The translations under genes were made by a program, and so were the position numbers. Source: an uncultured Candidatus Saccharibacteria bacterium (GTDB lineage: Bacteria > Patescibacteriota > Minisyncoccia > Phycocordibacterales > EsbW-18). Taken from it: a stretch of DNA of 64,000 nucleotides. The stretch lies in assembly GCA_964447415.1 (NCBI GenBank), contig CAYUSN010000001.1, positions 185,727 to 249,726 on the forward strand. The letters run 5' to 3'. The notes under the pieces were generated by a model. The model was not told the DNA's origin, ran no database searches, and was given only the letters and a program-made list of their open reading frames with translations. Positions 1 to 64,000 of the stretch are shown here, in pieces. The first letter of the stretch is position 1. The number at the start of each line of letters is the position of its first letter.

Positions 1-10
1 ACACCGTCGC

Positions 11-418
11 TTGCACTTGCATAACTTTTCTATGGACCAACCATCACAATTAAAAATTCTCATGGTCGACGATGACCAGTTTCTTATCTCGCTGTACAAG
101 AAAAAAGGGGAGACGAGCGGTATTGAATTGCGGACCGCAACGTCGGGACAGGAGGCACTCGATATTCTGAAAAGCGGATTTGCACCTGATGTGGTGGCGC
201 TTGATATCACGATGGCGGGGATGAGCGGTATTGATGTGCTCAAGTACATGCGTTCAAACAAACTCGCGCCGGAGGCAAGCGTGGCCATTCTTTCCAACAC
301 CGCCGACGAGACCGTGATGAACGAGGCGAAGTCGCTCGGTGCGGACAAATTTATCTTCAAGGCGTCACTTCTGCCGTCGCAGGTGTTTGACGAACTGCTC
401 TCGATTGTGAAGAAATAA
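11..418 (+). CDS. Response regulator receiver-domain protein (stand-alone CheY-like)
   Basis: ORF track translation with LIMVDDD...DVVALDITMAGMSGIDVLKYMR receiver motifs (phospho-acceptor Asp context); followed by a hairpin terminator. Confidence 0.8.
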   Translation: MHLHNFSMDQPSQLKILMVDDDQFLISLYKKKGETSGIELRTATSGQEALDILKSGFAPDVVALDITMAGMSGIDVLKYMRSNKLAPEASVAILSNTADETVMNEAKSLGADKFIFKASLLPSQVFDELLSIVKK

Positions 419-440
419 CAACTGCTTGGAAAAAAGAAAC

Positions 441-476
441 GCCCCGCACGCAAATGCCGTGCGGGGCGTTTCGCGT
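441..476. terminator. GC-rich hairpin (cccgcacg...cgtgcgggg), likely bidirectional terminator between convergent genes
   Basis: Inverted repeat seen directly after the receiver gene stop and the convergent desaturase gene stop. Confidence 0.5.
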
Positions 477-487
477 GCGGGGCGGGG

Positions 488-1330
488 TCATTGCGCAACA
501 CTGCTCTTCGGTCGCCGTTTCTTGGCGCGAAGGGCGAGCTCGTCGAGCCACCCGATGAAGCGGGGCGTCGGCGGCGTAAACGTCGTCGGGATGGCAACGC
601 TTCCGTGCGGGTAGAGCGTCTCGGAGCGTACGTACGTGCCGAAGACCCAGTCGGGAATCGGCAGTCCGAAGAATCCGGAGACGGACTCATTGGACAGCAC
701 ATTGGCGTGGTGACGGAGATGAAATCCGTACACCTGCTTCCAGAACGCGCCGTACTTCGGGTGTTCCAGCAGCGGCAGCCACTTCTCAAGCGGTTTGTGC
801 TCGAGCATGTGGAAGATCTCGTACATGAGCATGTTGCAGGTGATTCCCACGATGCCCCCGAGGAACACGGGAGCCGACGGCAGGAGCCACTGCACCAGCG
901 CGTACACCGGAGAAAGTACGCCGGTGAGCACCACGAGTGTGTACCACGGGAAGAACGATGCTTCGTGCTGCGGATCCTCGAGGATGGGGTAGATGTTTTC
1001 CACCCGTCCTGCCTCCGTGGAGGAGACCACACGCTTCATGCGCACGCGCGTGAGCGCGTGGTGGAGCGTGTGCTGCCGATAGAAGTACGACAGGAAGGGG
1101 ACGAGCGGCGCGTGGAGCACGTAGCGGTGGAAGAAGAACTCCACGAAGGCGTTTGCGAAGACCGCGACGCATACCGCCGCAAGCTGCGCCCACCACACTG
1201 CTTCAAGCTGTGTGCGCCAGAAGTCCGGTGCGGCAAATGCCAGGAGCGTCAGCAGGAAAGCGAGTGAGAGCGTGTTGATGATGACAAAGATCGGCAGGGA
1301 AAATTTCCTGCCTGTGTATTCGCGAGGCAT
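488..1330 (-). CDS. Fatty acid hydroxylase / sterol desaturase superfamily membrane protein (His-box di-iron enzyme)
   Basis: His-box motifs HRYVLHAP, HxxHH (QHTLHH), HMLEHK/HLRHH in translation. Start moved to MPREYTG (codon counting from ORF 488..1513) with GGGAGG SD and upstream terminator hairpin. Confidence 0.6.
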   Translation of the reverse strand: MPREYTGRKFSLPIFVIINTLSLAFLLTLLAFAAPDFWRTQLEAVWWAQLAAVCVAVFANAFVEFFFHRYVLHAPLVPFLSYFYRQHTLHHALTRVRMKRVVSSTEAGRVENIYPILEDPQHEASFFPWYTLVVLTGVLSPVYALVQWLLPSAPVFLGGIVGITCNMLMYEIFHMLEHKPLEKWLPLLEHPKYGAFWKQVYGFHLRHHANVLSNESVSGFFGLPIPDWVFGTYVRSETLYPHGSVAIPTTFTPPTPRFIGWLDELALRAKKRRPKSSVAQ

Positions 1331-1439
1331 GGGAAACCTCCCTTTTTTCGCGAGCGCACTGTATGTGTGCAGGCGGGTCTGTATAGAGTGTACCACCAAG
1401 AAATACGAAACCCCGCACGCGAGAAGCCGTGCGGGGCAG

Positions 1440-1655
1440 CTACCAGACGTTGAGGATAATTCGTCCTTCGATGGTGACCTCTCTGGTTGCAAATGTCGCC
1501 GTTTCCTCCCCATTCTCTACCGTCCACGTCCCGTCGGATTCTCCGCGCAGTATTCCGAAGAATCGTGCACCAACGTGACCGGTGTCGTCGCAATTGAGGA
1601 CCTTGTAGAGAACCCGTTTCCCCACAAGGTCGGCAAGCATCTTCTCAATGTCCAT
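1440..1655 (-). CDS. Small protein with Sm-like (LSm/Hfq-like) sequence pattern, function unknown
   Basis: 71-aa ORF; N-terminal helix then beta-rich pattern (KRVLYKVLN...GARFFGIL...TWTVENGE...TREVTIEGRII) reminiscent of the Sm fold; followed by hairpin near 1408-1438. Confidence 0.35.
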   Translation of the reverse strand: MDIEKMLADLVGKRVLYKVLNCDDTGHVGARFFGILRGESDGTWTVENGEETATFATREVTIEGRIILNVW

Positions 1656-1759
1656 ACGGCCTCCGTTCTGTGGGTGCGTGTGTCTGAGTGCATCCTCTCA
1701 TATGGGGCACATAAAAGCGAATTCACGAATTCGATTGCCCCAAGTGGTATGATGACATC

Positions 1760-2206
1760 ATGGCTCCATTGGTACAGAACAAAAAAGCCCTGCGCGATTA
1801 CGCCGTTCTCGAAACCTTCGAGGCGGGTGTGGTGCTGTCGGGGCAGGAGGTGAAGTCGCTGCGCGGCGGACGCGGGGAGCTTTCGGGTGCGTACGTGGTG
1901 ATTCGCGGGGGCGAGGCGTATCTCGTCGGCGCAACCATTCCTCCGTATCAGCCGAACAACACTCCGAAAGACTACGAACCCGACCGGACGCGTAAACTGC
2001 TCTTATCAAAGAAAGAAATCCTCACACTGCTCAACGAGGGAGAGAAGGTGGGCTTGACAATTGTGCCTTTATCGGTGTATAATAGGAAACACAAGATAAA
2101 GATAGAAATCGCGCTTGTACGCGGAAGGAAAAAACACGACAAACGTGAGGCGCTTAAGAAGCGCGAGGCGCAGAAAGATATCAGACGTACTTTGAAAAGA
2201 GAATAG
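1760..2206 (+). CDS. smpB: SsrA-binding protein SmpB
   Basis: Full-length SmpB-like translation (ALRDYAVLETFEAGVVLSGQEVKSLR...KLLLSKKEI) with typical basic C-terminal tail; tmRNA gene lies immediately downstream. Confidence 0.9.
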   Translation: MAPLVQNKKALRDYAVLETFEAGVVLSGQEVKSLRGGRGELSGAYVVIRGGEAYLVGATIPPYQPNNTPKDYEPDRTRKLLLSKKEILTLLNEGEKVGLTIVPLSVYNRKHKIKIEIALVRGRKKHDKREALKKREAQKDIRRTLKRE

Positions 2207-2218
2207 AAGAGGCATTCG

Positions 2219-2321
2219 CCCAGCACTTATTTTGCTGAATATCGGAAAAAAAATTTTTCGTGCAGGTTTTTCATACTTCTCTGAATTGATACACAGAGAA
2301 AAATGCAAAATAAGTGCTGGG
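2219..2321. promoter_or_regulatory. Palindromic element A: 17-bp inverted arms (cccagcacttattttgc / gcaaaataagtgctggg) flanking ~68 nt; member of the CCAGCAC hairpin family; right arm abuts the tmRNA 5' end
   Basis: Perfect inverted repeat read directly; fills the smpB-ssrA spacer. Confidence 0.5.
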
Positions 2322-2704
2322 GGGATGCCTCGTTTCGACAATGTGATGACTGTGGTACGTGCGTTATGGAAGGGTGTCGCCTTCCTTAAAACGACACACA
2401 CATAACTGCAAAATCAGCAGTACAAAGTCCGTACTTTACAGCACGTGACTTCGCGTTCGCTCTTGCATAAAGACGCCTCGCGACATCTCGTTCGTCCCTG
2501 ATTGAGGGGCGGATGACGGTGTAAACCATTCAATCTTACGAACAGCGGACTGACTCCGACGCGGTTCGGACACTAAGCGGATCTGGCGCGCTTTCGTTTC
2601 GCACATCTTTTAGTGAGCGCGTGAGACTTCAAGATGACGCTAGATAACGTAGATTCGTACAACATCGCATATTGGACGTGGTTTCAACACCACCATCTCC
2701 ACCA
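2321..2704 (+). ncRNA. ssrA: tmRNA (transfer-messenger RNA, SsrA)
   Basis: 5' GGGGATG pairs with 3' CATCTCC followed by A-CCA (encoded CCA), including G3:U identity pair for Ala charging; T-arm-like GGTTTCAACACC before acceptor 3' strand; internal tag ORF GCA AAA ... CTT GCA TAA (predicted tag AKSAVQSPYFTARDFAFALA) ~87 nt from 5' end; adjacent to smpB; followed by intrinsic terminator. Confidence 0.8.
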
Positions 2705-2715
2705 TAAACAGAAAA

Positions 2716-2737
2716 AACCGCCTTCGGGCGGTTTTTT
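2716..2737 (+). terminator. Rho-independent terminator (accgccttcgggcggtttttt) after tmRNA
   Basis: GC stem with UUCG-like loop followed by T-run. Confidence 0.75.
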
Positions 2738-2799
2738 CGTTGACTTTTGGCGAACCAGGGACTAGAGTCTCACGCAGGTAACTTCCCAGAGGAGGGAGC

Positions 2800-3060
2800 A
2801 TGTTCCAAACCATCCTGTTGTGGGTAGGTGGGCTCGGCATCGGCATCTTCGCGTGGCTTCTGATGGAGCTGTACACCCCAGACTGGGTTTCCGACCGTGT
2901 GCTCGCAATCATCGCGGTCATCGTCTGGGTCGTGGTGGTGTGGTTCCAGCAGACCTCGGGAGCTCCACTCGGCGGATTCCTCGTGGTCTCCGGCATCTGC
3001 TGGTTCCTCGACCTGCTCGCGGGACTTTCGATATTTGTCATCGTCGGGGGCGATGACTAA
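2800..3060 (+). CDS. Small integral membrane protein (2-3 TM), hypothetical
   Basis: 86-aa ORF, GGAGGGA SD 6 nt upstream of ATG, hydrophobic segments; followed by hairpin terminator 3078-3113. Confidence 0.45.
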   Translation: MFQTILLWVGGLGIGIFAWLLMELYTPDWVSDRVLAIIAVIVWVVVVWFQQTSGAPLGGFLVVSGICWFLDLLAGLSIFVIVGGDD

Positions 3061-3158
3061 CCAGCGCAGTCCGCGTGCCGCGCCCGCCTTCGTACGAAGG
3101 CGGGCGCGTTTCATTTTCTCTTTATTCTTTTCGGTGCTCCCTATATACTGTACGGACT

Positions 3159-5069
3159 ATGACGGATTCTCCCCGCAAAAGAGGGCCCGGACAGGGCATG
3201 CCGAAAATACCGCTTACGCCGAAGCGTTCATTTTGGACGAATGTCGGCTTCACTATTCTTCTGTTTTTACTTCTGTCGCTTCTGTACTCGGGCTTTTCAG
3301 ATATACAAAAGTCGGAAGAAATTCCCGTGTCACGCCTTGCCGCTGATGTGGTTGCGGGTACGGTGACGACAATTACCGTGCGCGGAGACAAGCTTGAAGT
3401 TACGTATACCGATGAGACGGTAAAACTTTCACAGAAAGAAACAGACGTATCGCTTGCCGAGACGCTTGCTTCATACGGTGTGACGCAGGAACAACTCGCA
3501 AGCACGTCTATTGCGATACAAAGCGAATCAGGGTTCTGGTATTGGATGCTTAATCTCGCGCCGATTATTATTCCGGTGCTGTTTATTGTATTTCTCATCT
3601 GGATGCTCTCACGGCAGGTAAAAGGTGCGGGTATGCAGGCGCTGAACTTCGGACAGTCGCGTGCGCGGTTCTTTGACCCGAAGGATAAACAAAAAGTGAC
3701 GTTCAAAGACGTTGCGGGTGTCAAAGAAGCGAAAGAAGAACTGCTTGAAATCGTGGACTTCCTCAAAAATCCGAAAAAGTTTCTCAAAATCGGCGCGCAG
3801 ATTCCGAAGGGCGTGCTGTTGATGGGTTCTCCGGGGACGGGGAAGACCCTGTTGGCGCGCGCGGTTGCAGGCGAAGCCAATGTGCCGTTTTTCTCCATCT
3901 CAGGTTCTGAGTTTGTGGAGATGTTTGTCGGTGTGGGCGCGTCGCGCGTGCGCGACTTGTTTCAGACGGTCAAAAAGGCCGCGCCCGCCATCATTTTTAT
4001 AGACGAGATTGACGCGGTCGGTCGCGTGCGCGGTGCGGGACTGGGAGGCGGCAACGACGAGCGCGAACAGACACTCAACCAGATTCTTGTGGAGATGGAC
4101 GGGTTTGAACCGCATCAGGAAGTCATTGTGATGGCGGCGACAAACCGTCCCGATGTGCTGGACCCGGCGCTGTTGCGCCCCGGACGCTTTGACCGGCGCG
4201 TACGCTTGGATTTGCCCGACCGCGCGGACCGCGAGGCGATTCTTGCCGTGCACTCAAAAGAAAAACCGCTCGCCGAAGACGTGAATCTCAAAGTGGTTGC
4301 GGAGCGTACGCCCGGATTCTCAGGGGCTGACCTGCAGTCGCTTACCAATGAAGCGGCGATTTTGGCGGCACGCGAAAACCGCAGTAAGGTGTCGCAATTT
4401 GATTTGGTGCGCTCCATTGAAAAAGTAATGCTCGGACCGGAACGCAGAAGCCACATTCTCTCTGAACGCGAGAAAAAAATCACTGCATACCACGAAGCGG
4501 GACATGCACTCGTTGCATCCGTCCTGCCGAATGCCGACCCGATACATAAAGTATCCATCATCGCGCGCGGCCACGCCGGCGGCTACACGCTCTCGTTGCC
4601 GCTTGAAGAGAAGCGTCTGCTTTCCAAAAAAGAATTCGTCGATCGTTTGGCGATGATTCTTGGCGGATACGCTGCTGAGCAGGAAATTTTCGGCGATGTG
4701 ACAACGGGTCCGTCCAATGATTTACAGGTAGCAAGTGCTCTTGCGCGCGACATGGTTGCTCGCTACGGCATGTCGAAAAAAGTCGGGCCGGTGGCGTTCC
4801 ATGATGACGAAGTACACGCGGCTGCAGGCGGTATGATTGTAGAGGGCAAGGAGTACTCGGAGAAAGTCGCGGCTCTTATTGACGAAGAGGTCCGTGAGTT
4901 TGTGGACACCGCGCTTTCGGAGGCGACGGCAGTTCTCAAAAAACACCGTCCGGCGCTCGAGGCGATTGTGGCGCACTTGCTTGAGAAAGAAACCATCGAG
5001 CAAATCGAGTTTGAGGCGCTTTTGCGCGCGCACGGGATTGCCGTGAAAAGCGTGGAGAAGAAGGTATAA
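3159..5069 (+). CDS. ftsH: ATP-dependent zinc metalloprotease FtsH
   Basis: N-terminal TM helices, AAA+ Walker A GSPGTGKT, Walker [12 protein letters not shown], zinc motif HEAGHAL; start moved to MTDSPRKRG (ORF-track start overlaps upstream terminator hairpin). Confidence 0.9.
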
Positions 5070-5103
5070 TAAGTCTCATATTATTTCATAACCTAAATAC
5101 CCT

Positions 5104-5454
5104 ATGTTTGAAATCTTTAAAAGACGAAGTGATGAAGGAATTACCGCAAAAGATGTAGTACCCGAAATTGCAACACCGCAGGAGCCGGTACGGGCAGAAG
5201 GCGAACGTTTCGGACGCATTAAGGCGGGTATAGAAAAAATTATGGAAGACGGGCCCGGTTTTTCAGTGCAAGACATGCTCGGGCGCCAGGACTTTTTTGC
5301 GGAGAAGCTTGTTGAAAACAAAATACTTTCTCCGCAAGATATCGGATTCCCCGGAATTATGAATGAAATTGTAGAAGCTGCCCGTGAAGTTTCTAAAGGG
5401 GGTGTTGAAAGTGTTGGCCGTGACCCGAACTGGAAAAAGGAAAAATCCGCGTAG
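5104..5454 (+). CDS. Hypothetical protein
   Basis: 116-aa ORF directly after ftsH; no recognisable motifs. Confidence 0.4.
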   Translation: MFEIFKRRSDEGITAKDVVPEIATPQEPVRAEGERFGRIKAGIEKIMEDGPGFSVQDMLGRQDFFAEKLVENKILSPQDIGFPGIMNEIVEAAREVSKGGVESVGRDPNWKKEKSA

Positions 5455-5525
5455 TTATTGACTTTTTTGGAACAATCTGGTACATTTGCAACCAGTAGCG
5501 GTACCTTACCCTCATGAGGTGAACT

Positions 5526-5789
5526 ATGGCTCTCGGTGCCAAATCGGACCGTCGTGGCCTTCACCTTGTGAAGGCCGGCAGTTTCCTGCTCCAAAACCCG
5601 TTGTCGCCGGATGCCCAGAAGGTTCGAAGGGCACTCAACCGGTTCGGCGTTACCACGGAGGACATGCGCCAAGCATATCTCGTTCTTCTCGAACTGGATT
5701 GCCTGCCGGACGGATCGGCGGAACGGTTCCTTTTCGGAGGTCTTCGCGAACTCGAAGAGAGAGCCGGTGGCCACATCGTGGAGCTCTGA
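5526..5789 (+). CDS. Hypothetical protein (GC-rich ORFan)
   Basis: 87-aa ORF with GAGGTGA SD; high GC3 codon usage distinct from flanking genes; preferred over overlapping Arg/Ser-rich 5486..5809 frame. Confidence 0.35.
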   Translation: MALGAKSDRRGLHLVKAGSFLLQNPLSPDAQKVRRALNRFGVTTEDMRQAYLVLLELDCLPDGSAERFLFGGLRELEERAGGHIVEL

Positions 5790-5842
5790 GGAGCTCCGAC
5801 ACGCAGTAAAGCAGGCGATTCCATCGCCTGCTGCATCATTTC

Positions 5843-6157
5843 ATGACCACCCCTAAAAAATTTCAACGCACAAAGGAGGACTTCACCTGCGGAGAGTGCG
5901 GTTTTTTTGTACACGGAAACGGATACACCAACCACTGCCCGAAATGTCTCTGGAGCAAACATGTGGACGTGCGTCCCGGTGATCGGCGTGCAACATGCCA
6001 CGGACTTATGGAACCCGTCAGTGTGGAACTCCGCGGAGGAGACCATGTGATTGTACACCGATGTGTCCGCTGCGGTTTTGAAAAACGAAACAAGACGGAA
6101 AAGGGTGATGATTTCAACGTCATCGTGCAGCTTTCAAGCAACCCGACAAAACACTAA
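5843..6157 (+). CDS. RNHCP-domain zinc-ribbon protein
   Basis: CGECG...NHCPKC...CVRCG Cys clusters matching the RNHCP domain signature. Confidence 0.6.
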   Translation: MTTPKKFQRTKEDFTCGECGFFVHGNGYTNHCPKCLWSKHVDVRPGDRRATCHGLMEPVSVELRGGDHVIVHRCVRCGFEKRNKTEKGDDFNVIVQLSSNPTKH

Positions 6158-6159
6158 TA

Positions 6160-7347
6160 CTAGTGTGCCTCCGCTTGTATGATGCGGTCCAGTGCTACAA
6201 GCGCGGAGATGTTGTGCTGTACGTAGTCAATGCGGATGTCGTACTCATCAAGACTTTCGTGAAATCCGCCGAAGCCCGCGCGCGCGGCGTTTAGCTCACG
6301 GAGTTTTTGTCCGGTGAACTGCGTCTTTATTTGAAATACAGCGGCACTTTCCATGGCAAAGCGCGCGGCGGCGGCGTAGAGGTCGTCGCCGTTTCTTTTG
6401 AAAATATAATATGCGGCGCCGAGTCCTTCCGCGCGCGTGGCGGTCGGTGTGGAGCGCGGAGGATTGTAAAATCCGCCGTTCCAGTCACGTTGATCACCCG
6501 TTTTTCCCGAGTGCTGGGTCGAGAGGATAGATTCGGCGGTCCGTTTTGCGTGCGTGAAATAGAGGTCTTCCGGCTGATGCGCGTACAGTTCATTGAGTGC
6601 GTAGAGAAGCCAGTGGTCGTGGATGAGATCTTTCGTCGGCACGTCTTTGTCGCGCACTTCAATGAGCCAATGTGCGCCGAGATGCGCCGCGTCAATCCAC
6701 TGTTCGTCGCCGTCCACCGCATAGAGGCGCGCAAGCGCGAACAGCGCCTCGCCCGGATAGTATTCCGATTCAAAATCGGTGCGCGCGCCGGTGTCCGCGG
6801 TGATTTTATGCACCGAAAACTCGCCGTTGTGTGTTTGTACGTTCGTCAGGAATGTCGCAAGTTTTTGTGCAAGCGATACGTACTCCGATGCGGCATCCGG
6901 CGCGCCGAGAGCGCGCATCAGCGCGGCGTACTTGGAGAGCGCAAGCACCGCAAGCGCATTACCGCCGAGTTTTATTTCATTGTCTTCTTCAACGCACAGC
7001 GCGTCGGACATGCCGGGACACTCAACCACATGGTCGGTGAGAAATACCAACGCGCGCTCCGCCGCCCGCAGATACTTTTGTTTACCGGTCGCTTCGTAGA
7101 GTTCAAGAAGCGCGTAGGTCGTGCCCGCGTGACGAAGGATGTTGTATGAAGAGGAAGTTTTTCCGGTGACGGGATTGTACTGATACACAAACGAACCGTC
7201 AGTATTCGTGTGGCGTACGAGATAGTCGCCACCGAGTTGTGCTGATCTCAAGTAGGTACTCTCACGCGCGGAAAACCACCACACACCTGCAGAAAGCAGG
7301 AGAACGCCGACAACAATCAGTGCTATACCACGCTGTTTTTTCATCAT
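6160..7347 (-). CDS. Membrane-anchored prenyltransferase/squalene-cyclase-like alpha/alpha-toroid repeat protein
   Basis: N-terminal TM anchor (IALIVVGVLLLSAGVWWF); repeated TDGSF / HNGEF / GDQRDWNGGF motifs typical of terpene cyclase/prenyltransferase repeats; start moved to MMKKQ so as not to overlap the adjacent tRNA. Confidence 0.55.
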   Translation of the reverse strand: MMKKQRGIALIVVGVLLLSAGVWWFSARESTYLRSAQLGGDYLVRHTNTDGSFVYQYNPVTGKTSSSYNILRHAGTTYALLELYEATGKQKYLRAAERALVFLTDHVVECPGMSDALCVEEDNEIKLGGNALAVLALSKYAALMRALGAPDAASEYVSLAQKLATFLTNVQTHNGEFSVHKITADTGARTDFESEYYPGEALFALARLYAVDGDEQWIDAAHLGAHWLIEVRDKDVPTKDLIHDHWLLYALNELYAHQPEDLYFTHAKRTAESILSTQHSGKTGDQRDWNGGFYNPPRSTPTATRAEGLGAAYYIFKRNGDDLYAAAARFAMESAAVFQIKTQFTGQKLRELNAARAGFGGFHESLDEYDIRIDYVQHNISALVALDRIIQAEAH

Positions 7348-7352
7348 ATATG

Positions 7353-7424
7353 TGGGCATGCTAGGATTCGAACCTAGAACCGGCCGTGTATAAGACGGCT
7401 GCTCTACCGTTGAGCTACATGCCC
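7353..7424 (-). tRNA. tRNA with anticodon UAU (AUA-decoding isoleucine-type tRNA)
   Basis: Manual fold of reverse strand: acceptor GGGCATG/CATGCCC, D-arm GCTC-AACGGTA-GAGC, anticodon stem GCCGT/ACGGC with loop CTTATAC (U33-UAU-A37), T-arm CTAGG-TTCGAAT-CCTAG, discriminator A; CCA not encoded. Confidence 0.65.
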
Positions 7425-7480
7425 GAAGATACCTACGTCATTGTGATATCGCCGGCACTTAATTGCAACTTGAGAGGCGC

Positions 7481-7508
7481 AAAAAATCCCCAGGTATCGG
7501 GGATTTTT
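7481..7508. terminator. Bidirectional intrinsic terminator (aaaaatccccaggtatcggggatttttt)
   Basis: Stem flanked by A-run and T-run. Confidence 0.6.
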
Positions 7509-7511
7509 TGT

Positions 7512-7634
7512 GCTACATTTTCTTGTTCTTCTGAATCCAAACCCAGAGTGCGTAGCCGACAAGCGCGAGGTCGACGAACACAAGTAGCTGCATGAGCCAC
7601 ATGAACCCGTAGCTGCCCCCAAAGTATCCCATCA
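7512..7634 (-). CDS. Putative 40-aa hydrophobic micro-protein (MMGYFGGSYGFMWLMQLLVFVDLALVGYALWVWIQKNKKM)
   Basis: Below ORF-track cutoff; found by manual translation of minus strand between terminator and hairpin B; single TM-like helix; no SD. Confidence 0.25.
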
Positions 7635-7661
7635 TAGGTAGTGTGTGTTAAAAGGGGTAAA

Positions 7662-7684
7662 CCCAGCACTTTAACAAAGTGCTG
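7662..7684. promoter_or_regulatory. Palindromic element B (ccagcacttt-aac-aaagtgctgg) upstream of the ECF sigma factor gene
   Basis: Perfect 10-bp inverted repeat with CCAGCAC core, 64 nt before the sigma-factor ATG. Confidence 0.45.
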
Positions 7685-7747
7685 GACACGCGACCTTTCT
7701 GTTCCCATTCTAGCGTAACCTTTGTACAATAGGAACACATTCTCCAT

Positions 7748-8290
7748 ATGAACGTTCCATTACAATGGCAAAAAGGACTCCGGGACGCCCTCGTCCGAGC
7801 CGGGCAGGGAGATGAAGGCGCGTATCGTGCGGTGTATGACCACCTCATTGACCGCGTGTTTACCTTTGTCCGAGCCCGAGCCCGTTCACGTGAGGAAGCA
7901 ATCGACATCGTTCAAGATGTGTTTGTTGACCTCTGGGGGGCACTGCCGAATTTCCGGTATATGTCAGATGCGCATTTTTACAGTTTCGTTTTTACTATTG
8001 CGAAACGAAAGCTCATCCGGCACTACAACACGCGTACGCACGATTCACTCGATGATATCGATATACACGTTCATCCGAGTGTTGATGCGGACGTGCGCGA
8101 CCCGGACGGCGTGCGTGTGCTAGTAGCACAACTGCCTGAAAAATACCGCGACGTGGTGGAATTGCGTTACTGGTCAGGTCTCTCGTTTGCCGAAATCGGG
8201 CAACAGTTGGGACTTACCGAGAACAACGCGAAGGTTCGCCATCACCGTGCTATGAAGGAATTGGAACGTCTTATACACAACCATGCGTAA
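7748..8290 (+). CDS. ECF-type RNA polymerase sigma factor (sigma-70 regions 2 and 4)
   Basis: Region 2 (IDIVQDVFVDLW) and region 4 HTH (LSFAEIGQQLGLTENNAKVRHHRAMKEL); stop overlaps start of downstream membrane protein. Confidence 0.8.
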   Translation: MNVPLQWQKGLRDALVRAGQGDEGAYRAVYDHLIDRVFTFVRARARSREEAIDIVQDVFVDLWGALPNFRYMSDAHFYSFVFTIAKRKLIRHYNTRTHDSLDDIDIHVHPSVDADVRDPDGVRVLVAQLPEKYRDVVELRYWSGLSFAEIGQQLGLTENNAKVRHHRAMKELERLIHNHA

Positions 8291-9653
8291 CGAACGCACC
8301 ACAGCAGAAAACAGTCTCGAAAAAATCTCCGTAGAACGTCTCTCCGGAGAAGAGCGGGAGCACCTGTGGAGCTCCGTTACAACGGCGCACGCGCGTACCC
8401 CGCGCGTCATCCCATCCCCGTACAGCGGATGGATTATCAGCAGAGTTACTCATTCATATTCTATGATTACAGCAGCAATTGCACTTATGCTCGCGCTTTC
8501 AGCGGGAGCAACCGTAGTCGCCGCGGACGATTCCCGTCCCGGTGACGCATTATTCGCTATCGACCGCGCAACGGAAAATATTCGTATTGTGTTTGCGGGC
8601 GACGACAAAAAAGATGAACTCCGTGTCCGTTTTGCAGAAGAACGGGCGGCGGAAGTTGAATCCATTATTGATGAAGAAGGGGAGCGCGTGCGGCTCTCCA
8701 TGGAGGTTCGGGCAAAATCCTCCGGTGATGCTGCGCCCGAAGCGGCGCTGATGGCGGTTTCCTCAGATGACAGCGATGATACATCTGGCGACAATGATGA
8801 TCGCGACGACTCAGATGACGATGGCGATTCAGATGATGACGGCAACGAGCGCATTGCAAACGGTCTCTCGGTTGCAATCGGCTATCTCACGGAAGTATCA
8901 GCGGAGCTTGAAGCAAAAGGAAACATACAGGCAAAAGAGTCGGTTGACGCGGTTATTGCGCGCCTGAACTCAAAAATCGGTGAGATACCGGAAGAACTCC
9001 GTGTTCGTCTGCGGCTCGACAACGACGGTGATGACGACAAGATTCGTGTTCGCGTACGCACCGAAGGAGAAGGTGATGATGACGACGACGTCGAGGTTCG
9101 CGGAGACGGCGTACGGACGAAGGTGGAGTTCAGGAACGGTGAAATCAGAATTGAAAGCAGGATGGATGACGATTCAGACGATGACTCAGATGATGACGAT
9201 TCCTCAAGTGCCGAACTTGAAATTGAAGCGGACGTGTTCACCGACAAGACAATCGTCAAAGTTGAACGCAACGGTATTAAAGAACTCTTTACCACGACGG
9301 CAAAAACTCGCGCAGAGGTTGTGGCGGCAATTGCCGTGAAGTTCGGTATGACCGAAGCAGAAGTTGATGCGGTGCTTGATTTTGAAATTGAAAATCGCGC
9401 AAGTGTCCAAAATGATCTGTTCTTCTCCGGTTCAAGCGAAAGCGGTTCCGACGACAACAATACCGATGATTCTGAGGGAAGCAAGAGCGGCTCGGGGAGC
9501 GGACTTGGAGGCGGTCTTCTCGGAGGATTGCTCGGTGATGATTCAGATGACGATTCGGATGACGATGACGACTCAGATGATGATTCCGACGATGATGATG
9601 ACGATGATGACGATTTGGATGACGACGATGATGATGAAGAAGACGACGACTAA
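8283..9653 (+). CDS. Anti-sigma-factor-like single-pass membrane protein with extremely acidic poly-Asp/Ser extracytoplasmic domain
   Basis: Translationally coupled to the ECF sigma gene (ATGCGTAA overlap). Charged N-terminus, TM helix ITAAIALMLALSAGATVVAA, then repeated DDSDDD tracts and C-terminal run DDDSDDDDDDDDDLDDDDDDEEDDD. Confidence 0.5.
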   Translation: MRNERTTAENSLEKISVERLSGEEREHLWSSVTTAHARTPRVIPSPYSGWIISRVTHSYSMITAAIALMLALSAGATVVAADDSRPGDALFAIDRATENIRIVFAGDDKKDELRVRFAEERAAEVESIIDEEGERVRLSMEVRAKSSGDAAPEAALMAVSSDDSDDTSGDNDDRDDSDDDGDSDDDGNERIANGLSVAIGYLTEVSAELEAKGNIQAKESVDAVIARLNSKIGEIPEELRVRLRLDNDGDDDKIRVRVRTEGEGDDDDDVEVRGDGVRTKVEFRNGEIRIESRMDDDSDDDSDDDDSSSAELEIEADVFTDKTIVKVERNGIKELFTTTAKTRAEVVAAIAVKFGMTEAEVDAVLDFEIENRASVQNDLFFSGSSESGSDDNNTDDSEGSKSGSGSGLGGGLLGGLLGDDSDDDSDDDDDSDDDSDDDDDDDDDLDDDDDDEEDDD

Positions 9654-9667
9654 TTATTAAAAACTGA

Positions 9668-9709
9668 AAAAACCCTCTCTAGTTCGCGCGAATTAGAGAG
9701 GGTTTTTAT
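9668..9709. terminator. Bidirectional intrinsic terminator (aaaccctctctagttcgcgcgaattagagagggttttt)
   Basis: 11-bp stem between convergent genes with flanking A/T runs. Confidence 0.65.
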
Positions 9710-9781
9710 GTTAAAAGTAAAAACAAAACCGCGTCTACCCATGCGGGCGGACGCGGCGGTGGAAAAAGCCGGGGGTTCAGC

Positions 9782-10270
9782 TTAGCAGGGAAGCGGCGCC
9801 GTGGATGCGGCCGCTCGCTCCTTCGCGCGGCGAATCTGACGCAGCGCGTCCACGTCTTCCTGTACGACGGAATTGCAGAGCCGTCGCACGAAAGACCGCA
9901 CGTCGTCCTCCGGGATGTCGCTGCCGGCGACGTCGCCGACGAAGAGGTCCTCGAGCTCCCCGATGGAAAGCTTGTCGCGGGTACGGTGGCGCACGCGCGC
10001 ACAGAGCACCTGCAGCGAGATCTCCTCCTGCGACTTCTGTGGGATGCGGGACAGCATCCGCGTACGCTGGTCTTCTTCGGGTTCGAGAATTGCCGCGAGG
10101 AACTGCTCGACGGGCTCGGTAACGAGCCCCATCCGCGCCATGAGGCGCCAGATGGCTTCCCGAAACGCGGGCGACGTGCGGGTGAGCCCGCAGCGGTCAC
10201 ACTGGTCGACCTTCCCGGCAACGATTGCCGAGAAAATCTGCAACGCCATGGCGCCGTCCTTTTTGGTCAT
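9782..10270 (-). CDS. Hypothetical protein (GC-rich ORFan, 162 aa)
   Basis: Start moved to MTKKDG with AAAGGAGGGG SD; high GC3 codon usage; downstream of recG on same strand. Confidence 0.4.
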   Translation of the reverse strand: MTKKDGAMALQIFSAIVAGKVDQCDRCGLTRTSPAFREAIWRLMARMGLVTEPVEQFLAAILEPEEDQRTRMLSRIPQKSQEEISLQVLCARVRHRTRDKLSIGELEDLFVGDVAGSDIPEDDVRSFVRRLCNSVVQEDVDALRQIRRAKERAAASTAPLPC

Positions 10271-10371
10271 CGTATCCCCTCCTTTGAATGCGGCAGTTAC
10301 CATAACTGTCGCGGTGCATCTATTCGGTACGGTACGCTGTTGGTTAAAAAAAGTCAAAGTTTTCCCAATCT

Positions 10372-12570
10372 TTATTCAAAGTGAACTGATGCACGCGAAC
10401 GCACCGCTTCCGCAAGGAGCGGTGTGTTTGTCAATTCAGGGTCTTTCTCGATGAGTGTTCGTGCTTCAGTGCGCGCCGCTTCAACCATTTTGAGATTTTT
10501 GAGCGCTTCCATGCCGACGTCGGTGATGCCCCACTGACGTCCGCCGTACAACTCGCCTGAACCGCGCAGTTCCAAATCTTTTTCTGCGAGTTCAAACCCG
10601 TTTGCCGACGCGGCAAGCGCCTTCAGACGGTCAAGTGTTCCTGCACCGTGTGCTTCGGTGAAGAGGTAGCAGTATGCCTGATGACTTGAGCGCAGGACGC
10701 GGCCGCGGAGCTGGTGGAGCTGGGCGAGTCCGAACCGGTCGGCGCCTTCAATAATGATTGCGGTTGCGTTCGGGACATTCACGCCGACTTCAATCACCGA
10801 TGTGGCGACCAAAATATCAATATCTCCGTCAGCAAACACTTTCATCACGTCTTCTTTTTCGGCAGGTTTCATTTTTCCGTGCACCATGCCGATGCGTGCT
10901 TTAGGAAACACGTCTTTTTTGAGACGCCGCGCTTCTTCCACCACTGATTTCGCGCGCAAGGCGGTTTCTTTTTTCGGGTCCGGCTCATCAATGCGCGGAC
11001 ATACCACAAATACCTGCCGTCCTTCGTCTATGAGTGTCTGGATGTGTGCGTATGTTTTTGCGCGCCCTGATGGGGTAACAATCTCCGTTTTAATTTCTTT
11101 GCGTCCCTTCGGCTGTTCGTCCAACAACGTGAGGTCAAGGTCGCCGTACACGGTGAGCGCGAGCGTTCTCGGGATAGGTGTTGCGGTCATGGAGAGCAAG
11201 TGAGGCATACGCCAAGTGCTGGTGTCGGGTACGTCCGTTTTTTTTGCGAGTCCGGCGCGCTGATTGGTGCCGAAGCGATGTTGTTCATCGATAATCACGT
11301 ATGCGAGGTGTTTGAATTTCACGGTTTTCTGGATGAGCGCGTGTGTGCCGATGAGAATCGGAATCTCTCCGTTTGCAACCCATTTAAGCAACTGTGGGCG
11401 GGAAATATCGGTCCATCCGTTGCGGTTTACTTTTGACGGAAACTTTTTGCATCCCGATGAGGTGATGAGACCGATTTGAATCGGTAAATCTTTAAAGAAT
11501 TCTATGAATGACTCAAAGTGTTGCTGTGCAAGAATCTCGGTGGGTGCCATGTACGCAACCTGCAAATTGCCGAAATCCTGTGTTTTTCCCTCTGCATTTT
11601 TCGGACGGCTCGTCACCACACAATATGCAGTTGCTGCGGCGACGAATGTCTTTCCCGAACCGACGTCTCCTTCAAGGAGGCGCGACATCGCATGCGGCGA
11701 AGCAAAGTTTTCAAGAATATGTTCTATAGCGCGTGTTTGCGCACCGGTCGGTGTAAACGGAAAGCGTTTAATAAAGGCAGAGAGCTCTTTTTTTGATACC
11801 GCGATATCCCATGTCGGCAGGGCATCGGCCTCCGCGCGCTCCTGCTGTTTTTGAAGCTGGATGAAAAATACCTCTTCAAATGCGAACCGTTTGCGTGCGG
11901 CGACCGCATCCGTTTCGGTTTTCGGTGTGTGCATCCACACCAGTGCGGTGGCGAGTGCAGGTAAATTGTATTTTTTCAAGATGTCTTTCGGAATCGGATC
12001 GGAGAGTGTTTCCAGTAATTCTTTCGTGAGTATTTTTTGTATTGCATAGAAAAACCAGCGTGAGGTCACCCCGCGGCTTTCATGGTATACGGGCAGAAAC
12101 GGTAAGTCAGGATATTCTTCCGTTTGTGAAGTAAACAGCGGGCTTCCTGCGAGCGCCTTGTTTCTGTCAGCGTGCGTAATCTCAGGGTTAATCATTGAAC
12201 GCTTGCCGTCTTTTTCTTTTATTTTTCCGGCGACCACAACCAGCGACCCCTCAGGAAACATTTTTGAAATGTAGGGCTGGTGGAGCCACAAGAGATGCAA
12301 ACTGCCTGACTCGTCTTTGAGTGTCGCTTCCGTCATCGGGATTTTACTTTTCCACGCCTTACGCGCCTTTGTTTTTGAAATAACACCGACGACGGACACC
12401 ATGTCTCCGGATGCGGCGGTTTGAATCACGCCCTCATTGGAAGATGAGATGTAACGTGCGGGGAAGTGATAGAGTAAATCACGTAACGTGACCACGCCGA
12501 GTTTCTTGAGCGCTTTTACTTGAAAGTCGGAAAGGCGAAAGCGTTTTGTAACGGGCTGACTGAGTTCCAT
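10372..12570 (-). CDS. recG: ATP-dependent DNA helicase RecG
   Basis: Wedge/OB N-domain followed by superfamily-2 helicase motifs (GDVGSGKT, DEQHRFG, TATPIPRT, helicase C-terminal QLHQLRGRV); start moved to MELSQPV by codon counting. Confidence 0.85.
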   Translation of the reverse strand: MELSQPVTKRFRLSDFQVKALKKLGVVTLRDLLYHFPARYISSSNEGVIQTAASGDMVSVVGVISKTKARKAWKSKIPMTEATLKDESGSLHLLWLHQPYISKMFPEGSLVVVAGKIKEKDGKRSMINPEITHADRNKALAGSPLFTSQTEEYPDLPFLPVYHESRGVTSRWFFYAIQKILTKELLETLSDPIPKDILKKYNLPALATALVWMHTPKTETDAVAARKRFAFEEVFFIQLQKQQERAEADALPTWDIAVSKKELSAFIKRFPFTPTGAQTRAIEHILENFASPHAMSRLLEGDVGSGKTFVAAATAYCVVTSRPKNAEGKTQDFGNLQVAYMAPTEILAQQHFESFIEFFKDLPIQIGLITSSGCKKFPSKVNRNGWTDISRPQLLKWVANGEIPILIGTHALIQKTVKFKHLAYVIIDEQHRFGTNQRAGLAKKTDVPDTSTWRMPHLLSMTATPIPRTLALTVYGDLDLTLLDEQPKGRKEIKTEIVTPSGRAKTYAHIQTLIDEGRQVFVVCPRIDEPDPKKETALRAKSVVEEARRLKKDVFPKARIGMVHGKMKPAEKEDVMKVFADGDIDILVATSVIEVGVNVPNATAIIIEGADRFGLAQLHQLRGRVLRSSHQAYCYLFTEAHGAGTLDRLKALAASANGFELAEKDLELRGSGELYGGRQWGITDVGMEALKNLKMVEAARTEARTLIEKDPELTNTPLLAEAVRSRASVHFE

Positions 12571-12672
12571 ACGTCCATTGTACCTCAGGGGTGTGAAGTA
12601 TTTCTTGTTTGACGAACCGTTTATCAGAGCGTACCCTCGTTTTTGGAGATGTACCTGACAAGGAGGATTCTT

Positions 12673-12780
12673 ATGCAACAACTGCTTCAGGCAAGTGCTG
12701 TGTTCGGCATCATTGCGCTCATCATCTGGGGGATGTGGAGGGTCACATTCCTCGGTTTCCGAGAAGGAGGACAACGATGA
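12673..12780 (+). CDS. Putative 35-aa membrane peptide (MQQLLQASAVFGIIALIIWGMWRVTFLGFREGGQR)
   Basis: Manual translation; AAGGAGGA SD 7 nt upstream; stop overlaps downstream ATG (ATGA); GC-rich codon usage. Confidence 0.3.
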   Translation: MQQLLQASAVFGIIALIIWGMWRVTFLGFREGGQR

Positions 12781-13007
12781 GGGTTTATGAAGAGAAGGGG
12801 GTGCGTCTCACGTACGTGCCGATGGCGGTCGCGGCAGCGACGCTCATCGCCGCCGGATGGGTCGGATTTCTCGTGCTGCGTAAGACGAGATTCCGCCGTG
12901 CCGCCCGCGTCGCACGGAAAGTGGAGGTCGCGGGCCAGAGAGTGCTCAACCTCGCGGAGCACCCTGATGTGCGGCCGATGTTCTCCGAGGACGAGACCGC
13001 CGCGTGA
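12777..13007 (+). CDS. Small single-TM protein (76 aa), hypothetical
   Basis: AGGAGGA SD; start MRVYEEKG within ORF 12609..13007; TM segment AVAAATLIAAGWVGFLVL; coupled to upstream micro-ORF. Confidence 0.35.
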   Translation: MRVYEEKGVRLTYVPMAVAAATLIAAGWVGFLVLRKTRFRRAARVARKVEVAGQRVLNLAEHPDVRPMFSEDETAA

Positions 13008-13236
13008 CGCCTCGCTCCGCCGTTTTCCCGCCGGGGGCCTTGTGCCGCCGGCGGTGCTTTATATATTGGCGTTTTTGCTGTCCACCGACTTTCCCCAACG
13101 GCGCAGAAACGGCTTGACAGAGGCGTTTTCACGAATATAATGAGTGCTCCTACAGTGATCAGCAACCCCGTTCCGGTTTTGCTGGGACGGGGTAAAAAAT
13201 TGCGGTAGGGGATGCACGTTGATAATCACATAATTC

Positions 13237-13331
13237 ATCCAGCACTCAATTTGGCACTGTTGTCATGTCGAACGAATGACGCACAACAGTGAATCTACAA
13301 CGAAGAGATAGTGCCAAATTGAGTGCTGGAT
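13237..13331. promoter_or_regulatory. Palindromic element C: 21-bp perfect inverted arms (atccagcactcaatttggcac / gtgccaaattgagtgctggat) flanking 53 nt, upstream of the 16S rRNA gene
   Basis: Read directly; followed by three further strong hairpins (13345-13460) in the rRNA leader region. Confidence 0.5.
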
Positions 13332-13543
13332 AAAAAAGTCGTGCGATGGCCACCGCTGTCGCACGCACAATCAGAGTTAACCGGATAGCAGCCGGAGCAC
13401 TCTGATTAACCCGTCTATGAGAGACAGACCGTAGTACAGTCTGTCTCATCCAAGACAAAATTAAGAACGGAGAAAAAAGCTAATCACATTTTTTCTTTTG
13501 TTCTGCTCAACTAAGTGAAGCATTTATGTTTCACTTTATATGT

Positions 13544-15196
<1,653 letters not shown>

Positions 15197-15365
15197 AGTC
15201 AAATGACAATCGGTATTTGTCTCTCAAGGACAATACTCTAGGCGGTCGATATCGTGCACTGCAATTGAGTGCATGATGGATGCGGCACAGCATCCTTAAA
15301 ACCGTGCCGGGCATCCGGGAAAGACCGGAAAAATGAGCAGAACAAAAGAAAGAACGTGATATAAA

Positions 15366-15398
15366 AACCGCCCCGCGCCTAACGCGCGGGGCGGTTTT
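15366..15398. terminator. Bidirectional intrinsic terminator (aaaaaccgccccgcgcctaacgcgcggggcggtttt)
   Basis: Perfect GC-rich stem flanked by A-run and T-run between 16S and the convergent gene. Confidence 0.7.
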
Positions 15399-15406
15399 GC
15401 GTTCTC

Positions 15407-16573
15407 TTAGAGTTCGTCGAGCGCGTCTTCGGCAAGTTCCTCCGCCTCTTGTGCCAGGTCAATCGCTTCGTCGTAATCTTCATCGTCGAACGCATCCCAC
15501 GCGTCGGCAACCAAGTCCTCCGCCTCATCAAGCAGGTCTTCAGCGTCGGATGTGTCGCCGTTTGTGTCATCAACCTCATCCCAGGCATCATCAATTGCGT
15601 CTTCCGCGTCGGCAATTGCGTCTTCCGCGTCTCCCTCATCCCCCCTTCGGTGGCTTCTCGGATTTATTTCATCAACGGCCTCGTCCGCGAGATCCTGTGC
15701 TTCTTCCGCAAGATCAATCGCATCGTCATAGTTGCCGTCATCAAACTCATCCCATGCTTCATCAAGCAGATCTTGTGCTTCATCAAGTAGATCCTGTGCG
15801 TCATCAACATCATCACCGTCATCTTCCGCGTCGTCTATTTCATCTTGCGCATCATCAATCGCATCTTCTGCTTCGTCCAGCGCATCCTCTGCCTCTTCAT
15901 CGCCACCGCCGAGATCATCGATAATATCCTGTGCGTCATCAAGCGCACGCTCTCCCTTTTTGAGTGCCTCTTCGTAATCCTCTTCGATAAACGCGTACAG
16001 AGCGTCGAGCAGACGTTCTTTGGCGTCATCAAGGTCATTCTCAAAGCTTGAGGTGGTTTCACCGTTGTCTTGTGCGTCTTCTATCTCGTCCTCCGCATCA
16101 TCGATTGCATTAATTGCATCTTGCAGAATATTCCGTGCGTCCTCTTCATCGGATGAGTTATTGTCATCATCGTCATCATCACTGTCATCATCATCAGAAT
16201 CCGTCTGCGGCGGAGCAATTACCGGTGTAGGCGCCGCGCCGCTCATGAGTTCAAGATATTTTCTCTGTGATACGGGTCCGAAATATCCTGTCGCCGGCAT
16301 AATGCCGTTCACGGTCTGCCATGCCGCAACCGCAATTTGTGTTTTTTCACGGAAGAGCGATGTTTCTTGCCCCGGCGCGCCGGGACCATCCTGTGCAATC
16401 GTGATGCCCGCTGAGTTGAGGTACCTCTGCAGACAACGGATGTCTTCTCCTTGCATGCCGAGCTCCAAGTCGCGGTCAAAGGTGCACGAAACGACCGCCT
16501 GTGCAGACGGAGCAAATGACAAAAACGCTGCAGTGATAATACCCGCTAGCAATAGTGTTGTGTGTGTGCGCAT
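15407..16573 (-). CDS. Secreted peptidoglycan-binding-domain protein with long acidic Asp/Glu/Ala repeat C-terminal region
   Basis: Signal peptide MRTHTTLLLAGIITAAFLSFAPSAQA; PG_binding_1-like segment (LELGMQGEDIRCLQRYLNSAG...TGYFGPVSQRKYLEL); ~250 aa of repeats such as DDAQDLLDEAEDLVADAWDEFDD; start moved to MRTHTT. Confidence 0.6.
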   Translation of the reverse strand: MRTHTTLLLAGIITAAFLSFAPSAQAVVSCTFDRDLELGMQGEDIRCLQRYLNSAGITIAQDGPGAPGQETSLFREKTQIAVAAWQTVNGIMPATGYFGPVSQRKYLELMSGAAPTPVIAPPQTDSDDDDSDDDDDDNNSSDEEDARNILQDAINAIDDAEDEIEDAQDNGETTSSFENDLDDAKERLLDALYAFIEEDYEEALKKGERALDDAQDIIDDLGGGDEEAEDALDEAEDAIDDAQDEIDDAEDDGDDVDDAQDLLDEAQDLLDEAWDEFDDGNYDDAIDLAEEAQDLADEAVDEINPRSHRRGDEGDAEDAIADAEDAIDDAWDEVDDTNGDTSDAEDLLDEAEDLVADAWDAFDDEDYDEAIDLAQEAEELAEDALDEL

Positions 16574-16772
16574 AGCAAAAAAGTTATGTGGTAAATGACC
16601 TGATTGTTCCTGCACAAAGAGGAATGTAATCGGTGCTTACAGTATATCAAGTGGCTCGTCATGCTGAGGTGCCGGGCGGGGGATAATGAGCGCCCGCAAA
16701 GGTATTGGAAACCACATTCTTGACAAATTCATATAATATGATGTATACTGTACATCAGAAAAGGAGGTTGCC

Positions 16773-17024
16773 ATGAAGGCCACGGTGTCGAACTATGGTC
16801 TGATGTACAGTCCGACGGTGATGGGTGGGCTCGTCTCACTCGAACCGTTCGAGGTCATCGCCAAGGCGGTCGGACCGTGCAACTGCGGGTTCGAGGAACC
16901 CGACAGTCCGCGGATGGGGCACGCATCAAGCTGTCCAACGCAGTACGCGATGATCGAGGTGCAGGGGCACACGATCGTGGTGTACCTGCCCAACATCGAA
17001 ATCATGGAGGAGGTGACCGCATGA
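16773..17024 (+). CDS. Hypothetical small protein (83 aa, Cys/His-containing), GC-rich ORFan
   Basis: Strong AAAAGGAGG SD; stop overlaps downstream ATG (ATGA). Confidence 0.4.
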   Translation: MKATVSNYGLMYSPTVMGGLVSLEPFEVIAKAVGPCNCGFEEPDSPRMGHASSCPTQYAMIEVQGHTIVVYLPNIEIMEEVTA

Positions 17025-17272
17025 CTCGACAGTACTACCGCCCGCAGGAGCTGCCGCGGCAGAAGGTCGTGCAGCGCGAGAGGAACCAGATGAACACGGC
17101 TTCGGTGGTGTGCGCGGTTCTTGCACTCATCTTCACGATGGGCGCGGCGTCCGAATACACCACCACCGTCGCGGCGGTCGCTTGCGTTCTCCTGGCCCTG
17201 GTCTTCGGGGTCGGGGCGTGGCTTCTCTCCACCCGTTGCGGATTTCGCATCCGCATCGAGCGCGACCGCTGA
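17021..17272 (+). CDS. Small 2-TM membrane protein (83 aa), hypothetical
   Basis: Start at ATG overlapping upstream stop; two hydrophobic helices (VVCAVLALIFTMGAA, VACVLLALVFGVGAWLL). Confidence 0.4.
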   Translation: MTRQYYRPQELPRQKVVQRERNQMNTASVVCAVLALIFTMGAASEYTTTVAAVACVLLALVFGVGAWLLSTRCGFRIRIERDR

Positions 17273-17381
17273 CAGTGCTTCGCCGGTTCAAGCCCGGCAA
17301 CGACAGTCGTTTCCTTCGGGGGGCGGCTGTTTTTCTTTATTGAGAAAAACCGGCAATTTTGGTATAGTCCACGTTGCAAAC

Positions 17382-17455
17382 GCGCGTGTAGCTCAGCTGG
17401 TTAGAGCACGTCACTGATAATGACGAGGCCGAAGGTTCGAGTCCTTCCACGCGCA
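17382..17455 (+). tRNA. tRNA-Ile (anticodon GAU)
   Basis: Cloverleaf: GCGCGTG/CACGCGC acceptor, D-arm GCTC-AGCTGGTTA-GAGC, anticodon loop CTGATAA, T-arm GAAGG-TTCGAGT-CCTTC, discriminator A. Confidence 0.85.
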
Positions 17456-17479
17456 CAAAACGAAGTTTGAGTATAAGAA

Positions 17480-17510
17480 AACGGGCGACCTTTTGAGGGG
17501 TCGCCCGTGA
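17480..17510. terminator. Bidirectional intrinsic terminator (aaaacgggcgaccttttgaggggtcgcccgtgaaa)
   Basis: 8-bp GC stem with flanking A/T runs between tRNA-Ile and convergent gene. Confidence 0.6.
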
Positions 17511-17530
17511 AATCAACTGCGATTCACTGC

Positions 17531-18790
17531 TTACGGAGCCGTTGCGCTCCAGATGCCGGTGTCTCCGAGTTCGAAGCCGTCGGCGAAGATGCGTCCGATG
17601 CCGTGGATGTACCCGGCACCTGCATCGACCCCGTCGATATCCGAGTAAGGGGCGCCGCCGGCGAAGTTGCCACCGTAGGCTGCCGACGACCAACCGTTGC
17701 GGTAGTCGGTGTCAACGTCGGCAGGAATGATTTCCTGCGCGAACGACCACGGGTTCGTGGCTTCCTGCAGGAAAAGCATCCATCTGCCGGCGTTGTTCGT
17801 GCCGGGGATGTCGCGCCACGCCTCACCAACGAGTGCCTGGTGGGCATTGAGCGCGACGGACCATCCAAACTGCGCCCCTGCCTGCGGCACGGGTGCGGCG
17901 AGTGCTTGTTCCAGCGTCCAGCCGTTGCCATCCTGATGGATGACAACGCTGTAGGCGGCACCTCGACTGTCGTCGGGTTGCAATCCGGATTCTCCCGGGG
18001 CGCCGAGCAGGACACGTCGTCCGCTCGCGGAGACAGCGAAGCCGAGTTTGTAGGCGCCGTTGATGACGCCTTTGAAGCTCTGCCCCCACTGGTTCGTTCC
18101 TCCCAAGTTCTGCTTGAAGAGGAAGAACGAACCCATCCATGAGATGTTGCCGCTGTAGTCCAACGGAGCAGTGGCGACGAGCCACTGGTTTCCGATGAAC
18201 GCGAGACCGAAGCCCGCATACGAATCGGCCGGGTTAGCGATGTTGAGGAAGGTAAGCTTCTTACCTTCCCAGCCGCCGGCGGTGTCCCAGTAAACGTTCA
18301 CCTTCCCGTGCGGGAAGGCGCCACAGGCGGCGCTGGTGCCGCTCTTGGAGACCGCGACCGACTGGCCGCTTTCGTCACCTGCGACGGCGTGCGCATCTTC
18401 CAGTGCGGCATCGAAGGTGTAGTCTCCGTCGCTGCCGTTGAAGACGTAGCACCGGCCGGCGTTCGCGCCGAGCGTGTCGTCGTAGGGCGCGCCCACGATG
18501 AGGCGCGCGCAATCCGGAGACACGGCGAGCGCTTCGCCGAAGCGAGCACCGCCTTGGGCACCCGGATAGAAGACCTCGTCGATGAGGTCCGTGCCACGGT
18601 ATACCGCGACGGAACCGGAGGCGGCGTCGTACGGACGACCGACGAAGGACAGACCGTCGCACTTCGCGACGGACTTCCCGAAGTTCTCGCCCGGGAAGGG
18701 CGAGGGGTGCGGGAGCGCGGTGGGTTCCACCGCGCTCAGGGGCGCCGCGAGAATCGCGAGCGCCATGAAGGTCCAGCGGGCGATTCTCAT
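17531..18790 (-). CDS. Secreted FG-GAP repeat (integrin-alpha-like beta-propeller) protein
   Basis: Signal peptide MRIARWTFMALAILAAPLSA; repeated FG...SVA...G...D(L)IVGAP...G motifs (ENFGKSVA, ARFGEALAVSPDCARLIVGAPYDD, AQFGWSVAL...LVGEAWRD); start moved to MRIARW; high GC3. Confidence 0.6.
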   Translation of the reverse strand: MRIARWTFMALAILAAPLSAVEPTALPHPSPFPGENFGKSVAKCDGLSFVGRPYDAASGSVAVYRGTDLIDEVFYPGAQGGARFGEALAVSPDCARLIVGAPYDDTLGANAGRCYVFNGSDGDYTFDAALEDAHAVAGDESGQSVAVSKSGTSAACGAFPHGKVNVYWDTAGGWEGKKLTFLNIANPADSYAGFGLAFIGNQWLVATAPLDYSGNISWMGSFFLFKQNLGGTNQWGQSFKGVINGAYKLGFAVSASGRRVLLGAPGESGLQPDDSRGAAYSVVIHQDGNGWTLEQALAAPVPQAGAQFGWSVALNAHQALVGEAWRDIPGTNNAGRWMLFLQEATNPWSFAQEIIPADVDTDYRNGWSSAAYGGNFAGGAPYSDIDGVDAGAGYIHGIGRIFADGFELGDTGIWSATAP

Positions 18791-18965
18791 GGCGACTAAC
18801 TTCCTTTCTCCGTCTATCGACGGTGCCTGCATGAATCGTTATGAATCGTTGTTGATTGTAAATCTGCGTCTGGTAACATCCTATCAGAATAAACATGAAT
18901 TGTCAAGAGTTCTGAGCGGGAAAAAGGTACGTTTTTTAGGGCATATTTGGTACTATGCTCTTGTC

Positions 18966-19047
18966 GGGCACGTGGCGGAATTGGTATACGCGTACGCTTC
19001 AGGAGCGTATGTCGCAAGACTTGAGGGTTCGAGTCCCTCCGTGCCCA
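18966..19047 (+). tRNA. tRNA-Leu (anticodon CAG), type II with long variable arm
   Basis: GGGCACG/CGTGCCC acceptor, anticodon stem TACGC/GCGTA with loop TTCAGGA, 13-nt variable arm, T-arm GAGGG-TTCGAGT-CCCTC, discriminator A. Confidence 0.8.
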
Positions 19048-19048
19048 C

Positions 19049-20176
19049 ATGAGATCCCTTTTTCGATTTCTTCGCGCCAAACGCTTTGCCTACGAGCCGC
19101 TGGTAACGGTTGAGGTTTCACGCAAAAACATTCTAAAAAACCTTGAGATGTTTCTTGAGCATGTCTCGCCGTGGGGTGTTGCGCCGGTGCTGAAGGCAAA
19201 TGCATACGGACACGGACTTATTGAAGTCGCGCGTATTGTTGATGCACACGCACATGTGCCGTTTGTGGTGGTTGATTCGTACTATGAAGCACTCCGGCTT
19301 CGTAACGAGCACGTCACGTCGCCGATTCTCGTCATCGGACACACGCTCTCACACAACATCAAAAAAAACACGATGCATGGCATTTCGTTTTCCGTCGGAT
19401 CGCTGCACCAATTGAAAGAAATCGCGGAGACGAACGCGCCGGTGTCCGTACATCTGAAGTTTGACACCGGTATGCATCGGCAGGGAATTATGCCGAAAGA
19501 ACTTTCACGTGCGGTTGAAATTGTCGCGTCACACCCGCATCTGCATGTGGAAGGCATCTGCTCGCACCTTGCGGACGCCGACGGTGATGATGAGATACTG
19601 ACGACGGCGCAAATAAAACTCTGGAATGATATCGCATCGAAGTGGCGGAAGGCGTTTTCACAGACGAAGTATTTTCATCTGTCGGCGACCGCGGGCGTTC
19701 GACTTGCCGGAAAGATTGACGCGAATGTGGGAAGGCTCGGCATCGGACTGTACGGCATTTCAGATGTGATTCCCGGTCTTGCCCCCGCACTTTCTATGAA
19801 AACCTCCGTCACAGGATTGCGAACCATACAGAAGGGGGAGCGTGTCGGGTACGGTTTTTCATGGACGGCGGCGCGCGACACACGTGTGGCAACAATCCCT
19901 GTCGGCTACTACGAAGGTATTGACCGCCGGCTTTCAAACAAAGGGTTCGTGCGCGTGCGCGGAAAAGAGTGTCCGATTATCGGACGAGTATCGATGAACA
20001 TGACAACTGTTGATGTCACGGACGTACCCGATGTAAAAGAAGGAGACGGAGTGGAAGTCATAAGTACGAAATTCGAAGCACGAAATTCGATTACATACAT
20101 GGCGGAGCTGTGCGACACAATCCCGTACGATATTTTGGTGCACATTCCGTCTGCACTTCGACGCACGGTCATCTGA
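19049..20176 (+). CDS. alr: Alanine racemase
   Basis: PLP-lysine motif VLKANAYGHG near N-terminus and overall alanine racemase architecture (N-terminal TIM barrel, C-terminal beta domain with YxxG...M). Confidence 0.85.
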   Translation: MRSLFRFLRAKRFAYEPLVTVEVSRKNILKNLEMFLEHVSPWGVAPVLKANAYGHGLIEVARIVDAHAHVPFVVVDSYYEALRLRNEHVTSPILVIGHTLSHNIKKNTMHGISFSVGSLHQLKEIAETNAPVSVHLKFDTGMHRQGIMPKELSRAVEIVASHPHLHVEGICSHLADADGDDEILTTAQIKLWNDIASKWRKAFSQTKYFHLSATAGVRLAGKIDANVGRLGIGLYGISDVIPGLAPALSMKTSVTGLRTIQKGERVGYGFSWTAARDTRVATIPVGYYEGIDRRLSNKGFVRVRGKECPIIGRVSMNMTTVDVTDVPDVKEGDGVEVISTKFEARNSITYMAELCDTIPYDILVHIPSALRRTVI

Positions 20177-20279
20177 AATGCCAAGGAGTTGACAAACCAT
20201 TTTAAACTGATATAATACCCACCAGGAAATAGCGCATCGGTCGGATTCAACCGCCGATGAACAAGAGAGGGAGGTCAGT

Positions 20280-20657
20280 ATGACCGTCAAAAAGCAGGCT
20301 CCCGAAGAGACCCCCGCCACGCCCCAGACGGCGCCCGACGACAACAAGCGTTTCGAGATGTGCGGGTGCAACGGCAAGCCGCACGGGTACTACGTGCGGA
20401 GCAACGGGGAGAAGTTCCCGGCCGTCATCGTGTCGGTGCGCGCCGGCAAGTTCGTCCTCGACGGACCGGTCGAGGAGGGCGGCGGGCTCGTCAAGACCGA
20501 GGACAAGGCGCGCGCAGTCGCCCAGATGGAGGCCTCCGGTCTCCCGGCAGAGCGCGAGGACGACATCGAGGTGGCCGCGCAGAGCGCCGTCCATGCGCTG
20601 GCCTCCGAGGTGTTCCTGCTGGAGATCCTGGCGCAGGCGATGACCCGCAACAAGTAG
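20280..20657 (+). CDS. Hypothetical protein (GC-rich ORFan, 125 aa)
   Basis: GAGGGAGG SD; very high GC3 (aag/gag/gac/ggc codons); followed by intrinsic terminator ~20686-20720. Confidence 0.4.
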   Translation: MTVKKQAPEETPATPQTAPDDNKRFEMCGCNGKPHGYYVRSNGEKFPAVIVSVRAGKFVLDGPVEEGGGLVKTEDKARAVAQMEASGLPAEREDDIEVAAQSAVHALASEVFLLEILAQAMTRNK

Positions 20658-20755
20658 AACGCGCCGATAGACGTCCATCTGTCACCAAGCCCCCACGCGA
20701 AAGCGCGGGGGCTTCAATATTATATGGAAACAAAAAACACACGGAGTTGTCGTGA

Positions 20756-20802
20756 TATAACCCGCACTTACTTTTGGTACAAAAGTAAGTGCGGGTTATA
20801 GT
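20756..20802 (+). promoter_or_regulatory. Palindromic element F (tataacccgcacttactttt-ggtac-aaaagtaagtgcgggttata) embedded in sigma70-like promoter: -35 TTGGTA, 17-nt spacer = 3' arm, -10 TATAGT
   Basis: Perfect 20-bp inverted repeat; -10 ends ~9 nt before the murC ATG, implying a (near-)leaderless transcript. Confidence 0.5.
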
Positions 20803-20810
20803 TGGTATGT

Positions 20811-22097
20811 ATGGGAACACTCGACTTTGCACGGCACATTCACTTCATCGGCATCGGCGGAATCGGTGTCTCCGCGCTTGCCCGTTTGATGAAACACCAC
20901 GGGAAACATGTTTCCGGTTCCGACCGAGACATGACGCGGTTGACGCGTGAGCTTGAACGAGAAGGTATCCGTGTGCGTCCCGGACATGACGAACACCACG
21001 TGCCGCTGTTTGCTGATTTTATTGTGCATTCACCGGCGATTCCGTCTGATAATCCTGAACTGATGAAGGCGCGCGAACTCGGAATTCCCTCAATGTCGTA
21101 TCCCGAAGCGCTCGGCGCGGTGACACGTGACACGTTTACGGTTGCTGTATCGGGCACGCATGGAAAGACCACAACGACAGCAATGCTCGCTGAAGTTCTC
21201 AAGGAAAGTGTCAATCCGACGGTTATCGTGGGTTCACTGCTTTCCGGAGGCCGCAGTAACTTTGTCGCGGGTCATCCGAAGCGTTTTGTGGTGGAGGCGT
21301 GCGAATACAAACGCTCATTCCTCAACTTGCATCCTGACATTCTCGTCATCACCAATATTGATGAGGATCACCTCGACTACTACCGCGACTTGGAGGACAT
21401 CAAGAGCGCCTTTCGTGAGATGGTGCAAAAGGTTCCCGTATACGGCGCCGTTGTGTGTGACCTCTCCGACCCGAATATTGCAGATGTTGTGTCTGAGAGC
21501 CGCGCACCCATCATCAACTACATGGCGTTTTATGACGATGCGCGCAAACTCTCGGTATTTGGCGAGCACAATTTGCGCAACGCGGCCGCGGCGCACGCGG
21601 TTGCCGACTATTTCAATATTCCGGAGACAGAGGTAAACCGTGCACTCTTGAAATTTACCGGCACATGGCGCCGGAGTGAGTACAAAGGACGTACAACGCG
21701 TGGTGCAGACGTGTATGACGACTACGCGCATCACCCGAGAGAGATCCGCACGACACTCTCAGGTTTCAGAAAGCGATATCCCGATAAAAACCTGGTCGTC
21801 GCGTTTCAACCGCACCTCTATTCGCGCACAAAGACGCTCTTTGATGATTTTATCGACAGTTTTCACAACGCCGACCGGCTACTGCTCGCCCCGATTTACG
21901 CGGCACGCGAAGCGTATGACCCGACCATCTCGCACCACCAACTCGGTGATGCGATACGAGAGTATGGCGGCCGCGTTGAATCGTACGAAACACTGCACGC
22001 GCTGTCACACGAGCTCGCGCGCGGACTCACCCAGGATGACATTGTCATCACGATGGGTGCGGGTGATATCTACACAGTCGGCGAGAAACTTTTGTAA
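20811..22097 (+). CDS. murC: UDP-N-acetylmuramate--L-alanine ligase MurC
   Basis: IHFIGIGGIGVSALA N-terminal Rossmann motif, GTHGKTTTTAML P-loop, Mur ligase middle/C domains; ORF-track start at 20802 is TTG, first in-frame ATG (MGTLDF) used. Confidence 0.85.
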   Translation: MGTLDFARHIHFIGIGGIGVSALARLMKHHGKHVSGSDRDMTRLTRELEREGIRVRPGHDEHHVPLFADFIVHSPAIPSDNPELMKARELGIPSMSYPEALGAVTRDTFTVAVSGTHGKTTTTAMLAEVLKESVNPTVIVGSLLSGGRSNFVAGHPKRFVVEACEYKRSFLNLHPDILVITNIDEDHLDYYRDLEDIKSAFREMVQKVPVYGAVVCDLSDPNIADVVSESRAPIINYMAFYDDARKLSVFGEHNLRNAAAAHAVADYFNIPETEVNRALLKFTGTWRRSEYKGRTTRGADVYDDYAHHPREIRTTLSGFRKRYPDKNLVVAFQPHLYSRTKTLFDDFIDSFHNADRLLLAPIYAAREAYDPTISHHQLGDAIREYGGRVESYETLHALSHELARGLTQDDIVITMGAGDIYTVGEKLL

Positions 22098-22187
22098 ACG
22101 TATTGCAGGAAATACTTGACACCTCCTATTTTTTGGAGTATTTTCCTGACAGAGCTTGGTCTTCAAACAACGAAACGGAGGCAACAA

Positions 22188-22871
22188 ATGTTCGAGCATC
22201 TCCCGTCGTTCTACAGCGATTTGCATTGGAAGCGGACCGGTTTCTTCTCGAAGCTCCTGCTTTTCATCATGGCGGTTCTGAAGTTCGTGCCGGAGGCATT
22301 GCTCTTCGGCGCCATCTCGGCTCTCGTGTCGTTCTCGAGCACGACGTACAGCATCGCGGGGACGATGGACGCGAAGTTCAAGGAAGTGGGCGAGAGTGGT
22401 GGTATCCCGGCTTTCTCGGTGTGGTTCTGGGGTCCACTCATGATTGTGTGCGGGATTCTCGCATTCGTCTCTGCACTTGTTGTAGTGATTTTCAAGTCAT
22501 TCCTGACCGCGAATCAGTGCGACGTCGTATCGCGGATTCTGCAGAAGAGTCGGTTGCGCGCCCTTGCGACACTTGTTGTCCAGGAAGGCATCTGGCGAAA
22601 CCCACAGGAACACACGGAAGCGTTTCTACGCATCCGTGCCATCGTGATGAATTCCTACAAGGAAGCGGCGCTTCCTGCGCTTTATGAAATCGAAGCCAAG
22701 GCCAAGGATTTTTCCGACAGGAAGCAGATGGTTCGCGTCTACAAGCAGCTCGCCGAAGCGTACACCTCATACGGCGATGAGAGGAGCGCCCGTAGGACTC
22801 TCGGGTATGCGCGTGCTCTCGGTGAGGAGTTGGATCTCGATGATCAGTTGCTCAAGACATACGTCGTCTAA
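22188..22871 (+). CDS. Hypothetical membrane protein (2-3 TM) with C-terminal helical/TPR-like soluble region
   Basis: ACGGAGG SD before MFEHLPS; hydrophobic helices; high GC3; followed by terminator hairpin ~22885-22915. Confidence 0.45.
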   Translation: MFEHLPSFYSDLHWKRTGFFSKLLLFIMAVLKFVPEALLFGAISALVSFSSTTYSIAGTMDAKFKEVGESGGIPAFSVWFWGPLMIVCGILAFVSALVVVIFKSFLTANQCDVVSRILQKSRLRALATLVVQEGIWRNPQEHTEAFLRIRAIVMNSYKEAALPALYEIEAKAKDFSDRKQMVRVYKQLAEAYTSYGDERSARRTLGYARALGEELDLDDQLLKTYVV

Positions 22872-22938
22872 CCTCCGTTCGTTTCGCGCCCCGCGAGGAT
22901 TCCTCGCGGGGCGTTTCGGTTTCATGTATAGTGCCCGT

Positions 22939-23634
22939 ATGACAAGTGAAATACTCGGAACGCTTTACGTGGTGGGAACGCCGATAGGCAACTTGGAAGA
23001 CGTGACGCTCCGCGCGTTGCGCATTTTGAAAGAGGCGGACGTTATTTTCTGCGAAGACACGCGCGTAACGAAGCGCCTGCTGGATAAGTACGACATTCAC
23101 ACACGCACGACATCTTTGAATGCGCGCACCGAACACGCAAAAATCGGCTCAGTGATGGGAGCACTAACTGAGGGGAAGAAGGTTGCGCTCGTCTCTGATG
23201 CAGGAACGCCGGGCGTATCGGACCCGGGCGGGCTCGTGGTGTCAGTCGTTCGGGAGAAAATGCCGGATGTTCGCATTGAAGTTATTCCCGGTCCTTCGGC
23301 GCTCACTGCAGCGCTCTCCATTGCAAGCGTGCCCGTTGCGGATTTTGTGTTCTTAGGGTTTTTGCCGCACAAAAAAGGACGCCAAACACTCTTCAAAGAG
23401 ATTGCGGAGAGTAAGCGCGCGATGATTTTCTATGAATCACCGCACCGCATTATGAAGACACTCGCCTCGCTTAGAGATGTGTTAGAAGACGACAGAATCG
23501 TCGGTATCGCACGCGAACTAACGAAAATTTACGAAGAAATCGTCCGCGGCAGCGCCACAGAGGTGCTTTCATACTTCGAAACGAACAAGGAAAAACAGAA
23601 GGGGGAGTTTGTGGTGATTGTCTCCGGAAAATAA
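22939..23634 (+). CDS. rsmI: 16S rRNA (cytidine1402-2'-O)-methyltransferase RsmI (tetrapyrrole methylase fold)
   Basis: GTLYVVGTPIGNLEDVTLRALRIL...DVIFCEDTR...ESPHR motifs; start at MTSEILG (alternative MYSARM at 22924). Confidence 0.8.
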   Translation: MTSEILGTLYVVGTPIGNLEDVTLRALRILKEADVIFCEDTRVTKRLLDKYDIHTRTTSLNARTEHAKIGSVMGALTEGKKVALVSDAGTPGVSDPGGLVVSVVREKMPDVRIEVIPGPSALTAALSIASVPVADFVFLGFLPHKKGRQTLFKEIAESKRAMIFYESPHRIMKTLASLRDVLEDDRIVGIARELTKIYEEIVRGSATEVLSYFETNKEKQKGEFVVIVSGK

Positions 23635-23702
23635 AGAGAGGCAGGCTTTTTTGCCCTGTTTTGCACTACCATGCCCGCATAATTCGTGCGATACTACTGC
23701 GC

Positions 23703-23903
23703 ATGCAGAAGGCACAGACACGCATAATTATCATCACCGGAGCGGCACTCGCACTCTTGCAGGTACTCGGTATTCCGCTGTCATGGAAGTTGTGGCTTTC
23801 TTCTGCAATCGGGTTATTTTTTATCGGATGGGGGCTGTACCTCCGATACGGCCGCAGAACAGCGCATGACCAACCGCATGACGACACACACATCACACAA
23901 TAA
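23703..23903 (+). CDS. Small 2-TM membrane protein, hypothetical
   Basis: Within ORF 23661..23903; hydrophobic helices IIIITGAALALLQVLGI and SSAIGLFFIGWGLYL; start uncertain. Confidence 0.3.
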   Translation: MQKAQTRIIIITGAALALLQVLGIPLSWKLWLSSAIGLFFIGWGLYLRYGRRTAHDQPHDDTHITQ

Positions 23904-25236
23904 AAAACGTTTTTCAATTTCACCTGTTTTTTTATGGGTGTCGTTGGGTGCAGTAGTGGTTTTGTTTCTCGGTTATTTTGTCGGTCCGTCAATTTTTTCC
24001 CACACCTATACGCAGACCGAAGTCACCGCTGAGGTACTCGCCGAAGAAATAGAAGAAGAAGACGTTCCGTCTGTCACACACCTTCCGACACCTGCCGCAG
24101 TTAAGGCAATTTACATGTCGCAGTGCGTCGCGGGGACGCCTTCGTTTCGCGACAAACTTATCACGCTCATTGATGACACGGAATTAAACGCGGTCATCAT
24201 CGACATAAAAGATTTCTCCGGAAAAATCGGATTTACCACCGATAATCCGGCACTTGCGCCGTCGGTGTCGGATGCGTGCGGTGCGCGTGATATGAAGGAA
24301 TTTATAAAACGGCTTCACGACAAAAATATTTACGTTATCGGACGTATCACGGTATTCCAAGATCCGTTTTACTCGAAACTGCACCCTGAATTGGCGGTGA
24401 AAAAAGAAAGCGATACGTCGGTGGTATGGACCGATCACAAAGGACTTTCGTTTATTGATGTCGGGGCGCGGGCGTTTTGGGACTACATCGTGGAACTTTC
24501 CCGCGAATCGTACGCAATCGGATTCGATGAACTCAATTACGATTACGTGCGCTATCCGTCTGACGGCAACATGAAAGACATCGCCTTCACGCTCTCGGAA
24601 GGAAAACCGAAGGACGTCGAGTTGGAAGCATTTTTCTCGTATTTGTACGAGGCGCTTGATACGGGCGAGACGCCGACGTCGGGACTGCGCTCCGTTCGCA
24701 ACATGTTTAAGGGAGGGTCGGCCCGTCCCGTGCTGTCCGTTGATTTATTCGGCTACACCACGACAAATTATGACGATCTCGGCATCGGGCAGCTGCTTGA
24801 ACGCGCGCTTCCGTATTTCGATTACGTCATGCCGATGGTGTATCCGTCGCACTACAACTCGGGATTCATCGGTATCGCCAAACCGGCGACACAACCATAT
24901 GAGGTGGTGAAATATTCCATGGACGCCTCAGTTCGTCGCGTGCGGGCGCTCGCAGATGCAAAAAACTCCACCGCAACCTCAACGGATATGGTGTTTTTGC
25001 GGGAACAGGCAAACAAAGGACACGGCAATATTCACGTACAGCAGATGCGCCCGTGGCTGCAGGATTTTGATTTAGGAGCACAGTACACGCCGGAGATGGT
25101 GCGTGCGCAAATTCAAGCAACATATGACGCAGGGCTCACCTCATGGGCGCTGTGGGATGCAGGTAACACGTACACTCGTGCGGCGCTCGCAAACGAAGAG
25201 GAACCGCTTTCTTCTTTGACACCGGTTTCGCGATAG
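23866..25236 (+). CDS. Membrane-anchored putative glycoside hydrolase (TIM-barrel, DUF4015-like family)
   Basis: N-terminal TM anchor; conserved blocks NAVIIDIKD, IYVIGRITVFQDP, FDELNYDYVRYP, VMPMVYPSHY typical of the uncharacterised GH-like family. Confidence 0.5.
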   Translation: MTNRMTTHTSHNKKRFSISPVFLWVSLGAVVVLFLGYFVGPSIFSHTYTQTEVTAEVLAEEIEEEDVPSVTHLPTPAAVKAIYMSQCVAGTPSFRDKLITLIDDTELNAVIIDIKDFSGKIGFTTDNPALAPSVSDACGARDMKEFIKRLHDKNIYVIGRITVFQDPFYSKLHPELAVKKESDTSVVWTDHKGLSFIDVGARAFWDYIVELSRESYAIGFDELNYDYVRYPSDGNMKDIAFTLSEGKPKDVELEAFFSYLYEALDTGETPTSGLRSVRNMFKGGSARPVLSVDLFGYTTTNYDDLGIGQLLERALPYFDYVMPMVYPSHYNSGFIGIAKPATQPYEVVKYSMDASVRRVRALADAKNSTATSTDMVFLREQANKGHGNIHVQQMRPWLQDFDLGAQYTPEMVRAQIQATYDAGLTSWALWDAGNTYTRAALANEEEPLSSLTPVSR

Positions 25237-25296
25237 GGCACTGTGGTGTCAGATCATACAAAACCGTAGTTCAAACCGATGAGATCGGAGGAAACA

Positions 25297-25557
25297 ATGA
25301 TCGTCGTTTCGATTGAGCAGTACCGTGACTGTCAGAACAACCGTGCGTACGCACTCTCGTTACTGGAGGATCCCATCAGGATCTCCTTGTTGACGACGGG
25401 TTCCTGGGAGTCTCCGGCGGGATTGCCTGCCGACGTGCTCAGTTTCATCGCCGCTTCATATCGAGAGCGGGGGTGGAAGGTGACGTGGAAGAACGGCTCC
25501 AAGCGCATCCGCATCTGGCACCAGGAGAAGGTGTGCGTTACGCGCGCGAAGCGCTAA
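25297..25557 (+). CDS. Hypothetical small protein (86 aa), GC-rich ORFan
   Basis: GGAGGA SD 6 nt before ATG (MIVVSIEQ); within ORF 25279..25557. Confidence 0.35.
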   Translation: MIVVSIEQYRDCQNNRAYALSLLEDPIRISLLTTGSWESPAGLPADVLSFIAASYRERGWKVTWKNGSKRIRIWHQEKVCVTRAKR

Positions 25558-25766
25558 GGGTCGCGCTGAGCGGCGCGGGGTTTCTGTTTGCGCCGCTGCT
25601 GATCGTCACCGTCGCATGGTTTCTGTACGCACTATCCGTTGCGCTCGTCGCCGGTCTTACCGACACATCAGCAATGCTCTGGAAAGAGGCGCTTGGTCTC
25701 AAGGTTGTCTGGGTTATTGTCGCAGTGCGCGGACACCACAGGCTCAGGGCCGGGTGCCAAGAGTGA
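25473..25766 (+). CDS. Small 2-TM membrane protein, hypothetical (start uncertain; may begin at GTG ~25532)
   Basis: Overlaps 3' end of upstream gene in another frame; hydrophobic helices FLFAPLLIVTVAWFLYALSVALVAGL and VVWVIVAV. Confidence 0.3.
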   Translation: MEGDVEERLQAHPHLAPGEGVRYAREALRVALSGAGFLFAPLLIVTVAWFLYALSVALVAGLTDTSAMLWKEALGLKVVWVIVAVRGHHRLRAGCQE

Positions 25767-25904
25767 CCCCCGTTCTTTTCCAAGCCGTTCCTTCGGGGGC
25801 GGCTTGTTTATTACACAAACATTGACACCTTGCCTTTTTCGGTTTGAAAGAGTAAGGTGTTTTCCGGACAGGGTCTTTTTATATCTATACACGGAAAGGG
25901 GGTG

Positions 25905-26366
25905 ATGCCTCTGTCTGCTGTGCTGGTCACCAAACATGCCGTCGAGCGGTATGAGTACTGGCGCGACCTGCGGCATGAATACCTCGGCGAACAGCCGATT
26001 TCCTCCGTTCTGTCGTCAGAGGAGCAGATCGCTCTCATGACACTGCTCGCAGAGGAGTCGTCGGACATACCCGACCATGTCGTTCGCTGCCGGAAAGATC
26101 GGCACAATGGTGTGGATGTTCTGTATCTTGAGAACGACACGTACCGCATCGTGTGCCACTCAAACGGTTCTGTAGTGACTGTGTTTACGGTAGAACCGAA
26201 CACAGCGCACCACGACCCGCGTAGGTGGGCCGGTGTACCGCCGGCGCTAGCGCACACGGTGACCCATACGTGGCCGATCTACGTGCTGACGGGCGGCATC
26301 ATCAAAGTCGGGCGCAGGAGGCGTCCGACAAATGGAGCGCAACCCAAGGAGGAGGCACGGTGTTAG
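25905..26366 (+). CDS. Hypothetical protein (153 aa), GC-rich ORFan
   Basis: AAAGGGGG SD before MPLSAVL; within ORF 25857..26366. Confidence 0.4.
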   Translation: MPLSAVLVTKHAVERYEYWRDLRHEYLGEQPISSVLSSEEQIALMTLLAEESSDIPDHVVRCRKDRHNGVDVLYLENDTYRIVCHSNGSVVTVFTVEPNTAHHDPRRWAGVPPALAHTVTHTWPIYVLTGGIIKVGRRRRPTNGAQPKEEARC

Positions 26367-26668
26367 ACACCGACAACAAGTTTGCCGCAGTAGAGAAGGG
26401 TGATGTCGTGTTCCTGCAGGTAAGTCACAAGGACGGTAATGTGACCGCCTGCATGGAGCGCAACGGTTCGGTGCTGTACTGGGCGCACGAAACACCGGTA
26501 AGCATCGTGCGCACGGGCACAGAGACGTTCAAGGGCATCATGTGCCCGGAGGAGCTCAAGCGGGCGCTGATGTTCGTCGCACGTGCGTTCAACCTGCGCG
26601 GCGTCGAACCTCACGAGCCACCCGAAGCATTCAAGAAGACGGGGTGGGTCGCATTCCGGTTCGTCTGA
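26360..26668 (+). CDS. Hypothetical protein (102 aa), GC-rich ORFan, GTG start
   Basis: AGGAGGAGG SD then GTG overlapping upstream stop; followed by strong terminator (gcgccgggcaggtctgtag-ttt-acagaccggcccggcgcttttt, ~26690-26735). Confidence 0.4.
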   Translation: MLDTDNKFAAVEKGDVVFLQVSHKDGNVTACMERNGSVLYWAHETPVSIVRTGTETFKGIMCPEELKRALMFVARAFNLRGVEPHEPPEAFKKTGWVAFRFV

Positions 26669-26810
26669 GACGGCGCATCCGACAGAAGTCCGCGCCGGGC
26701 AGGTCTGTAGTTTACAGACCGGCCCGGCGCTTTTTCTTTTTTGTTTCTGTTTTATACTACACACAGCGCACCTGCATCTGTGCAGGTCATCAGTCTTTGA
26801 AATACAACCC

Positions 26811-28616
26811 ATGTCTCTTTACGATCCAAATCGCATCACGTACATCGGCGAGACCGATTACCGCAATAAGCGCGTGAAATTCGGCATCAAGGCGAAGGAT
26901 CGTCCGCGCCACATCTACGCCATCGGAAAGACCGGAACCGGTAAGTCAACGCTCTTGGAGAATATGGCGGTGCAGGATATTCAAAATGGCGAAGGGTTTG
27001 CATTTATCGACCCGCACGGAAAGTCGGCAGATTTGCTTCTCGACTACATTCCCAAAGAACGCGTTGACGACGTACTCTATTTTGCGCCGTTTGATCTGGC
27101 AAACCCGGTGTCGTTTAACGTTATGGAAGACGTCGGTCCTGATAAACGACATCTTGTTGCCGCAGGACTTATGTCGGCGTTCAAAAAAATCTGGGTGGAC
27201 GCGTGGAGCGCCCGCATGGAATACATCCTCAACAACACCATCCTTGCACTTCTTGAATATCCCGACTCCACCCTCTTGGGCGTGAACCGCATGCTTGTGG
27301 ACAAGGAGTACCGCAAAGATGTCGTTGCGCACGTCACCGATCCGGGCGTGAAAGCCTTCTGGGAGGGAGAGTTTGCCAACTACACAGACCGATTTGCGCA
27401 GGACGCGACGCCGGCGATTCAAAACAAGGTTGGGCAATTCACCGCAAACCCCGTTATCCGCAACATCATCGGACAGCCGAAGTCCACGTTCAACATCCGT
27501 GAAATCATGGACCAGAAAAAGATTCTCATCATCAACCTCTCAAAAGGGCAGGTGGGGGAAGATAGCGCCAACCTTTTGGGTTCCATGCTTATCACAAAAA
27601 TTTATCTGGCGGCAATGTCACGCGCCGACTTGCGCGAACAGGAACTCGGCAAGCTGCCGAACTTCTATCTCTATGTGGACGAATTTCAGTCATTCGCGAA
27701 CGAATCGTTTGCCGACATTTTGTCTGAAGCGCGAAAATACAAACTGAATCTCACGATTGCGCACCAATACATCGAGCAGATGAGCGATGAAGTGCGCGCG
27801 GCGGTGTTCGGCAACGTCGGCACGATGGTGTCGTACCGCGTCGGCGCCATTGACGCGGAGTATTTGGAAAAAGAATTTGCGCCGGCGTTTACCGCCGAAG
27901 ATCTCGTGAACATCGGCGCCTTTAAGATGTACCTGAAACTTATGATAGACGGCATGGCGTCAGCGCCGTTTTCTGCAAGCGGACTGCCGCCGATTAAACC
28001 GCCTTCGGTTTCGTACCGCGACGTGGTCATTGCCCATTCTCGCGCTCAGTTTTCCCGACCGCGCGCCGTGGTCGAAAATGAAATTCTTAAATGGCACCAG
28101 AAAGAATTCGGCAAAGGAGGCGGCGGGCGCAGCGACGAGTCGGAGCGCGCACGTCACGGGGGCCGCAGGGAAGATGCGCCGAGAGGCGAGCGGCCACGCG
28201 AGCAGAGGTCGGAACCTCGAAAAGATGATCGAAGAGCGGGCCAGAGGAACGATCGGAGAGAGGAAAAGCCTGCAGTTGACCGCGAGACACAACTTCGTCA
28301 GGCGGTGTCGCTTTCAAGTCTTAGACACAGCGATACCCCCCACAAACACAGACATAAAAGCGTGAAAAAAGACAAAGGACCGTCGCAGGCGCACCTTTCG
28401 GATTTGCGCTCGGCGCTTTCGGCGGTGTTGGGCGATGTGGCACAGACGGTTCCGATGCCGGAACCTCAAAAAACAGCTCCCGCGCCGCAGCAAAAACAGG
28501 AGCCGAAGAACGCACCGCAGGCAACCCAGGAACCGCAGGCAAAAAAACAGCACAAAGAAGTTCCCGAGCACGTACTCAAAGAACTCTTCAAACGCGAGGA
28601 AAAAAACGAAGGGTAA
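26811..28616 (+). CDS. FtsK/HerA/TraG-VirD4-superfamily P-loop ATPase (type-IV coupling-protein-like) with long basic disordered C-terminal tail
   Basis: Walker A AIGKTGTGKST, Walker B LYVDEFQSF, no N-terminal TM; C-terminal ~170 aa rich in R/E/K/Q/P; start moved to MSLYDPN (ORF-track start overlaps upstream terminator). Confidence 0.55.
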   Translation: MSLYDPNRITYIGETDYRNKRVKFGIKAKDRPRHIYAIGKTGTGKSTLLENMAVQDIQNGEGFAFIDPHGKSADLLLDYIPKERVDDVLYFAPFDLANPVSFNVMEDVGPDKRHLVAAGLMSAFKKIWVDAWSARMEYILNNTILALLEYPDSTLLGVNRMLVDKEYRKDVVAHVTDPGVKAFWEGEFANYTDRFAQDATPAIQNKVGQFTANPVIRNIIGQPKSTFNIREIMDQKKILIINLSKGQVGEDSANLLGSMLITKIYLAAMSRADLREQELGKLPNFYLYVDEFQSFANESFADILSEARKYKLNLTIAHQYIEQMSDEVRAAVFGNVGTMVSYRVGAIDAEYLEKEFAPAFTAEDLVNIGAFKMYLKLMIDGMASAPFSASGLPPIKPPSVSYRDVVIAHSRAQFSRPRAVVENEILKWHQKEFGKGGGGRSDESERARHGGRREDAPRGERPREQRSEPRKDDRRAGQRNDRREEKPAVDRETQLRQAVSLSSLRHSDTPHKHRHKSVKKDKGPSQAHLSDLRSALSAVLGDVAQTVPMPEPQKTAPAPQQKQEPKNAPQATQEPQAKKQHKEVPEHVLKELFKREEKNEG

Positions 28617-28658
28617 TTTTATCTTTCTTTCATAGAAGGTTTCGTACAGTGTGCGCAT

Positions 28659-29804
28659 ATGAGATACGCACTGTTTTTTATTTGTACCGCTGCGTGTACG
28701 CCGTTGTTTGCGCATGCGTCGGTTGTTATCAACGAGGTCGCATGGATGGGAACGGCGGTATCTGCAAACGACGAATGGATTGAGTTGTACAACGACGGCG
28801 CTGAGACAGTAGTGCTTGACGGGTGGGTGCTGAAAGGGGAGGACGGCACACCGAATATTGCGCTGTCCGGAACCGTCAACAGCGGTGACTATTTTTTATT
28901 GGAACGCACTGACGATGAAACAGTACCGAGTATTCCCGCGGACGTCATATATTCGGGAGCGCTCGGAAATGAAACCGAAAACCTTTCGCTTGTTGATGCT
29001 GGAGGCGCAATAATCGATTCGATACAGAGCGGAGAGAACTGGTCACTCGGCGGGGACAACACAACGAAACATACTGCACAACGGCAGGCAGACGGGTCGT
29101 GGATTACGGGAGTGCCGTCACCGCGCGCGGCAAACAGCACGGAAAACACGAAAACGGCGGAAACGCCAGGAGGGGAAGTTGCGGGAACAAGCACGAGCAA
29201 AAAAACTTCCGCAAAAACAACGGGTGGGTATACGCAAAAAGTGCATGCATATGCAGGTCAGGATTTTGAAACGGTCGCGGGGGCGTACGCGTTTTTTGAA
29301 GGGTACGGTGTTGATGAGAAGAGCGAACGTCTTGGTTTTGTGCGCTACACGTGGACGTTCGGTGACGGAGCCACGGGGCGCGGAGAAAGCATGCGTCATA
29401 TCTACCATTTTCCCGGCACGTACACCGCGGTGCTGTCGGTATCGGGAGAAAATCAAAAATCACGCGATAAGGTGATGGTTTCTGTTACGGAACCGCTTGT
29501 GGCGATACCGCATGTGGTGTACGGAGCGCGCGGCTATATCGCGGTGCGCAATGAAAGCGCACGTGAGCTTGATCTCTCGGGTTGGCGGTTGCGCCTCAAA
29601 TCCGAAACCAAAGACAGCGCGACATTTACCTTCCCGCACGCGACTTTGATTGCACCCCATACCACAATTCCGTTTCCGTCGGCGGTAACCGATATAAAGC
29701 CGAAAGATTCCGATAGAATTTCACTGATATTGCCCAATGGAAAAACAATCGCAAAATACGTGGGGTCCGCGTATGTTGCGCCCGATATTGAGAAAGAAAA
29801 ATAA
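28659..29804 (+). CDS. Secreted protein with N-terminal lamin-tail domain, central PKD domain and C-terminal LTD-like domain
   Basis: Signal peptide MRYALFFICTAACTPLFAHA; LTD motifs VVINEVAWMGT...NDEWIELYNDG...GWVLKG; PKD-like YTWTFGDGATG...GTYTAVLSVSG; second YIAVRNESARELDLSGWRLRL. Confidence 0.7.
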   Translation: MRYALFFICTAACTPLFAHASVVINEVAWMGTAVSANDEWIELYNDGAETVVLDGWVLKGEDGTPNIALSGTVNSGDYFLLERTDDETVPSIPADVIYSGALGNETENLSLVDAGGAIIDSIQSGENWSLGGDNTTKHTAQRQADGSWITGVPSPRAANSTENTKTAETPGGEVAGTSTSKKTSAKTTGGYTQKVHAYAGQDFETVAGAYAFFEGYGVDEKSERLGFVRYTWTFGDGATGRGESMRHIYHFPGTYTAVLSVSGENQKSRDKVMVSVTEPLVAIPHVVYGARGYIAVRNESARELDLSGWRLRLKSETKDSATFTFPHATLIAPHTTIPFPSAVTDIKPKDSDRISLILPNGKTIAKYVGSAYVAPDIEKEK

Positions 29805-29805
29805 T

Positions 29806-29946
29806 ATGCTGTGGGTGATTGCAATCGGGGTGCTTGGCGGTGTCTGTTTGGTACGTGCGGTGCACTATTTTGAAGCGCTCGAAAAAACACACGAGCCGTC
29901 GCTCTCCGACGGCATCGAAATCATAGAAGAGGATGTGTTAGGATGA
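29806..29946 (+). CDS. Putative 46-aa single-TM micro-protein
   Basis: ATG 1 nt after upstream stop; hydrophobic MLWVIAIGVLGGVCLV; low confidence. Confidence 0.25.
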   Translation: MLWVIAIGVLGGVCLVRAVHYFEALEKTHEPSLSDGIEIIEEDVLG

Positions 29947-29950
29947 AAGG

Positions 29951-31144
29951 GTGGAACCCAAACGAATCCTTATTTTTTCCCTTTTTTACGGTCCTTTTTG
30001 GGGCGGGGCGGAGCTTGCGGTGAAAGAAATCACCAACCGGATTGCACCTGAAGACATGGAATTTGACATGGTGACGCTCCGTGCGGACGCGAGTCTACCT
30101 GCAGTTGAAAAAGTCGGAAATATTACCGTGTATCGTATCGGTCCTTCAAAACACGGCATGACACACGAAGCACTGAAGCGTTTTCCGTGGTACTTCATCA
30201 AAGTGCTGTTTCCGGTGCTGGCTGCGCTTAAGGCAAAAAAACTTTCCAAAAAAAATACGTACAGCGCCATGTGGAGTCTTATGACGTACATGGGATTTCC
30301 CGCGGTTCTTGCTCGAATGTTCGGTTTTCGCGTGCCGTATGTGTTGACGTTGCAGGACGGGGACACGGTCGGGCATATCACCGACCGTGCGCGCATCAGG
30401 TTTGTGTTTCCGCTTCTGAAAAAAGTGTTCCGTGACGCGGCGCGCGTGCAGGTCATTTCAAACTACCTCGGCGTATTTGCAAAACACATGGGGTGTCGTG
30501 CGGATCCGGTGCTTATTCCCAACGGCGTAGATATCGCGCGGTTTACGAACGTTGACCGCGGTGACGTTGAAAAGGTTACCGCCGAACTTCACAAAAAAGA
30601 AGGCGAGTTGTTTCTGGTGACGACATCGCGTCTTGTTGAAAAAAACGGCATTGCCGACGTTATAGACGCACTCCACGATATTTCCGGCGTGCGGTTTCTT
30701 ATACTCGGTGACGGTCATCTGCGCGCGGCGCTGGAACAACGCGCGCGCGAGAAAAATGTCTCGGATAAGGTCGTTTTTCTCGGGCACATATCACCGGACA
30801 AAATCCCCACATATCTTCATGCGTCAGATATTTTTATCAGGGCCTCGCTTTCCGAAGGGTTGGGAAGCAGTTTTCTGGAAGCGATGTGTGCGGGACTACC
30901 GGTAATTGCAACGCCCGTCGGCGGTATCCCCGATTTTTTGTTTGACATAGAAGAGTACGGAGAAAAAGCAACAGGTGTCTTTTGTGAACCGAATAATCCC
31001 GAAAGTGTTGCGTTTGCGGTAAAACGATTAGTGCAGGACGCAGGCATGCGGCAAAGAATCTCAAAAAATGCTCGGAACATGGTACTTTCGTCGTACGATT
31101 GGGACGATATTGCCGTCCGGATGCGCGACGTGCTTACCGCTTGA
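29951..31144 (+). CDS. Glycosyltransferase family 4 (GT-B fold)
   Basis: C-terminal GT4 signature EGLGSSFLEAMCAGLPVIATPVGG. Confidence 0.8.
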   Translation: MEPKRILIFSLFYGPFWGGAELAVKEITNRIAPEDMEFDMVTLRADASLPAVEKVGNITVYRIGPSKHGMTHEALKRFPWYFIKVLFPVLAALKAKKLSKKNTYSAMWSLMTYMGFPAVLARMFGFRVPYVLTLQDGDTVGHITDRARIRFVFPLLKKVFRDAARVQVISNYLGVFAKHMGCRADPVLIPNGVDIARFTNVDRGDVEKVTAELHKKEGELFLVTTSRLVEKNGIADVIDALHDISGVRFLILGDGHLRAALEQRAREKNVSDKVVFLGHISPDKIPTYLHASDIFIRASLSEGLGSSFLEAMCAGLPVIATPVGGIPDFLFDIEEYGEKATGVFCEPNNPESVAFAVKRLVQDAGMRQRISKNARNMVLSSYDWDDIAVRMRDVLTA

Positions 31145-31149
31145 TTTTT

Positions 31150-31362
31150 TTGTCACCCTCACGTACTGTGGCGGTGCCCTCCGTGGTCGCTTGTGACGGA
31201 TCTCGGTTGCGTCGAAGCTGTGGTTCCCCCGGTCGAAACTCCGTCGGCCGCACGTTGCGCGGGAACGCAGCACCCCCCTCCGCCGTCTCCTTTCAGGGGA
31301 TATAGGCGGATGGCGCGGACGCATCCGACCCTCGCACTCGATGCACGGAGGGTCTTTTTTTG
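31150..31362 (+). promoter_or_regulatory. GC-rich ~200-nt structured non-coding region ending in an intrinsic terminator (gaccctcgcactcgatgcacggagggtcttttttt), upstream of a glycosyltransferase gene
   Basis: No credible ORF (only an Arg/Ser-rich frame); multiple G/C runs and a canonical terminator at ~31327-31362 just 15 nt before the next gene start. Confidence 0.3.
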
Positions 31363-31376
31363 TGTACTATAGGACT

Positions 31377-32396
31377 ATGCGCATCTTGATTGCCACAGGT
31401 ATTTATCCTCCGCAGGCAGGAGGGCCGTCGTACTACTCAAAGAGTCTCAAAGAAGCCCTTGAAAAACTGGGGCATAAGGTTTCGGTGCGAACCTTTACCG
31501 TTGAACGGCATCTTCCGACGGGGGTACGCCATGTGGTGTATTTTCTTAAAACACTTCCCGCATACTGGTGGGCGGATGCGGCAATTGTGATGGACACCTT
31601 TTCGGTTGCGGTGCCGGTTGCACTCATGAAAAAGTGGTTTGGAGGAAAAATGATTATCCGCACCGGCGGTGATTTTTTATGGGAACAGTTTGTGGAGCGG
31701 ACCGGACAGAAGGTGTTGTTCTCGGAGTTTTACACAGGGCACCGCTACCTTACAAAAAAAGAACAGATGATTCTGCGCCTGACCCGCTGGGCGCTCTCGT
31801 TTGCCGACCACATCGTATTTAACTCGGAATACCAGCGTCGGGTGTGGAAAGAACCGTACAATCTCGCATCCAAACACACCTCGGTCATCGAAAATGCGTT
31901 TAACCCGGAGGTGGGACAGTCGCAGTTGCCGACTGTTAAGAATTTTGTGTGTGTGTCGCGGCGGATAAAACTAAAAAACATCGAGGCGCTTGAAGAGGCG
32001 TTTCGTCAGGCGCAAAAAAAAGCACCCGGCATTCGTTTGGATGTGTACTATGATATTCCGCACAAAGAAGCGATGGAAAAACTGGCTGCATGCTACTGCG
32101 CAGTGCTGGTTTCTTTAAGCGACATTGCTCCGAATTTTGCCCTGGAGGCACTCACGCTCGGCAAGCCGATCATTCTTACCAAAGAAAACGGACTCTCTGA
32201 GCGTATCGGAAACGCAGCGCTGTACGTAAACCCTTTGAATATCGCAGAAATCACGGATGCCATCGTACAGATGGCAAATGACACTATATATGCCACATAT
32301 CTACAGCGTGTGGAGGAGTTTTCGCACGAGCGTTCGTATCAAAATATTGCACGTGAGTTTATCCACGTACTGACGAAAAAAGAGGGGACCGTCTAA
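31377..32396 (+). CDS. Glycosyltransferase (GT-B, GT4-like)
   Basis: N-terminal MRILIATGIYPPQAGGPSYY typical of GT4 N-domain; start moved from ORF-track 31341. Confidence 0.7.
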   Translation: MRILIATGIYPPQAGGPSYYSKSLKEALEKLGHKVSVRTFTVERHLPTGVRHVVYFLKTLPAYWWADAAIVMDTFSVAVPVALMKKWFGGKMIIRTGGDFLWEQFVERTGQKVLFSEFYTGHRYLTKKEQMILRLTRWALSFADHIVFNSEYQRRVWKEPYNLASKHTSVIENAFNPEVGQSQLPTVKNFVCVSRRIKLKNIEALEEAFRQAQKKAPGIRLDVYYDIPHKEAMEKLAACYCAVLVSLSDIAPNFALEALTLGKPIILTKENGLSERIGNAALYVNPLNIAEITDAIVQMANDTIYATYLQRVEEFSHERSYQNIAREFIHVLTKKEGTV

Positions 32397-33298
32397 AGAG
32401 ACAAGGTTTTCATCCACTCGTATGTTGCCGCAAGGCCCTGGTCCCACGGCGTTGCCGCTTTCCAACCGAGCAGGTGTTCGGCCTTCGACGCGTCAACATC
32501 TTCCAGGATAGTTTGATTCTTACGTTGTGGAATAAAAGTGATTTCTGAAGATGAACCAGTGAGTGCTTTTATGTCGGTTGCCATCTTAATTGCTGAAACA
32601 CGCTCGGTTGTCGAAAGGTTAAAAATTTGTCCCAAGGAGACTTCTTTGTGTGAGAGTGGAGCTACCGTTCCTTCAACAAGATCGTCAACAAACGTGAGTG
32701 TTCTTTCCTGTTTGCCGTCGCCATGTACGGTGATGGGCTCTTTTTTCATTGCTTGTTTGAAGAACACAAACACCCCGAGCGCTTCGCGCATACCTTCGCC
32801 GTAGATGGTGGCGTATCGCAAAATTGTCCACGGCATACCGTAGTTGAGACCATATCCCCGCACAATCCATTCACCCGCATACTTACTGCACGCATACAAT
32901 TCAGACGGGTTCGGTAGCGTCACGTCTTCTTTTTCCGGGTGGTCTTTAACGTTACCGTAGACACAACACGTTGAGGTGTAGATGAGCCACTTGCCGTGTT
33001 TCGCGCAGGCGTATGCGACGTTGTGGGTGCCGTCGACATTAACCACAGTGCCCTTGAAACTGCCGGTCAAATCAACCATGCGCGTCATGTCAGCCTCCGC
33101 TGCGACATGAAGCACCGCATCGACACCCTCCACGGCTTTTTCCACCGCGTCGCGGTCCAAAAGATCAAAACCATCCAATATGTCAAACCCGACGACCTCA
33201 TGGCCGAGCTCTTTGAGTCGCTGTTCCACTTTGCGGGCGATGAATCCGCGATTACCGGTAAGGAGTATTCTAAGTTTGTCTTTTTTCAAAAAATCCAT
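32393..33298 (-). CDS. NAD-dependent epimerase/dehydratase (SDR family)
   Basis: N-terminal Rossmann ILLTGNRGFIARKV; catalytic YxxxK (YACSKYAGE); start moved to MDFLKK (ORF-track N-extension is a hydrophobic read-through). Confidence 0.85.
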   Translation of the reverse strand: MDFLKKDKLRILLTGNRGFIARKVEQRLKELGHEVVGFDILDGFDLLDRDAVEKAVEGVDAVLHVAAEADMTRMVDLTGSFKGTVVNVDGTHNVAYACAKHGKWLIYTSTCCVYGNVKDHPEKEDVTLPNPSELYACSKYAGEWIVRGYGLNYGMPWTILRYATIYGEGMREALGVFVFFKQAMKKEPITVHGDGKQERTLTFVDDLVEGTVAPLSHKEVSLGQIFNLSTTERVSAIKMATDIKALTGSSSEITFIPQRKNQTILEDVDASKAEHLLGWKAATPWDQGLAATYEWMKTLSL

Positions 33299-33414
33299 AT
33301 AAATCGCATCATAATTAAACTTGTATATAAACCACCGTAGAGAGTACCACCACCAATGCACAATGAGAAGAAGCGTAGAGTATACTGGTGGTATCCTTGC
33401 AGTAATACACATGT

Positions 33415-34512
33415 ATGACCTTGAACATTCTTTCTATCGGCTCGGATAAGAACCTGTTAGTACCGGGAAGCGCTGTGCGTGAGCGCATGGCGCTGTACGG
33501 TCAGGCATGTGACGAACTGCACATCATTATTCCCGGACTCGGAGGGACGGAAAAAATTTCCGACAATGTGTTTGTGCATCCGACAGGCACTGTAAATCCG
33601 CTCAAGCGGATGTCCGCTGCAGTTGCCGCAGGAAAAAAAATCGGGAACGTTGATTTGATTACCGCGCAGGATCCGTTTGAATACGGATTTGCGGCGCTGA
33701 AGCTGGGTAGAAAACTCGGTGTTCCGGTGGAGTTGCAGGTGCACACTGATATCAGCAGTCCGTATTTTAAAAAAGATCTCAAAAACAAGACGCGCATGGT
33801 GAATATCAAGAGGCGTCTGGCGCGTGCGGCGAGCGTCCGCGTGGTGTCCGAACGGGTTGCGCATGCGGTTGAGAAACTCGCCGTGCCGCGCGGGCGCATT
33901 TCGGTACTCCCCGTATTTGTGGATGCAAAGAAATTTATTGCTGTGTCACACATACCTTCTGAGAAGGAAAAAATTATTCTCATGGCGGGTCGATTAGAGA
34001 AAGAAAAAGAGTATCCGTCGGCACTCAAGGCGTTTGCCCGTGTGCACGCGCACATTTCTGAGGCGCGTTTGCATATTGCCGGCGACGGAGCGCTCAAAGT
34101 ACCGCTTGTCGCTCAGGCGCGGATGCTCGGAGTTGCCGGCGCGGTCGTGTTTCTCGGCGCGGTGAAAGAAGTGACCACACATTTGGCGCAGGCGCATGTG
34201 TTTTTGCACACGTCGCAATATGAAGGCTTCGGCGCGGTATTGGCGGAGGCGGCGCTCGCGGGTGTGCCGATTGTCTCAACCGACGTCGGTATTGCCGGAA
34301 CACTCTTGAAAGACGGAGAACATGCGCGAGTTGTTCCGGTCGGCGATATTGATACACTGACGGGCGCACTGCTTGAAACAATTACCCGACCACACAAAGC
34401 GCACGAACGGGCGCTTGCCGCGTCTGCGTGGATGCACAAAAATCTGCTGTCGCCGGATGAGTATGTTGCAAAATTGAAATCAATTTGGCAGAAAACTGCG
34501 GAAAAGAAATAG
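33415..34512 (+). CDS. Glycosyltransferase family 4
   Basis: EGFGAVLAEAALAGVPIVSTDVG motif. Confidence 0.8.
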   Translation: MTLNILSIGSDKNLLVPGSAVRERMALYGQACDELHIIIPGLGGTEKISDNVFVHPTGTVNPLKRMSAAVAAGKKIGNVDLITAQDPFEYGFAALKLGRKLGVPVELQVHTDISSPYFKKDLKNKTRMVNIKRRLARAASVRVVSERVAHAVEKLAVPRGRISVLPVFVDAKKFIAVSHIPSEKEKIILMAGRLEKEKEYPSALKAFARVHAHISEARLHIAGDGALKVPLVAQARMLGVAGAVVFLGAVKEVTTHLAQAHVFLHTSQYEGFGAVLAEAALAGVPIVSTDVGIAGTLLKDGEHARVVPVGDIDTLTGALLETITRPHKAHERALAASAWMHKNLLSPDEYVAKLKSIWQKTAEKK

Positions 34513-34540
34513 GTACGCGTCCCGTTAGAGTTCAAAAAGT

Positions 34541-34804
34541 ATGTTTTACGTCTACATAATCAGAAGCAGTACAACGGGTCGTTTGTATACCGGAAGCACA
34601 GGAGACCTACGGAAACGCTTGTATGAGCACAACACTGCGAACAAGCGATCGTGGACAAAAGGTGGCCGTCCGTGGAAAGTCATCTATTATGAAGCATGTT
34701 TAAATGAAGATGACGCGCAGTCGAGAGAAAAATACCTTAAATCTGGACCTGGCAAACGTTTTATCAAAAATCGCATCAAGCGTTTCCTAACTCTAACGGG
34801 ATGA
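34541..34804 (+). CDS. GIY-YIG nuclease-family small protein (UPF0213/YhbQ-like)
   Basis: FYVYIIRSSTTGRLYTGSTGDLRKRLYEH...REKYLKSG matches GIY-YIG catalytic motifs. Confidence 0.75.
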   Translation: MFYVYIIRSSTTGRLYTGSTGDLRKRLYEHNTANKRSWTKGGRPWKVIYYEACLNEDDAQSREKYLKSGPGKRFIKNRIKRFLTLTG

Positions 34805-35847
34805 GGCTTCTTATCATCACACAAGTTGTTGACTCCACGCATCCTATCTTGGGTTTTTTTCATCGGTGGCTTGAAGAATTTGCACAGCATTGCAAAGGGG
34901 TCATTGTGATTTGTCTGTACGAGGGCACGCATGACCTGCCGAAAAACGTGCGGGTGTTGTCGCTCGGAAAGGAGAGCGGTGTGTCGCGGTTGAAATACCT
35001 CAAACGATTTTTTGCGTATATTTGGAACGAGCGAAAAAATTATGATGCGGTGTTTGTCCACATGAATCAAATCTACGTGCTGCTCGGCGGTTTGTTGTGG
35101 CGGCTTTTAGGTAAGCGCGTTGCGCTGTGGTATGCGCACGGCTCCGTTCCTTTTTCACTTCTCCTTTCAATTCCGCTTGTGCATACCGTTTTTACTTCGA
35201 CAAGACACGGATTTCGCGTTGCCACCCGAAAGCGACGGATTGTAGGTCAGGGTATAGACCTCTCGGAGTTCCCATACCATGAACACAACGGCGCCGATGC
35301 ATTTCGTCTCATTACTGTCGGTAGGATTTCTCCGGTAAAGCATCTTGAAATTCTTATTGATGCCGTGGCGCTCATGCACAGCAGGGAAGCGCCATGTGTC
35401 TTTACCATTGTCGGTGATGCCGACGGCGCGCGTGCGCGCGCATACAAATATAAACTTATTGAGCAGGTGCGCGGACGTGATTTAGAGAGTGCGGTGACGT
35501 GGAAGGGCTCACAGCCGCACGACACCATTGCGTCGCTTGTCGGCGCGCACGACGTGTTTTTGCATGCGAGTCGCACGGGAAGTCTGGACAAATCGGTGCT
35601 CGAGGCGCTTGCGGTAGGTACCTTGCCGGTGACCTGCGATGCGACACTTGCACGTGAATTACCTGATGCTTTGAAAGCATTGTGTGTGGTGTCAGGACAC
35701 GATGTGAAATCGTATGTCCGCGCGCTCATGAATATCCGCGCACTCTCTGATTCAGAAAGTGACCGTCTTCGCGCAATGGGCCGTGAATATGTGGCAAAAA
35801 ATCACTCAATTAACCGTCTTGTTCCGCGAATAATGTCTTCTTTGTAG
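34801..35847 (+). CDS. Glycosyltransferase (GT-B fold)
   Basis: C-terminal GT-B nucleotide-binding pattern (HDVFLHASRTGSLDKSVLEALAVGTLPV). Confidence 0.65.
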   Translation: MRLLIITQVVDSTHPILGFFHRWLEEFAQHCKGVIVICLYEGTHDLPKNVRVLSLGKESGVSRLKYLKRFFAYIWNERKNYDAVFVHMNQIYVLLGGLLWRLLGKRVALWYAHGSVPFSLLLSIPLVHTVFTSTRHGFRVATRKRRIVGQGIDLSEFPYHEHNGADAFRLITVGRISPVKHLEILIDAVALMHSREAPCVFTIVGDADGARARAYKYKLIEQVRGRDLESAVTWKGSQPHDTIASLVGAHDVFLHASRTGSLDKSVLEALAVGTLPVTCDATLARELPDALKALCVVSGHDVKSYVRALMNIRALSDSESDRLRAMGREYVAKNHSINRLVPRIMSSL

Positions 35848-35876
35848 TGTAAAAAACGCCGACACGGCGTGGTATA

Positions 35877-36518
35877 GTGCTCTCTATGGATGCGCAAAAA
35901 TTTGAGAATGCACGCTGGCGTTCAGGAGACCAAAAACGGCAGTTTCGTCATCTCGCATGTGTCGGTTTAATCGACGGCGGAAGTGTGCTTGATGTCGGCT
36001 GTGGTGACGGGCTCCTGCTCTCAATGTTGCGTGAAAAAGGGGTAACCGGCGAAGGTGTCGATTTTTCAGACGAAGCAATTAAAAAGTGCACCGAAAAAAA
36101 TATCAAAGCAACACAGCATGATCTTTCTGAGAGGTTTCCGTTTGCGGACGGCTCATTTGACTGCGTGATTGCGCTTGACGTACTGGAACACCAGTTTAAT
36201 CCGCTTGCGGTTCTTCGTGAAATGACGCGTGTATCACGGAAAAACATTATCGTCGGGGTACCGAATTTTTCATCGCTTCCGGCGCGGCTGCAGATGCTGT
36301 TTGGGGGGGTTCCCGAAAACAACAAGCCAAACAAGGGTCATGTGTACTGGTTTAACTACCATGTATTGAAAAACCTTACCGACCAATCAGGGTTGACGGT
36401 GAAGGCATATCGGGCAAATACATTCAGACCGCTGTCTTTCTTCGGGAACTTTTTCCAGAATACTTTTCCAAACTCCTGCGCGCTGTCATTTGTCGTTCAT
36501 TTTGTTAAAAAAACATGA
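35877..36518 (+). CDS. Class I SAM-dependent methyltransferase
   Basis: Motif I VLDVGCGDG; motif post-I/II present. Confidence 0.75.
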   Translation: MLSMDAQKFENARWRSGDQKRQFRHLACVGLIDGGSVLDVGCGDGLLLSMLREKGVTGEGVDFSDEAIKKCTEKNIKATQHDLSERFPFADGSFDCVIALDVLEHQFNPLAVLREMTRVSRKNIIVGVPNFSSLPARLQMLFGGVPENNKPNKGHVYWFNYHVLKNLTDQSGLTVKAYRANTFRPLSFFGNFFQNTFPNSCALSFVVHFVKKT

Positions 36519-37120
36519 ACCCGAAACAACTCTCACTATCTATTTTTACCCGCACAGGTTTTCCGAAAGAGAACCCGTTTCCCGGAAAACGCATCCTGCA
36601 CATCGGGTGCGGGCACGATAAACTTCCCGGCGCGGTCGGTATGGACATGCTCTCGCTTCCGGAAGTAGACACCGTACACAACCTTGATATCGTTCCGTGG
36701 CCGCTGAAAGACGCCTCATTTGATGTGATTTTCGGTCATAGTGTGTTGGAGCACGTAACGGACATTGTGGGGTTCATGGATGAGGCGTGGCGCGTGCTTG
36801 CTCCGGGCGGACGGCTTATTGTTGCCGTTCCGTATTTCCGTTCAACGGACAGTTTTACCGACATCACACACAAACATTTTTTCACCTCTGAGTCGATGGA
36901 ATATTTTTTTGAAAACAACTCATCAAAATCAAAATTCGATTACAGCCGGTATAAATGGAAAAAAATAGGTTTTTGGTACGGATGGCCCGCATCTTCAAAA
37001 AATATACTTACACGTCTGTTCAAAAGCTTTATTCAGAGACACCCGTTATGGTATGACCGCACGCTCTCAATTTTTGTTCCGGTGAAGAACCTTGTGTGGG
37101 AAGCGGAGCCGAAGAAGTAA
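36515..37120 (+). CDS. Class I SAM-dependent methyltransferase
   Basis: ILHIGCGHD motif I; VLEHV; overlaps upstream stop. Confidence 0.75.
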   Translation: MNPKQLSLSIFTRTGFPKENPFPGKRILHIGCGHDKLPGAVGMDMLSLPEVDTVHNLDIVPWPLKDASFDVIFGHSVLEHVTDIVGFMDEAWRVLAPGGRLIVAVPYFRSTDSFTDITHKHFFTSESMEYFFENNSSKSKFDYSRYKWKKIGFWYGWPASSKNILTRLFKSFIQRHPLWYDRTLSIFVPVKNLVWEAEPKK

Positions 37121-38239
37121 ATGGAGAAATACGTACGACATGTCGGGATTATCGTTGAACCCTACGAGACCGCCGAACCGTCGGGGCTTGCGTACGTGAC
37201 CGTCGAATATACCCGCGGACTTGTTGCGCTTAACAGTGACGCGCGGATGACGGTGTACTCAAAACAACCGTTCAACCTTTTTCCTCTTCCTGTGCATGTC
37301 CGCAACGTGATTGTGCCGAAGTCGCTTCTCGGAAAGAACTGGTATTTTTTGAAACGGTATCTGTGTGCGCGGCACGAACTGCCCGATGTGCTGGTATTCA
37401 ACATGCCGCTTCTGCCGTTTTTCCTCCCGAAAGCGCTGAAGACGGTCATTTTTTGTCATGAGGTGCTCTTTGAATCAGATATCTCGAATCTGTTCTCGCG
37501 CGTACGGAATGTGATATGGCGCCTGCTCGCACACCGAACCGTCTCCGCCGCCGCGGTGGTATGCACCGCAACACACGCGACCGCAAAAGAGGTGAGTGAA
37601 ACATACGGCATTCCTGAAGCGAACATCCGCGTTATTCCGCACGGTATCCGCACACTTCCGAAAGACATTGCGTCAAAAAAGGACTTCGGCGTTCCGTACT
37701 TTATATTTACCGGCAGGACGAAATACAAGAAAAATATGCACGGTATCATCGAAGGTTTTCTGCGCTTTAAAGAAAGAACGGGAAGTCCGCACGTGCTGTG
37801 TCTTGCGGGGAGAACGAAAGACACGCCGTATCTCATGCACTGGCTCTCTGAGGCGCAGCGTCGCGGATACGGAGATGTGATTGTGCGAACAGGGTATCTT
37901 CCCGAACCCGAACTGCTTTCTGCTATAAAAGGAGCCGATGCACTGGTATTTTGCAGTTTAGCCGAGGGTTTCGGACTTCCGGTTGCCGAGGCGATGAGTA
38001 TGGGGGTTCCTGTTATTACCTCTACGATTCCCGTGCTCGCAGAGGTCGCCGGTGACGCCGCACTACTCGTTGATCCGAAAGACCCTGACGCAATCGCACG
38101 TGCAATGACGGCGATTGCCGGTGACTCCTCACTTCGCGAGGAACTGTCACGCAAAGGACGTATACAGGCAGCGCAATTTACATGGCTCAACGCGCAGCGT
38201 GGGCTGCAGGATGCGGTAAATAGTGCCTATACGGTATGA
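37121..38239 (+). CDS. Glycosyltransferase family 4
   Basis: EGFGLPVAEAMSMGVPVITS motif. Confidence 0.8.
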   Translation: MEKYVRHVGIIVEPYETAEPSGLAYVTVEYTRGLVALNSDARMTVYSKQPFNLFPLPVHVRNVIVPKSLLGKNWYFLKRYLCARHELPDVLVFNMPLLPFFLPKALKTVIFCHEVLFESDISNLFSRVRNVIWRLLAHRTVSAAAVVCTATHATAKEVSETYGIPEANIRVIPHGIRTLPKDIASKKDFGVPYFIFTGRTKYKKNMHGIIEGFLRFKERTGSPHVLCLAGRTKDTPYLMHWLSEAQRRGYGDVIVRTGYLPEPELLSAIKGADALVFCSLAEGFGLPVAEAMSMGVPVITSTIPVLAEVAGDAALLVDPKDPDAIARAMTAIAGDSSLREELSRKGRIQAAQFTWLNAQRGLQDAVNSAYTV

Positions 38240-39303
38240 CAAAACTCATCTTGTACATCGATCCGAAACTGAAAGATTTGGCGCTTCGCGCGTCTCCGCT
38301 CGTGTATCCTCTCTGGGAGAGACGCGCGTACGATACTGTATCGTTCGGAGGCGCATTCACCCGGCATCCGTTTGACGTTGCACATTATCAAAGCACGGGC
38401 GATCCTGATGCCTGCGACGTGCATTTCTGGCCGTTCAACTACTGGGCGACGCTAAAGAGCGGACACAAAGAAAAAGTAGATGCGGCGTATGCATTTGCCC
38501 GCACGCACGGAAAAAAACTTCTCATTGATGCGTTTGGTGACACGATGGATACGGTTCCATATGAAGACGCTACTGTACTTCGATTTGCGCAGTATCGCCG
38601 TTATCTGAAAGAAAACGACATCATTATTCCGGCATACATCGAGGATTTACTCGAGACATATCGCGAAGGAAGTCTTTCAATACGGAAAAAAAACAAGAAG
38701 CCGTCCGTCGGGTTTGCAGGGTGGGGCCGTCTGCCGTTTTGGAAACATGTGCGCTCGTATATTAAGGAGGCGCCGGTTTTCCTTTGGTCGTTTATTTTCC
38801 GTCGGGACGGCGTGTTTCGCAAAGGAGTGTTTCTCCGCGCGCAGGCGCTTTCAGTACTTTCCCGTTCTTCGCGCGTTGAGACAAATTTTCTTATCCGAAA
38901 ATCATATTCAGGAAACGTGCGAACAGCCGAAAAAAGTACCGAGGAGCTGCGGCGCGAATTTGTGGACAACATAGACCATACCGACTGCACACTCTGCCAG
39001 AAAGGGGACGCCAATCAGTCTACCCGCGTGTTTGAGGTGTTCTCAATGGGGAGGATTCCGTTGATTATCGACACCGAATGCGTATTTCCTCTTGAGAATA
39101 AGATTTCATACAAAGATTTTTGCATATTCGTCAACAATACCGATATTCAAAAAACGGCAGACATCCTTGCCGATACATACGCGCACATAACGGAAGAGCA
39201 GTTTGAGTATATGCAGAGAAAAGCCCGCGAAACGTATGAGAAGTATCTCCGTATCGATTCCTTCACCCCGTTCCTTATGGAGGAAATACGAAGACGGCTC
39301 TAG
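38236..39303 (+). CDS. Hypothetical protein, possibly exostosin-like/GT-associated
   Basis: 355-aa ORF inside the glycan locus; C-terminal FEVFSMGRIPLIID reminiscent of exostosin-type GT; weak. Confidence 0.4.
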   Translation: MTKLILYIDPKLKDLALRASPLVYPLWERRAYDTVSFGGAFTRHPFDVAHYQSTGDPDACDVHFWPFNYWATLKSGHKEKVDAAYAFARTHGKKLLIDAFGDTMDTVPYEDATVLRFAQYRRYLKENDIIIPAYIEDLLETYREGSLSIRKKNKKPSVGFAGWGRLPFWKHVRSYIKEAPVFLWSFIFRRDGVFRKGVFLRAQALSVLSRSSRVETNFLIRKSYSGNVRTAEKSTEELRREFVDNIDHTDCTLCQKGDANQSTRVFEVFSMGRIPLIIDTECVFPLENKISYKDFCIFVNNTDIQKTADILADTYAHITEEQFEYMQRKARETYEKYLRIDSFTPFLMEEIRRRL

Positions 39304-39431
39304 TCCAGCACCTAGTTTGCCGACACCTTTTGTTGTGTTTGTTTCTGCTTAAAAACAAACTACCAGAAACGGTGTCTCTGGAACTTTTGCCAGTTACATA
39401 GTGTAGAAACCTCGGCAAACTAAGTGCTGGA
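39304..39431. promoter_or_regulatory. Palindromic element D: 20-bp arms (tccagcacctagtttgccga / tcggcaaactaagtgctgga, 1 mismatch) flanking ~88 nt; ends 22 nt before next ATG
   Basis: Read directly; GTGCTGG recurs once more at ~39446 just before the ATG. Confidence 0.5.
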
Positions 39432-39453
39432 TGAAATGCTATGATGTGCTGGT

Positions 39454-40263
39454 ATGAAAGAAATTTCAGGGGATAGGCCGCTCTCTCGGGTTCAAAAACT
39501 GCGCTATTTGGCTGTTAACTTCGTACGGAATCTGTGTGGCATACGTTTTCCCGGAAAAACTGTTTTTCGGTACTTCACCGTTGGTTCCAAGGCCCCCGAA
39601 AGTCCTGCGCGGGAATACCTTGATGCGTTCATGCGAGAGATGATGCCGTCTGTTCTTCCAACCGGCACAATTTCAGTGTGTGACATCGGATGCGGAACCG
39701 CGTACATGCGCTCAATTCTTTCTGGTGCGGGATATGCGGGAGAATATGTCGGGATTGATATTGTTCGTGAGCCGAAACTCGATGAGAAGTCTGTCCCGTC
39801 ATTTTCAATGACGTTTGTGCAAAACGATATATGTACGTACCGGTCACCGCGCCGGTTTGATCTTGTGCTTTCAAACACATCACTCGAACATATCCCCGAT
39901 GATTTTGCCGCTGTACAGAAGGCTTATGAGTTGTGCGCGGAAAACGGTGTAGAGGTGCATATTGTGCCGAGTCACTGGGCGCTGCCGCTGTATTTGTGGC
40001 ACGGGTACCGGCAATATACGCCGGCGCGTCTGAGGCGGATGTTTTCAGGGACACCACACACCATATATCGGCTCGGCGGTTTTGTGTCATGGTGTGTACA
40101 TTTCTTTTGTATTACCGTACCGGAACGGATATTCGGGGTATCTTCGTTCCGAAGGGGGGCGCTTTACCCAAAAGTAAAGAGGTGGGCAAACAAAGCAGAT
40201 CGTTTTTTGCCATTTTGGTCAGTACTATATGCTGTCGTCGTGTTTCATGGAAATCGCACCTAA
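39454..40263 (+). CDS. Class I SAM-dependent methyltransferase
   Basis: VCDIGCGTAYM motif I. Confidence 0.7.
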   Translation: MKEISGDRPLSRVQKLRYLAVNFVRNLCGIRFPGKTVFRYFTVGSKAPESPAREYLDAFMREMMPSVLPTGTISVCDIGCGTAYMRSILSGAGYAGEYVGIDIVREPKLDEKSVPSFSMTFVQNDICTYRSPRRFDLVLSNTSLEHIPDDFAAVQKAYELCAENGVEVHIVPSHWALPLYLWHGYRQYTPARLRRMFSGTPHTIYRLGGFVSWCVHFFCITVPERIFGVSSFRRGALYPKVKRWANKADRFLPFWSVLYAVVVFHGNRT

Positions 40264-40276
40264 AAAAACACACGTG

Positions 40277-41386
40277 ATGTTTGTGCTGCCGAGTCTGCTT
40301 CCCGGCGGTATTGAGAAGCACACGCTGAAATTACTCAGACACTTTAATCGAGAAAAACTTTCTTTTTCACTCGTCACACTTTTTGACCGACCGAACAGAC
40401 CTGATTTGTTTGGTGAGGTGCCGGGTGATGTGGTGGTTTACCGTCTCGCATTTGGAACGGGAATAGATATTTCAGGGTGGGGGAAGCTGTACACGCTCTT
40501 AAAAAAAGAGAGACCGGATATCGTGGTGTCGAGTATGTTCTCCGCCAATACAATTGCTCGACTGCTTAAACCGCTTCTCGGATATCACGTGGTTACACGT
40601 GAACACAATATATACGGCGAAAAAAACATCTTCCAGCGGTTTATTGACATGACGCTTTCACCGCTATCGGACGTTATCGTCGCAGTTTCTTCGTCCGTTG
40701 CAGACTTTTTTTCCAAACAAGCATGGGTAAATCGTAAAAAAATCACCGTGATTCATAACGGGGTGGATATTGAGGCAATTAACGCATTTCTTCAGGAGAA
40801 AGGAGAGAGTGAGATACAGCGTGTGCGTCAGGAACTTGGACTGGAAGCAGAGGAAAAAATAATTCTGAACGTCGCACGTCTGAAGCCGCAAAAAAATCAT
40901 GAGCTGCTTATCGCAGCATTCCAACTGTTTGTGAAAGAAAACCCTTCATATCATCTTGTGATACTTGGTGATGGGGCAGAAAAAGGTCGTCTGCTGCAGC
41001 TGATAGCGGACCGCGGACTGAAAGATGTTGTTCATCTGCTCGGATACCGCGACGACGTGTTCTCGTGGTATGTGGCATCTGATTTTTTTGTGTTGACGTC
41101 AAAACATGAAGGGTTTCCGAATGTGGGGGTGGAGGCGATGGCATTCGGTGTGCCGCTTGTCTCAACGAGCGTACCCGGGGTAGATGAGTTTTTGGATAGC
41201 GGTAAGAACGGACAGCTCGTAAAAGATCAGCCCAAGGAAGTGCTTGCGGGCATGGTGAGCCTCTCCAGTTTGTCGTCTGAAGAGAAACAACAGCATCGCG
41301 ACGCGTGTCGCACGACCGCTATGAGATTCGATATCCGACGTATTACAGAAGAATATGAAAATATTTTTGAACAGATTTCTGAATAG
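40277..41386 (+). CDS. Glycosyltransferase family 4 (start uncertain, 40247 or 40277)
   Basis: EGFPNVGVEAMAFGVPLVSTSVPG motif. Confidence 0.75.
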   Translation: MFVLPSLLPGGIEKHTLKLLRHFNREKLSFSLVTLFDRPNRPDLFGEVPGDVVVYRLAFGTGIDISGWGKLYTLLKKERPDIVVSSMFSANTIARLLKPLLGYHVVTREHNIYGEKNIFQRFIDMTLSPLSDVIVAVSSSVADFFSKQAWVNRKKITVIHNGVDIEAINAFLQEKGESEIQRVRQELGLEAEEKIILNVARLKPQKNHELLIAAFQLFVKENPSYHLVILGDGAEKGRLLQLIADRGLKDVVHLLGYRDDVFSWYVASDFFVLTSKHEGFPNVGVEAMAFGVPLVSTSVPGVDEFLDSGKNGQLVKDQPKEVLAGMVSLSSLSSEEKQQHRDACRTTAMRFDIRRITEEYENIFEQISE

Positions 41387-42161
41387 GTTGCGTGAAAGCC
41401 TCATGCTTGCCTCGCTTGGTGATGGGTGGTTGTATCGCGGAGTTTTGTTTTTAAAACTTTTTTTTAGATTCGGGTTTCATCCTATTTCGATGCATCTCCG
41501 TGCGAACGGTGTTTCATTCTTACTTTCTGTTCGTTCCCACGAAGAGCTGATGCTCTTGTACGAAATTTTCTGCCGTCGAATATACGACTTTTCCCTCGCG
41601 TCTGATGCGGAGTATGTGGTCGACTGCGGGGCAAACTGCGGCATATCCTCACTGTTTCTGTACACGTTGTATCCGAGCGCGCGTATTCTTGCCGTAGAAC
41701 CGAACCCCGCGCTTTTCCCGCGTCTCCAAGAAACGGTCCGGCCGTACAAAAACATACTACCCGTACAGTGTGCGGTCGGCGCCGTCGACGGAGAGGCTTC
41801 CTTCTTCGTCTCTCCGCATGCGACCACCGCGTCATCTCTTTTACAGCGTTCCTCCGAGGACAAAGAGTACAGAGTTCCGGTTAAAACACTTAAGACAATC
41901 CTAACTGAGCACGGATTTCCCCGTGTGGATGTGCTTAAGTTTGATATCGAGGGCGCTGAGGAACACCTGTTTACCGACTCTAATACGAAAGATAAGATAC
42001 GGTTTTGTGTGGGTGAGGTGCACGAAGATCTTATGGGTGTATCTTTACAAGAATTTTTGTCTACAGTGCAATCGGGTTTTAGTGTGTCTTTAGTGCCGAC
42101 AAAAAAACAAAAACGGTTTATTATGTCAGCACATACTATCGCAGAAAAAAGTAATCCATGA
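41355..42161 (+). CDS. FkbM-family methyltransferase
   Basis: VVDCGANCGISSLF motif characteristic of FkbM MTases; start may be internal (~41403). Confidence 0.65.
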   Translation: MKIFLNRFLNRLRESLMLASLGDGWLYRGVLFLKLFFRFGFHPISMHLRANGVSFLLSVRSHEELMLLYEIFCRRIYDFSLASDAEYVVDCGANCGISSLFLYTLYPSARILAVEPNPALFPRLQETVRPYKNILPVQCAVGAVDGEASFFVSPHATTASSLLQRSSEDKEYRVPVKTLKTILTEHGFPRVDVLKFDIEGAEEHLFTDSNTKDKIRFCVGEVHEDLMGVSLQEFLSTVQSGFSVSLVPTKKQKRFIMSAHTIAEKSNP

Positions 42162-43054
42162 TTTCCGTAGTAATCGCAACATATAATCGAGCGCACACGA
42201 TAGCGCGATCACTTGAAAGCGTGCTGCGACAGACGCATCGCGACATCGAAGTATTGGTGATAGATGACGGCTCAATGGATGGAACTGATGAGGTAATAAG
42301 AAAAATTACTGACTCGCGCGTGCGATGTGTTAAATTGGAAAAAAATCAGGGGGCTTCTGTGGCACGCAACCGCGGGATTAAGGAGGCGAATGGGGACTAT
42401 ATTCTCATATGGGACAGCGATGATGTGCTGTACCCTAATGCATTGGAAAAAATTCTGGACGTTTTTAAAAAACACCCTGAATATTCCGTCGTGTCTGCTC
42501 CTGCACATGTGATGTCTGACGGCAGGGAGGTAAAATATCCGGAATTTTCTCAAGGGGAGGTTGTACTCGCTGATATTTTGCTCAAAAGACTTCCGAGCAA
42601 CGAGAAGATTCGTATCGCGAAAACATCCGTGATGAAACAGGTATCATACAAAGCCCGCAACATCGATTTTTTGGTAAACGTGGAACTAATTGAACAGGGC
42701 AGATGGTTCCATTTTCAGGAATATCTCGGAGAGGTATATAACGACTCAAAAAAAGGCTCGCTTACATCGCTTCGAAAAAAAAGAAGCGCACAGCGTTCCG
42801 TTGAACGCGCACCGTACCTTGCGCACTTTCTGGAAAAACACGGTGAATATCTCAAAAAAATAAGCCCGACACGATATGCCGACCACTGTTATGGTGCGGC
42901 GACGGGGTTTTTACTGATCGGTGACACATCGCGCGCGCGTCGGTATGCAAGAGACGCAGCAAAAAATCACCCGGTGTATATCTCATACTGGCTTCTATAC
43001 ACTCTGGCGTATCTGCCGGGTGGCTGGGTGGTCCTAAGGCTTTTTTACCGGTGA
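42158..43054 (+). CDS. Glycosyltransferase family 2
   Basis: ISVVIATYNR...VLVIDDGSMDGT...DSDD motifs. Confidence 0.85.
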   Translation: MISVVIATYNRAHTIARSLESVLRQTHRDIEVLVIDDGSMDGTDEVIRKITDSRVRCVKLEKNQGASVARNRGIKEANGDYILIWDSDDVLYPNALEKILDVFKKHPEYSVVSAPAHVMSDGREVKYPEFSQGEVVLADILLKRLPSNEKIRIAKTSVMKQVSYKARNIDFLVNVELIEQGRWFHFQEYLGEVYNDSKKGSLTSLRKKRSAQRSVERAPYLAHFLEKHGEYLKKISPTRYADHCYGAATGFLLIGDTSRARRYARDAAKNHPVYISYWLLYTLAYLPGGWVVLRLFYR

Positions 43055-43086
43055 CAGGTCGAAGGGTGGTCAGAAGGATTATGCGA

Positions 43087-44358
43087 CTAAACAATATCTC
43101 TGATGTGTCTGTATGCTAAAAATTTGAACATACTCACAATAGTAATCATACGAAACACCTCCATTCCCAGAATTGCATACAGTGCACCGAGAATTCCATA
43201 CAGCGGAAGTAAAATAAAAAGAAGGACAATTTTTACCAAAGGAACAACTGTTTGGAGGACATACAAAGATCGCTGTTTCATCTGTCCGACGAGAAATTGC
43301 TGAAAAAGCGTTGCGGGGAAAAATAATATGACCAGTGAAAATATCTGCGAGTACCTGACAGCTTCCATATAGTCGGGAAAAAAGAGTTTAAAAAAAAGTG
43401 GTGCGACAAGTATATAAAAAATAACAATTACAATCGATACGAGAAACACCAGAAAAGCTTTGCGCGGTATTGATCTGTATAGATCAGATGTATTGGTACC
43501 GCTGAATTTCGGCAATGCCATCTGTGCGAGTAGCTTACTACCGAACCGAAGTTGTTGGGGAACGGCAAGTGCGATGACGTATAATGCCATTTGAAGAGCG
43601 CCGAGATAGTGGAATACCAACAGGCGGTCCATTTGGGTGGAGATCATCCCCAAAACATTCATGAGACTCAGATGTTTTCCGTACGAAAGCGTTTGGGCAC
43701 TGTGGGATTCTTGGGGTTTGAATTTTTTAATGACACCTATATATAAAAACATCGTGACGACAACACTTGTTCCAAAGAAAGCCAGTACCAAAAAAGGTGT
43801 TATCTCAGTGAGGAGTGCGGTAACACCTACGGCGAACATTGGTGCAATCGTTGCGATGATACCGTATTGTGTCTCGCGTCGGAAATCTTTTTTTCCAATC
43901 AAAAACGAGCTATAGAACCCTCCGCCTGAAAAGGGAAGAACAGCGCCAATAATAAAAAGGGACCAACCGAGCATCACATTGCCGTTTAAAAAGTAATAGA
44001 TGGAGATTCCCCATGCGACAATGGTCATAAGTACGCCCCACCGCATGAATGTCTTAAACCCGCCGATGAGTGCTCCTTCATTGCCTCGGGCGACTGCTTG
44101 TATGACAGCCGTTCCCATACCGGTGAGAGAGAATGCAGTTACAATACCCGCGAGTGATTGGACGAACTTGTACGTACCGAACGCTTCTTTTGAGATAACA
44201 TTAGCGAGTATAAGTGTCAGCAGAAAACCCGACCCCGCGCTGACCATGCGGCCGATGGTAATCCAAAAACCGCCTTTGGCGAGGTATACCATGTCAGTGC
44301 GGGTGTATTTTTCGCTCCACCGCAACGCATTTAACACCACCTCTTTTAGTGGATTCAT
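43087..44358 (-). CDS. Polysaccharide biosynthesis protein / oligosaccharide flippase (Wzx, MOP superfamily)
   Basis: ~12 predicted TM helices, 423 aa, typical Wzx length and hydrophobicity pattern. Confidence 0.75.
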   Translation of the reverse strand: MNPLKEVVLNALRWSEKYTRTDMVYLAKGGFWITIGRMVSAGSGFLLTLILANVISKEAFGTYKFVQSLAGIVTAFSLTGMGTAVIQAVARGNEGALIGGFKTFMRWGVLMTIVAWGISIYYFLNGNVMLGWSLFIIGAVLPFSGGGFYSSFLIGKKDFRRETQYGIIATIAPMFAVGVTALLTEITPFLVLAFFGTSVVVTMFLYIGVIKKFKPQESHSAQTLSYGKHLSLMNVLGMISTQMDRLLVFHYLGALQMALYVIALAVPQQLRFGSKLLAQMALPKFSGTNTSDLYRSIPRKAFLVFLVSIVIVIFYILVAPLFFKLFFPDYMEAVRYSQIFSLVILFFPATLFQQFLVGQMKQRSLYVLQTVVPLVKIVLLFILLPLYGILGALYAILGMEVFRMITIVSMFKFLAYRHIRDIV

Positions 44359-44461
44359 ATGAGTCGTAGTGTAACGTACACTGTTCCTTTTGTCCCTATT
44401 TCCAGTTCTTCTTGTGTGCTACCATCTCATTTGAAAATAAAGATAAAACGGTTGGATTTTT

Positions 44462-45193
44462 TTGGTGCCTATGGAAAAAATATTTGATAGCAAGTACGGT
44501 AGATTTACATTTGATGTAAACACCAACATAAGAATGGCGCGTATTTTTGAAAAGACCGGTTTTTTTTATTCTGAAAATATCGACATAATGTTGAAACACG
44601 TCTCTTCCGACAGTGTTGTCTTCGATATAGGGGCACATGTGGGCACAACTGTTGTTCCTTTAGCCAAGGCCTCACGTAAGGTACATGCTTTTGAGCCGGT
44701 TCCGGAAAACAGGAAGTATCTCTATAAAAATATAGAGCAAAACAAAATAACCAATGTTGAGGTTCACGAATGTGCACTGGGGGCAAAAGAGGGAACGGTG
44801 ACCATGGTAACTCCCGAACCTACAAACACCGGCGCGTTCGAAATTAAGGAGGGGGGCACTGTGCCACTTAAAACATTGGATAGTCTTAATTTGGGTTATG
44901 TGGACTTTATTAAGATTGATGTAGAGGGGCACGAACCCGAAGTATTCGAAGGGGCAAAAAACACAATTGAACAGTACAAGCCCCTCATTTTTTTTGAGTT
45001 TTTTTTGCCGGGTCTGAGGAAAAACTACAAACACCCACTTACAAAAATTCGCAACGCCCTCAAAGGTTACAAATTTTATGTTAAAGGACACAGGTTCCTT
45101 TACTTATGGATGATTGTTTTTTGGTACGAACCAAGGCTGTTTTTAACCAACCGTGGGGGAATCGTACTTGACGTGCTCGCTGTCCCTCGTTGA
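44462..45193 (+). CDS. FkbM-family methyltransferase
   Basis: VFDIGAHVGTTVVPLAK motif. Confidence 0.7.
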   Translation: MVPMEKIFDSKYGRFTFDVNTNIRMARIFEKTGFFYSENIDIMLKHVSSDSVVFDIGAHVGTTVVPLAKASRKVHAFEPVPENRKYLYKNIEQNKITNVEVHECALGAKEGTVTMVTPEPTNTGAFEIKEGGTVPLKTLDSLNLGYVDFIKIDVEGHEPEVFEGAKNTIEQYKPLIFFEFFLPGLRKNYKHPLTKIRNALKGYKFYVKGHRFLYLWMIVFWYEPRLFLTNRGGIVLDVLAVPR

Positions 45194-45254
45194 AAAGTGT
45201 GAATAGCATCATTCCAAGAATATTTCTCGCCAAGGGTTTCCAACTGGGCATATA

Positions 45255-45983
45255 ATGTATTGTATGAATCCGAAAGAATTTTTTATTGCACATATTGCGC
45301 AGGAACTGGGGGTGGGGCAGGCGACGCGAATCGTGGATTTAGGCAGCGGACAGTCACGCAACTTCCTACCGCTTCTAAAACGATTCCCGAAACTCTTATA
45401 TGTCGGCGTGGAACCGCGAAAGGAAGATGCCGATGCCGCACAGGCGCTTCTTTCGCATTTTCCTAATGCGCGTATCTATAACCAACTTGCGTATGAACCG
45501 CTTCCTGATGAGGCGCCGTTTGATATCTGTGTATCCCTTAGCGTACTTGAACACGTGAAGCACCTTGAGTGGTTTTTAAAAAACAGCGTCCGGCTGACAA
45601 AAAACGGCGGACATATCATTCATCGCTACGATCTCGGTCACGCGCTTTCTCCGTCATCACTGAAGGAACGTCTGCAGGTTTTTTTGGGAAATAACCTTCC
45701 GTTTCTTTTGTCTGAGAAAAAATACGTGTGTTATCTTGACCCTGAAAAAGTCGGACACATTCTTGAACGAGAAGGGGCACACGTGACGCATACAACGTAT
45801 CACCAGATGCCAAATCATAAACGTTTCCTCCAAACGTTCGTTGCCGACTCGGAAGAAAAGAAGGCACTTACCGAGAGAATTCTTCAATGGGAACTTGATG
45901 TGTCACCCCACCTCTCGGGCATGTCTAAAACTGAGCGTGAGGCGCTGTTTCCTGCCATCGCGCTATGGGCGCAGAAGCGGTAA
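45255..45983 (+). CDS. Class I SAM-dependent methyltransferase
   Basis: IVDLGSGQS motif I, LSVLEHV. Confidence 0.7.
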   Translation: MYCMNPKEFFIAHIAQELGVGQATRIVDLGSGQSRNFLPLLKRFPKLLYVGVEPRKEDADAAQALLSHFPNARIYNQLAYEPLPDEAPFDICVSLSVLEHVKHLEWFLKNSVRLTKNGGHIIHRYDLGHALSPSSLKERLQVFLGNNLPFLLSEKKYVCYLDPEKVGHILEREGAHVTHTTYHQMPNHKRFLQTFVADSEEKKALTERILQWELDVSPHLSGMSKTEREALFPAIALWAQKR

Positions 45984-46155
45984 CCCTATTTTCGGCGGAG
46001 TCTCTACCTGTGGTATAGTGTTTTCCGTATGCATCCCGTTAGAGATTACTCACGTATGTTCGTGTCTAATATTCAAAAAATGTCGACATATTGTTCGTGT
46101 GCACACGAGGGTGTGATAACGATGGAAACGCACCGCGTTTCTTATCTCTAACGGG

Positions 46156-48411
46156 ATGAAAAAAACACTTGAACGGGGAATCCTTTTTCTTCTGTTTTTG
46201 ATTCCGTTTGTTCCGTTTGTTGTTGCGCGGTCAATGTATTTCCCGTTTATCACGGGAAAGGCGTTCGCGTTCCGTGTTTTGGTCGGTATCGCACTTGCGC
46301 TCTGGCTTGCGCTTATGGTGTATGACCGGTCGTATGTTCCGAAGAAAAGCCCGGTGTTCTGGTCGGTGCTGCTGTTTTTCGGTGTGGTGGCTCTTGCGGA
46401 TATTTTCGGGGTAAATTTTGAGCGAAGTCTGTGGAGTAATTTTGAGCGCATGGAAGGACTCGTAACGTTTCTATATCTCTGTGCGTTTTTCCTGATGAGC
46501 TCTACGGTGTTAACAAAGACAAATAAGTGGCCGGCATTTTGGAATACGTCAATTGTTGCATCCGTCGGACTCGCATTCTTCGCACTTTTTCAGGTGATGG
46601 GATTTATCGGGATTTCTCAGGGCGGTGCGCGTGTGGATGCAACGCTTGGTAACTCCATCTATCTGGCGGTGTACATGCTCTTTCATATCTTCCTGACGCT
46701 CTGGTTGTTGTATGAAAAGCGCACATCACGTTCGCTCTCGATTTTTTACGCCGTGGCGGTGGTGCTGCAGACAGCGGCGTTGTACTACACCGGAACCCGC
46801 GGCGCGATGCTCGGACTTCTCGGGGGCCTGGGACTCTCAGCACTTCTCGTTGTGTGGCGTGGAAAAGAACACCCGCGGTTGAGAAAAATATCTCTTGGCG
46901 CGATGGTCGCTATTGTACTCGTGGTCGGTTTGTTTGCTTCCATCAAAAATACGCAGTTTGTGCAGGGAAGCGAAATGCTACGGCGTTTTACGAACATTTC
47001 ATTTACTGATGGAACAGTACAATCGCGCCTTGTGTTGTGGAGCGGTGTGGCGCTTCCCGGTTTTTACGAGCGGCCGATTCTCGGATGGGGGCAGGATAAC
47101 TTTATCGTGGTGTTCGGCAAACATTATGATGCGCGCATGTACAAACAGGAACCGTGGTTTGACCGTGCTCACAACGTGTTCTTCGACTGGCTCATTTCCG
47201 CCGGTATTCTCGGACTGCTGTCGTATCTCTCGCTGTTCGGAGTTGCACTTTTTGTGCTTTGGAAAAAATCAGCACATCTCTCTGTTCCTGAACGAAGCTT
47301 AGGTACGGGACTGCTTGCCGGTTACTTTGTGCACAACATTTTTGTGTTCGATAACCTTATCAGCTACATTTTTTTCCTTCTGTTTCTCGGATTTGTCGCA
47401 TCCGCATATGCACGGGAAGAAGGTGGTGCGGAACACAAGGAGACAAAAACAAGGGGTGCAGAGAGCCTTATCTCTGACCCGACACTTCGCAGAACGGCAG
47501 CTATCGGAACTTCTGTTATTGCGCTCGTTGCAATGTATGCAACTACCGTTCCGCACATTCAAGCGTCACAAAACATCATCAAAAGCATCACAGGACTGCA
47601 GGCGGGTGATTTTACGGGACCGCTTGAGCGTTTTGAAGATGCAATAGACGATCCGGTGGCGGACGAAGAGGCGCGGTTTCAGCTAAGCCGCGTTGCCTTT
47701 ACCGTCGCTGCGGCAACGAACCCAGCCGTGACGGAAGAGATAAAACAACAATACCTCCAAAAAACCTTTGAAGAACTCAAAAAAAGCGTCGCGGAAGACC
47801 CGACAAGTACCCGCCCGAAATATTTCCTTGCAACGTTTCACGCGCGCACGGGTAATTTTCCGGAAGCCATCCGCTTGTTCGGGGAACTACTTTCGGTGAA
47901 CCCTGACCGTCAGATATTTTTGAGCGAATACGGTCTTCTTCTTGAGCTGGTCGGTGATACACAGAAGTCAGAAGAAGTGCTGAAACACTTTCTTGAGATT
48001 TCTCCGGAAAGCGATGAGGCGGCAACACGGTACTCCGCGGTATTGTTTGCACATGGAAAAACAGCCGAGGCAAACGGCGTTCTCACGGAGTATACGGGGG
48101 AGATTCTCGGCGATCGCCCGATAGCACTCTCTGCATACCCGCGTCCTGCAAAATTTGAAGATGCGTTGAAAATCACAAGCTTTGAAGTCATGCGCCTCCA
48201 GCTTCGACGCGAGAATGTCGGGTTCGGCGAATACCTGGTGCGTATTCGTGACCTGGCAAACGGTGGAAATAAGACAGAGGCTTTGATTTTGACGGACGAT
48301 GCGGCTGCGTTCTATCCGGAATATACAGATAAAACCGATGCGTTAAAAACAGCGATTCGTGCAGGTAAAGAGATTGCAATTGAAGATCCGTCTTCCGCTC
48401 CGGCAAACTAA
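46156..48411 (+). CDS. O-antigen ligase/polymerase-like (Wzy_C) membrane domain fused to C-terminal TPR repeats
   Basis: N-terminal ~450 aa polytopic membrane domain with the Wzy_C-type large loop; C-terminal TPR-like helical repeats. Confidence 0.7.
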   Translation: MKKTLERGILFLLFLIPFVPFVVARSMYFPFITGKAFAFRVLVGIALALWLALMVYDRSYVPKKSPVFWSVLLFFGVVALADIFGVNFERSLWSNFERMEGLVTFLYLCAFFLMSSTVLTKTNKWPAFWNTSIVASVGLAFFALFQVMGFIGISQGGARVDATLGNSIYLAVYMLFHIFLTLWLLYEKRTSRSLSIFYAVAVVLQTAALYYTGTRGAMLGLLGGLGLSALLVVWRGKEHPRLRKISLGAMVAIVLVVGLFASIKNTQFVQGSEMLRRFTNISFTDGTVQSRLVLWSGVALPGFYERPILGWGQDNFIVVFGKHYDARMYKQEPWFDRAHNVFFDWLISAGILGLLSYLSLFGVALFVLWKKSAHLSVPERSLGTGLLAGYFVHNIFVFDNLISYIFFLLFLGFVASAYAREEGGAEHKETKTRGAESLISDPTLRRTAAIGTSVIALVAMYATTVPHIQASQNIIKSITGLQAGDFTGPLERFEDAIDDPVADEEARFQLSRVAFTVAAATNPAVTEEIKQQYLQKTFEELKKSVAEDPTSTRPKYFLATFHARTGNFPEAIRLFGELLSVNPDRQIFLSEYGLLLELVGDTQKSEEVLKHFLEISPESDEAATRYSAVLFAHGKTAEANGVLTEYTGEILGDRPIALSAYPRPAKFEDALKITSFEVMRLQLRRENVGFGEYLVRIRDLANGGNKTEALILTDDAAAFYPEYTDKTDALKTAIRAGKEIAIEDPSSAPAN

Positions 48412-48668
48412 ACAGAAAGTGACGTTTCACGGTGTTGCTTTTAAAAACATTTCGTGATATACTGCTCGGCGTGAGTGCAGAAGCATGTTAAGCTTCTTCA
48501 CAGATGTTCTACAAAAGCTCCGCGCTCTGCGCGGGGTTTTTGTATTTTCAACGCTTAATTCACACACGCTTTTGTTGCCGATTACTGTTCGTATATACTG
48601 TGTGTACACAAATATTAGTAACTTTTTACCCGCGCTTCTGTACGGGTATATCTTTAATCTCAATTACT

Positions 48669-49148
48669 ATGCGAAAACCAACAGGACTTTCAATTTTACT
48701 CGGCATTATTCTCGGCGGTCTGTTCGGCGGACTTGTCTGGTACACGTACCGCTCAACGCTTGATACGGACGCGGCGCTTCTGGGCAGCAATACCTATGTC
48801 GCAACATTTCTCGACACAAACCAGGTGTTCTTCGGAAGGGTAACCTCGCTCGGATATGACTACGTGGTGCTCAAAGACGTGTACTATCTCCAGCAAACCG
48901 ATGCGGCAGGTCAGCAGGGATTTGTGCTCCAGAAAAGCGGTTCTGAATTACACGGTCCGCGTGATGAAATGCACATTAACCGGGACCATATCCTGCTTAT
49001 CCAGCCTCTCCGGGCCGATTCTCAGGTAATCGCGACCATAAAACAGTACGAGGAGAACCTTAAGAATGCGGATGCAACGCAACAGGAACAGCAGGCGCAG
49101 CCGACTGCTCCTGAGGTGCCCGAGGTAATGGAAGAAGTAACGGAATAA
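48669..49148 (+). CDS. Membrane-anchored hypothetical protein
   Basis: Start moved to MRKPTG (TM helix LSILLGIILGGLFGGLVWY); within ORF 48504..49148. Confidence 0.4.
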   Translation: MRKPTGLSILLGIILGGLFGGLVWYTYRSTLDTDAALLGSNTYVATFLDTNQVFFGRVTSLGYDYVVLKDVYYLQQTDAAGQQGFVLQKSGSELHGPRDEMHINRDHILLIQPLRADSQVIATIKQYEENLKNADATQQEQQAQPTAPEVPEVMEEVTE

Positions 49149-49270
49149 CGGCAAAAACTTTTGTGCGACGACCCCCATAAATGTATAATGGGGGTCGTTT
49201 CTTTTTGTACACGGCCGGCGGCTGCACTCACATAGAACATCACTTGGAGCTTCGCACCCGCCGGTCATGT

Positions 49271-50281
49271 ATGGACGGAAAAACGAATGTTGTGCTTGCT
49301 CCGTATACCACCTTTCGAGTCGGCGGTCCCGCCGATATTTTTTATGAAGTCATTTCAGTTGAAGAACTGAAGAGTATAGTTCGTCGGCATCGCGGGGAAC
49401 GTATCACCGTGCTCGGCGGCGGTTCAAACGTATTGATATCCGATGCGGGAATACGCGGTGTGGTGATACGCATTGCAATTCCCGGCCGCGCATACGAAGA
49501 GGAAGGAGGAAGTATTCGCGCAGTCGTCGGTGCGGGAGAATCATGGGATGCGTTTGTTGCAGACTCGGTTGTAAAAAAGTATTCAGGACTTGAAAATCTT
49601 TCCGGAATTCCCGGAACCGTCGGCGCGTCGCCGATTCAAAACATCGGCGCCTACGGAACCGAAGTAAAAAATATCGTCGAGCGGGTTGAGGCGCTGAACT
49701 CGGAGACGTGTGAGGTTGAACAAATAAAGTGTGATGCGTGTGTGTTCGGATACCGCGACAGTTTTTTTAAAAAACCGGAGGGTAAAAAATATATCGTGAC
49801 TGGCGTTTCGTTTCGGCTCTCAAAGGAATTCGCACCGAACATCGCCTATAAGGACCTCGCGCTGTTTTTCGGTGATGCCATGCCGAATAATGCGCTGGCC
49901 GTTCGGGAGGCCGTGCTTTCTATAAGGAAAAAGAAATTTCCCGATATGCATGAAATAGGAACCGCCGGATCTTTCTTCAAAAACCCCGTTGTTTCCGAGG
50001 GTGTGTTTGCCTCGCTGCGTGAGCGGTACCCTGAGGTGCAGGGATATCCGTCCGGTGAGGGGCAGGTGAAAGTGTCACTGGCGTGGATACTGGATCACGT
50101 GCTGCATCTCAACGGTGTGGCGATGGGAAATATTTTTTTCAACCGCACACAACCGCTCGTGTTGTGTGCGCACAAGAGCGCGACAGCAGAAGAGATTGAT
50201 GCGGCGGCGAAAAACGTCGAGAGTATGGTGCACGACGCAACCGGCATTACTATTGAGCGTGAAGTACGCGCGCTTTCGTGA
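49271..50281 (+). CDS. murB: UDP-N-acetylenolpyruvoylglucosamine reductase MurB
   Basis: FAD-binding N-domain (APYTTFRVGGPADIF, VLGGGSNVLISDAG) and MurB C-domain; start moved to MDGKTN. Confidence 0.85.
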   Translation: MDGKTNVVLAPYTTFRVGGPADIFYEVISVEELKSIVRRHRGERITVLGGGSNVLISDAGIRGVVIRIAIPGRAYEEEGGSIRAVVGAGESWDAFVADSVVKKYSGLENLSGIPGTVGASPIQNIGAYGTEVKNIVERVEALNSETCEVEQIKCDACVFGYRDSFFKKPEGKKYIVTGVSFRLSKEFAPNIAYKDLALFFGDAMPNNALAVREAVLSIRKKKFPDMHEIGTAGSFFKNPVVSEGVFASLRERYPEVQGYPSGEGQVKVSLAWILDHVLHLNGVAMGNIFFNRTQPLVLCAHKSATAEEIDAAAKNVESMVHDATGITIEREVRALS

Positions 50282-50448
50282 GTGAAGTGCGATGCGTGTG
50301 AAAGGTTATCCACACTTTTCTTCAAAACGCATTGTATTGTGATGTCATATGACCGATACTTTTATGTAGAACATACACACAACAGTTGTGTGTTCGTGTT
50401 GGTCGATGTTTACCAAACACTACTTAGTCGTGGTACCACGACAAACAT

Positions 50449-50529
50449 ATGGCAAAAAAGAAAAAAGCAGCAAAGAAGCGAAAAGTTGCTAAGAAAGCCA
50501 AGAAGACGGCAAAGCGACGCCGCGCGTAA
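50449..50529 (+). CDS. Putative 26-aa highly basic peptide (MAKKKKAAKKRKVAKKAKKTAKRRRA)
   Basis: Manual translation; preceded by palindrome gtcgtggtaccacgac and followed by intrinsic terminator (aagaaatccccttcgggggatttttt, ~50552-50580); no SD. Confidence 0.25.
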   Translation: MAKKKKAAKKRKVAKKAKKTAKRRRA

Positions 50530-50671
50530 GCGCTCCGCTTTGTCCCACATACAAGAAATCCCCTTCGGGGGATTTTTTGTATACACGTATTTTAATATCC
50601 GTCCGTTAAAAGCGGGCATCACCGCCGAAAAGCGGGTTTTGTGGTATTATGTCCTGCATAAGCCTTAAAAT

Positions 50672-53215
50672 ATGAAGCTTTTACAGAGAATTTTCGGGGA
50701 TGAAGCGTCAAAAACAGTTGCCCGGCTGCAGAAAAGAGTCGCCGAAATTAATGCGTTGGAGCCGGTAATTGAGAAACTTTCTGACGGCGATTTGCGTGCA
50801 AAGACAGACGAACTGAAACAACGCCTGAAAGGCGGTGCGACACTCGATGACATTCTTCCCGAAGCGTTTGCGCTTGTCCGCGAAGCGGCGAAACGTACGC
50901 TCAAGCAGCGTCACTACGATGTGCAGCTTGTCGGTGGGATGATTCTCCACGAGCGAGCGATTGCCGAGATGCGCACCGGAGAAGGAAAGACGCTTGTCGC
51001 CACACTTCCCGCATATCTCAACGCGCTTGAAGAACGCGGTGTGCACATCGTGACCGTCAATGATTATCTCGCGCGACGTGATGCGGTGTGGATGGGACAA
51101 GTGTATGCGCTTCTCGGTCTCTCCGTCGGCGTGGTGAACAGTCAGCGTCAATCATTCGTGTACGATCCGTCGCACTCGGATGCCGACTCGGAACGCGACC
51201 GTGTCGGTGCGTTTAAAGTTGTCTACGAATTTTTGCGTCCGTGTGAGAAAAAGGAGGCATATGCAGCTGACATCACCTACGGAACGAACAGTGAATTCGG
51301 ATTTGACTATCTGCGCGACAACACCGTGTATCGAAAAGAGGATCTTTCCCAGCGAGAACCGGAAAAAGGCGGGCACCACTTCGCCATTGTCGACGAAATA
51401 GACTCAATTCTTATTGATGAGGCGCGTACGCCGCTTATTATTTCAATTGCGACGCGGGAAAGCGAGAAGCTGTACACCACCTTTGCCCAGATTGCCGCAC
51501 GGCTTAAGGAGGATGAAGATTATGAGACGGATGAGAAGAAACACGCCGTCCTCTTGACCGATGCGGGCATCGAAAAAGCCCAGAAAATGCTCGGTATTGA
51601 GAACATTTATACCGATGCCGGCATCCGATACGTCCATCTTCTTGAAACAGCGGTCCGTGCGAAGGCGCTGTATCGCCGCGACAAAGAATACATCGTCCGC
51701 GACGGTGAAGTTGTCATCGTGGATGAGTTTACCGGACGGCTGCAGCCGGGCAGGCGGTGGTCTGAAGGATTGCATCAGGCAATTGAAGCAAAAGAAGGCG
51801 CGCGTATTCAGGAAGAATCACGAACGCTTGCCTCTGTCACATACCAGAACTTTTTCCGCATGTACAAAAAACTGTCCGGTATGACCGGAACAGCGATAAC
51901 GAGTGAAGAGGAATTTTACAAAGTGTACGGGTTGACCGTGGTGCCGGTACCGACGCACCGGCCGTCTGCGCGTGTTGATCACAACGACTACGTGTATCAG
52001 ACCGAGAAAGGAAAATTTGAAGCGATTGCAAAACGGGTGAAGGAAGCAAATGAAAAAGGTCAGCCGGTGCTCATCGGTACGGTTTCCGTTGAAAAAAACG
52101 AATTGCTCTCGTTGCATCTGAACAAGGAGGGTATACAACACACGGTGCTTAACGCAAAAAAACATGAACAAGAAGGAGAGGTTATCGCGCAGGCGGGACG
52201 AAAGGGTGCGGTGACGGTTGCGACGAACATGGCCGGCCGCGGTGTCGACATTAAACTCGGCGGTGCCAGCGCGACAAAAGAAGAACACGATGAAATAAAA
52301 AAACTCGGCGGACTGTTTGTGCTCGGCACCGAGCGCCACGAAGCGCGGCGCATTGACGACCAGCTGCGCGGACGTTCCGGCCGTCAGGGAGACCCGGGAG
52401 AAACGCAGTTTTTTGTGTCGCTTGAAGACTCGCTCATGCGCGTGTTTGCATCCGATGCGGTGAAACGCATGATGGGACGCTTCGGTATTCCCGAAGACGT
52501 GCCGATTGAAAACAGGTTTATCAACCGATCGCTTGAGAGTGCGCAGAAAAAAATCGAAGGGCTCAACTTTGACGTTCGCAAACACGTACTTGAGTTCGAC
52601 GATGTCATCAACACACAGCGTACGTCCGTGTATGGCAAACGGCGCACGCTTCTGCTGGGAACGCACGAAGACATTGAACGCGAACTTCTGGAAATAATCG
52701 GTGATGAGGAGGGAATAGAAGCGCGTATCGCTGAGAAAAAAACGTCGCTGGGCGAGGAAGCCTTTTTTGAGGCGGTCCGCCGGCTCATGCTGCAAACGAT
52801 AGACATTATGTGGATTGACCATCTGGATCTTATGGATTACGCCCGCAGCAGCGTCAATTTACGGGCGTACGGGCAGCGCGACCCGCTTGTGGAGTATCAG
52901 AAAGAAGGAATGCGCGCATTTCGCTCCATGCAGGCGGCAATACGTGCCAATATTCTTGCGATGCTGCCGCAAATCGGCGCGGGCGCATTTGCGAAAGAAG
53001 AGGAGCAACTGCGGCGCGAGCGCGCAAAACTGCAGATGATCGGCGGGGACACGTCGGCAGGCGGAGGCGGCGCACCGCAGGCAAAAGCACATGATAAAAT
53101 CGGACGCAACGACATCGTGACCATCACTAACGGAACGGAAACTAAACAGATGAAATTCAAAAAAGCAGAAGATTTGCTTGCTGACGGCACCTGGAAAATT
53201 GTAGCCGCGTCGTAG
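50672..53215 (+). CDS. secA: Preprotein translocase ATPase SecA
   Basis: DEAD-motor Walker A MRTGEGKTLVATL, Walker B DEIDSILIDEARTPLIIS, PPXD, helical scaffold/wing domains; 847 aa. Confidence 0.9.
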   Translation: MKLLQRIFGDEASKTVARLQKRVAEINALEPVIEKLSDGDLRAKTDELKQRLKGGATLDDILPEAFALVREAAKRTLKQRHYDVQLVGGMILHERAIAEMRTGEGKTLVATLPAYLNALEERGVHIVTVNDYLARRDAVWMGQVYALLGLSVGVVNSQRQSFVYDPSHSDADSERDRVGAFKVVYEFLRPCEKKEAYAADITYGTNSEFGFDYLRDNTVYRKEDLSQREPEKGGHHFAIVDEIDSILIDEARTPLIISIATRESEKLYTTFAQIAARLKEDEDYETDEKKHAVLLTDAGIEKAQKMLGIENIYTDAGIRYVHLLETAVRAKALYRRDKEYIVRDGEVVIVDEFTGRLQPGRRWSEGLHQAIEAKEGARIQEESRTLASVTYQNFFRMYKKLSGMTGTAITSEEEFYKVYGLTVVPVPTHRPSARVDHNDYVYQTEKGKFEAIAKRVKEANEKGQPVLIGTVSVEKNELLSLHLNKEGIQHTVLNAKKHEQEGEVIAQAGRKGAVTVATNMAGRGVDIKLGGASATKEEHDEIKKLGGLFVLGTERHEARRIDDQLRGRSGRQGDPGETQFFVSLEDSLMRVFASDAVKRMMGRFGIPEDVPIENRFINRSLESAQKKIEGLNFDVRKHVLEFDDVINTQRTSVYGKRRTLLLGTHEDIERELLEIIGDEEGIEARIAEKKTSLGEEAFFEAVRRLMLQTIDIMWIDHLDLMDYARSSVNLRAYGQRDPLVEYQKEGMRAFRSMQAAIRANILAMLPQIGAGAFAKEEEQLRRERAKLQMIGGDTSAGGGGAPQAKAHDKIGRNDIVTITNGTETKQMKFKKAEDLLADGTWKIVAAS

Positions 53216-53219
53216 TGTC

Positions 53220-53897
53220 ATGATTAACGGGCTTTTTTCTTTCATTCATACCGTGTTTCAGGCGCTCGGCCCGTGGGGTGTGTTTGTGCTCGGATTTGCG
53301 CAGGAAATTATTCCGCCGATTCCTTCAACACTGGTGACGGTGTCGGCCGGATTTGTGTTTCTGGCGGGCGACGCGCTCGGGTGGGCATCGTTTTTAAAAT
53401 TGTTTCTGTATGTCGGATTGCCGATTGCTGCCGGACTGACACTGGGCTCGCTGGTGGTGTACGGTGTTGTCTATTGGGGAGGCAAACCACTTATTGATCG
53501 GTACGGAAAGTACACCGGACTGTCATGGAGTGATGTGGAAAAGATGCAGTCATACATGCGCGGGCATGTGTGGGATGATGTGGTATTTTTTGCGGCGCGG
53601 TCGTTTCCGCTTATGCCGTCGATAGCCATTAACGTATTTTCAGGGTTGGTTCGATGGCCGGTGGGTAAGTTTGTTGCGTATACTTTTTTCGGAACAATCA
53701 TTCGTTCAATGTGGTCGGGATTTATCGGCTGGGAGTTTGCACACGTGTATCAGACGTATGTGCAACAGTACGCGGTGACCGTTGAAAATGTCCAAAACGC
53801 GATCTTTCTTGCGGTTGTCGTTGCAGTCGGTGTCTATTTGTACCGTCGAAAAAAACGAAAAGCAGCCGGGCAGATGCCGCAGGAGAAAGTGCTATAA
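53220..53897 (+). CDS. DedA/SNARE-associated (VTT-domain) family membrane protein
   Basis: Polytopic; conserved IPPIPSTLVTVSAGFVF region typical of DedA family. Confidence 0.55.
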   Translation: MINGLFSFIHTVFQALGPWGVFVLGFAQEIIPPIPSTLVTVSAGFVFLAGDALGWASFLKLFLYVGLPIAAGLTLGSLVVYGVVYWGGKPLIDRYGKYTGLSWSDVEKMQSYMRGHVWDDVVFFAARSFPLMPSIAINVFSGLVRWPVGKFVAYTFFGTIIRSMWSGFIGWEFAHVYQTYVQQYAVTVENVQNAIFLAVVVAVGVYLYRRKKRKAAGQMPQEKVL

Positions 53898-53929
53898 TGT
53901 TTGCGTTATAAGTAGTGTAAAAAATTTCT

Positions 53930-54277
53930 ATGCGTATCATTTTTAAGATTATTCTTACGGCACTTGCGGTACTTGCGGCGTCATACCTGCTCCCGCAGTT
54001 TGTTTCCGTTGAGAGCTTCTATGTTGCCCTTATTGTGGCGGTGGTATTGGCGGTGCTCAACCTTATCGTCAAGCCGATTATCGTGCTTTTGACGCTCCCA
54101 ATTAACCTCGTGACGCTCGGACTTTTCACGCTTGTCATTAATGCGGGACTTTTCTGGCTTGCGTCATATTTCGTCGACGGATTTAACGTCATCGGTTTTG
54201 CGGGCGCGTTCTTAGGTGCCCTGCTTGTATCCGTGGTGGTGTGGGTCGGCCACAAACTGCTTCCTGATAACGACTAA
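53930..54277 (+). CDS. Phage-holin-family 4-TM membrane protein (Phage_holin_4_2-like)
   Basis: 115 aa, four TM helices, pattern ILTALAVLAASYLLP...ALIVAVVLAVLNLIVKPII matching the holin-X/4_2 family. Confidence 0.5.
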   Translation: MRIIFKIILTALAVLAASYLLPQFVSVESFYVALIVAVVLAVLNLIVKPIIVLLTLPINLVTLGLFTLVINAGLFWLASYFVDGFNVIGFAGAFLGALLVSVVVWVGHKLLPDND

Positions 54278-54278
54278 A

Positions 54279-55187
54279 ATGTTTTCAAAAAAGACTCGTA
54301 TTGTGACGCATAGCGGCAAGTTTCATGCCGATGATGTGTTTTCTGTTGCCGCACTCTTCCTTTCACTGGGAGACGGCAATGTTGAGGTGATTCGCACGCG
54401 TGATGACACTATCATTAGCACAGGTGACATTGTTGTGGACGTTGGAAATGTGTATGACGTCAATACCAAACGATTTGACCATCACCAAGAAGAAGGCGCG
54501 GGCAGGCGCGACAACGGTGTCCCATACGCTTCCTTCGGCTTGGTGTGGAAAACACATGGGGAGGAAATTTGTGGAGACGCAGGGGTTGCCGCGGCTGTTG
54601 ATCGCGACCTCGTACAGTCAATCGACGCGAACGATAACGGTGTTGATATTTGCATGCCAGGGGTGCAGGGGGTGTTTCCGTTTGGAATCGGGAGTGTAAT
54701 CGACCTGTTTCGCCCGACACACCTTGAAGGAGAGAATTATGACGAGGCTTTCATGCGTGCTGTGGCGTGGGCGCGTTGGGTGCTCGAGCGATTAATTAAA
54801 ATAACGCGAGACGCGAGCTCAGGAAAAGAACTTGTTAAATCGTGTTATGCCGCCGCAAAAGATAAACGACTTGTTATCTTCGATACGTCGAACGTTCTTG
54901 GTAGAGAACTCACCACCTCATTTCTTATGGAGTATCCGGAGGTGTTGTATGCGATTATTTATCGTAAGGATGTGGACTCGTGGCAGCTCATCGCTATTAA
55001 TGAAACGGAGGGAACATACCGTGTCCGCAAACCACTTCCGGAACACTGGGCAGGGAAGCGCGACGGAGAGTTTGCGAAATTGACCGGTGTTGCTGACGCC
55101 CTATTCTGTCATCGCGGGCTTTTTATGGCTGTCGCAAAATCAAAAGAAGGTGCGATTGCGCTTGCAGAGATTGCGCTCGCACAGTAA
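54279..55187 (+). CDS. MYG1/UPF0160-family metal-dependent hydrolase
   Basis: N-terminal THSGKFHADDVFSVAAL motif; start moved to MFSKKTR. Confidence 0.6.
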   Translation: MFSKKTRIVTHSGKFHADDVFSVAALFLSLGDGNVEVIRTRDDTIISTGDIVVDVGNVYDVNTKRFDHHQEEGAGRRDNGVPYASFGLVWKTHGEEICGDAGVAAAVDRDLVQSIDANDNGVDICMPGVQGVFPFGIGSVIDLFRPTHLEGENYDEAFMRAVAWARWVLERLIKITRDASSGKELVKSCYAAAKDKRLVIFDTSNVLGRELTTSFLMEYPEVLYAIIYRKDVDSWQLIAINETEGTYRVRKPLPEHWAGKRDGEFAKLTGVADALFCHRGLFMAVAKSKEGAIALAEIALAQ

Positions 55188-55199
55188 GCTTGCTCTCCC

Positions 55200-56192
55200 A
55201 TGGCATTCATCGATGAACTACATTTACACCTGAAGGCGGGCCGCGGCGGCAACGGCGTGGTGCGCTGGCTGCATCTTAAAGGAAAAGACCTGTCCGGCGC
55301 TGCAGGAGGAAACGGCGGACGCGGCGGCGACGTGGTGGCTGAAGGTATCCGCGATATCGGCGCGTTGCTGCGGTATCGTGATCAAAACCACTACGCGGCG
55401 GGCGACGGAGCGCCCGGAGGCAGCCGAAGCAAGGAGGGAAGAAACGGCAAAGATTTTGTATTTAAATTTCCGCTCGGCACGGTAATTTCGCGCACACGAC
55501 TCGGCGAGCGCTGGGAGATTCTTGAAGAAGGACAACGCGAAGTGCTGTTGAAAGGCGGCAACGGCGGATACGGAAACGAGCACTTCAAGGGTTCGCGAAA
55601 CGTCACGCCGATGCAGTCGACGAAAGGAAAGCCCGGAGACGAAGATGATTTTGAAATCGAACTGCAGTTGGTTGTTGATGCGGGACTCATCGGTATGCCG
55701 AATGCGGGGAAGTCGAGTCTGCTCAACGCGCTTACCGGCGCGCATGCAAAAGTCGGCGCGTATGAGTTTACGACGCTCAACCCGAACCTCGGGGTTATAT
55801 ACGGATACGTACTTGCCGATATTCCGGGACTTATTGAGGGTGCGGCGGAAGGACGCGGACTCGGGCATAAATTTTTGCGTCACATCAAGCGCACAAAAAT
55901 GCTCGTCCATTGTGTGTCATTTGAAAATGAAGATTTGGCAGGAGCGTACGCAACAGTGAGAAAGGAACTCTCCAAATACTCCGGAGAGTTGGCGGATAAG
56001 AGCGAGATTGTGTTGCTCACAAAATCAGACATTCTACAACCAGACGAAGTTCCTCAAAAAATAAAGGAATTTTCTGCACAAAGTGGTGTTTCTGAAGACA
56101 TGATTTTTACCGTTTCCATATACGACGATGTGTCGCTGAAGGCATTTTCCGACGCTCTGACAAAGAAAATGGGCGAATTAAAGGAGTGCTAG
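55200..56192 (+). CDS. obg: GTPase Obg
   Basis: Glycine-rich Obg fold N-domain (GGNGGRGGDVV), G1 GMPNAGKSSL, G3 DIPG, G4 TKSD. Confidence 0.9.
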   Translation: MAFIDELHLHLKAGRGGNGVVRWLHLKGKDLSGAAGGNGGRGGDVVAEGIRDIGALLRYRDQNHYAAGDGAPGGSRSKEGRNGKDFVFKFPLGTVISRTRLGERWEILEEGQREVLLKGGNGGYGNEHFKGSRNVTPMQSTKGKPGDEDDFEIELQLVVDAGLIGMPNAGKSSLLNALTGAHAKVGAYEFTTLNPNLGVIYGYVLADIPGLIEGAAEGRGLGHKFLRHIKRTKMLVHCVSFENEDLAGAYATVRKELSKYSGELADKSEIVLLTKSDILQPDEVPQKIKEFSAQSGVSEDMIFTVSIYDDVSLKAFSDALTKKMGELKEC

Positions 56193-56391
56193 TACACGGG
56201 TGTTAGCACGTGGGGTCTGACCCAACACTATACTATTGACACATCACATAAAAAGGTGTATTATATGCATGAAAGTTCTTTGAAAGTTCAGTTGCAAATT
56301 TGACCGTGGTTTTGAGCGCCTTTCAGGCCTTCAAAACCACGGTCAACGAAGACCGATGGTTACTCCGGGCAACAAAGCCCAAGGAGGTAAC

Positions 56392-57006
56392 ATGAGTTTC
56401 TCATTTCTGCTTTTCCTGTTTCTGATCCTGTTGTTGGTGGGAGTGGTCGGGACGACTTTCCTCATTTATTGTGGGGGGTCCAGCGAGCAATCCAAACAGC
56501 AGGATGAGACCTTCAAGGAGTTCACGGTGTCCAATGCCGCCACAACCAAGGAGGACTTCTTCGTCGCGTTCCCCTCGTTGAGAAGGTATCGGCACAAACC
56601 AGAATACGACAACCTAGAATTTTATCTCTGCGATTTATCGAAAGTGAGTCCCTTTATCAGTTTTAATGGAATTTCTCCCAGAGATGCTAAGGGGTTGGTT
56701 GAGCAGAAGGGATTCAGGAACGCAACACCAGAAGAATTCGTCTACTATGTCAAGAAACAAGCCCTTCTTGGGGAGAAGGGGGAGAGCTTCGGTTCTAGCG
56801 TGGTTGCGTTGGGGAAGTATGCCAATCGCACTACGGACTACCACGACACGGGGATTCTCATCTACAGCTGCTTCTATCCAGGAAGATGCTTTATCCAGAA
56901 CTGGGGCTGTAGCATGAATTTCATCCTTTACGGAGGTTTTTCCGTAGACAACACCTTTTTTCTTGGTGTGCGGGAAAAGAAGTCTAAGGAGGAATCATGT
57001 TCCTGA
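56392..57006 (+). CDS. Membrane-anchored hypothetical protein (GC-rich ORFan)
   Basis: AAGGAGG SD; N-terminal TM FLLFLFLILLLVGVVGTTFLIY; start at M13 of ORF 56356..57006. Confidence 0.4.
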   Translation: MSFSFLLFLFLILLLVGVVGTTFLIYCGGSSEQSKQQDETFKEFTVSNAATTKEDFFVAFPSLRRYRHKPEYDNLEFYLCDLSKVSPFISFNGISPRDAKGLVEQKGFRNATPEEFVYYVKKQALLGEKGESFGSSVVALGKYANRTTDYHDTGILIYSCFYPGRCFIQNWGCSMNFILYGGFSVDNTFFLGVREKKSKEESCS

Positions 57007-57563
57007 TCAAGGACGTTCCCGTCGGTCGCCTCAACGCGCTGGTCAAGAAGATCGGCGGGTTGCAGGTGATGGATGGCATTCTCGACGGCACGCTGAAGCT
57101 CACCGTCGAAAAGATCGTCGAGCCCACACCAGCCGACCTCGCTGTTTTCTTCACTACTCGGCCTGGCCTCTTGGTCACCGACGGGTTCTGGCAGCAGATT
57201 CTTGCTCTGGCGCTTGCGATGCCCGAGACGGCACCGGCCTCAGTCGGAGAGCCGTACGACCTTCGGAAGGACATGTACGATACCGAGATTCGTCAGAAAC
57301 TCGGTGAGAACCACATCTTCGAGAATGCCCGCGCGTTTTGTCGCTACCTCCAGAGGGCTCTCTCCGCGCAGTTGGGAGGTACCGAGGGGGACCTGCGCAC
57401 CTTTGGCCACGAGAACATCTTCTATGTTCGTGGCGGGGACGGGGCTGTCTTCGTGGTCTCCGTCAAGTGGAATGCCAATGGCCGAAATTGGTCCATCAGC
57501 GCCGATCATCTGCTCGACGCTGACCGGTGGTACCACGGTACTCGGGCTTTCCCTCGCAACTGA
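56997..57563 (+). CDS. Hypothetical protein (GC-rich ORFan, 188 aa)
   Basis: AAGGAGGA SD; overlaps upstream stop; high GC3; followed by terminator (ccccgcgtggcttttattggcacgcgggggcgtttt, ~57620-57655). Confidence 0.4.
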   Translation: MFLIKDVPVGRLNALVKKIGGLQVMDGILDGTLKLTVEKIVEPTPADLAVFFTTRPGLLVTDGFWQQILALALAMPETAPASVGEPYDLRKDMYDTEIRQKLGENHIFENARAFCRYLQRALSAQLGGTEGDLRTFGHENIFYVRGGDGAVFVVSVKWNANGRNWSISADHLLDADRWYHGTRAFPRN

Positions 57564-57734
57564 TCCTTGAACCCCTGGCATCTTGGCGCTTGCGTCTTGA
57601 TACCTTGGAAATCTTTCGCCCCCGCGTGGCTTTTATTGGCACGCGGGGGCGTTTTCGTATCTGACTTTAAATACAATTCAAAAATAAAGGTTCGACAGGT
57701 ATAATGATTTTGGAGGCTCATCCTTCAAAAATAT

Positions 57735-57785
57735 CATGACATCCTACATACCGACAATTGGACTTGAAATTTTCACCCAGCACTA
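57735..57785 (+). pseudogene. Relic/duplicate of the gatB N-terminus (MTSYIPTIGLEIFTQH*), divergent at synonymous sites from the functional start 90 nt downstream
   Basis: Manual translation: MTSYIPTIGLEI vs functional MTEYKPTIGLEI; nucleotide identity low despite peptide conservation; terminates inside hairpin E. Confidence 0.3.
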
Positions 57786-57804
57786 AAGCGAAGCTTAGTG
57801 CTGG
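57775..57804. promoter_or_regulatory. Palindromic element E (cccagcactaaagc-gaa-gcttagtgctggg) 23 nt upstream of gatB
   Basis: Inverted repeat with CCAGCAC core read directly. Confidence 0.45.
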
Positions 57805-57826
57805 GCAGGCGCAGTAAACCATCATC

Positions 57827-59227
57827 ATGACAGAATATAAACCTACAATAGGGCTCGAGATACACGCGGAGTTGAAAACGCAGACGAAAATGTTCTGCGA
57901 CTCTAAGAATGACCCGGACGAGAAGCGTCCGAACTGGAACGTGTGTCCGGTGTGCATGGCGCACCCCGGCACGCTCCCCGTCATCAACCGCGAGGCGGTG
58001 AAGCACGTGCTCAAAGTCGGCGTTGCCGTCGGCGGTACCATTGCCGACTACACGGAATTTGACCGAAAAAACTATTTTTACCCCGACATTCCAAAAGGGT
58101 ACCAAATCAGTCAGTATGCCTTTCCGCTTGTAACAAAAGGAGAGCTACACGGTATTGCACTTACACGCATTCATCTTGAGGAAGATACCGCGCGCTCTCA
58201 GCACGAGGGTGACCACTCGCTCGTTGATTTTAACCGTGCAGGCGTGCCGCTGATGGAATTGGTTACCGAACCGGTTATCAAGAGTGCAAAAGAGGCGGGG
58301 GATTTCGCACGTGAGCTGCAACTTTTATTGCGGTATCTCGGCGTGTCGGATGCGGACATGGAGAAAGGACATTTGCGCGTGGAGGTGAATATCTCTGTTT
58401 CAAAAGACGGCACACTTGGAACAAAGACGGAAATAAAAAATATCAACTCGTTCCGTGCGGCGGAAAAGGCGATTGAATTTGAAACACAACGGCAGACGGA
58501 GGCGCTTGAAGCGGGAGAGAAAATAGTGCAGGAGACACGCGGATGGGATGATGCGAAAGGAGAAACGTTTTCTCAGCGCGAGAAAGAATCGTCGCACGAT
58601 TACCGTTATTTTCCGGAACCCGATTTACCGAAGCTAAAAATCTCAGAGATTCCGGAATTTTCCGCCGAGGCGCTTAAAAAAGAATTACCGGAACTGCCGT
58701 GGCAGAAACGGGAACGGTATCTTGCACTCGGACTGAAAAAAGAGGACGCGAATATGTTTGTGGGCGACCCCGCATACGGAAACTTTTTTGAACAGGTTGC
58801 GGGAGAGTTGGGCGGTGACCCGAAAAAGATTCTCCTTGCGACTAATTATATTGCAGCTGACCTCGCGGGACTTTTGAAAGGAAACGAGATTTCGTTGTCC
58901 GCGAAATATTTTGCCGAACTCATCGGAATGCTTTCAGACGGTAGCGTATCTTCGCGCGGAGGAAAAGATATTCTTGCACTCATGATTAAAAAAGATGCCT
59001 CCCCGAAAAAGATTGCGGAGAAAGAGGGGTTGTTGCAGCAAAGTGACGAAGGTGCCATCGGTACAATTGTTGATGATGTCATCGCGCAAAACGAGAGTGT
59101 AGTTGCAGAATATAAAAAAGGAAAAGAAGCATCACTGCAGTTTCTTGTGGGGCAGGGCATGAAGCTTTCGAAAGGTTCGGCAAATCCGGGGGTGCTTGCA
59201 AAACTCCTCAAAGAAAAACTTTCATAA
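57827..59227 (+). CDS. gatB: Aspartyl/glutamyl-tRNA(Asn/Gln) amidotransferase subunit B
   Basis: N-terminal PTIGLEIHAELKT, GatB catalytic domain and C-terminal GatB/YqeY domain; terminator (cgccgccaaaagtcttggcggcggttt) follows. Confidence 0.9.
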   Translation: MTEYKPTIGLEIHAELKTQTKMFCDSKNDPDEKRPNWNVCPVCMAHPGTLPVINREAVKHVLKVGVAVGGTIADYTEFDRKNYFYPDIPKGYQISQYAFPLVTKGELHGIALTRIHLEEDTARSQHEGDHSLVDFNRAGVPLMELVTEPVIKSAKEAGDFARELQLLLRYLGVSDADMEKGHLRVEVNISVSKDGTLGTKTEIKNINSFRAAEKAIEFETQRQTEALEAGEKIVQETRGWDDAKGETFSQREKESSHDYRYFPEPDLPKLKISEIPEFSAEALKKELPELPWQKRERYLALGLKKEDANMFVGDPAYGNFFEQVAGELGGDPKKILLATNYIAADLAGLLKGNEISLSAKYFAELIGMLSDGSVSSRGGKDILALMIKKDASPKKIAEKEGLLQQSDEGAIGTIVDDVIAQNESVVAEYKKGKEASLQFLVGQGMKLSKGSANPGVLAKLLKEKLS

Positions 59228-59280
59228 AAACGAACGCCGCCAAAAGTCTTGGCGGCGGTTTCACGCACGGTGCGTGACGG

Positions 59281-59562
59281 TCAGGAGAGGCCGATGACCT
59301 CGTCGGGAATTCCCGAGTTCTTGGCAAACCATGCCGTGAACTCGAAAAAGAGCTCGTCGCTCCGGTCACCCAACAGCACGGAATCGCCGTCCAGCGGCAA
59401 CTCCACCGTCTCCGGCGGCAGACCGTTCTCCCTCACGATGGCCTCGTGTACCTTCTGGGCCATCTTGTTGAACTCGGCCTCGAACTCGGGGTTGACCCCG
59501 AAGAGGCCCATGTCCAGGCGCTTCTCGTAGAGGAACCGCCGGACTTCTCTTAACGTTGTCAT
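59281..59562 (-). CDS. Hypothetical protein (93 aa, GC-rich ORFan)
   Basis: Start moved to MTTLREV within ORF 59281..59619; high GC3. Confidence 0.35.
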   Translation of the reverse strand: MTTLREVRRFLYEKRLDMGLFGVNPEFEAEFNKMAQKVHEAIVRENGLPPETVELPLDGDSVLLGDRSDELFFEFTAWFAKNSGIPDEVIGLS

Positions 59563-59641
59563 GTGTCGTCTCCTATGGAATCCTGGGCGATTATACAACA
59601 ATATACTGCAAGGTGTCAATTATTTATTTGGAGCGTGATTT

Positions 59642-59685
59642 ACCCCGCACTCAACTTTGGAGCAACGTTGAGTGCGGGGTATACT
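59642..59685 (+). promoter_or_regulatory. Palindromic element G (accccgcactcaac-tttggagcaac-gttgagtgcggggt) embedded in sigma70-like promoter: -35 TTGGAG, 17-nt spacer = 3' arm, -10 TATACT
   Basis: Read directly; ~40 nt upstream of gap ATG. Confidence 0.5.
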
Positions 59686-59724
59686 TTTTATGCAGGATTA
59701 TTCTTCTCATTTACTCTCATTTGT

Positions 59725-60744
59725 ATGGCTCGCATCGCAATTAACGGTTTCGGACGTATCGGCAGAGCGTTTTTCAAACTCGCACTTAAGTATCCCGAAC
59801 TCGACGTGGTGGTGGTAAACGATCTCGGTGATGCGCACAACCTCGCGTATCTGCTCAAGTTTGATTCGGCATACGGAAAATCAGGTCTTGATGTGGAGTC
59901 AAAAGACGGGACACTGACCGTCAACGGAAAAGATATTGCGTTTCTTCAGGAAAAAGAAGCAAAAAATCTGCCGTGGAAAAAACTCGACATTGATATCGTT
60001 ATTGAAAGTTCAGGACACTACACGAAATACGAGGATGCCAAGCAACATCTTGATGCGGGCGCAAAGCGTGTGGTGATTACCGCACCGGCAAAAGGAGACG
60101 CGGTTCCGGGAATTGAAGTGGGGACGGTATTGATGGGAATTAACGAAGAGAAGTTGAAAACATGCGATATCACTTCTAACGCATCGTGCACGACCAACGC
60201 GGCATCACCGGTGATTCAGGTGATTCATGAGGCGCTTGGTGTGGAGAAAGCGGTGCTTAACACAGTGCACGGATACACGCAGTCACAGGAACTGCAGGAT
60301 GCGCCGAATGCGCGCGGATGGCGTGAAGGACGCGCTGCGGCGGCAAACATCGTGCCGACAACCACCGGTGCGGCAATTGCGGTCACAAAAGCAATTACCG
60401 ATCTCGAAGGAAAGTTTGACGGCATCGCGGTTCGCGTACCCGTGCTGGTCGGTTCAATTGCGGACACTACAATGGTGGTCGGGCGCGATACGACGGCGGA
60501 GGAAGTAAACGATATTCTGAAAAAAGCTGCGGGCGACGACCGTTGGCAGGGGATTCTGAAAGTGTCCGACGACGAGCTTGTTTCGTCAGATATCGTCGGT
60601 GAACCGTACGGTGCGATTGTGGATGCTCAAATGACGCGTGTGGTCGGCGGCAATCTCGTGAAGGTGATGTCGTGGTATGACAACGAGGCGGGATATGCGG
60701 CGACACTGGTGCAGCACGCGCGAAAAATGTCGGCACTTTTGTAA
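59725..60744 (+). CDS. gap: Glyceraldehyde-3-phosphate dehydrogenase (type I)
   Basis: ARIAINGFGRIGR NAD-binding start, catalytic SNASCTTNA; start moved from ORF-track 59563 to MARIAING. Confidence 0.9.
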   Translation: MARIAINGFGRIGRAFFKLALKYPELDVVVVNDLGDAHNLAYLLKFDSAYGKSGLDVESKDGTLTVNGKDIAFLQEKEAKNLPWKKLDIDIVIESSGHYTKYEDAKQHLDAGAKRVVITAPAKGDAVPGIEVGTVLMGINEEKLKTCDITSNASCTTNAASPVIQVIHEALGVEKAVLNTVHGYTQSQELQDAPNARGWREGRAAAANIVPTTTGAAIAVTKAITDLEGKFDGIAVRVPVLVGSIADTTMVVGRDTTAEEVNDILKKAAGDDRWQGILKVSDDELVSSDIVGEPYGAIVDAQMTRVVGGNLVKVMSWYDNEAGYAATLVQHARKMSALL

Positions 60745-60751
60745 GTACGTT

Positions 60752-61054
60752 ATGACCCCCTACAACAAACTCGTTCGAGACAAGATTCCTGAGATTTTGG
60801 ATGCAAAAGGCATCGCGTATAAAGCCCGCACCGCTTCGCCGGAAGAATTTAAAGAGGAACTGATAAAAAAATTGGGCGAAGAGGTGAAAGAATTCAGTCA
60901 AAACAGCAGTGTAGAAGAACTTGCGGATGTGCTTGAAGTTATTGAATCTCCGAAAACTCTTTCAGAGTATGGTGGGGTGGAAAAAACCAGATTGCAAAAA
61001 CGGGAAGAGCGCGGTGGTTTTGATAAACGAATAATCGCACAGGGCGAAAAATAA
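60752..61054 (+). CDS. MazG-like nucleotide pyrophosphohydrolase domain protein (HisE/PRA-PH-like)
   Basis: KLVRDKIPEI...EELGEEVKE...EELADVLEV pattern of all-alpha NTP pyrophosphatases; start moved to MTPYNKL. Confidence 0.5.
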   Translation: MTPYNKLVRDKIPEILDAKGIAYKARTASPEEFKEELIKKLGEEVKEFSQNSSVEELADVLEVIESPKTLSEYGGVEKTRLQKREERGGFDKRIIAQGEK

Positions 61055-61055
61055 T

Positions 61056-61496
61056 ATGAAAATTGCACTCGGAGCAGATCACGCAGGGTTTAAACTTAAG
61101 GAACAGATGAGAGATTTTCTTGTTTCACTCGGACACGAGGTGGTGGACAAGGGCGCGTTTTCTTTTGACCCCGCCGATGATTACCCTGATTTTATTTTTC
61201 CTGTTGCACATGCTGTGGCAGACGGTGAAGTGGAGCGAGGTGTAGTCTTCGGTAAATCAGGACAAGGGGAGGCAATGGCTGCTAACCGCGTGAAAGGTGT
61301 GCGCGCGGCACTGTATCTCGGCGAAGATGTGGAGGTTGCCAAATTATCCCGCGAACACAACGACGCGAACGTGCTTTCACTGGGAACCGATTTTGTAAAT
61401 CAGGATGCGGCACAGGATATTGTTTCGTTGTGGTTGGATACTCCGTTTTCAGAAGAAGAGCGCCATGTACGGCGCATAAAAAAACTGGACGCATGA
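61056..61496 (+). CDS. rpiB: Ribose-5-phosphate isomerase B (RpiB/LacAB family)
   Basis: MKIALGADHAGFKLKE start and RpiB core. Confidence 0.85.
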   Translation: MKIALGADHAGFKLKEQMRDFLVSLGHEVVDKGAFSFDPADDYPDFIFPVAHAVADGEVERGVVFGKSGQGEAMAANRVKGVRAALYLGEDVEVAKLSREHNDANVLSLGTDFVNQDAAQDIVSLWLDTPFSEEERHVRRIKKLDA

Positions 61497-62161
61497 TAGA
61501 CGTCGTTCCCGCAATTCTTCCTTCGTCTTTTGACGAACTCTCCGCAAAAGCGGCGTTGGTTCGCGGACTGGTGCGGCGCGTGCAGCTGGATGTCGCCGAC
61601 GGTTCATATGCGTCGTCAAAAACATGGCCGTATGCCGAAGCAGGCCACTTTGAAAGTCTGTTGGAGGAAAGCGAAGGGTTACCGTTCTGGGACGAAATAG
61701 ACTACGAGGTTGATCTACTCATCAAAGAACCTGAAAAAGAAATTGATAAGTGGATTCAGGCCGGGGTTGCTGCGGCAGTGGTGCATATTGAAAGCACCGA
61801 ACATGTGCACGACATCATCAAAAAATTGCATGAGGTAAATGCGGAGGCGGGACTCGGCATCAAACCGAGTACATCGAACGAAGAATTGTTCAAGCACATT
61901 ACAGACGTGGATTTCGTGCAGTGCATGGGCAACGATCGGATCGGTTATCACGGTGTTGAGCTTGATGAGACCGTATACGAAAAAATCCGTGAGATTCATG
62001 CGCGGTATCCTGAACTGCCTATTGCTGTTGATATAGGTGTCAACGAGGAGACCGCGCCGCTTCTTGTGGATGCGGGCGCAACGAAACTTGTCTCCGGTTC
62101 GGCAATTTTCGGAAGCGATACTGTCAAAGAAACCATACAACACCTCCAGAATCTCGGGTAA
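61493..62161 (+). CDS. rpe: Ribulose-phosphate 3-epimerase
   Basis: TIM-barrel rpe motifs (VQLDVADGSY, MGNDRIGYHG, SGSAIFG); ATGA overlap with rpiB stop. Confidence 0.85.
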   Translation: MIDVVPAILPSSFDELSAKAALVRGLVRRVQLDVADGSYASSKTWPYAEAGHFESLLEESEGLPFWDEIDYEVDLLIKEPEKEIDKWIQAGVAAAVVHIESTEHVHDIIKKLHEVNAEAGLGIKPSTSNEELFKHITDVDFVQCMGNDRIGYHGVELDETVYEKIREIHARYPELPIAVDIGVNEETAPLLVDAGATKLVSGSAIFGSDTVKETIQHLQNLG

Positions 62162-62180
62162 TGTTTGCTATACTCTTTGT

Positions 62181-63044
62181 ATGGCGCATCTCTCTGACGA
62201 CAAGATTAAAGAGCTTGAGTTGAAAGCAAACGAAATTCGCATCTCGCTGATCGATATGCTTGAAGATGCGGGGAGCGGACATACCGCCGGGCCGTTGGAC
62301 ATGGCCGACATTTTTACCGCATTTTATTTTCATATTCTCAAACACGACCCGAAAAATCCCGAATGGGAAGAACGTGACCGGCTCTTTCTTTCAAACGGGC
62401 ACATTACACCGGTGCGGTACTCTGCGATGGCGCACGCGGGATATTTTCCGCTCTCCGAACTGAAGACACTCCGAAAATTCGGGTCACGTTTGCAGGGACA
62501 CCCCGAGCGCGAGCGTTTGCCGGGAGTTGAGACCACTTCAGGACCGCTTGGATCGGGACTTTCACAGGCGGCGGGATATGCATACACTGCGCGCATGGAC
62601 GGAAAAAAGTGGCGCACATACTGTCTGATGTCCGACGGGGAGCTGCAGGCGGGTAATACGTGGGAGGGTGCCATGTTTGCCGGCAACAACAAACTTTCAA
62701 ATCTCACCGCGGTAATTGACCGCAACAATATTCAAATCAGCGGTACGACCGAGCACGTAATGCCGCTAGAACCGTTGGCGGATAAGTGGCGCGCATTCAA
62801 CTGGCATGTCATTGAGGTGGACGGACACAACATTATGGCGTTTTGTGACGCGGTGGATGAGGCGCGCGCGATTTCAGAGCGTCCGACGGTTATTATTGCG
62901 CACACAATCGCCGGCAAGGGAATCAAAGAGATTGAATACGACTACCGTTGGCACGGCAAACCGCCGACAAAAGAAGAGGAAAAAAAGTTTTTGAAAGAAC
63001 TGCGCACACTTAAAGGAAAAATTGAGGCATCACACAATGATTAA
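62181..63044 (+). CDS. tktA: Transketolase, N-terminal (TPP-binding) subunit
   Basis: GSGHTAGPLDMADI, RDRLFLSNGH, TPP-binding GDGE...N motifs; start moved to MAHLSDD. Confidence 0.85.
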   Translation: MAHLSDDKIKELELKANEIRISLIDMLEDAGSGHTAGPLDMADIFTAFYFHILKHDPKNPEWEERDRLFLSNGHITPVRYSAMAHAGYFPLSELKTLRKFGSRLQGHPERERLPGVETTSGPLGSGLSQAAGYAYTARMDGKKWRTYCLMSDGELQAGNTWEGAMFAGNNKLSNLTAVIDRNNIQISGTTEHVMPLEPLADKWRAFNWHVIEVDGHNIMAFCDAVDEARAISERPTVIIAHTIAGKGIKEIEYDYRWHGKPPTKEEEKKFLKELRTLKGKIEASHND

Positions 63045-64000
63045 CGAAGAGCAAAAACTTATTGATGATATTTTCAGCGCGGATATCAAAAAAGTGCCCA
63101 TCCGCGACGGTTTTGGGTATGGATTGGTGGAAGCAGGAAAGAAAGATGAACGTGTTGTGGTGGTGTGCGCCGATTTGGAAGAGTCCACCCGCGCAGAATG
63201 GTTTCACAAAGAATTTCCGGACCGTTTTGTGGAGGTGGGTGTCGCCGAACAAAACCTCGCAACAGTCGCCTCGGGCATGGCCAACTACGGAAAAATTCCG
63301 TTTATCACCTCGTACGCGACGTTTTCTCCCGGACGCAATAATGAGCAGATTCGCACGACGATTGCGCTCAACAATGTGCCGGTAAAAATCGCAGGAAGCC
63401 ACGCAGGTGTCTCGGTCGGTCCTGACGGCGCAACACACCAGGCGCTTGAAGACATCGGACTGATGCGTATGCTGCCGAATATGACGGTGGTGGTGCCTGC
63501 CGATAGTGAGGAGGCCAAGAAAGCGACGATGGCGATTGCGCAGACCACAAGTCCCGCATATATACGTCTCGGGCGGGCGGGGACACCGTCGTTTACGACT
63601 TCGGAAACACCGTTTGCACTCGGCCGCGCGGAGATTTTGTGGCAGTCGGAGAATCCTGCTGTTGCATTGATTGCATGCGGTGCGCTCACGCACAACGCGC
63701 TTATTGCCGCAAAAAAACTACAGGACGCAGGTGTCGGCTCAATTGTAGTGAACAACCACACCATCAAGCCGATGGATGAAAAAACAATTGTGGATGTCGC
63801 AACAAAATGCGGGGCAGTGGTGACAGTTGAAGAACACCAGATTGCCGGAGGTATGGGTTCGGCAGTTGCGGAGATTCTTGCACAACAGCACCTTGTACCA
63901 ATTGAGTTCATTGGTGTGCATGACCAATTCGGACAATCAGGAACACCCGACGAACTTATTGCCCACTACAAAATGGACGCCGACTCGATTGTTGAAGCCG
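63037..64000 (+). CDS. tktB: Transketolase, C-terminal (pyrimidine-binding) subunit; partial, runs off window end
   Basis: Manual translation from ATG overlapping upstream stop: MINEEQKLIDDIFSADIKKVPIRDGFGYGLVEAG...EQNLATVASGMANYGKIPF; not in ORF track because no stop inside window. Confidence 0.85.
   Translation, partial: MINEEQKLIDDIFSADIKKVPIRDGFGYGLVEAGKKDERVVVVCADLEESTRAEWFHKEFPDRFVEVGVAEQNLATVASGMANYGKIPFITSYATFSPGRNNEQIRTTIALNNVPVKIAGSHAGVSVGPDGATHQALEDIGLMRMLPNMTVVVPADSEEAKKATMAIAQTTSPAYIRLGRAGTPSFTTSETPFALGRAEILWQSENPAVALIACGALTHNALIAAKKLQDAGVGSIVVNNHTIKPMDEKTIVDVATKCGAVVTVEEHQIAGGMGSAVAEILAQQHLVPIEFIGVHDQFGQSGTPDELIAHYKMDADSIVEA

Follow-up and report, generated by a model that had tools for sequence, protein, structure and literature searches.

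Three unrelated pairs of overlapping small-protein genes in a Patescibacteria genome and two candidate membrane anchors

Three pairs of overlapping small genes in a Paceibacteria-type Patescibacterium appear to be three unrelated, lineage-restricted and vertically maintained small-protein operons, with 2b of pair 2 and 3b of pair 3 each likely to be a membrane anchor for a soluble partner; we assign this reading a probability of about 0.6. The pairs look alike but represent unrelated families, and their look-alike architecture reflects a genome-wide habit rather than a new mobile cassette. Patescibacteria have small genomes that are nonetheless full of tiny hypothetical membrane proteins which are hard to place. 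Throughout, the window is the complete stretch of 64,000 nucleotides that was analysed, the features given with window coordinates lie on its forward strand, and codes such as L002, L003, L004, L005 and L026 designate the related loci or genomes used for comparison.

Six small genes in three pairs

Pair 1 consists of 1a (12673..12780), a 35-aa single-pass microprotein with one predicted TM segment, and 1b (12777..13007), a 76-aa protein with one predicted TM segment at the N-terminus, together with a basic helix in the cytoplasm and a C-terminus that invariably reads DETAA. In pair 2, an 83-aa soluble protein, 2a (16773..17024), is followed by 2b (17021..17272), an 83-aa hairpin of two TM segments with a predicted N-in/C-in topology. 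Pair 3 comprises 3a (25297..25557), an 86-aa soluble protein with the motifs DCQNN ... GWKVTWKNGSK, and 3b (25533..25766), a 77-aa protein with a GTG start, two predicted TM segments and the motifs ALSGxGFLFxPL ... R-x-x-R-x-GC. Each of the six ORFs is preceded by an SD site (AAGGAGG for both members of pair 1, AAAGGAGG and GGAGGAGG for pair 2), and that of the downstream ORF sits inside the upstream one. The 1a/1b and 2a/2b junctions are ATGA (4 nt), and 3a and 3b overlap by 25 nt. Because the downstream SD lies inside the upstream ORF and the upstream stop is overlapped (by 4, 4 and 25 nt, respectively), we infer translational coupling, whereby both products of a pair would be made together.

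The ORFs of all three pairs are real genes. The in-frame codon score exceeds those of all alternative frames in 5 of the 6 ORFs and those of most frames in all six, the exception being 2b, where a reverse frame scores slightly above the coding frame. Syntenic homologues with pN well below pS were detected for 1a, 1b, 2a, 3a and 3b in related Patescibacteria genomes of the Paceibacteria type, the start/stop overlap is retained at the homologous junctions, and alignment with these relatives backs the starts of 3a (25297) and 3b (25533). Two small-ORF pairs combining an SD site, an ATGA overlap and a TM protein are observed in the window, against an average of 0.02 when 100 sequences were simulated under an order-3 Markov model, and independent pipelines also called genes here, with 1a missing from the NCBI annotation. 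That omission and the very small number of database relatives could be taken to indicate annotation noise, but the syntenic conservation under constraint and the conserved junctions, together with the SD sites, the GC signal at third positions, the codon scores and the confident AF2 model of 2a, refute this reading for 1a, 1b, 2a, 3a and 3b and leave it a negligible probability overall. The status of 2b as a gene is based on its codon signal, its SD site and the analogous partner genes in relatives.

The preliminary description of this DNA had placed the six ORFs and their overlaps where they are, save that the start given as 25532 is at 25533. Its formula of a small protein joined to a TM protein applies to pairs 2 and 3 but not to pair 1, which is TM+TM since 1a itself spans the membrane. 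The comparison with relatives that it proposed recovered homologues at the same positions, with the overlaps kept, and thus conservation of five of the small ORFs, but no detectable sequence homologue of 2b. The pairs, which had been described as not obviously similar, indeed show no homology to each other at the sequence or profile level (hhalign probabilities below 1%). None of the six ORFs scored above a curated Pfam or NCBIfam cut-off, PHROGs and PADLOC yielded nothing meaningful for any of them, and searches for matches among viral contigs and among phage or plasmid records came back empty. No flanking repeats were found around the three loci, the syntenic positions of pairs 1 and 3 are fixed across relatives, and pair 1, 2a and pair 3 diverge at approximately the rate of the neighbouring genes. 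The suggestion that the pairs form a single undescribed cassette type is not supported: the sequences point to unrelated families, pair 1 is TM+TM, the overlap is generic, and pair 3 lacks a promoter that would serve it alone.

The same description had located the pairs in GC-rich islets, which is accurate for five of the ORFs (GC content of 58-65% against ~52% for core genes) but not for 1a (53%). The GC excess is concentrated at third codon positions, with GC3 of 0.68-0.83 (0.56 in 1a) compared to 0.56 +/- 0.07 for 30 long ORFs; in L005, the small genes have GC3 of 0.60-0.80 versus 0.36 for Alr. Further small GC3-rich ORFs are present elsewhere in the window. Among the co-directional neighbours in the window, 14 of 42 overlap, 5 of these by ATGA, so that overlap is not distinctive of the three pairs. 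Upstream of pair 1, a promoter-like site (12609..12637, TTGACG-17 nt-TACCCT) was read from the sequence; it was not returned by the consensus promoter scan, and in L090 and L091 the homologues of pair 1 are likewise preceded by the layout TTGAC[CG]-17-TA[TC][TC]CT. The pair is followed by a terminator-like hairpin (13042..13067) and then by the 16S promoter (13114-13141). Pair 2 lies between a promoter-like site (16720..16749, TTGACA-18-TATACT, 11 of 12 matches) and a terminator-like hairpin with a UUCG loop (17302..17331). Pair 3 begins 60 nt after the DUF4015 gene, the promoter scan found no promoter specific to it, and a terminator-like hairpin, also with a UUCG loop, follows at 25781..25806. 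The look common to the pairs, that is, SD site, overlap, small TM protein and high GC3, reflects habits that are general in the genome and in its lineage-specific genes.

Pair 1 microproteins and the putative anchor of pair 2

Pair 1 encodes two conserved single-pass microproteins. Homologues of 1a, 33-35 aa in length, occupy the same position in L081/L082, L091, L090 and L026, and the junction with 1b in these relatives is either ATGA or TGATG; the dN/dS ratio for 1a is 0.10 in comparison with L091. Homologues of 1b were found in L026, L090, L091 and L081 (42-84% identity), with dN/dS of 0.08-0.15 against L090/L091. The 16 residues that follow the TM segment of 1b carry a net charge of +8. 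The two products would probably associate within the membrane as a small hetero-oligomer.

The soluble member of pair 2 founds a rare family of ~80-aa proteins with a CxC…H…C signature, as judged from sequence: an exhaustive HMMER search of 1.84 billion proteins retrieved only 5 representative relatives, and C36, C38, H50 and C54 are invariant in the 6 aligned sequences. The domain is probably cytosolic and metal-binding, with these four residues as putative ligands, and may be akin to small zinc-ribbon or zinc-knuckle proteins. The AlphaFold modelling proposed earlier gave a confident AF2 model for 2a (pLDDT 86.8), with no fold neighbours at E < 0.05 in the PDB or among viral structures. The dN/dS ratio of 2a is 0.19, and its homologue in L005 (59-60% identity) is encoded just downstream of the L005 16S gene.

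The TM segments of 2b span residues 26-44 and 50-68, with charges of +4 and +3 at the termini and -1 in the loop. In L005, the 2a homologue is likewise followed by an 83-aa 2-TM gene that overlaps it by ATGA, and in Ca. Campbellbacteria AMX-MBFR-44, the 2a domain and a 2-TM hairpin form a single 157-aa ORF (L026 6111-6584), in which the 2a domain covers residues 6-83 (profile match with a probability of 96.9%, E 1.5e-10) and the hairpin residues 98-141; the fusion was assembled in two additional read sets. Because a relative fuses the 2a domain to a 2-TM hairpin, 2b probably serves 2a as a membrane anchor encoded by a gene of its own: the N-in/C-in hairpin would tether 2a to the membrane, and pair 2 would represent a small membrane-anchored protein that is split into two genes. 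A membrane protein follows the 2a homologue in 5 of the 6 informative contexts. Several contexts are without a 2-TM partner, and some 2a homologues stand alone or before larger, unrelated membrane proteins across gaps of 100-140 nt. Both the window 2a and its L005 homologue have an additional tail at the C-terminus, and the SD site of the partner lies within it. No sequence similarity is detectable among 2b, the 2-TM gene of L005 and the membrane-spanning part of the L026 fusion; the anchor could have been exchanged instead of being passed down. Pair 2 provides a testable lead, namely a rare CxC...H...C family whose members would be tethered either through fusion or through a hairpin encoded as its own gene.

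Pair 3 and the VirD4-like ATPase cluster

Pair 3 is part of a cluster with the order DUF4015, (3a), 3b, two small genes and a VirD4-like ATPase. Homologues of 3a are present in the same slot in L026 (53-57%), L077 (64-69%) and L004 (25%) and absent from the L003-type lineage; those of 3b were found in L026, L077, L004 and L003, and dN/dS is ~0.3 for both genes. The L003-type contigs have 3b without 3a (6 places shown of the 24 contigs with that protein). The AF2 model of 3a (pLDDT 68.8) has no fold match. Overall, 3b belongs to the ATPase cluster in 5 of the 7 loci with the ATPase (the window, L026, L004, the L003-type contigs and L005) and is absent beside it in the fetched DNA of L002 and L006, whereas L077 has pair 3 on a contig that stops short of the ATPase. 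The two conserved small genes between pair 3 and the ATPase (25905-26366 and 26360-26668) have homologues in L026, L002, L003 and L005, with the second gene in L002 and L003 only, and no family match in Pfam, NCBIfam, PHROGs or PADLOC. Obligate co-inheritance of the members of a pair, as would be expected of toxin-antitoxin genes, was considered and rejected, given 3b without 3a in the L003-type contigs and 2a without a 2-TM partner in several contexts.

The 601-aa product of the last gene of the cluster (26811..28616) is a VirD4/TrwB-like coupling ATPase (T4CP-like), with Pfam scores of 26.8 bits for TrwB_AAD_bind (cut-off 20.5) and 21.4 for T4SS-DNA_transf (cut-off 20.1). The L005 orthologue scores higher and is named by NCBI a T4SS conjugative DNA transfer family protein. 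The ATPases of the window, L026, L002, L003, L004 and L006 are all predicted to be free of TM segments, and all seven related ATPase loci are without a TMD, except for an in-frame 3b-like extension in L005. There, a 3b-like 2-TM domain (hhalign probability of 94%, E 1e-7, and BLASTP E 2e-6 against 3b) lies directly upstream of the ATPase, in frame and with no intervening stop, and gene calls on 3 contigs join the two into one protein of 720 aa. This continuity could conceivably be due to a lost stop codon, because the linker keeps a terminator-like hairpin and a TATACT box, as in the intergenic region of the window, and the PGAP start of the L005 ATPase is an internal Met; we regard this as quite improbable. 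The N-terminal portion of the Pfam T4CP profiles finds no counterpart in 3b or in the N-terminus of the L005 protein.

Because the neighbourhood is conserved, with 3b in the cluster of a TMD-less ATPase, we propose that the VirD4-like ATPase, which has no membrane anchor itself, most likely receives one in trans from 3b, which makes the latter a candidate trans-acting anchor by analogy with known systems; 3a would be a dispensable cytosolic accessory. If this is the case, the anchor shows where the ATPase works and with which partners. A tentative and rather doubtful extension is that the clade encodes membrane anchors in the form of separate mini-genes, translationally coupled, which have split from and fused to the soluble partners repeatedly, and that 3b, 3a, the products of the 25905-26668 genes and the ATPase form a T4SS-independent membrane machine with 3b as the detached TMD. 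The earlier idea of membrane-tethered small regulators survives in spirit as far as the tethering is concerned, with the fusion of 2a to a hairpin and the location of 3b by a TMD-less ATPase.

Alternative explanations and known systems

The pairs had also been likened to toxin/immunity and holin/antiholin pairs, and neither likeness is borne out. A single undescribed toxin-antitoxin or toxin-immunity cassette, in which a 2-TM toxin is neutralised by the upstream protein in the manner of GhoS/GhoT, would fit the order of a soluble protein gene and an overlapping 2-TM gene in pairs 2 and 3, the patchy presence of pair 2 and 3a among relatives and the anomalous GC3; there is, however, no PADLOC match and nothing above noise in Pfam (E<=1) or NCBIfam, the TM+TM composition of pair 1 departs from the scheme, and 3b persists without 3a across a whole lineage, where a toxin is not expected to outlive its antidote. 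The L026 fusion is atypical of toxin-antitoxin systems, and the fixed synteny, a purifying selection similar in rate to that on the neighbours and the lack of mobile-element features further render this explanation improbable. A still smaller chance, one barely worth entertaining, falls to remnants of phage-derived holin/antiholin or lysis cassettes: beyond the small 1-2-TM proteins and noise-level Pfam holin matches of the 3b family (E 0.04-0.4), the PHROGs search is empty for all six ORFs, 3a has no relative in viral contigs, and 2a, 3a and the pair-2 DNA have no match in phage records. The flanks consist of RecG, 16S, tRNA-Ile, DUF4015 and housekeeping genes, with no endolysin, integrase or other phage gene among the neighbours examined, and the positions are conserved between genomes with saturated synonymous divergence.

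The size and the two hydrophobic helices of 2b and 3b would also suit small T4SS subunits, such as VirB2-like pilins or VirB3/PrgI-like proteins, the more so as a VirD4-like gene lies near 3b, 2b has a noise-level PrgI match (E 0.2), and Patescibacteria abound in divergent proteins of these kinds, with arrays of VirB2-like pilins and many PrgI/VirB3 homologues (PMC12102498, PMC12857230). This assignment is nevertheless unlikely to be correct: TrbC/VirB2 (PF04956) and T4SS_pilin (PF18895) are unmatched in Pfam scans at E <= 1, VirB4 is unmatched among the ~30 larger window ORFs scanned, there are only two hydrophobic segments with no extra signal peptide and with positive, predicted cytoplasmic termini, and 2a, the partner of 2b, is cytosolic and precedes the hairpin in the L026 fusion. 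More room, if still not much, should be left for horizontal acquisition, with the GC-rich islets as a reservoir of mobile cassettes of small genes, which would enter intergenic slots by recombination at conserved flanks (16S, tRNA genes and conserved protein genes). The elevated GC3 in the window (0.68-0.93 against 0.56 for core genes) and in L005, the differing content of the 16S-to-tRNA-Ile and Alr-to-MurC slots between lineages, and clear recombination tracts close by, with 92.9% versus ~70% identity to L026 and, in strain L080, a breakpoint at the 20280 gene's 3' end, all accord with such exchange; yet pairs 1 and 3 each keep their slot across 4-5 lineages and show flank-like divergence, and no repeats, integrases or tRNA-target signatures were found. 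Because high GC3 persists in every lineage despite saturation of synonymous sites, a gene-specific GC3 equilibrium is preferred over recent import. This alternative concerns origin rather than function and is compatible with the interpretation of the pairs as vertically maintained operons.

The proteins 2b and 3b resemble the VirB2-like pilins and PrgI/VirB3 proteins of Patescibacteria in being small and fast-diverging, with two hydrophobic helices, and differ from the pilins in lacking a profile match, a signal peptide, an array or an adjoining virB4. Pairs 2 and 3, with a small soluble protein followed by a small 2-TM protein, recall GhoS/GhoT, the type V toxin-antitoxin system of E. coli, in which a bicistron encodes a soluble protein of ~100 aa and then a small 2-TM protein. 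Unlike GhoS/GhoT, they match no toxin-antitoxin family in Pfam or PADLOC, are chromosomal, syntenic and under ordinary purifying selection, and include a 3b that persists without 3a and a 2a that is fused to a hairpin in a relative. Another parallel is with microproteins of the KdpF, CydX and AcrZ type, small membrane proteins that are translationally coupled in the operons of larger complexes: the genes described here share the size (30-80 aa), the 1-2 TM segments, the overlapping or abutting codons and the tendency to go unannotated (1a at NCBI), whereas in pairs 1 and 2 the partner is also tiny, and the families are new and confined to one clade.

For the ATPase cluster, the comparison is with coupling proteins. 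Canonical T4CPs such as TrwB have an N-terminal domain with two TM helices and cytoplasmic termini, the topology that is predicted for 3b. TMD-less T4CPs that pair with small membrane proteins have been described, as in the case of TraJ and TraI of pIP501, where TraI has been proposed to provide membrane attachment for TraJ (PMC7434980). The window cluster resembles TraJ/TraI in architecture, with a VirD4-family ATPase that has no N-terminal TMD near a small membrane protein, and differs in that two small genes and a terminator stand between 3b and the ATPase and that no VirB4 or other T4SS gene is found near the latter, making it an orphan T4CP-like gene. Such orphan VirD4-like genes are common in Patescibacteria, where only 148 of the 5,713 VirD4 homologues are near virB4 (PMC12102498); if 3b were indeed the detached TMD within a T4SS-independent membrane machine, it would offer a handle on the function of thousands of these genes.

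Six small genes and their genomic setting

The genome is that of a Patescibacterium of the Parcubacteria/Paceibacteria type, and the window encodes tmRNA, three tRNAs and an unlinked 16S rRNA gene (13537-15204), without a 23S rRNA gene. ARAGORN reports a tRNA-Ile with the anticodon TAT at 7352-7424 on the minus strand; AUA is usually read in bacteria by a lysidine-modified CAU anticodon. Alr proteins from the closest species representatives are 63-88% identical to that of the window, and one of these relatives, Ca. Campbellbacteria AMX-MBFR-44 (L026 among the related loci compared), has a fully syntenic locus.

The six ORFs, all on the plus strand, lie where the preliminary description placed them and are preceded by strong SD sites. 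Pair 1 (1a, 12673-12780, 35 aa; 1b, 12777-13007, 76 aa) is located between the minus-strand RecG gene and the 16S rRNA gene. Pair 2 (2a, 16773-17024; 2b, 17021-17272; 83 aa each) lies between a minus-strand gene for a 402-aa PG-binding/acidic-repeat protein and tRNA-Ile(GAT), which is followed by an FG-GAP protein (minus strand), tRNA-Leu, Alr, a 125-aa ORF, MurC, a 227-aa protein and RsmI. Pair 3 (3a, 25297-25557, 86 aa; 3b, 25533-25766, 77 aa) comes after genes for an 80-aa transmembrane (TM) protein and a DUF4015 protein, and is followed by two small genes and a VirD4-like ATPase. The reported stop/start overlaps were also reproduced, as ATGA in pairs 1 and 2 and as 25 nt in pair 3, where 3b starts with GTG at 25533. 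Hydropathy analysis predicts one TM segment each in 1a and 1b and two each in 2b and 3b; hence, the proposed layout of a small protein followed by a protein with one or two TM segments holds for the second members, but pair 1 consists of two TM proteins.

Several lines of evidence indicate that these small ORFs are genes. Under a codon model trained on long ORFs, all six outscore most alternative frames and five outscore all of them; for 2b, the reverse frame scores slightly above the coding frame. Pairs of small ORFs combining an SD site, an ATGA overlap and a TM segment were observed twice, compared to 0.02 per window in random sequence of the same third-order composition. Homologs in related genomes were found for 1a, 1b, 2a, 3a and 3b, whereas none was detected for 2b in any search. 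Promoter-like sites are present for pairs 1 and 2, and all three pairs end in terminator-like hairpins. No promoter match was found for pair 3, which begins 60 nt behind DUF4015 and so may be the tail of the DUF4015 operon. Overlap as such is nothing special in this genome, where 14 of the 42 co-directional pairs of neighboring genes overlap, five of them by ATGA. Elsewhere in the window, an ECF-type sigma factor gene (7748-8290) overlaps the gene for a 456-aa DUF5667 protein (8283-9653) by 8 nt.

The families are rare. Word-indexed searches with 2a, 3a and 1b retrieved nothing beyond the query itself or one or two close relatives (one or two each for 3a and 1b), and HMMER, run exhaustively against 1.84 billion representatives, yielded five relatives of 2a. 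Nothing was found when metagenomes were scanned with the alignments of 3a and 1b, or viral sequences with that of 3a; the 2a alignment is too variable for the search patterns used in these scans.

A probable tethered domain in pair 2 and a membrane pair in pair 1

The 2a family is defined by the invariant residues C36, C38, H50 and C54. The AF2 model of 2a (pLDDT 86.8, pTM 0.74) is a small domain, rich in beta structure and with two helices at its N-terminus, and has no significant neighbor in PDB or BFVD. In L005, a 2a homolog (59-60% identical; dN/dS 0.19) lies directly downstream of the 16S rRNA gene and is followed, with an ATGA overlap, by an 83-aa gene with two TM segments. An HMM search of all related loci examined identified a further member in L026, directly after tRNA-Ile, where it makes up the N-terminal half of one 157-aa ORF (residues 6-83 align to the 2a profile in hhalign with probability 96.9%, E 1.5e-10); the C-terminal half is a two-TM hairpin (residues 98-116 and 123-141), and this ORF was also assembled in two other read sets. 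The 2a domain and a two-TM hairpin are thus combined in three forms, as separate overlapping genes in the window and in L005 and as one polypeptide in L026. Homology among the three hairpins is not demonstrable by comparison. In L083/L084 and L085, larger membrane proteins are encoded 100-140 nt after the 2a homolog, and two other homologs have no partner in the DNA available for them. The termini of 2b are positively charged and its short loop is neutral, so that an N-in/C-in topology is predicted, which fits the tethering of a cytosolic domain. The suggestion that these are membrane-tethered small proteins is supported for pair 2.

Pair 1 occupies the same position, between recG and the 16S promoter, in L026, L090, L091 and L081/L082, in each case as a 33-35-aa TM ORF joined to a 1b homolog through ATGA or TGATG. 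The 1b protein consists of a short N-terminus, one TM segment, a juxtamembrane helix with a charge of +8 over 16 residues and an acidic C-terminal DETAA motif, the last part of the invariant pattern TRFRR...AR.VE..G.R...DETAA. The dN/dS ratio of pair 1 with respect to closer relatives is about 0.1, similar to that of Alr. We infer that 1a and 1b form a small hetero-oligomeric membrane complex.

The surroundings of the rRNA gene vary between lineages. In the window, the 402-aa gene and pair 2 keep the 16S rRNA gene and tRNA-Ile(GAT) apart (region 15205-17456). The 16S rRNA gene itself exceeds the Rfam model by about 135 nt; its segment 14678-14825, with AT-rich short repeats at 14756-14818, aligns with neither L026 nor L003, and L026 has a distinct insertion, about 740 nt long, at the equivalent of window position 14313. 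Each lineage has its own small ORFs in the slot that directly follows 16S: a 79-aa soluble ORF and a 52-aa one-TM ORF, each predicted by gene finders in further assemblies, in L026 (5266-5698); an 83-aa TM ORF in L003 (9285-9536); a 50-aa TM ORF in L002 (561-713); and four small genes including 2a, three of them chained via ATGA overlaps, in L005 (640-1648). The first of these ORFs in L005 and in L026 are only marginally similar.

Pair 3 and the VirD4-like ATPase

Pair 3 is complete in L026, L077 and L004, and 3b occurs without 3a in the L003 lineage (an arrangement checked in six contigs out of the 24, drawn from many samples, in which this protein occurs), which makes 3a an accessory rather than an obligate partner. 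The slot always follows DUF4015, and the dN/dS ratio of pair 3 is about 0.3. Upstream, the 80-aa TM ORF (23661-23903), kept in L026, L002 and L003, overlaps the start of the DUF4015 gene (23866-25236) by 38 nt and is a further small membrane protein coupled to its neighbor, here a large one. Homology of 3a to the family of the gene at 26360 was rejected, and so was that of a 94-aa ORF from L006 to the same family.

The 601-aa ATPase (26811-28616, plus strand) scores above threshold for TrwB_AAD_bind and T4SS-DNA_transf and, like its orthologs in six related loci, has no TM segment. Canonical T4CPs possess an N-terminal TM domain that is essential to the function of most of them, and a T4CP subfamily lacking this domain pairs with small membrane proteins, as with TraJ/TraI of pIP501 (PMC7434980). 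Among 5,713 VirD4 homologs in Patescibacteria, only 148 are near virB4, and their role has been left open (PMC12102498).

The ATPase is present in seven related loci, and in five of these 3b belongs to its cluster. The L005 ATPase is directly preceded by a 3b-like domain in the same reading frame, with no intervening stop codon. This domain (hhalign: 63 columns, probability 94%, E 1e-7) shows 62% identity with 3b of L026 across the first 21 residues and is itself preceded, with an ATGA overlap, by an 82-aa ORF weakly similar to 3a. The continuous ORF has 720 aa and has been recorded for three contigs; the PGAP annotation gives 626 aa. This arrangement is suggestive of a link between 3b and the ATPase but falls short of proof, because the linker resembles the terminator-plus-TATACT region that precedes the ATPase in the window, the extension is outside the coverage of the Pfam T4CP profiles, 3b was not found in the L002 and L006 DNA examined, and 3a is missing from the L003 lineage. 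The membrane-tethered reading is plausible for pair 3, with 3b as a candidate split membrane anchor of an orphan VirD4-like ATPase.

Composition, recombination and affinities

The GC excess reported for the three loci is real and resides in third codon positions: GC3 is 0.68-0.83 in the small ORFs, except for 1a (0.56), and 0.56 +/- 0.07 on average in 30 long ORFs. In L005, GC3 is 0.36 in Alr versus 0.60-0.80 in the pair-2 operon; in L026, L090, L091 and L077, it is 0.63-0.82 in the small genes versus 0.56-0.63 in their neighbors. Because the excess is kept in relatives between which synonymous sites are saturated, recent import explains it poorly. High expression is an unlikely cause as well, given the GC3 of GAPDH (0.53) and FtsH (0.60). 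Possible causes are biased gene conversion and exchange within a common pool of accessory genes, recombination being clearly active in this region.

GC3 of 0.77-0.85 also characterizes four other lineage-specific or accessory genes: those for a fatty-acid-hydroxylase-like membrane protein (488-1513, minus strand) and the FG-GAP repeat protein (17531-18832, minus strand), an 86-aa ORF with three TM segments between tmRNA and FtsH (2800-3060, plus strand), and a 93-aa ORF between GatB and GAPDH (59281-59562, minus strand). The latter two and the 125-aa ORF between Alr and MurC (20280-20657; GC3 0.93) are GC3-rich small ORFs preceded by SD sites that stand singly. The promoter of the 125-aa ORF (within 20189-20657) is a perfect TTGACA-16-TATAAT and has an extended -10 TG; the ORF itself is missing from L001 and L003, where Alr abuts MurC. 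A 131-aa homolog only 29% identical to it takes its place in the strain contig L080, where identity is 99.1% in the downstream DNA and 81.7% on the Alr side, which places a recombination breakpoint at the 3' end of the gene in this slot. Directly before the MurC start lies a possible operator or terminator, a perfect 21-bp inverted repeat whose arms are 3 nt apart (20756-20800). From MurC to RsmI, 2.8 kb of the window (20831-23635) are 92.9% identical to L026 (12979-15783), the protein encoded at 22116-22871 being 100% identical, whereas the flanking genes are only about 70% identical; this tract points either to a recent event, recombination or transfer, that involved both lineages, or to chimerism in the assembly.

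The proposal of a single, undescribed cassette type is unsupported. As the preliminary description noted, the pairs show no obvious mutual similarity: profile comparisons gave probabilities below 1% for both the soluble and the TM partners, so homology of 3a to 2a and of 3b to 2b was rejected. Flanking direct or inverted repeats were not found around the islets, and similar terminators were rejected as a shared feature, these being ordinary UUCG-loop hairpins that also occur elsewhere (one at 50562). The comparison with toxin/immunity or holin/antiholin pairs likewise finds no support, in that no toxin-antitoxin, defense, holin or phage family was matched: Pfam, NCBIfam, PHROGs and PADLOC searches with the six proteins and neighboring small ORFs gave noise-level matches only, and there was no match in phage and plasmid BLAST searches, in viral sequence, or in PDB sequence searches with four family profiles. 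The genes represent new, narrow families of a general kind that is already known, namely, translationally coupled operons of small membrane proteins.

Follow-up and report, generated by a model that had tools for sequence, protein, structure and literature searches.

Palindromes F and G, which lie upstream of murC and gap in the 64-kb window (the whole stretch of DNA analysed here) of a Candidatus Campbellbacteria genome, appear to be short palindromic insertions in the -10 TATA of pre-existing promoters, and to belong to a lineage-specific family of elements of about 37 bp. The probability of this interpretation is put at roughly 0.6. Filled and empty forms are found at four orthologous loci across Campbellbacteria genomes, namely murC, gap, tkt and ftsH. 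The same promoters, with and without a palindromic insertion of 37-64 bp, thus form a natural experiment. The features are listed in Table 1.

Table 1. Features of the window that bear on the palindromic elements and the promoters they occupy
Feature	Position	Strand	Remarks
Empty site at ftsH	3141..3161	+	cTATATACT, 9 nt, ATG
Palindrome A	2220..2320	.	Arms CCAGCACTTATTTTGC, 69-nt interior; between smpB and tmRNA 5' end (2321)
Palindrome B	7663..7685	.	CCAGCACTTT-aac-AAAGTGCTGG; upstream of ECF sigma gene; identical in L208 and L209 (~97% relatives), absent in L210
Palindrome C	13237..13331	.	22-nt arms, ~50-nt interior; in 16S leader, downstream of promoter 13114-13141
Gene X	20280..20657	+	125 aa, no Pfam match; ortholog of a 120-aa + strand gene on L206
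G+C-rich hairpin after gene X	20687..20714	+	Likely gene X terminator; conserved in L206
Orphaned upstream half of original extended -10 (putative)	20753..20759	+	TG 20753-20754, A, first TATA copy 20756-20759
Palindrome F	20756..20800	.	Arms 20756-20776 / 20780-20800, 21 nt, 100% complementary, 3-nt loop
F -35-like hexamer TTGGTA	20774..20779	+	Across inner end of 5' arm and loop
murC -10 hexamer TATAGT	20797..20802	+	Opens with the downstream TATA copy, four bases that also close the F 3' arm
murC coding sequence	20811..22097	+	Pfam Mur ligase domains; N-terminus compared with L001, L002, L206; no Shine-Dalgarno
Palindrome D	39305..39430	.	19-nt arms, 88-nt interior; 5' arm directly after upstream stop codon
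Palindrome E	57777..57804	.	CCAGCACTAA-8 nt-TTAGTGCTGG; 22 nt upstream of gatB ATG (57827)
Divergent 12/12 consensus promoter TTGACA-18-TATAAT	59590..59619	-	Serves small minus-strand gene 59281-59562
Palindrome G	59641..59681	.	Arms 59641-59659 / 59663-59681, 19 nt, one mismatch, 95% complementary, 3-nt loop, TA on either side
G -35-like hexamer TTGGAG	59657..59662	+	Centre of G
gap -10 hexamer TATACT	59680..59685	+	Conserved as GGTATA(C/A)T in L127, L128, L129, L130, L207
gap (GAPDH) coding sequence	59725..60744	+	Predicted 5' UTR ~33 nt, C/U-rich, no Shine-Dalgarno
Empty site at tkt	62166..62183	+	TGcTATACT, 6 nt, ATG (leaderless geometry)

Both F and G are almost perfectly palindromic. Each has a TTGG-type hexamer in its loop, a 17-nt spacer that coincides with the 3' arm, and TATAGT or TATACT directly after it. 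The hairpins, hexamers and spacers described at murC and gap in the earlier note are all present. The spacer occupies 20780-20796 in F (caaaagtaagtgcgggt) and 59663-59679 in G. Folded as single-stranded DNA, F has an energy of -22.7 kcal/mol (z = -10.7); the corresponding values for G are -19.7 kcal/mol and z = -9.3. Neither region reaches the gathering threshold of any Rfam family, and permissive scans gave only sub-threshold matches to generic hairpins. F and G align without gaps and have four stem differences, each compensated on the opposite arm; when the copy of G in relative L207 is included in the alignment, 5 of the 20 pairs are altered on both sides. Being two copies of one element, F and G do not amount to two independent observations of their shared architecture. 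Simple decay of transposon copies would not lead one to expect that all differences between them are compensated; the pattern is a hint that selection, or some mechanism, maintains the hairpin.

The two promoters had been called near-consensus. This holds for the -10 hexamers, each of which matches TATAAT at five of six positions, including the A at position 2 and the T at position 6, but not for the putative -35 hexamers, which at 17 bp match TTGACA at four (TTGGTA of F) and three (TTGGAG of G) of six positions. The F site was the sole promoter-like site in a consensus scan of 20600-20900, having 9 of 12 matches with 0.2 such sites expected by chance. The G promoter, with 8/12, falls under the listing threshold of the promoter scan. 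The -10 is preceded by GGT in F and by GGG in G, so that the TG of an extended -10 at -15/-14 is absent in both.

The murC promoter can be compared with that of relative L206, in which gene X, the terminator, the promoter and the murC 5' end all have orthologous counterparts. There the promoter lacks the palindrome and reads CGTGATATAGTT; its context ccGTGATATAGTttcc constitutes an extended -10, TGaTATAGT. Where L206 reads ccGTGATATAGTTtccatatATGGGAGC, the window reads CGTGATATA[ACCCGCACTTACTTTTGGTACAAAAGTAAGTGCGGGTTATA]GTTggtatgtATGGGAAC. The window thus has exactly 41 extra bases, made up of the 37-nt palindrome ACCCGC...GCGGGT and a second copy of TATA, and the inserted unit can be placed, for example, at 20760-20800. 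Removal of these 41 nt leaves two colinear flanks that agree with L206 in 12 of 12 bases spanning the junction. MAFFT smeared the indel; the clean junction was obtained by global alignment after the removal. The insertion strips the extended -10 of its TG, changing TGaTATAGT to GGTTATAGT. In further relatives murC is part of an operon and overlaps the upstream gene, leaving no promoter for comparison.

At gap, the -10 is kept as (T)GGTATA(C/A)TTT at the same place in L127, L128, L129, L130 and L207. The palindrome is absent in the first four, which read TGGTATA(C/A)T there, and the empty sites of L127 and L130 carry the TG (TGGTATACT). L207 has TATA-CCCCGCATGTAACTTTGGAGCAAATCCACGCACGGGG-TATACT, in which the ends, the centre, the spacing and the -10 are conserved. 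This copy is a homolog of G that has lost its palindromy: the arms are unpaired at 5-6 positions and the fold has an energy of only -8.3 kcal/mol, while a AACTTTGGAGCAA block identical to that of G, the 17-nt spacer and TATACT are retained. The promoter elements thus persist without the palindrome. The conservation of the gap -10 in five relatives, together with the TTGGAG-17-TATACT kept in L207, largely bears out the proposal that F and G mark promoters, and both sites very probably are real ones.

At tkt and ftsH it is the window that has the empty site. The tkt promoter is filled in two independent assemblies, L127 and L128, as TATA[CCCCGTGAGAT-10 nt-ATCTCACGGGG]TATACT, and is uninterrupted in the window, L126 and L130 (TGCTATACT). 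The ftsH promoter is filled in L210, which reads cTATA[CCCCGTGAGATA-40 nt-TATCTCACGGGG]TATACTgtacgaacgATG, with TATACT after the element, where the window reads cTATATACTgtacggactATG. The 8-mer TTTGGAGC in the centre of G recurs in the L210 element, 18 nt ahead of TATACT. Several elements supply TTGGAG or TTGGTA as a possible -35 at 17-18 bp; a recognisable -35 is missing in two of the six TATA-flanked elements. The duplicated flank is TATA at F, in L207, at tkt of L127 and at ftsH of L210, and TA at G; empty sites have a single TATA. Since TA and TATA are self-complementary, a duplication can be told from an extension of the palindrome by 2-4 bp only through the empty sites. The insertions split extended -10 promoters (TGnTATAnT) from their TG.

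These comparisons suggest the following course of events. The ancestral promoters of the Campbellbacteria clade would have been of the extended -10 type, TGnTATAnT, without a good -35, and often 6-9 nt from the start codon, which would give a leaderless mRNA. The element, essentially two fused terminal inverted repeats, would land in the -10 TATA of such a promoter and duplicate TA or TATA, the downstream copy rebuilding the -10 as TATAGT or TATACT. Displaced about 40 bp upstream, the TG motif and the initial TATA would form the common 'CGTGAT.TA' left flank. From its centre, the element would contribute TTGG(TA/AG) exactly 17 bp from its right end, and the outcome would be a hybrid -35/-10 promoter in place of the extended -10 promoter. 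The assignment of the TTGG hexamer as a -35 is presumptive, as is mobility of the element, present or past. With transcription predicted to start 5-9 nt past the -10, murC would have a leaderless mRNA and gap a leader of about 33 nt without a Shine-Dalgarno sequence; the hairpin would lie upstream of both predicted starts and outside both transcripts. The AGTGCGGG(G/T) block common to the two spacers had been proposed as a conserved extended-promoter or operator element. From the sequence comparison, AGTGCGGG is instead the terminal inverted repeat of the insertion element, forming the outer end of the palindrome; it is absent from the orthologous promoters of relatives, and neither an extended-promoter nor an operator element is supported.

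Seven palindromes in the window, A to G, share the arm consensus CC[AC]GCAC[TC]YA..TTTG[GC] and contain 14 of the 28 window occurrences of CC[AC]GCAC[CT]. Across the family, the half-sites are 3 to about 90 nt apart. Only the repeats are common: the interiors of A, C and D are mutually unrelated, and so are those of the three CCCCGTGAGATA copies, in contrast to classical miniature inverted-repeat elements, whose copies descend from one master. The CCAGCACT subfamily (A-E) has no TA flanks and is not situated at -10 boxes. A, B, D and E show no target duplication, the orthologous-site comparison within this subfamily covering B alone. E lies at the right end of a 1.6-kb stretch that is absent in L127. 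The -10-like hexamers noted earlier after C and D (TAAAAA and TGAAAT) are unlikely to be promoters, as C lies downstream of a 12/12 consensus promoter and the 3' arm of D ends shortly before TGCTATGAT (39437-39445), the extended -10 of a gene whose ATG, at 39454, is 8 nt away.

The tested open reading frames of the 64-kb window included neither a transposase nor any other mobilising gene, and the scanned window frames gave no match to a Y1 transposase domain. The pattern CCCGCACTYA-N9-21-TRAGTGCGGG has 70 matches in species-representative genomes, spread over many phyla and about as numerous as for generic G+C-based hairpins. None is in Campbellbacteria, and the collection thus contains neither the source genome nor F/G-type copies in other Campbellbacteria. 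This absence and that of a transposase weigh against the insertion interpretation, as do the unrelated interiors, the lack of TA flanks in A-E, the weak -35 hexamers and the compensated stem differences. A stricter pattern gave four matches in metagenome contigs, among them a repeat whose 14-nt arms are identical in two contigs from a single sample; all four are without TATA flanks and without detectable relation to Campbellbacteria. A loose half-site pattern matched viral contigs at least 120 times, which is chance level and uninformative.

A bolder form of the insertion interpretation may be considered, although it is tentative and rather improbable as a whole. Miniature palindromic elements of Campbellbacteria, a lineage of the Candidate Phyla Radiation (CPR), might form a superfamily that homes to the -10 TATA and rewires promoters from the extended -10 to the -35/-10 type through the TTGGAG module, the hairpin being actively maintained, as the compensatory arm changes suggest, for mobility or as a supercoiling-sensitive switch. 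Homing could reflect the open complex, which would expose TATA as single-stranded DNA to a hairpin-recognising transposase. If the elements do target the -10 and bring their own -35, they would illustrate in compact form how mobile DNA can reshape the core promoters of very small genomes.

Alternatively, transcripts arriving from upstream might contain the palindromes as RNA hairpins, which would serve as terminators or insulators against read-through just ahead of the next promoter, as processing sites for RNase III or other enzymes, or as 5' stabilisers. The surroundings of several members agree with this. C and E lie within transcribed leaders, below the promoter at 13114-13141 and a TATAAT at about 57701, respectively; A adjoins the 5' end of tmRNA, D begins directly after a stop codon, and G is directly followed by the T-rich stretch TATACTTTTTAT. 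Compensatory changes keep the stems intact, and in L126, L129 and L206 related palindromes between a remnant open reading frame and a gene start, in a transcribed region, have stayed palindromic while diverging. Correia elements, moreover, are RNase III substrates (PMC2649163). F and G, however, are upstream of the predicted starts of murC and gap. Gene X already has a conserved hairpin of its own, and F is not needed as its terminator; G has a divergent gene upstream, from which + strand read-through would not be expected. A scan for intrinsic terminators (a G+C-rich stem followed by a T run) lists neither F nor G. Elements are also gained and lost between close relatives, and the stem has decayed in L207. 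An RNA role of this kind is thus unlikely for F and G, and a terminator of the upstream gene, in particular, was rejected for murC on the grounds of the gene X hairpin and the terminator scan.

Operators are a less probable explanation still. A dimeric or tetrameric transcription factor would bind the symmetric CC[AC]GCACT half-sites over the -35 and spacer, a position typical of repressor operators, and co-regulate murC, gap and the other palindrome genes. The core GCACT / AGTGC and TTTG / CAAA is conserved at all seven sites, which lie upstream of genes, and resembles the consensus core of CIRCE, GCACTC / GAGTGC. This CIRCE core, from the HrcA operator TTAGCACTC-N9-GAGTGCTAA, occurs in G and C, and CIRCE is likewise palindromic and overlaps promoters. 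In place of the N9 of CIRCE, F and G have N17 and other copies 5 to about 90 nt, and the outer bases differ; an HrcA operator was rejected, the 17-nt spacing being wrong and the genes being murC and gap rather than chaperones. Mobile elements can bear protein-binding sites, as with the IHF sites of Correia elements (PMC10969869). The variable half-site distance of the family nevertheless fits one rigid dimer poorly, and the differences between F and G change both arms jointly, which pairing requires and protein contact does not. The element is missing from the same promoters in relatives, and L207 retains the promoter but not symmetric half-sites. Furthermore, murC, gap, the 16S leader, tmRNA, gatB and the ECF sigma gene have no evident common regulation.

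The least probable of these alternatives, itself compatible with an insertion origin, is that the hairpin is a supercoiling-sensitive switch, a cruciform extruded under negative supercoiling that would put the -35 in the loop and the spacer in the stem and so turn the promoter off, a form of the modulation by hairpin formation that the earlier note had raised. The perfect 21-bp arms and 3-nt loop favour extrusion, with the -35 at the apex and the spacer as the 3' arm; a cruciform-regulated promoter of E. coli was reportedly described by Horwitz and Loeb in 1988. G has remained palindromic in the window lineage while the L207 copy diverged at about the genome-wide rate. The conservation of the L207 promoter as a unit without the palindrome argues against such a switch, as do the copies at tkt of L127 and ftsH of L210, whose interiors of 10-40 nt would extrude poorly.

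For the insertion interpretation, several known systems offer parallels. Insertion sequences such as IS1, IS2 and IS10 carry an outward-facing -35 in a terminal repeat that forms hybrid promoters; as proposed for F and G, an element-borne -35 joins a resident -10 at about 17 bp. In contrast to F and G, these are full insertion sequences with a transposase, which usually activate silent genes and do not land in the -10 box. REP/RAYT and IS200/IS605 palindromes are similar in being extragenic and about 35 bp long, with a conserved stem base, a variable apex and compensatory stem variation, and insertion beside a fixed tetranucleotide would likewise leave TATA on both sides of an element. However, the F/G family lacks a GTAG-type 5' tetranucleotide: the 5' flanks are TATA or TTTA in F and G and varied in A-E, none being GT[AG]G. 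Nor is it clustered downstream of genes, and no Y1 gene was seen in the window.

Among known systems, the Correia element of Neisseria (CREE / NEMIS) is the nearest analogue. Correia elements are small, non-coding and bounded by inverted repeats starting with TATA. Insertion is at TA, which is duplicated, and for the most part a short way upstream of genes; the elements vary in presence between related genomes, create sigma70-type promoters at their ends and can form hairpins (PMC2649163, PMC10969869). Small size, inverted repeats, TATA flanks and duplication, a location mostly upstream of genes, presence or absence, putative promoters at the ends and hairpins are found in the F/G elements as well. 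The host is different, a CPR bacterium. Correia elements are 70-157 bp long with a conserved core, whereas F and G are about 37 bp without a core and their longer relatives have unrelated interiors. The end of a Correia element itself builds the -10; at F and G the insertion point would be an existing -10 and the element would supply the -35. Like Correia-type miniature inverted-repeat elements (MITEs), the F/G elements have terminal inverted repeats, a target-site duplication and presence/absence at orthologous sites. Internal sequence common to many copies and derived from a parent insertion sequence was not found in A, C, D and the CCCCGTGAGATA copies.

The promoters, transcript 5' ends and mobile repeats of CPR bacteria are almost unstudied, and in the literature searched no paper dealt with their MITEs, promoters or leaderless mRNAs. 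The comparison provides a usable promoter model for Campbellbacteria, namely an extended -10 TGnTATAnT that is frequently leaderless. The start of murC is taken to be the in-frame ATG at 20811, which is kept in L206. In the earlier note the -10 was placed about 9 nt before the first ATG. The leaderless geometry stands, but the first ATG past the -10, at 20807, is out of frame, and the distance to the in-frame ATG is 8 nt. The TTG at 20802 that opens the mechanical murC frame overlaps the -10. There is no GGAGG before murC, and L206 has the identical TATAGT and 8-nt gap to the ATG, again without a Shine-Dalgarno sequence. A leaderless or near-leaderless murC mRNA, with a predicted leader of at most 4 nt, is thus plausible, as had been suggested, in agreement with the enrichment of this geometry in the window. 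The arrangement of a -10, 6-9 nt and an ATG is found at about eight other window genes and is roughly 6-fold enriched. Good -10 hexamers peak sharply 6-9 nt upstream of the ATGs of long open reading frames, with 12 in four distance bins against about 0.5 per bin elsewhere, and for ftsH, rsmI and tkt the lengths of the frames agree with the gene calls of relatives. As a practical matter, gene starts with perfect palindromes longer than the assembler k-mer are places where a metagenome assembly can break or go astray.

The palindromes upstream of murC (F) and gap (G), together with their hexamer pairs, all lie at exactly the coordinates given in the earlier note. In both, the 17-nt spacer between the -35-like and -10 hexamers is made up wholly of the 3' arm. 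The description of both promoters as near-consensus holds for the two -10 hexamers and fails beyond them: F scores 9/12 in the promoter consensus scan, and G, with 8/12 and a -35 of 3/6, is not listed by the scan. F and G align without gaps, as cgtga-T(A/T)TA-(A/C)CCCGCACT(T/C)A..TTTGG..CAA..T(A/G)AGTGCGGG(T/G)-TATA(G/C)T, and each of the four stem positions at which they differ is compensated on the opposite arm. On sequence grounds F and G represent one element present twice, so that their common architecture is inherited from the element and does not amount to two independent lines of evidence.

Coordinates of the palindromes and associated features (in the window unless a locus is named)
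Feature	Coordinates	Property
F arms (murC)	20756-20776 / 20780-20800	21 nt, perfect
F -35-like hexamer	20774-20779	TTGGTA
F -10 hexamer	20797-20802	TATAGT
F fold as single-stranded DNA		z = -10.7
G arms (gap)	59641-59659 / 59663-59681	19 nt, one mismatch
G -35-like hexamer	59657-59662	TTGGAG
G -10 hexamer	59680-59685	TATACT
G fold as single-stranded DNA		z = -9.3
Palindrome A	2220-2320	
Palindrome B	7663-7685	
Palindrome C	13237-13331	
Palindrome D	39305-39430	
Palindrome E	57777-57804	
CCCGTTAGAGA/TCTCTAACGGG repeat, window	46035-46155	
CCCGTTAGAGA/TCTCTAACGGG repeat, L001	17934-18050	
CCCGTTAGAGA/TCTCTAACGGG repeat, L127	686-803	

The murC and gap products find their closest matches in proteins labelled Candidatus Campbellbacteria, a CPR/Paceibacteria group (identity up to 92% and 96%); the window has a G+C content of about 52%. 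Comparison with loci of relatives (L-numbers) reveals filled and empty versions, with and without the palindrome, of four promoters: murC, gap, tkt and ftsH. At murC, the filled site (window) has the sequence CGTGATATA[ACCCGCACTTACTTTTGGTACAAAAGTAAGTGCGGGTTATA]GTT, and its empty counterpart in L206, ccGTGATATAGTTtcc, is a promoter of the extended -10 type (TGaTATAGT). Excision of 41 nt gives a 12/12 match with L206 over the junction, the homology being colinear on either side. The gap site is filled in the window and L207, and empty in L127, L128, L129 and L130. The tkt site is filled in L127 and L128 (TATA[CCCCGTGAGAT-10 nt-ATCTCACGGGG]TATACT) and empty in the window, L126 and L130 (TGCTATACT), while ftsH is filled in L210 (TATA[CCCCGTGAGATA-40 nt-TATCTCACGGGG]TATACT) and empty in the window (cTATATACT). 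At every filled promoter the element separates the TG motif from the -10 hexamer, with TA or TATA on its flanks. These contrasts argue that the palindromes are insertions, in which the downstream copy of the duplication makes up the start of the -10. Since the element splits TG from the -10 and TA/TATA is duplicated, the left flank shared by F and G, CGTGAT.TA, consists of the TG orphaned from the old promoter and of its first TA(TA). The shared spacer, previously proposed as a conserved extended-promoter or operator element, is thus better described, given the empty sites in relatives, as part of a palindromic insertion element in the -10 box. A TATA-flanked palindrome, TATAGGTCTTATTCG-tg-CGAATAAGACCTATA, also occurs in the spacer of convergent genes in L129 (12358-12389), showing that such palindromes in the clade are not confined to promoters.

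A hypothetical cruciform switch formed by F and G would be compatible both with their being insertions and with all observations made here. The view that the palindromes are operators fits poorly, because the half-site spacing ranges from 3 to about 90 nt, stem changes between copies are compensatory, and the element is missing from relatives. For F and G, an RNA hairpin or terminator fits poorly as well: they lie upstream of the predicted transcription starts, neither is flagged by the terminator scan, gene X (the 125-aa ORF upstream of murC) already has its own hairpin at 20687-20714, and the gene 5' of G is divergently oriented and has a separate 12/12 promoter.

The insertions very probably sit in real promoters. 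Relatives share the layout of the gap locus (gatB, a small minus-strand gene, gap), and (T)GGTATA(C/A)TTT is found at the corresponding position in all relatives with this conserved order. At gap, L207 (DNA identity about 77%) has TATACT at the 17-nt spacing seen in G, with matching ends and the same centre, AACTTTGGAGCAA; 5-6 stem positions are unpaired and the fold is weak (-8.3 kcal/mol). The -35, spacing and -10 are conserved between the two lineages; the hairpin is not. L206 has orthologs of gene X and the hairpin after it, of the promoter and of the first 17 murC codons, and TATAGT lies 8 nt before the same ATG as in the window, without a Shine-Dalgarno sequence. The promoter reading of the earlier note is largely upheld by this conservation. 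The gap 5' UTRs (window 59686-59724; L127, L129, L130, L207) are C/U-rich, G-poor and devoid of Shine-Dalgarno sequences throughout; AGGAGG does precede other window genes, for example that at 16773.

murC is in frame with the ATG at 20811, which lies 8 nt past the -10, and not with that at 20807. Among window ATGs opening at least 150 codons, good -10 hexamers are hit 12 times at 6-9 nt, as against about 0.5 per distance bin elsewhere. A good -10 followed after 6-9 nt by ATG is found at smpB, ftsH, rsmI, tkt, recG and three other genes, and the ORF lengths from these starts equal the gene calls of relatives for ftsH (636 aa), rsmI (231 aa) and tkt (287 aa). Leaderless geometry is normal here, and the proposal of a leaderless or near-leaderless murC was probably largely right, its 8-nt distance being shared with L206 and falling within the 6-9 nt peak.

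The inner end of the repeat carries TTGG at a distance of 17 nt from the element's right end, so that any short-loop copy in a -10 box presents TTGGnn at the correct spacing. TTGGAG is present in G and its L207 ortholog, and also in the ftsH element of L210, which differs in other respects and in which the same 8-mer, TTTGGAGC, stands 18 nt before TATACT. No good -35 is present in two further copies flanked by TATA, L127 tkt and L210 ~1170-1233. The TTGG module is inferred to add to promoter strength.

In L001, L002, L003 and L005, murC overlaps its upstream gene (NUDIX, murI or unknown) and therefore has no promoter there. Identity to L001 (GCA_045863475.1) is 92.9% over the murC-rsmI block (20831-23635) and only 70-77% in the flanking genes. 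This step makes the murC 5' end a recombination junction, with F 30 nt upstream, and points to recent recombination or transfer of the block among Campbellbacteria lineages. L126 (~2460-2560), L129 (~10250-10320) and L206 (470-590) have a layout in common. A leaderless promoter is followed by what remains of the first 6-17 codons of tkt or murC and then by a palindrome, CCCCG(G/A)TA..TACGGGG; 15-25 nt past the palindrome comes a new start codon, which overlaps the stop codon of the remnant ORF (GTGA, TGAATG). The N-terminus, present in duplicate, has been recoded (CTC TCC versus TTA AGC). Such an arrangement looks like the outcome of a gene replacement that left the leaderless start in place, re-initiation taking place at the new one.

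The elements have terminal inverted repeats and TA/TATA flanks, are non-coding, occur in several copies per genome and are polymorphic for presence; in this they behave like MITEs. The closest described case is the Correia element of Neisseria, which has TATA at its start, uses TA as insertion site, is found mainly 5' of genes and creates promoters (PMC2649163, PMC10969869). They depart from a classical MITE in that interiors are unrelated between copies, stem differences are compensatory rather than random, and no transposase was seen among the window ORFs searched. Speculatively, the conserved stem base with variable apex and the fixed tetranucleotide at both borders would be explained by a single-strand transposase that recognises hairpins, such as those of REP/RAYT or IS200/IS605. 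No comparable element in the host group was found in the literature searched.

Five further window palindromes (A-E) have the F/G arm consensus CC[AC]GCAC[TC]YA..TTTG[GC], and half of the window's occurrences of the consensus 8-mer fall in the seven palindromes A-G. The A-E subfamily lacks TA at its flanks. Some members lie in transcribed leaders, C being 3' of a 12/12 promoter (13114-13141) and E within the leader of gatB; these two may have a role at the RNA level. That promoter, a perfect sigma70 consensus (TTGACA-16-TATAAT), is about 400 nt 5' of the 16S gene (13537-15204), whose leader holds C and two other hairpins (13369-13407, 13421-13447); the 5' flank at 13482-13511 is complementary to the 3' flank and would make a processing stem. 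The RNA genes of the window are this stand-alone 16S, unlinked from 23S and 1668 nt long against a 1533-nt model, a tmRNA and tRNA-Ile(UAU). The L001 16S has an extra 744-nt insertion relative to that of the window (L001 371-1115). The tRNA-Ile (7352-7424, minus strand), with an anticodon uncommon among bacteria, lies beside a bidirectional terminator (7477-7513). Palindrome B separates a divergent pair, an ECF sigma gene and a 40-aa hydrophobic ORF (~7513-7635, minus strand) conserved in the ~97% relatives L208 (1691-1813) and L209 (924-1046); AGCGTAACCTTTGTACAATAG, 3' of B and conserved in L210, is probably the sigma gene promoter. E also forms the right border, and palindrome I3 (56300-56346) the left, of a 1.6-kb stretch between obg and gatB (56195-57824) containing two ORFs without Pfam match. 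The stretch is missing from L127 and L130, where obg adjoins gatB.

A further inverted-repeat family consists of CCCGTTAGAGA, about 95 nt of unrelated interior and TCTCTAACGGG; an Rfam search gave no match. Its end coincides with an ATG in two of the three copies (in the window, the gene at 46156, a Wzy_C/TPR protein), and a direct repeat, GGAAC, stands on either side of the L127 copy. Three genomes have the palindrome TCTCTAATTCGCGCGAATTAGAGA in conserved form at non-orthologous sites (window 9668-9707, L005 3387-3418, L129 12398-12421), the window copy lying between convergent genes with A and T runs at its flanks. Two contigs of metagenome Ga0114919 carry the hairpin CCCGCACTTACTTT-tgaaag-AAAGTAAGTGCGGG (L202 486-519, L203 804-837), whose arms equal those of F over 14 nt; TATA flanks are absent, and CGGAGATTGTC precedes each copy.

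What the first reader, a model, noticed from the sequence alone, without database searches (positions are those of the whole stretch)
25279..29946. Candidate uncharacterised system: GC-rich four-gene operon, then a TraG/VirD4/HerA-like ATPase with basic tail, then a secreted LTD-PKD-LTD protein
A terminator-bounded operon of four small ORFans (25297-26668) is followed by a soluble P-loop NTPase (26811-28616). The NTPase has FtsK/HerA/TraG-type Walker A and B motifs (GKTGTGKST; LYVDEFQSF), no TM anchor and a ~170-aa Arg/Glu/Lys/Pro-rich disordered tail. Next comes a signal-peptide protein combining two lamin-tail domains with a PKD domain, then a tiny TM ORF. A DNA/protein-translocating ATPase next to an LTD surface protein is reminiscent of DNA-uptake or conjugation-like machinery, but with none of the usual partners (no VirB4/B6/pilin in the window).
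Basis: partly seen in the sequence, partly recalled or inferred. Interest (0 to 1): 0.7.

Follow-up and report, generated by a model that had tools for sequence, protein, structure and literature searches.

The report
Core orphan coupling-protein ATPase, unrelated neighbours
This stretch is not one new machine: at its centre is a soluble VirD4/TrwB-type motor ATPase that Paceibacteria (CPR bacteria) keep, extremely conserved, at the same chromosomal spot, and here it lies next to a small clade-specific cassette of four unknown genes and an optional secreted surface protein.

Summary
They do not form one system.

- **ORF cassette.** ORF1-4 (25297-26668) are two bicistrons separated by an internal terminator. 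They are GC-rich and under purifying selection. They occur only in the window's closest relatives, always in the variable gap between DUF4015 and the ATPase.
- **ATPase.** The gene (26811-28616) lies behind a conserved terminator and a conserved -10-like box. Sequence and fold place it in the VirD4/TrwB (type IV coupling protein, T4CP) and VirB4 branch of FtsK-HerA ATPases. It has no membrane segment. Its 171-residue disordered tail carries three conserved short helices.
- **Conservation.** The 430-residue ATPase domain is 71-94% identical in the 80 best of at least 586 species hits. In the same loci RsmI, DUF4015 and MurC have median identities of 58%, 47% and 44%. The gene order RsmI-DUF4015-ATPase-(LTD)-GT4-GT-GT4 is conserved.
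- **LTD protein.** The LTD-PKD-LTD protein follows the ATPase directly in only 20 of 71 informative loci.
- **Literature.** Orphan T4CP homologues, widespread in Patescibacteria and encoded away from virB4, were described in 2025. Their function is unknown.

My best reading is a housekeeping-grade, soluble hexameric translocase that its tail motifs recruit to partners. This is a new member of a known kind, of moderate interest.

The parts
25297..25557 (+). ORF1, 86 aa, no known family. Overlaps ORF2 by 25 nt.
   Evidence: Searches give the same gene call. A 57%-identical homologue lies at the same place in L002 and a 49%-identical one in L083. No family hit.
25533..25766 (+). ORF2, 77 aa, small hydrophobic (membrane) protein.
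   Evidence: 44% identical in L002 and 90% in L083. dN/dS against L083 is 0.22.
25781..25806 (+). Intrinsic terminator-like hairpin (11 bp, 7 GC) followed by TTTATT. It splits the cassette into two units.
   Evidence: -19.3 kcal/mol. In L083 an MFS transporter gene is inserted at this junction.
25905..26366 (+). ORF3, 153 aa ORFan with conserved H11, R15, Y16, W19, R63, H67 and a TVEP motif.
   Evidence: Only 3 proteins found in 5.8 billion. Weak homologues (31-37%) in L002, L005, L085 and L003, all at the same position. dN/dS 0.12. The AF2 model is unusable at pLDDT 43.
26360..26668 (+). ORF4, 102 aa ORFan. Its GTG start overlaps the ORF3 stop, so the two are probably translationally coupled.
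   Evidence: 29% homologue in L005/L085 and 90% in L083. dN/dS 0.11.
26692..26753 (+). Strong terminator hairpin (26692-26730) plus T-run. It closes the cassette and insulates the ATPase gene.
   Evidence: -41 kcal/mol for the region. The hairpin is kept through compensatory changes in L002, L005 and L004.
26751..26758 (+). Invariant TTTATACT (-10-like box) about 50 nt upstream of the ATPase start codon.
   Evidence: Invariant in four species, including L004, which has no ORF cassette. Promoter function is inferred, not shown.
26811..28100 (+). ATPase domain (residues 1-430) of the VirD4/TrwB-VirB4 branch. Walker A at 26925-26951, Walker B at 27669-27695, helical insertion at about residues 110-234.
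28101..28616 (+). Disordered basic tail (residues 431-601) with three conserved short helices: 28278-28325 (DRExE[LIV]RxAxSLxxL[KR]), 28374-28430 (KGP[ST]xxxLxxLRxALxAV[LI]) and 28557-28589 (EVPExVLKxLF).
   Evidence: Conservation profile over 118 homologues. AF2 predicts helices at 488-506, 526-540 and 586-598 in an otherwise sub-50 pLDDT tail.
28659..29804 (+). Secreted LTD-PKD-LTD protein, 42 nt after the ATPase stop with no terminator between them.
   Evidence: Pfam LTD 1.4e-21 and PKD_4 8e-12. Domain limits. No hairpin plus T-run in the gap. It is the first downstream gene in 20 of 71 loci.
29773..29946 (+). Small single-TM ORF (57 aa) overlapping the LTD gene's end. GT4 starts 4 nt after it.
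   Evidence: 54%-identical copies in L002, L005 and L085 only.
23866..25236 (+). Context: DUF4015 (putative glycoside hydrolase-like, N-terminal TM), the conserved upstream neighbour.
   Evidence: Pfam 5.5e-81. Upstream on the same strand in 50 of 70 informative loci within 2.5 kb (22 within 400 nt, 28 at 400-2500 nt); the gap ranges from 21 nt to 5.6 kb.
29951..31144 (+). Context: GT4 glycosyltransferase, first of the conserved GT4-GT-GT4 run and of a roughly 18-kb surface-glycan cluster.
   Evidence: Pfam. It is the first downstream gene in 27 of 71 loci and follows the LTD gene in most others. Polysaccharide-biosynthesis (flippase-type) and Wzy-like genes lie further on.

Best explanation
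The interval holds three independent things that lie side by side on the chromosome of a Paceibacteria (Parcubacteria, near 'Ca. Campbellbacteria') bacterium.

1. **ORF cassette.** A clade-specific, fast-evolving cassette of two small bicistrons (ORF1-ORF2 and ORF3-ORF4) occupies a gap between DUF4015 and the ATPase gene that varies across Paceibacteria. Its function is unknown. The overlapping ORF3-ORF4 pair, with conserved His and Arg residues in ORF3, could be a small toxin/immunity-like pair, but that is only a guess.

2. **ATPase.** This is a core, vertically inherited gene with its own conserved terminator and -10-like box.
 - Shown: it has an intact Walker A, Walker B and conserved Gln/Arg set, and a RecA-type nucleotide-binding domain with an all-alpha insertion, as in TrwB/VirD4 and VirB4. 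It lacks any membrane anchor.
 - Shown: it ends in a disordered tail with three conserved short helices.
 - Inferred: like its solved relatives it forms a hexameric ring that uses ATP to thread a polymer, most likely nucleic acid and possibly unfolded protein.
 - Inferred: because it is soluble, the tail helices recruit it to partners. The likeliest partner is the chromosomal Patescibacteria VirB4/VirB6-type apparatus encoded elsewhere in the genome. Alternatively the gene has been taken over for another housekeeping translocation step.

3. **LTD-PKD-LTD protein.** This Sec-exported surface protein is probably co-transcribed with the ATPase and the GT4 cluster. It is an optional member of the conserved gene order, not an obligate partner.
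For: **Family and fold**
- Pfam TrwB_AAD_bind 2.3e-6 and T4SS-DNA_transf 1e-4, both above cut-off.
- NCBIfam VirD4-like CD1115 family 4.9e-9 over residues 28-340.
- TrwB is the best PDB sequence hit at 1.7e-5.
- The AF2 domain is confident.
- Foldseek ranks TrwB first (3.6e-12, target TM 0.61-0.64), then Cag-beta, HerA and DotL.

**Catalytic residues.** K45, S46, D290, E291, Q319, R308 and R343 are invariant in 61 sequences.

**No membrane segment**.

**Core-gene behaviour**
- More than 8000 database homologues; every named hit among the best 120 is a Patescibacteria or unclassified-bacterium MAG.
- At least 586 species hits.
- Median domain identity is 74%, against 58% for RsmI, 47% for DUF4015, 44% for MurC and 41.5% for GT4 in the same loci.
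- The gene order is conserved.
- The window carries housekeeping genes (FtsH, RecG, MurC, SecA, GatB) and no VirB4, relaxase or paralogue.

**Independent transcription unit.** The terminator and TTTATACT box are conserved, also where no cassette exists.

**Tail motifs**.

**ORFans are clade-specific but real**.

**Literature (PMC12102498)**
- T4CP homologues occur in 2,918 of 3,035 Patescibacteria genomes; only 148 of 5,713 lie near virB4.
- Relaxases occur in 103 genomes.
- The authors state that exaptation cannot be ruled out.
Against: - No experiment exists on this family. Hexamer formation, the substrate and the partners are all inferred by homology.
- The tight, conserved arrangement ATPase-(LTD)-GT4-GT-GT4, with gaps of a few to tens of nt, could mean a role in cell-surface biogenesis rather than with a T4SS.
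- According to PMC12102498, the t4cp homologue of Ca. Southlakia epibionticum was not essential for epibiotic growth, whereas the T4SS genes were. That speaks against an obligatory T4SS role, at least for that paralogue, which is probably the long form.
- The 80 loci were chosen by ATPase similarity, which inflates its identity somewhat.
Confidence: 0.6

Rival explanations
1. One reading: ORF1-4, the ATPase, the LTD protein and the small TM ORF together form one new DNA-uptake or conjugation-like system.
For: - All genes are on one strand and close together.
- The ATPase belongs to a DNA- or protein-translocating clade.
- From memory, not tested here: LTD domains occur in extracellular nucleases and in some ComEC proteins. 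A weak ExeM match (0.0014) is.
Against: - ORF1-4 occur only in the nearest relatives.
- Two terminators and a conserved -10-like box separate them from the ATPase.
- An MFS gene splits the cassette in L083.
- The LTD gene is adjacent in only 20 of 71 loci.
- The ATPase is retained everywhere without these neighbours.
Confidence: 0.04
2. The ATPase works with its conserved operon neighbours (LTD surface protein, GT4-GT-GT4, DUF4015) in cell-envelope biogenesis. For example, it could power export or assembly of a glycosylated surface protein or polymer.
For: - GT4 or the LTD gene starts within about -28 to +62 nt of the ATPase stop in most loci, and no terminator follows the ATPase here.
- DUF4015 lies upstream on the same strand within 2.5 kb in 50 of 70 loci.
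- The window continues into a surface-glycan cluster with polysaccharide-biosynthesis (flippase-type) and Wzy-like genes.
- The LTD protein has a Ser/Thr/Lys-rich linker that could be glycosylated (inference).
Against: - From memory: no VirD4/VirB4-clade ATPase is known to act in glycan or Sec-substrate export.
- The LTD protein has its own Sec-type signal peptide.
- The conserved order also includes MurC and RsmI, so it may simply be frozen gene order in streamlined genomes.
- In about a third of loci the downstream genes differ or lie on the other strand, yet the ATPase stays equally conserved.
Confidence: 0.13
3. The ATPase is a HerA-like helicase used in DNA repair or anti-phage defence (HerA-NurA, HerA-Sir2, HerA-DUF4297, DptH or MADS type).
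For: - PADLOC mad8 6.7e-14 and HerA 3e-7.
- DUF87 gives a weak hit below its cut-off.
Against: - No nuclease, Sir2, DUF4297 or Dnd/MADS partner lies in the conserved neighbourhood.
- Extreme conservation and fixed synteny are the opposite of defence-island behaviour.
- T4CP profiles score better than HerA profiles.
- No separate HAS-barrel domain appears in the model, only two short N-terminal strands.
Confidence: 0.06
4. The ORF cassette is a remnant of a mobile element or prophage that brought the ATPase with it.
For: - The cassette's GC content is 6-7 points above its surroundings.
- Distant relatives of the ATPase exist in SPO1-like Bacillus phages.
Against: - The ATPase is present at the same locus in lineages without the cassette.
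- Three of the ORFans (ORF1, ORF3, ORF4; ORF2 was not scanned) have no relatives in viral contigs, and none of the four matches a PHROG.
- No integrase and no tRNA gene lies at the site; flanking repeats were not searched for.
Confidence: 0.03

Closest known systems
TrwB / VirD4 type IV coupling proteins (T4CP; PDB 1E9R, 8DOL, 6SZ9)
   Same: - Walker A/B RecA-like nucleotide-binding domain with an all-alpha insertion.
- Best sequence-profile and Foldseek matches.
- A variable C-terminal extension. From memory: TraD's C-terminal tail binds TraM.
   Different: - No N-terminal transmembrane domain.
- No relaxase or T4SS genes nearby.
- About 15% identity to TrwB.
- A core chromosomal gene with 71-94% conservation across the 80 best-matching species loci, rather than a fast-evolving plasmid or ICE gene.
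Orphan VirD4-type T4CP homologues of Patescibacteria (Quinonero-Coronel et al. 2025, PMC12102498)
   Same: This protein is one of them. They are reported in 2,918 of 3,035 genomes, almost always far from virB4, mostly without relaxases, and with possible exaptation. NCBI names its homologues 'type IV secretion system DNA-binding domain-containing protein'.
   Different: The passages of that paper read here do not mention several things seen in this analysis:
- the TM-less short architecture;
- the three conserved tail motifs;
- the very high conservation;
- the DUF4015-ATPase-(LTD)-GT4 gene order.
CPR 'long form' (TM + DUF8128/PF26449 + ATPase) and SPO1-like Bacillus phage proteins (CP-51 gp91, PHROG 5156)
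   Same: - The ATPase domain is about 50% identical to the CPR long forms and about 25% identical to the phage proteins.
- PHROG 5156 matches at 9e-57.
   Different: - The long forms carry an N-terminal TM helix plus a roughly 350-residue DUF8128 domain. They are typical of Saccharimonadia, Berkelbacteria and Microgenomates.
- The phage proteins have the DUF8128-like domain (1e-18) but no TM helix.
- The Paceibacteria protein lacks this module. No DUF8128-like ORF exists in the window or within about 10 kb of the ATPase in 81 loci.
- The tail motifs were not seen in the three long forms with complete C-termini that I inspected by eye.
VirB4 C-terminal ATPase domain (PDB 4AG5) and DptH/DndH C-domain (7ES4)
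   Different: - There is no VirB4 N-terminal domain.
- The VirB4 NCBIfam models match only the P-loop at E above 0.02.
- There is no Dnd context.
Bacterial lamin-tail-domain (LTD) / PKD surface proteins
   Same: The downstream protein has two LTDs and a PKD domain above the Pfam cut-offs, plus a signal peptide.
   Different: - It carries no catalytic (nuclease) or ComEC domain.
- Identity to its positional counterparts is only 22-38% outside the close relatives.
- Only PKD-LTD is shared in distant loci.

Membership tests
Type IV coupling protein (VirD4/TrwB/TraD) | P-loop nucleotide-binding domain with Walker A, Walker B and conserved Gln/Arg | tested here: met
   GKTGTGKST at residues 39-47 and VDEFQ at 289-293. 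K45, S46, D290, E291, Q319, R308 and R343 are invariant in 61 homologues.
Type IV coupling protein (VirD4/TrwB/TraD) | All-alpha domain inserted in the nucleotide-binding domain, and overall TrwB-like fold | tested here: met
Type IV coupling protein (VirD4/TrwB/TraD) | N-terminal transmembrane anchor | tested here: not met
   The ATPase domain starts at residue about 5 and homologues align from residue 1-9. The maximum 19-residue hydropathy is 1.12. From memory: some Gram-positive T4CPs, such as TraJ of pIP501, also lack it.
Type IV coupling protein (VirD4/TrwB/TraD) | Genetic linkage to a T4SS (VirB4, VirB6) and/or a relaxase | tested here: not met
   None found among the ten largest ORFs or the neighbouring genes scanned in the 64-kb window, and none among the genes labelled within about 10 kb in 80 species loci. 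Whether a T4SS exists elsewhere in this genome is not testable here. PMC12102498 reports VirB4 in 80% of Patescibacteria genomes.
Type IV coupling protein (VirD4/TrwB/TraD) | Hexameric ring with a central channel; substrate (DNA or effector) recruitment | not testable with these tools
   Only a monomer model was available.
NCBIfam curated T4CP equivalogs (TraD SXT, TOL TraD, CD1115 VirD4-like, CedD) | Score above the curated whole-protein cut-off | tested here: not met
   Best scores are 45.9 bits against a cut-off of 366 (SXT_TraD) and 35.5 against 250 (CD1115 family).
HerA helicase | Pfam DUF87/HerA above cut-off, N-terminal HAS-barrel, nuclease partner (NurA or a defence effector) | tested here: not met
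   DUF87 scores 19.2 bits, below its 23.2 cut-off. Only two short N-terminal strands are predicted. No nuclease or effector was seen among the conserved neighbours labelled.
FtsK/SpoIIIE DNA translocase | FtsK_SpoIIIE motor domain and gamma domain | tested here: not met
Lamin-tail-domain / PKD surface protein (downstream gene) | LTD and PKD Pfam domains above cut-off, plus a signal peptide | tested here: met
   LTD 77.3 bits (cut-off 34.3) in two stretches, and PKD_4 45.5 bits (cut-off 27). The signal peptide was judged by eye from the sequence.
Single operon or co-conserved gene system (the claim in the finding) | Co-occurrence of the components across genomes and one transcription unit | tested here: not met
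   ORF1-4 occur only in the nearest relatives. Terminators lie at 25781-25806 and 26692-26730, and the -10-like box is conserved. The LTD gene is first downstream in 20 of 71 loci.

The most novel reading that the evidence does not exclude
The soluble, ultra-conserved ATPase could be the cytoplasmic motor that pulls host-derived nucleic acid (RNA or DNA) into Paceibacteria cells. In this reading its three tail helices dock it onto the T4SS or pilus conduit. This would be a T4CP working in reverse as an importer, which would explain why the gene is near-universal, relaxase-independent and under housekeeping-grade constraint. A 2026 preprint (10.64898/2026.06.21.733656) reports that a cultivated member of the phylum feeds on host RNA and states that the uptake mechanism is unresolved. 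My evidence neither supports nor excludes this reading.
Probability: 0.1. Interest if true: 0.85.

Novelty: new member of a known kind. Interest (0 to 1): 0.35.

Why it matters
Patescibacteria make up a large share of bacterial diversity and depend on hosts for nucleotides and lipids. How they move macromolecules across their envelope is an open question.

The ATPase here belongs to the orphan T4CP homologues that a 2025 survey found in 96% of their genomes, with no assigned role. The comparative data add four concrete handles:
- a TM-less Paceibacteria form;
- three conserved tail peptides that look like docking motifs;
- conservation higher than that of MurC or RsmI in the same loci;
- a fixed position at the head of a surface-glycan operon.

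These make the protein a well-defined target for interaction screens and biochemistry.

Tried and rejected
- **ORF3 structure.** An AF2 model built from a 3-sequence alignment reached only pLDDT 43 and was not used for a fold search.
- **ORFan sequence searches.** PDB sequence or profile searches with ORF1, ORF3 and ORF4 gave nothing below E 0.4. Pfam, NCBIfam, PADLOC and PHROGs gave nothing significant.
- **Viral contigs.** Scans for ORF1, ORF3 and ORF4 found no relatives.
- **Metagenome scan.** A scan with an ORF3 profile found only one further locus, of the same clade and arrangement as L005.
- **Split long form.** I asked whether the Paceibacteria ATPase is a split version of the long form, with TM+DUF8128 encoded nearby. 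A profile of 32 N-terminal regions hit nothing in the window or in 81 loci.
- **Membrane-targeting helix.** I asked whether the C-terminal motif EVPExVLKxLF is a MinD/FtsA-like membrane-targeting helix. Its amphipathic moment is moderate (0.55) but its net charge is -1, unlike known targeting helices, which were recalled from memory. This is unsupported.
- **FtsK replacement.** Literature searches gave nothing usable, and the rest of the genome is not available. Not testable here.
- **Promoter hit.** The sigma-70-like match at 26797-26825 straddles the ATPase start codon and is taken as spurious.
- **afdb50.** The Foldseek afdb50 library was not available.
- **Upstream-neighbour script.** My ORF-based script for classifying upstream neighbours picked up antisense ORFs. 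It was replaced by tblastn coordinates.


Full report
**What is there.** The window is a chromosomal, housekeeping stretch of a CPR/Patescibacteria genome. It carries FtsH, RecG, MurC, RsmI, SecA, GatB and a long surface-glycan cluster. Its nearest relatives are 'Ca. Campbellbacteria'/Paceibacterota MAGs.

Inside the reported interval the gene models are:
- ORF1 25297-25557 (86 aa)
- ORF2 25533-25766 (77 aa, hydrophobic)
- ORF3 25905-26366 (153 aa)
- ORF4 26360-26668 (102 aa)
- ATPase 26811-28616 (601 aa)
- LTD-PKD-LTD protein 28659-29804 (381 aa)
- small TM ORF 29773-29946

GT4 follows at 29951. An independent gene caller on public contigs gives the same models.

**Check of the observation.** Most of the description holds.
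- The ORF1-4 block has 58.2% GC, against 51.6% for the window and 51-52.5% for the flanking genes.
- The Walker motifs are as quoted.
- The ATPase has no hydrophobic segment: the maximum 19-residue hydropathy is 1.12.
- Its last 171 residues are R/E/K/P-rich with net charge +10, and mostly below pLDDT 50.
- The downstream protein has LTD 20-122, PKD 206-276 and LTD 281-367, behind a signal-peptide-like N-terminus.

The 'terminator-bounded four-gene operon' is wrong in one respect. A good intrinsic terminator (25781-25806) lies between ORF2 and ORF3, and a second, stronger one (26692-26730 plus T-run) follows ORF4. None precedes ORF1. The cassette is therefore two overlapping gene pairs. In relative L083 an MFS transporter gene sits exactly between them.

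**The four ORFans.**
- None matches Pfam, NCBIfam, PADLOC or PHROGs. ORF1, ORF3 and ORF4 were also searched against solved structures and gave nothing.
- ORF3 finds only three proteins among 5.8 billion: itself and two relatives at 84% and 72%.
- Weak homologues (29-57%) of ORF1-4 exist only in the loci whose ATPase is closest to the window's (85-94% identical): L002, L003, L005/L085 and L083. They always lie between DUF4015 and the ATPase, and membership varies: ORF4 is missing in L002 and ORF1 in L005.
- They are real genes. dN/dS against L083 is 0.22, 0.12 and 0.11 for ORF2, ORF3 and ORF4, compared with 0.05 for DUF4015.
- No relatives of ORF1, ORF3 or ORF4 were found in viral contigs.
- Across Paceibacteria the DUF4015-to-ATPase gap ranges from 21 nt to 5.6 kb and holds different, unrelated genes in different clades.

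The cassette is therefore a clade-specific occupant of a variable spot. ORF3 keeps conserved His and Arg residues and is translationally coupled to ORF4. A small toxin/immunity pair is a guess that I could not test, because the AF2 model reached only pLDDT 43.

**The ATPase: family.**
- Pfam TrwB_AAD_bind (2.3e-6) and T4SS-DNA_transf (1e-4) pass their cut-offs. TraG-D_C and DUF87 fall just below theirs.
- NCBIfam gives only sub-threshold T4CP matches. The longest is the Firmicutes VirD4-like CD1115 family (4.9e-9, residues 28-340).
- TrwB is the best solved relative by sequence (1.7e-5, residues 30-326).
- An AF2 model built from 61 homologues is confident over residues 1-430.
- Foldseek ranks TrwB first (3.6e-12, target TM 0.61-0.64 over about 415 columns), then Cag-beta, HerA and DotL.

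The fold therefore places the protein in the VirB4/VirD4 branch of FtsK-HerA ATPases, and sequence profiles favour the coupling-protein side. The catalytic residues are invariant. Two defining T4CP features are not met: there is no N-terminal membrane anchor, and no T4SS or relaxase lies nearby.

**The ATPase: a core gene.**
- The protein search hit its ceiling of 8000 homologues. Every named hit among the best 120 is a Patescibacteria or unclassified-bacterium MAG.
The best 80 are 71-94% identical over 430 residues.
- In the same loci the median identities are RsmI 58%, DUF4015 47%, MurC 44%, GT4 41.5% and LTD 27%. The loci were ranked by ATPase similarity, which biases this comparison somewhat.
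- The order RsmI-DUF4015-ATPase-(LTD)-GT4-GT-GT4, with MurC further upstream in many loci, recurs across the set.
- DUF4015 lies upstream on the same strand within 2.5 kb in 50 of 70 informative loci.
- The first downstream gene is GT4 in 27, the LTD-PKD gene in 20 and something else in 24 of 71 loci.
- The terminator hairpin (with compensatory changes) and an invariant TTTATACT about 50 nt before the start codon are conserved in four species. One of them has no cassette. The ATPase gene therefore starts its own transcription unit.
- No terminator separates it from the LTD gene.

**Tail and architecture.** Over 118 homologues the tail is variable except for three islands:
- DRExE[LIV]RxAxSLxxL[KR] (residues 490-505)
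- KGP[ST]xxxLxxLRxALxAV[LI] (522-540)
- EVPExVLKxLF (583-593)

These coincide with the only three helices AF2 predicts in the tail. A search of 1.84 billion representatives found 5,990 clusters at E<=1e-30 and two architectures.
- The short form seen here has the ATPase domain at the N-terminus.
- A long form carries one TM helix plus a roughly 350-residue DUF8128 (PF26449) domain in front of the ATPase. It is found in Saccharimonadia, Berkelbacteria and Microgenomates.
- SPO1-like Bacillus phage proteins (CP-51 gp91; PHROG 5156, 9e-57) share both domains of the long form.
- No DUF8128-like ORF lies in the window or near the ATPase in 81 loci.

**Literature.** Quinonero-Coronel et al. 2025 (PMC12102498) found VirD4-type T4CP homologues in 2,918 of 3,035 Patescibacteria genomes. 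Only 148 of the 5,713 homologues lie near virB4. VirB4 occurs in 2,417 genomes and relaxases in 103. The authors note that the Southlakia t4cp was not essential and that exaptation cannot be excluded. The existence of these orphan homologues is therefore known; their function is not. A 2026 preprint reports host-RNA feeding by a cultivated member of the phylum, with the uptake route unresolved.

**Mechanism.**
- Shown: the catalytic site is intact, the fold is TrwB/VirB4-like, the protein is soluble, the tail motifs are conserved, the gene has core-gene behaviour, and a conserved terminator and -10-like box precede it.
- Inferred from the solved relatives (TrwB, HerA, FtsK): a hexameric ring that threads nucleic acid or unfolded protein using ATP.
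- Inferred from the architecture: the tail helices replace a membrane anchor by docking the motor onto partners. The most plausible partner is the chromosomal Patescibacteria T4SS encoded elsewhere. Otherwise the gene has been taken over for another essential translocation step.

I put about 0.6 on this composite. Within it, the claim that the interval is not one system is far more certain than the substrate or the partner. The main rival (0.13) is a role with its operon neighbours in surface biogenesis.

**Verdict.** This is a new member of a known kind. Interest is moderate (0.35), carried by the unexplained, housekeeping-grade conservation of an orphan coupling-protein-like motor in a phylum whose macromolecule import is an open question.

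Noticed in passing
window 7352-7424 (-) and 17382-17456 (+): A tRNA-Ile with anticodon UAU occurs besides the usual tRNA-Ile(GAU). A UAU isoleucine tRNA is unusual in bacteria and may mean that AUA is decoded without the TilS/lysidine route.
   Followed up: no
window 17001-19050: A GC-rich stretch (0.61 against 0.52) holds an FG-GAP-repeat protein gene (17531-18832, minus strand). It sits between tRNA-Ile(GAU) and tRNA-Leu(CAG), which is an island-like placement.
   Followed up: no
window 20831-23635 versus L002 3957-6761: The MurC-TM protein-RsmI segment is 92.9% identical in DNA to 'Ca. Campbellbacteria' AMX-MBFR-44. Everything downstream (DUF4015, ATPase, LTD) is only 71-76% identical, with a sharp break at the end of rsmI. 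This could be recent recombination between lineages or a chimeric MAG.
   Followed up: partly
window 26692-26758; L002, L005 and L004 upstream of the ATPase: The terminator hairpin is kept through compensatory base changes, followed by an invariant TTTATACT about 50 nt before the ATPase start. A further small hairpin (about 26768-26790) lies just before the start codon in the window.
   Followed up: partly
L084 (Bacillus phage CP-51) 2825-5560: SPO1-like Bacillus phages encode a 911-aa hypothetical protein (gp91; PHROG 5156). It shares both the DUF8128-like N-terminal domain (1e-18) and the ATPase (3e-33) with the membrane-anchored CPR long form. This two-domain family, spanning CPR bacteria and Firmicutes phages, has no assigned function.
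   Followed up: partly
loci L002-L081, interval between DUF4015 and the ATPase: The interval varies from 21 nt to 5.6 kb. It holds unrelated clade-specific genes, for example a Mur-ligase-like 440-460-aa family in L008, L012, L067 and L079, and a 140-153-aa family in L015, L043 and L045. It looks like a recurrent insertion spot.
   Followed up: partly
window 22116-22871 and 22684-23634: The 251-aa TM protein ORF overlaps the long upstream extension of the RsmI ORF. The true rsmI start is probably near 22950. The TM protein is 99.6% identical in L002 and absent from all other loci.
   Followed up: no
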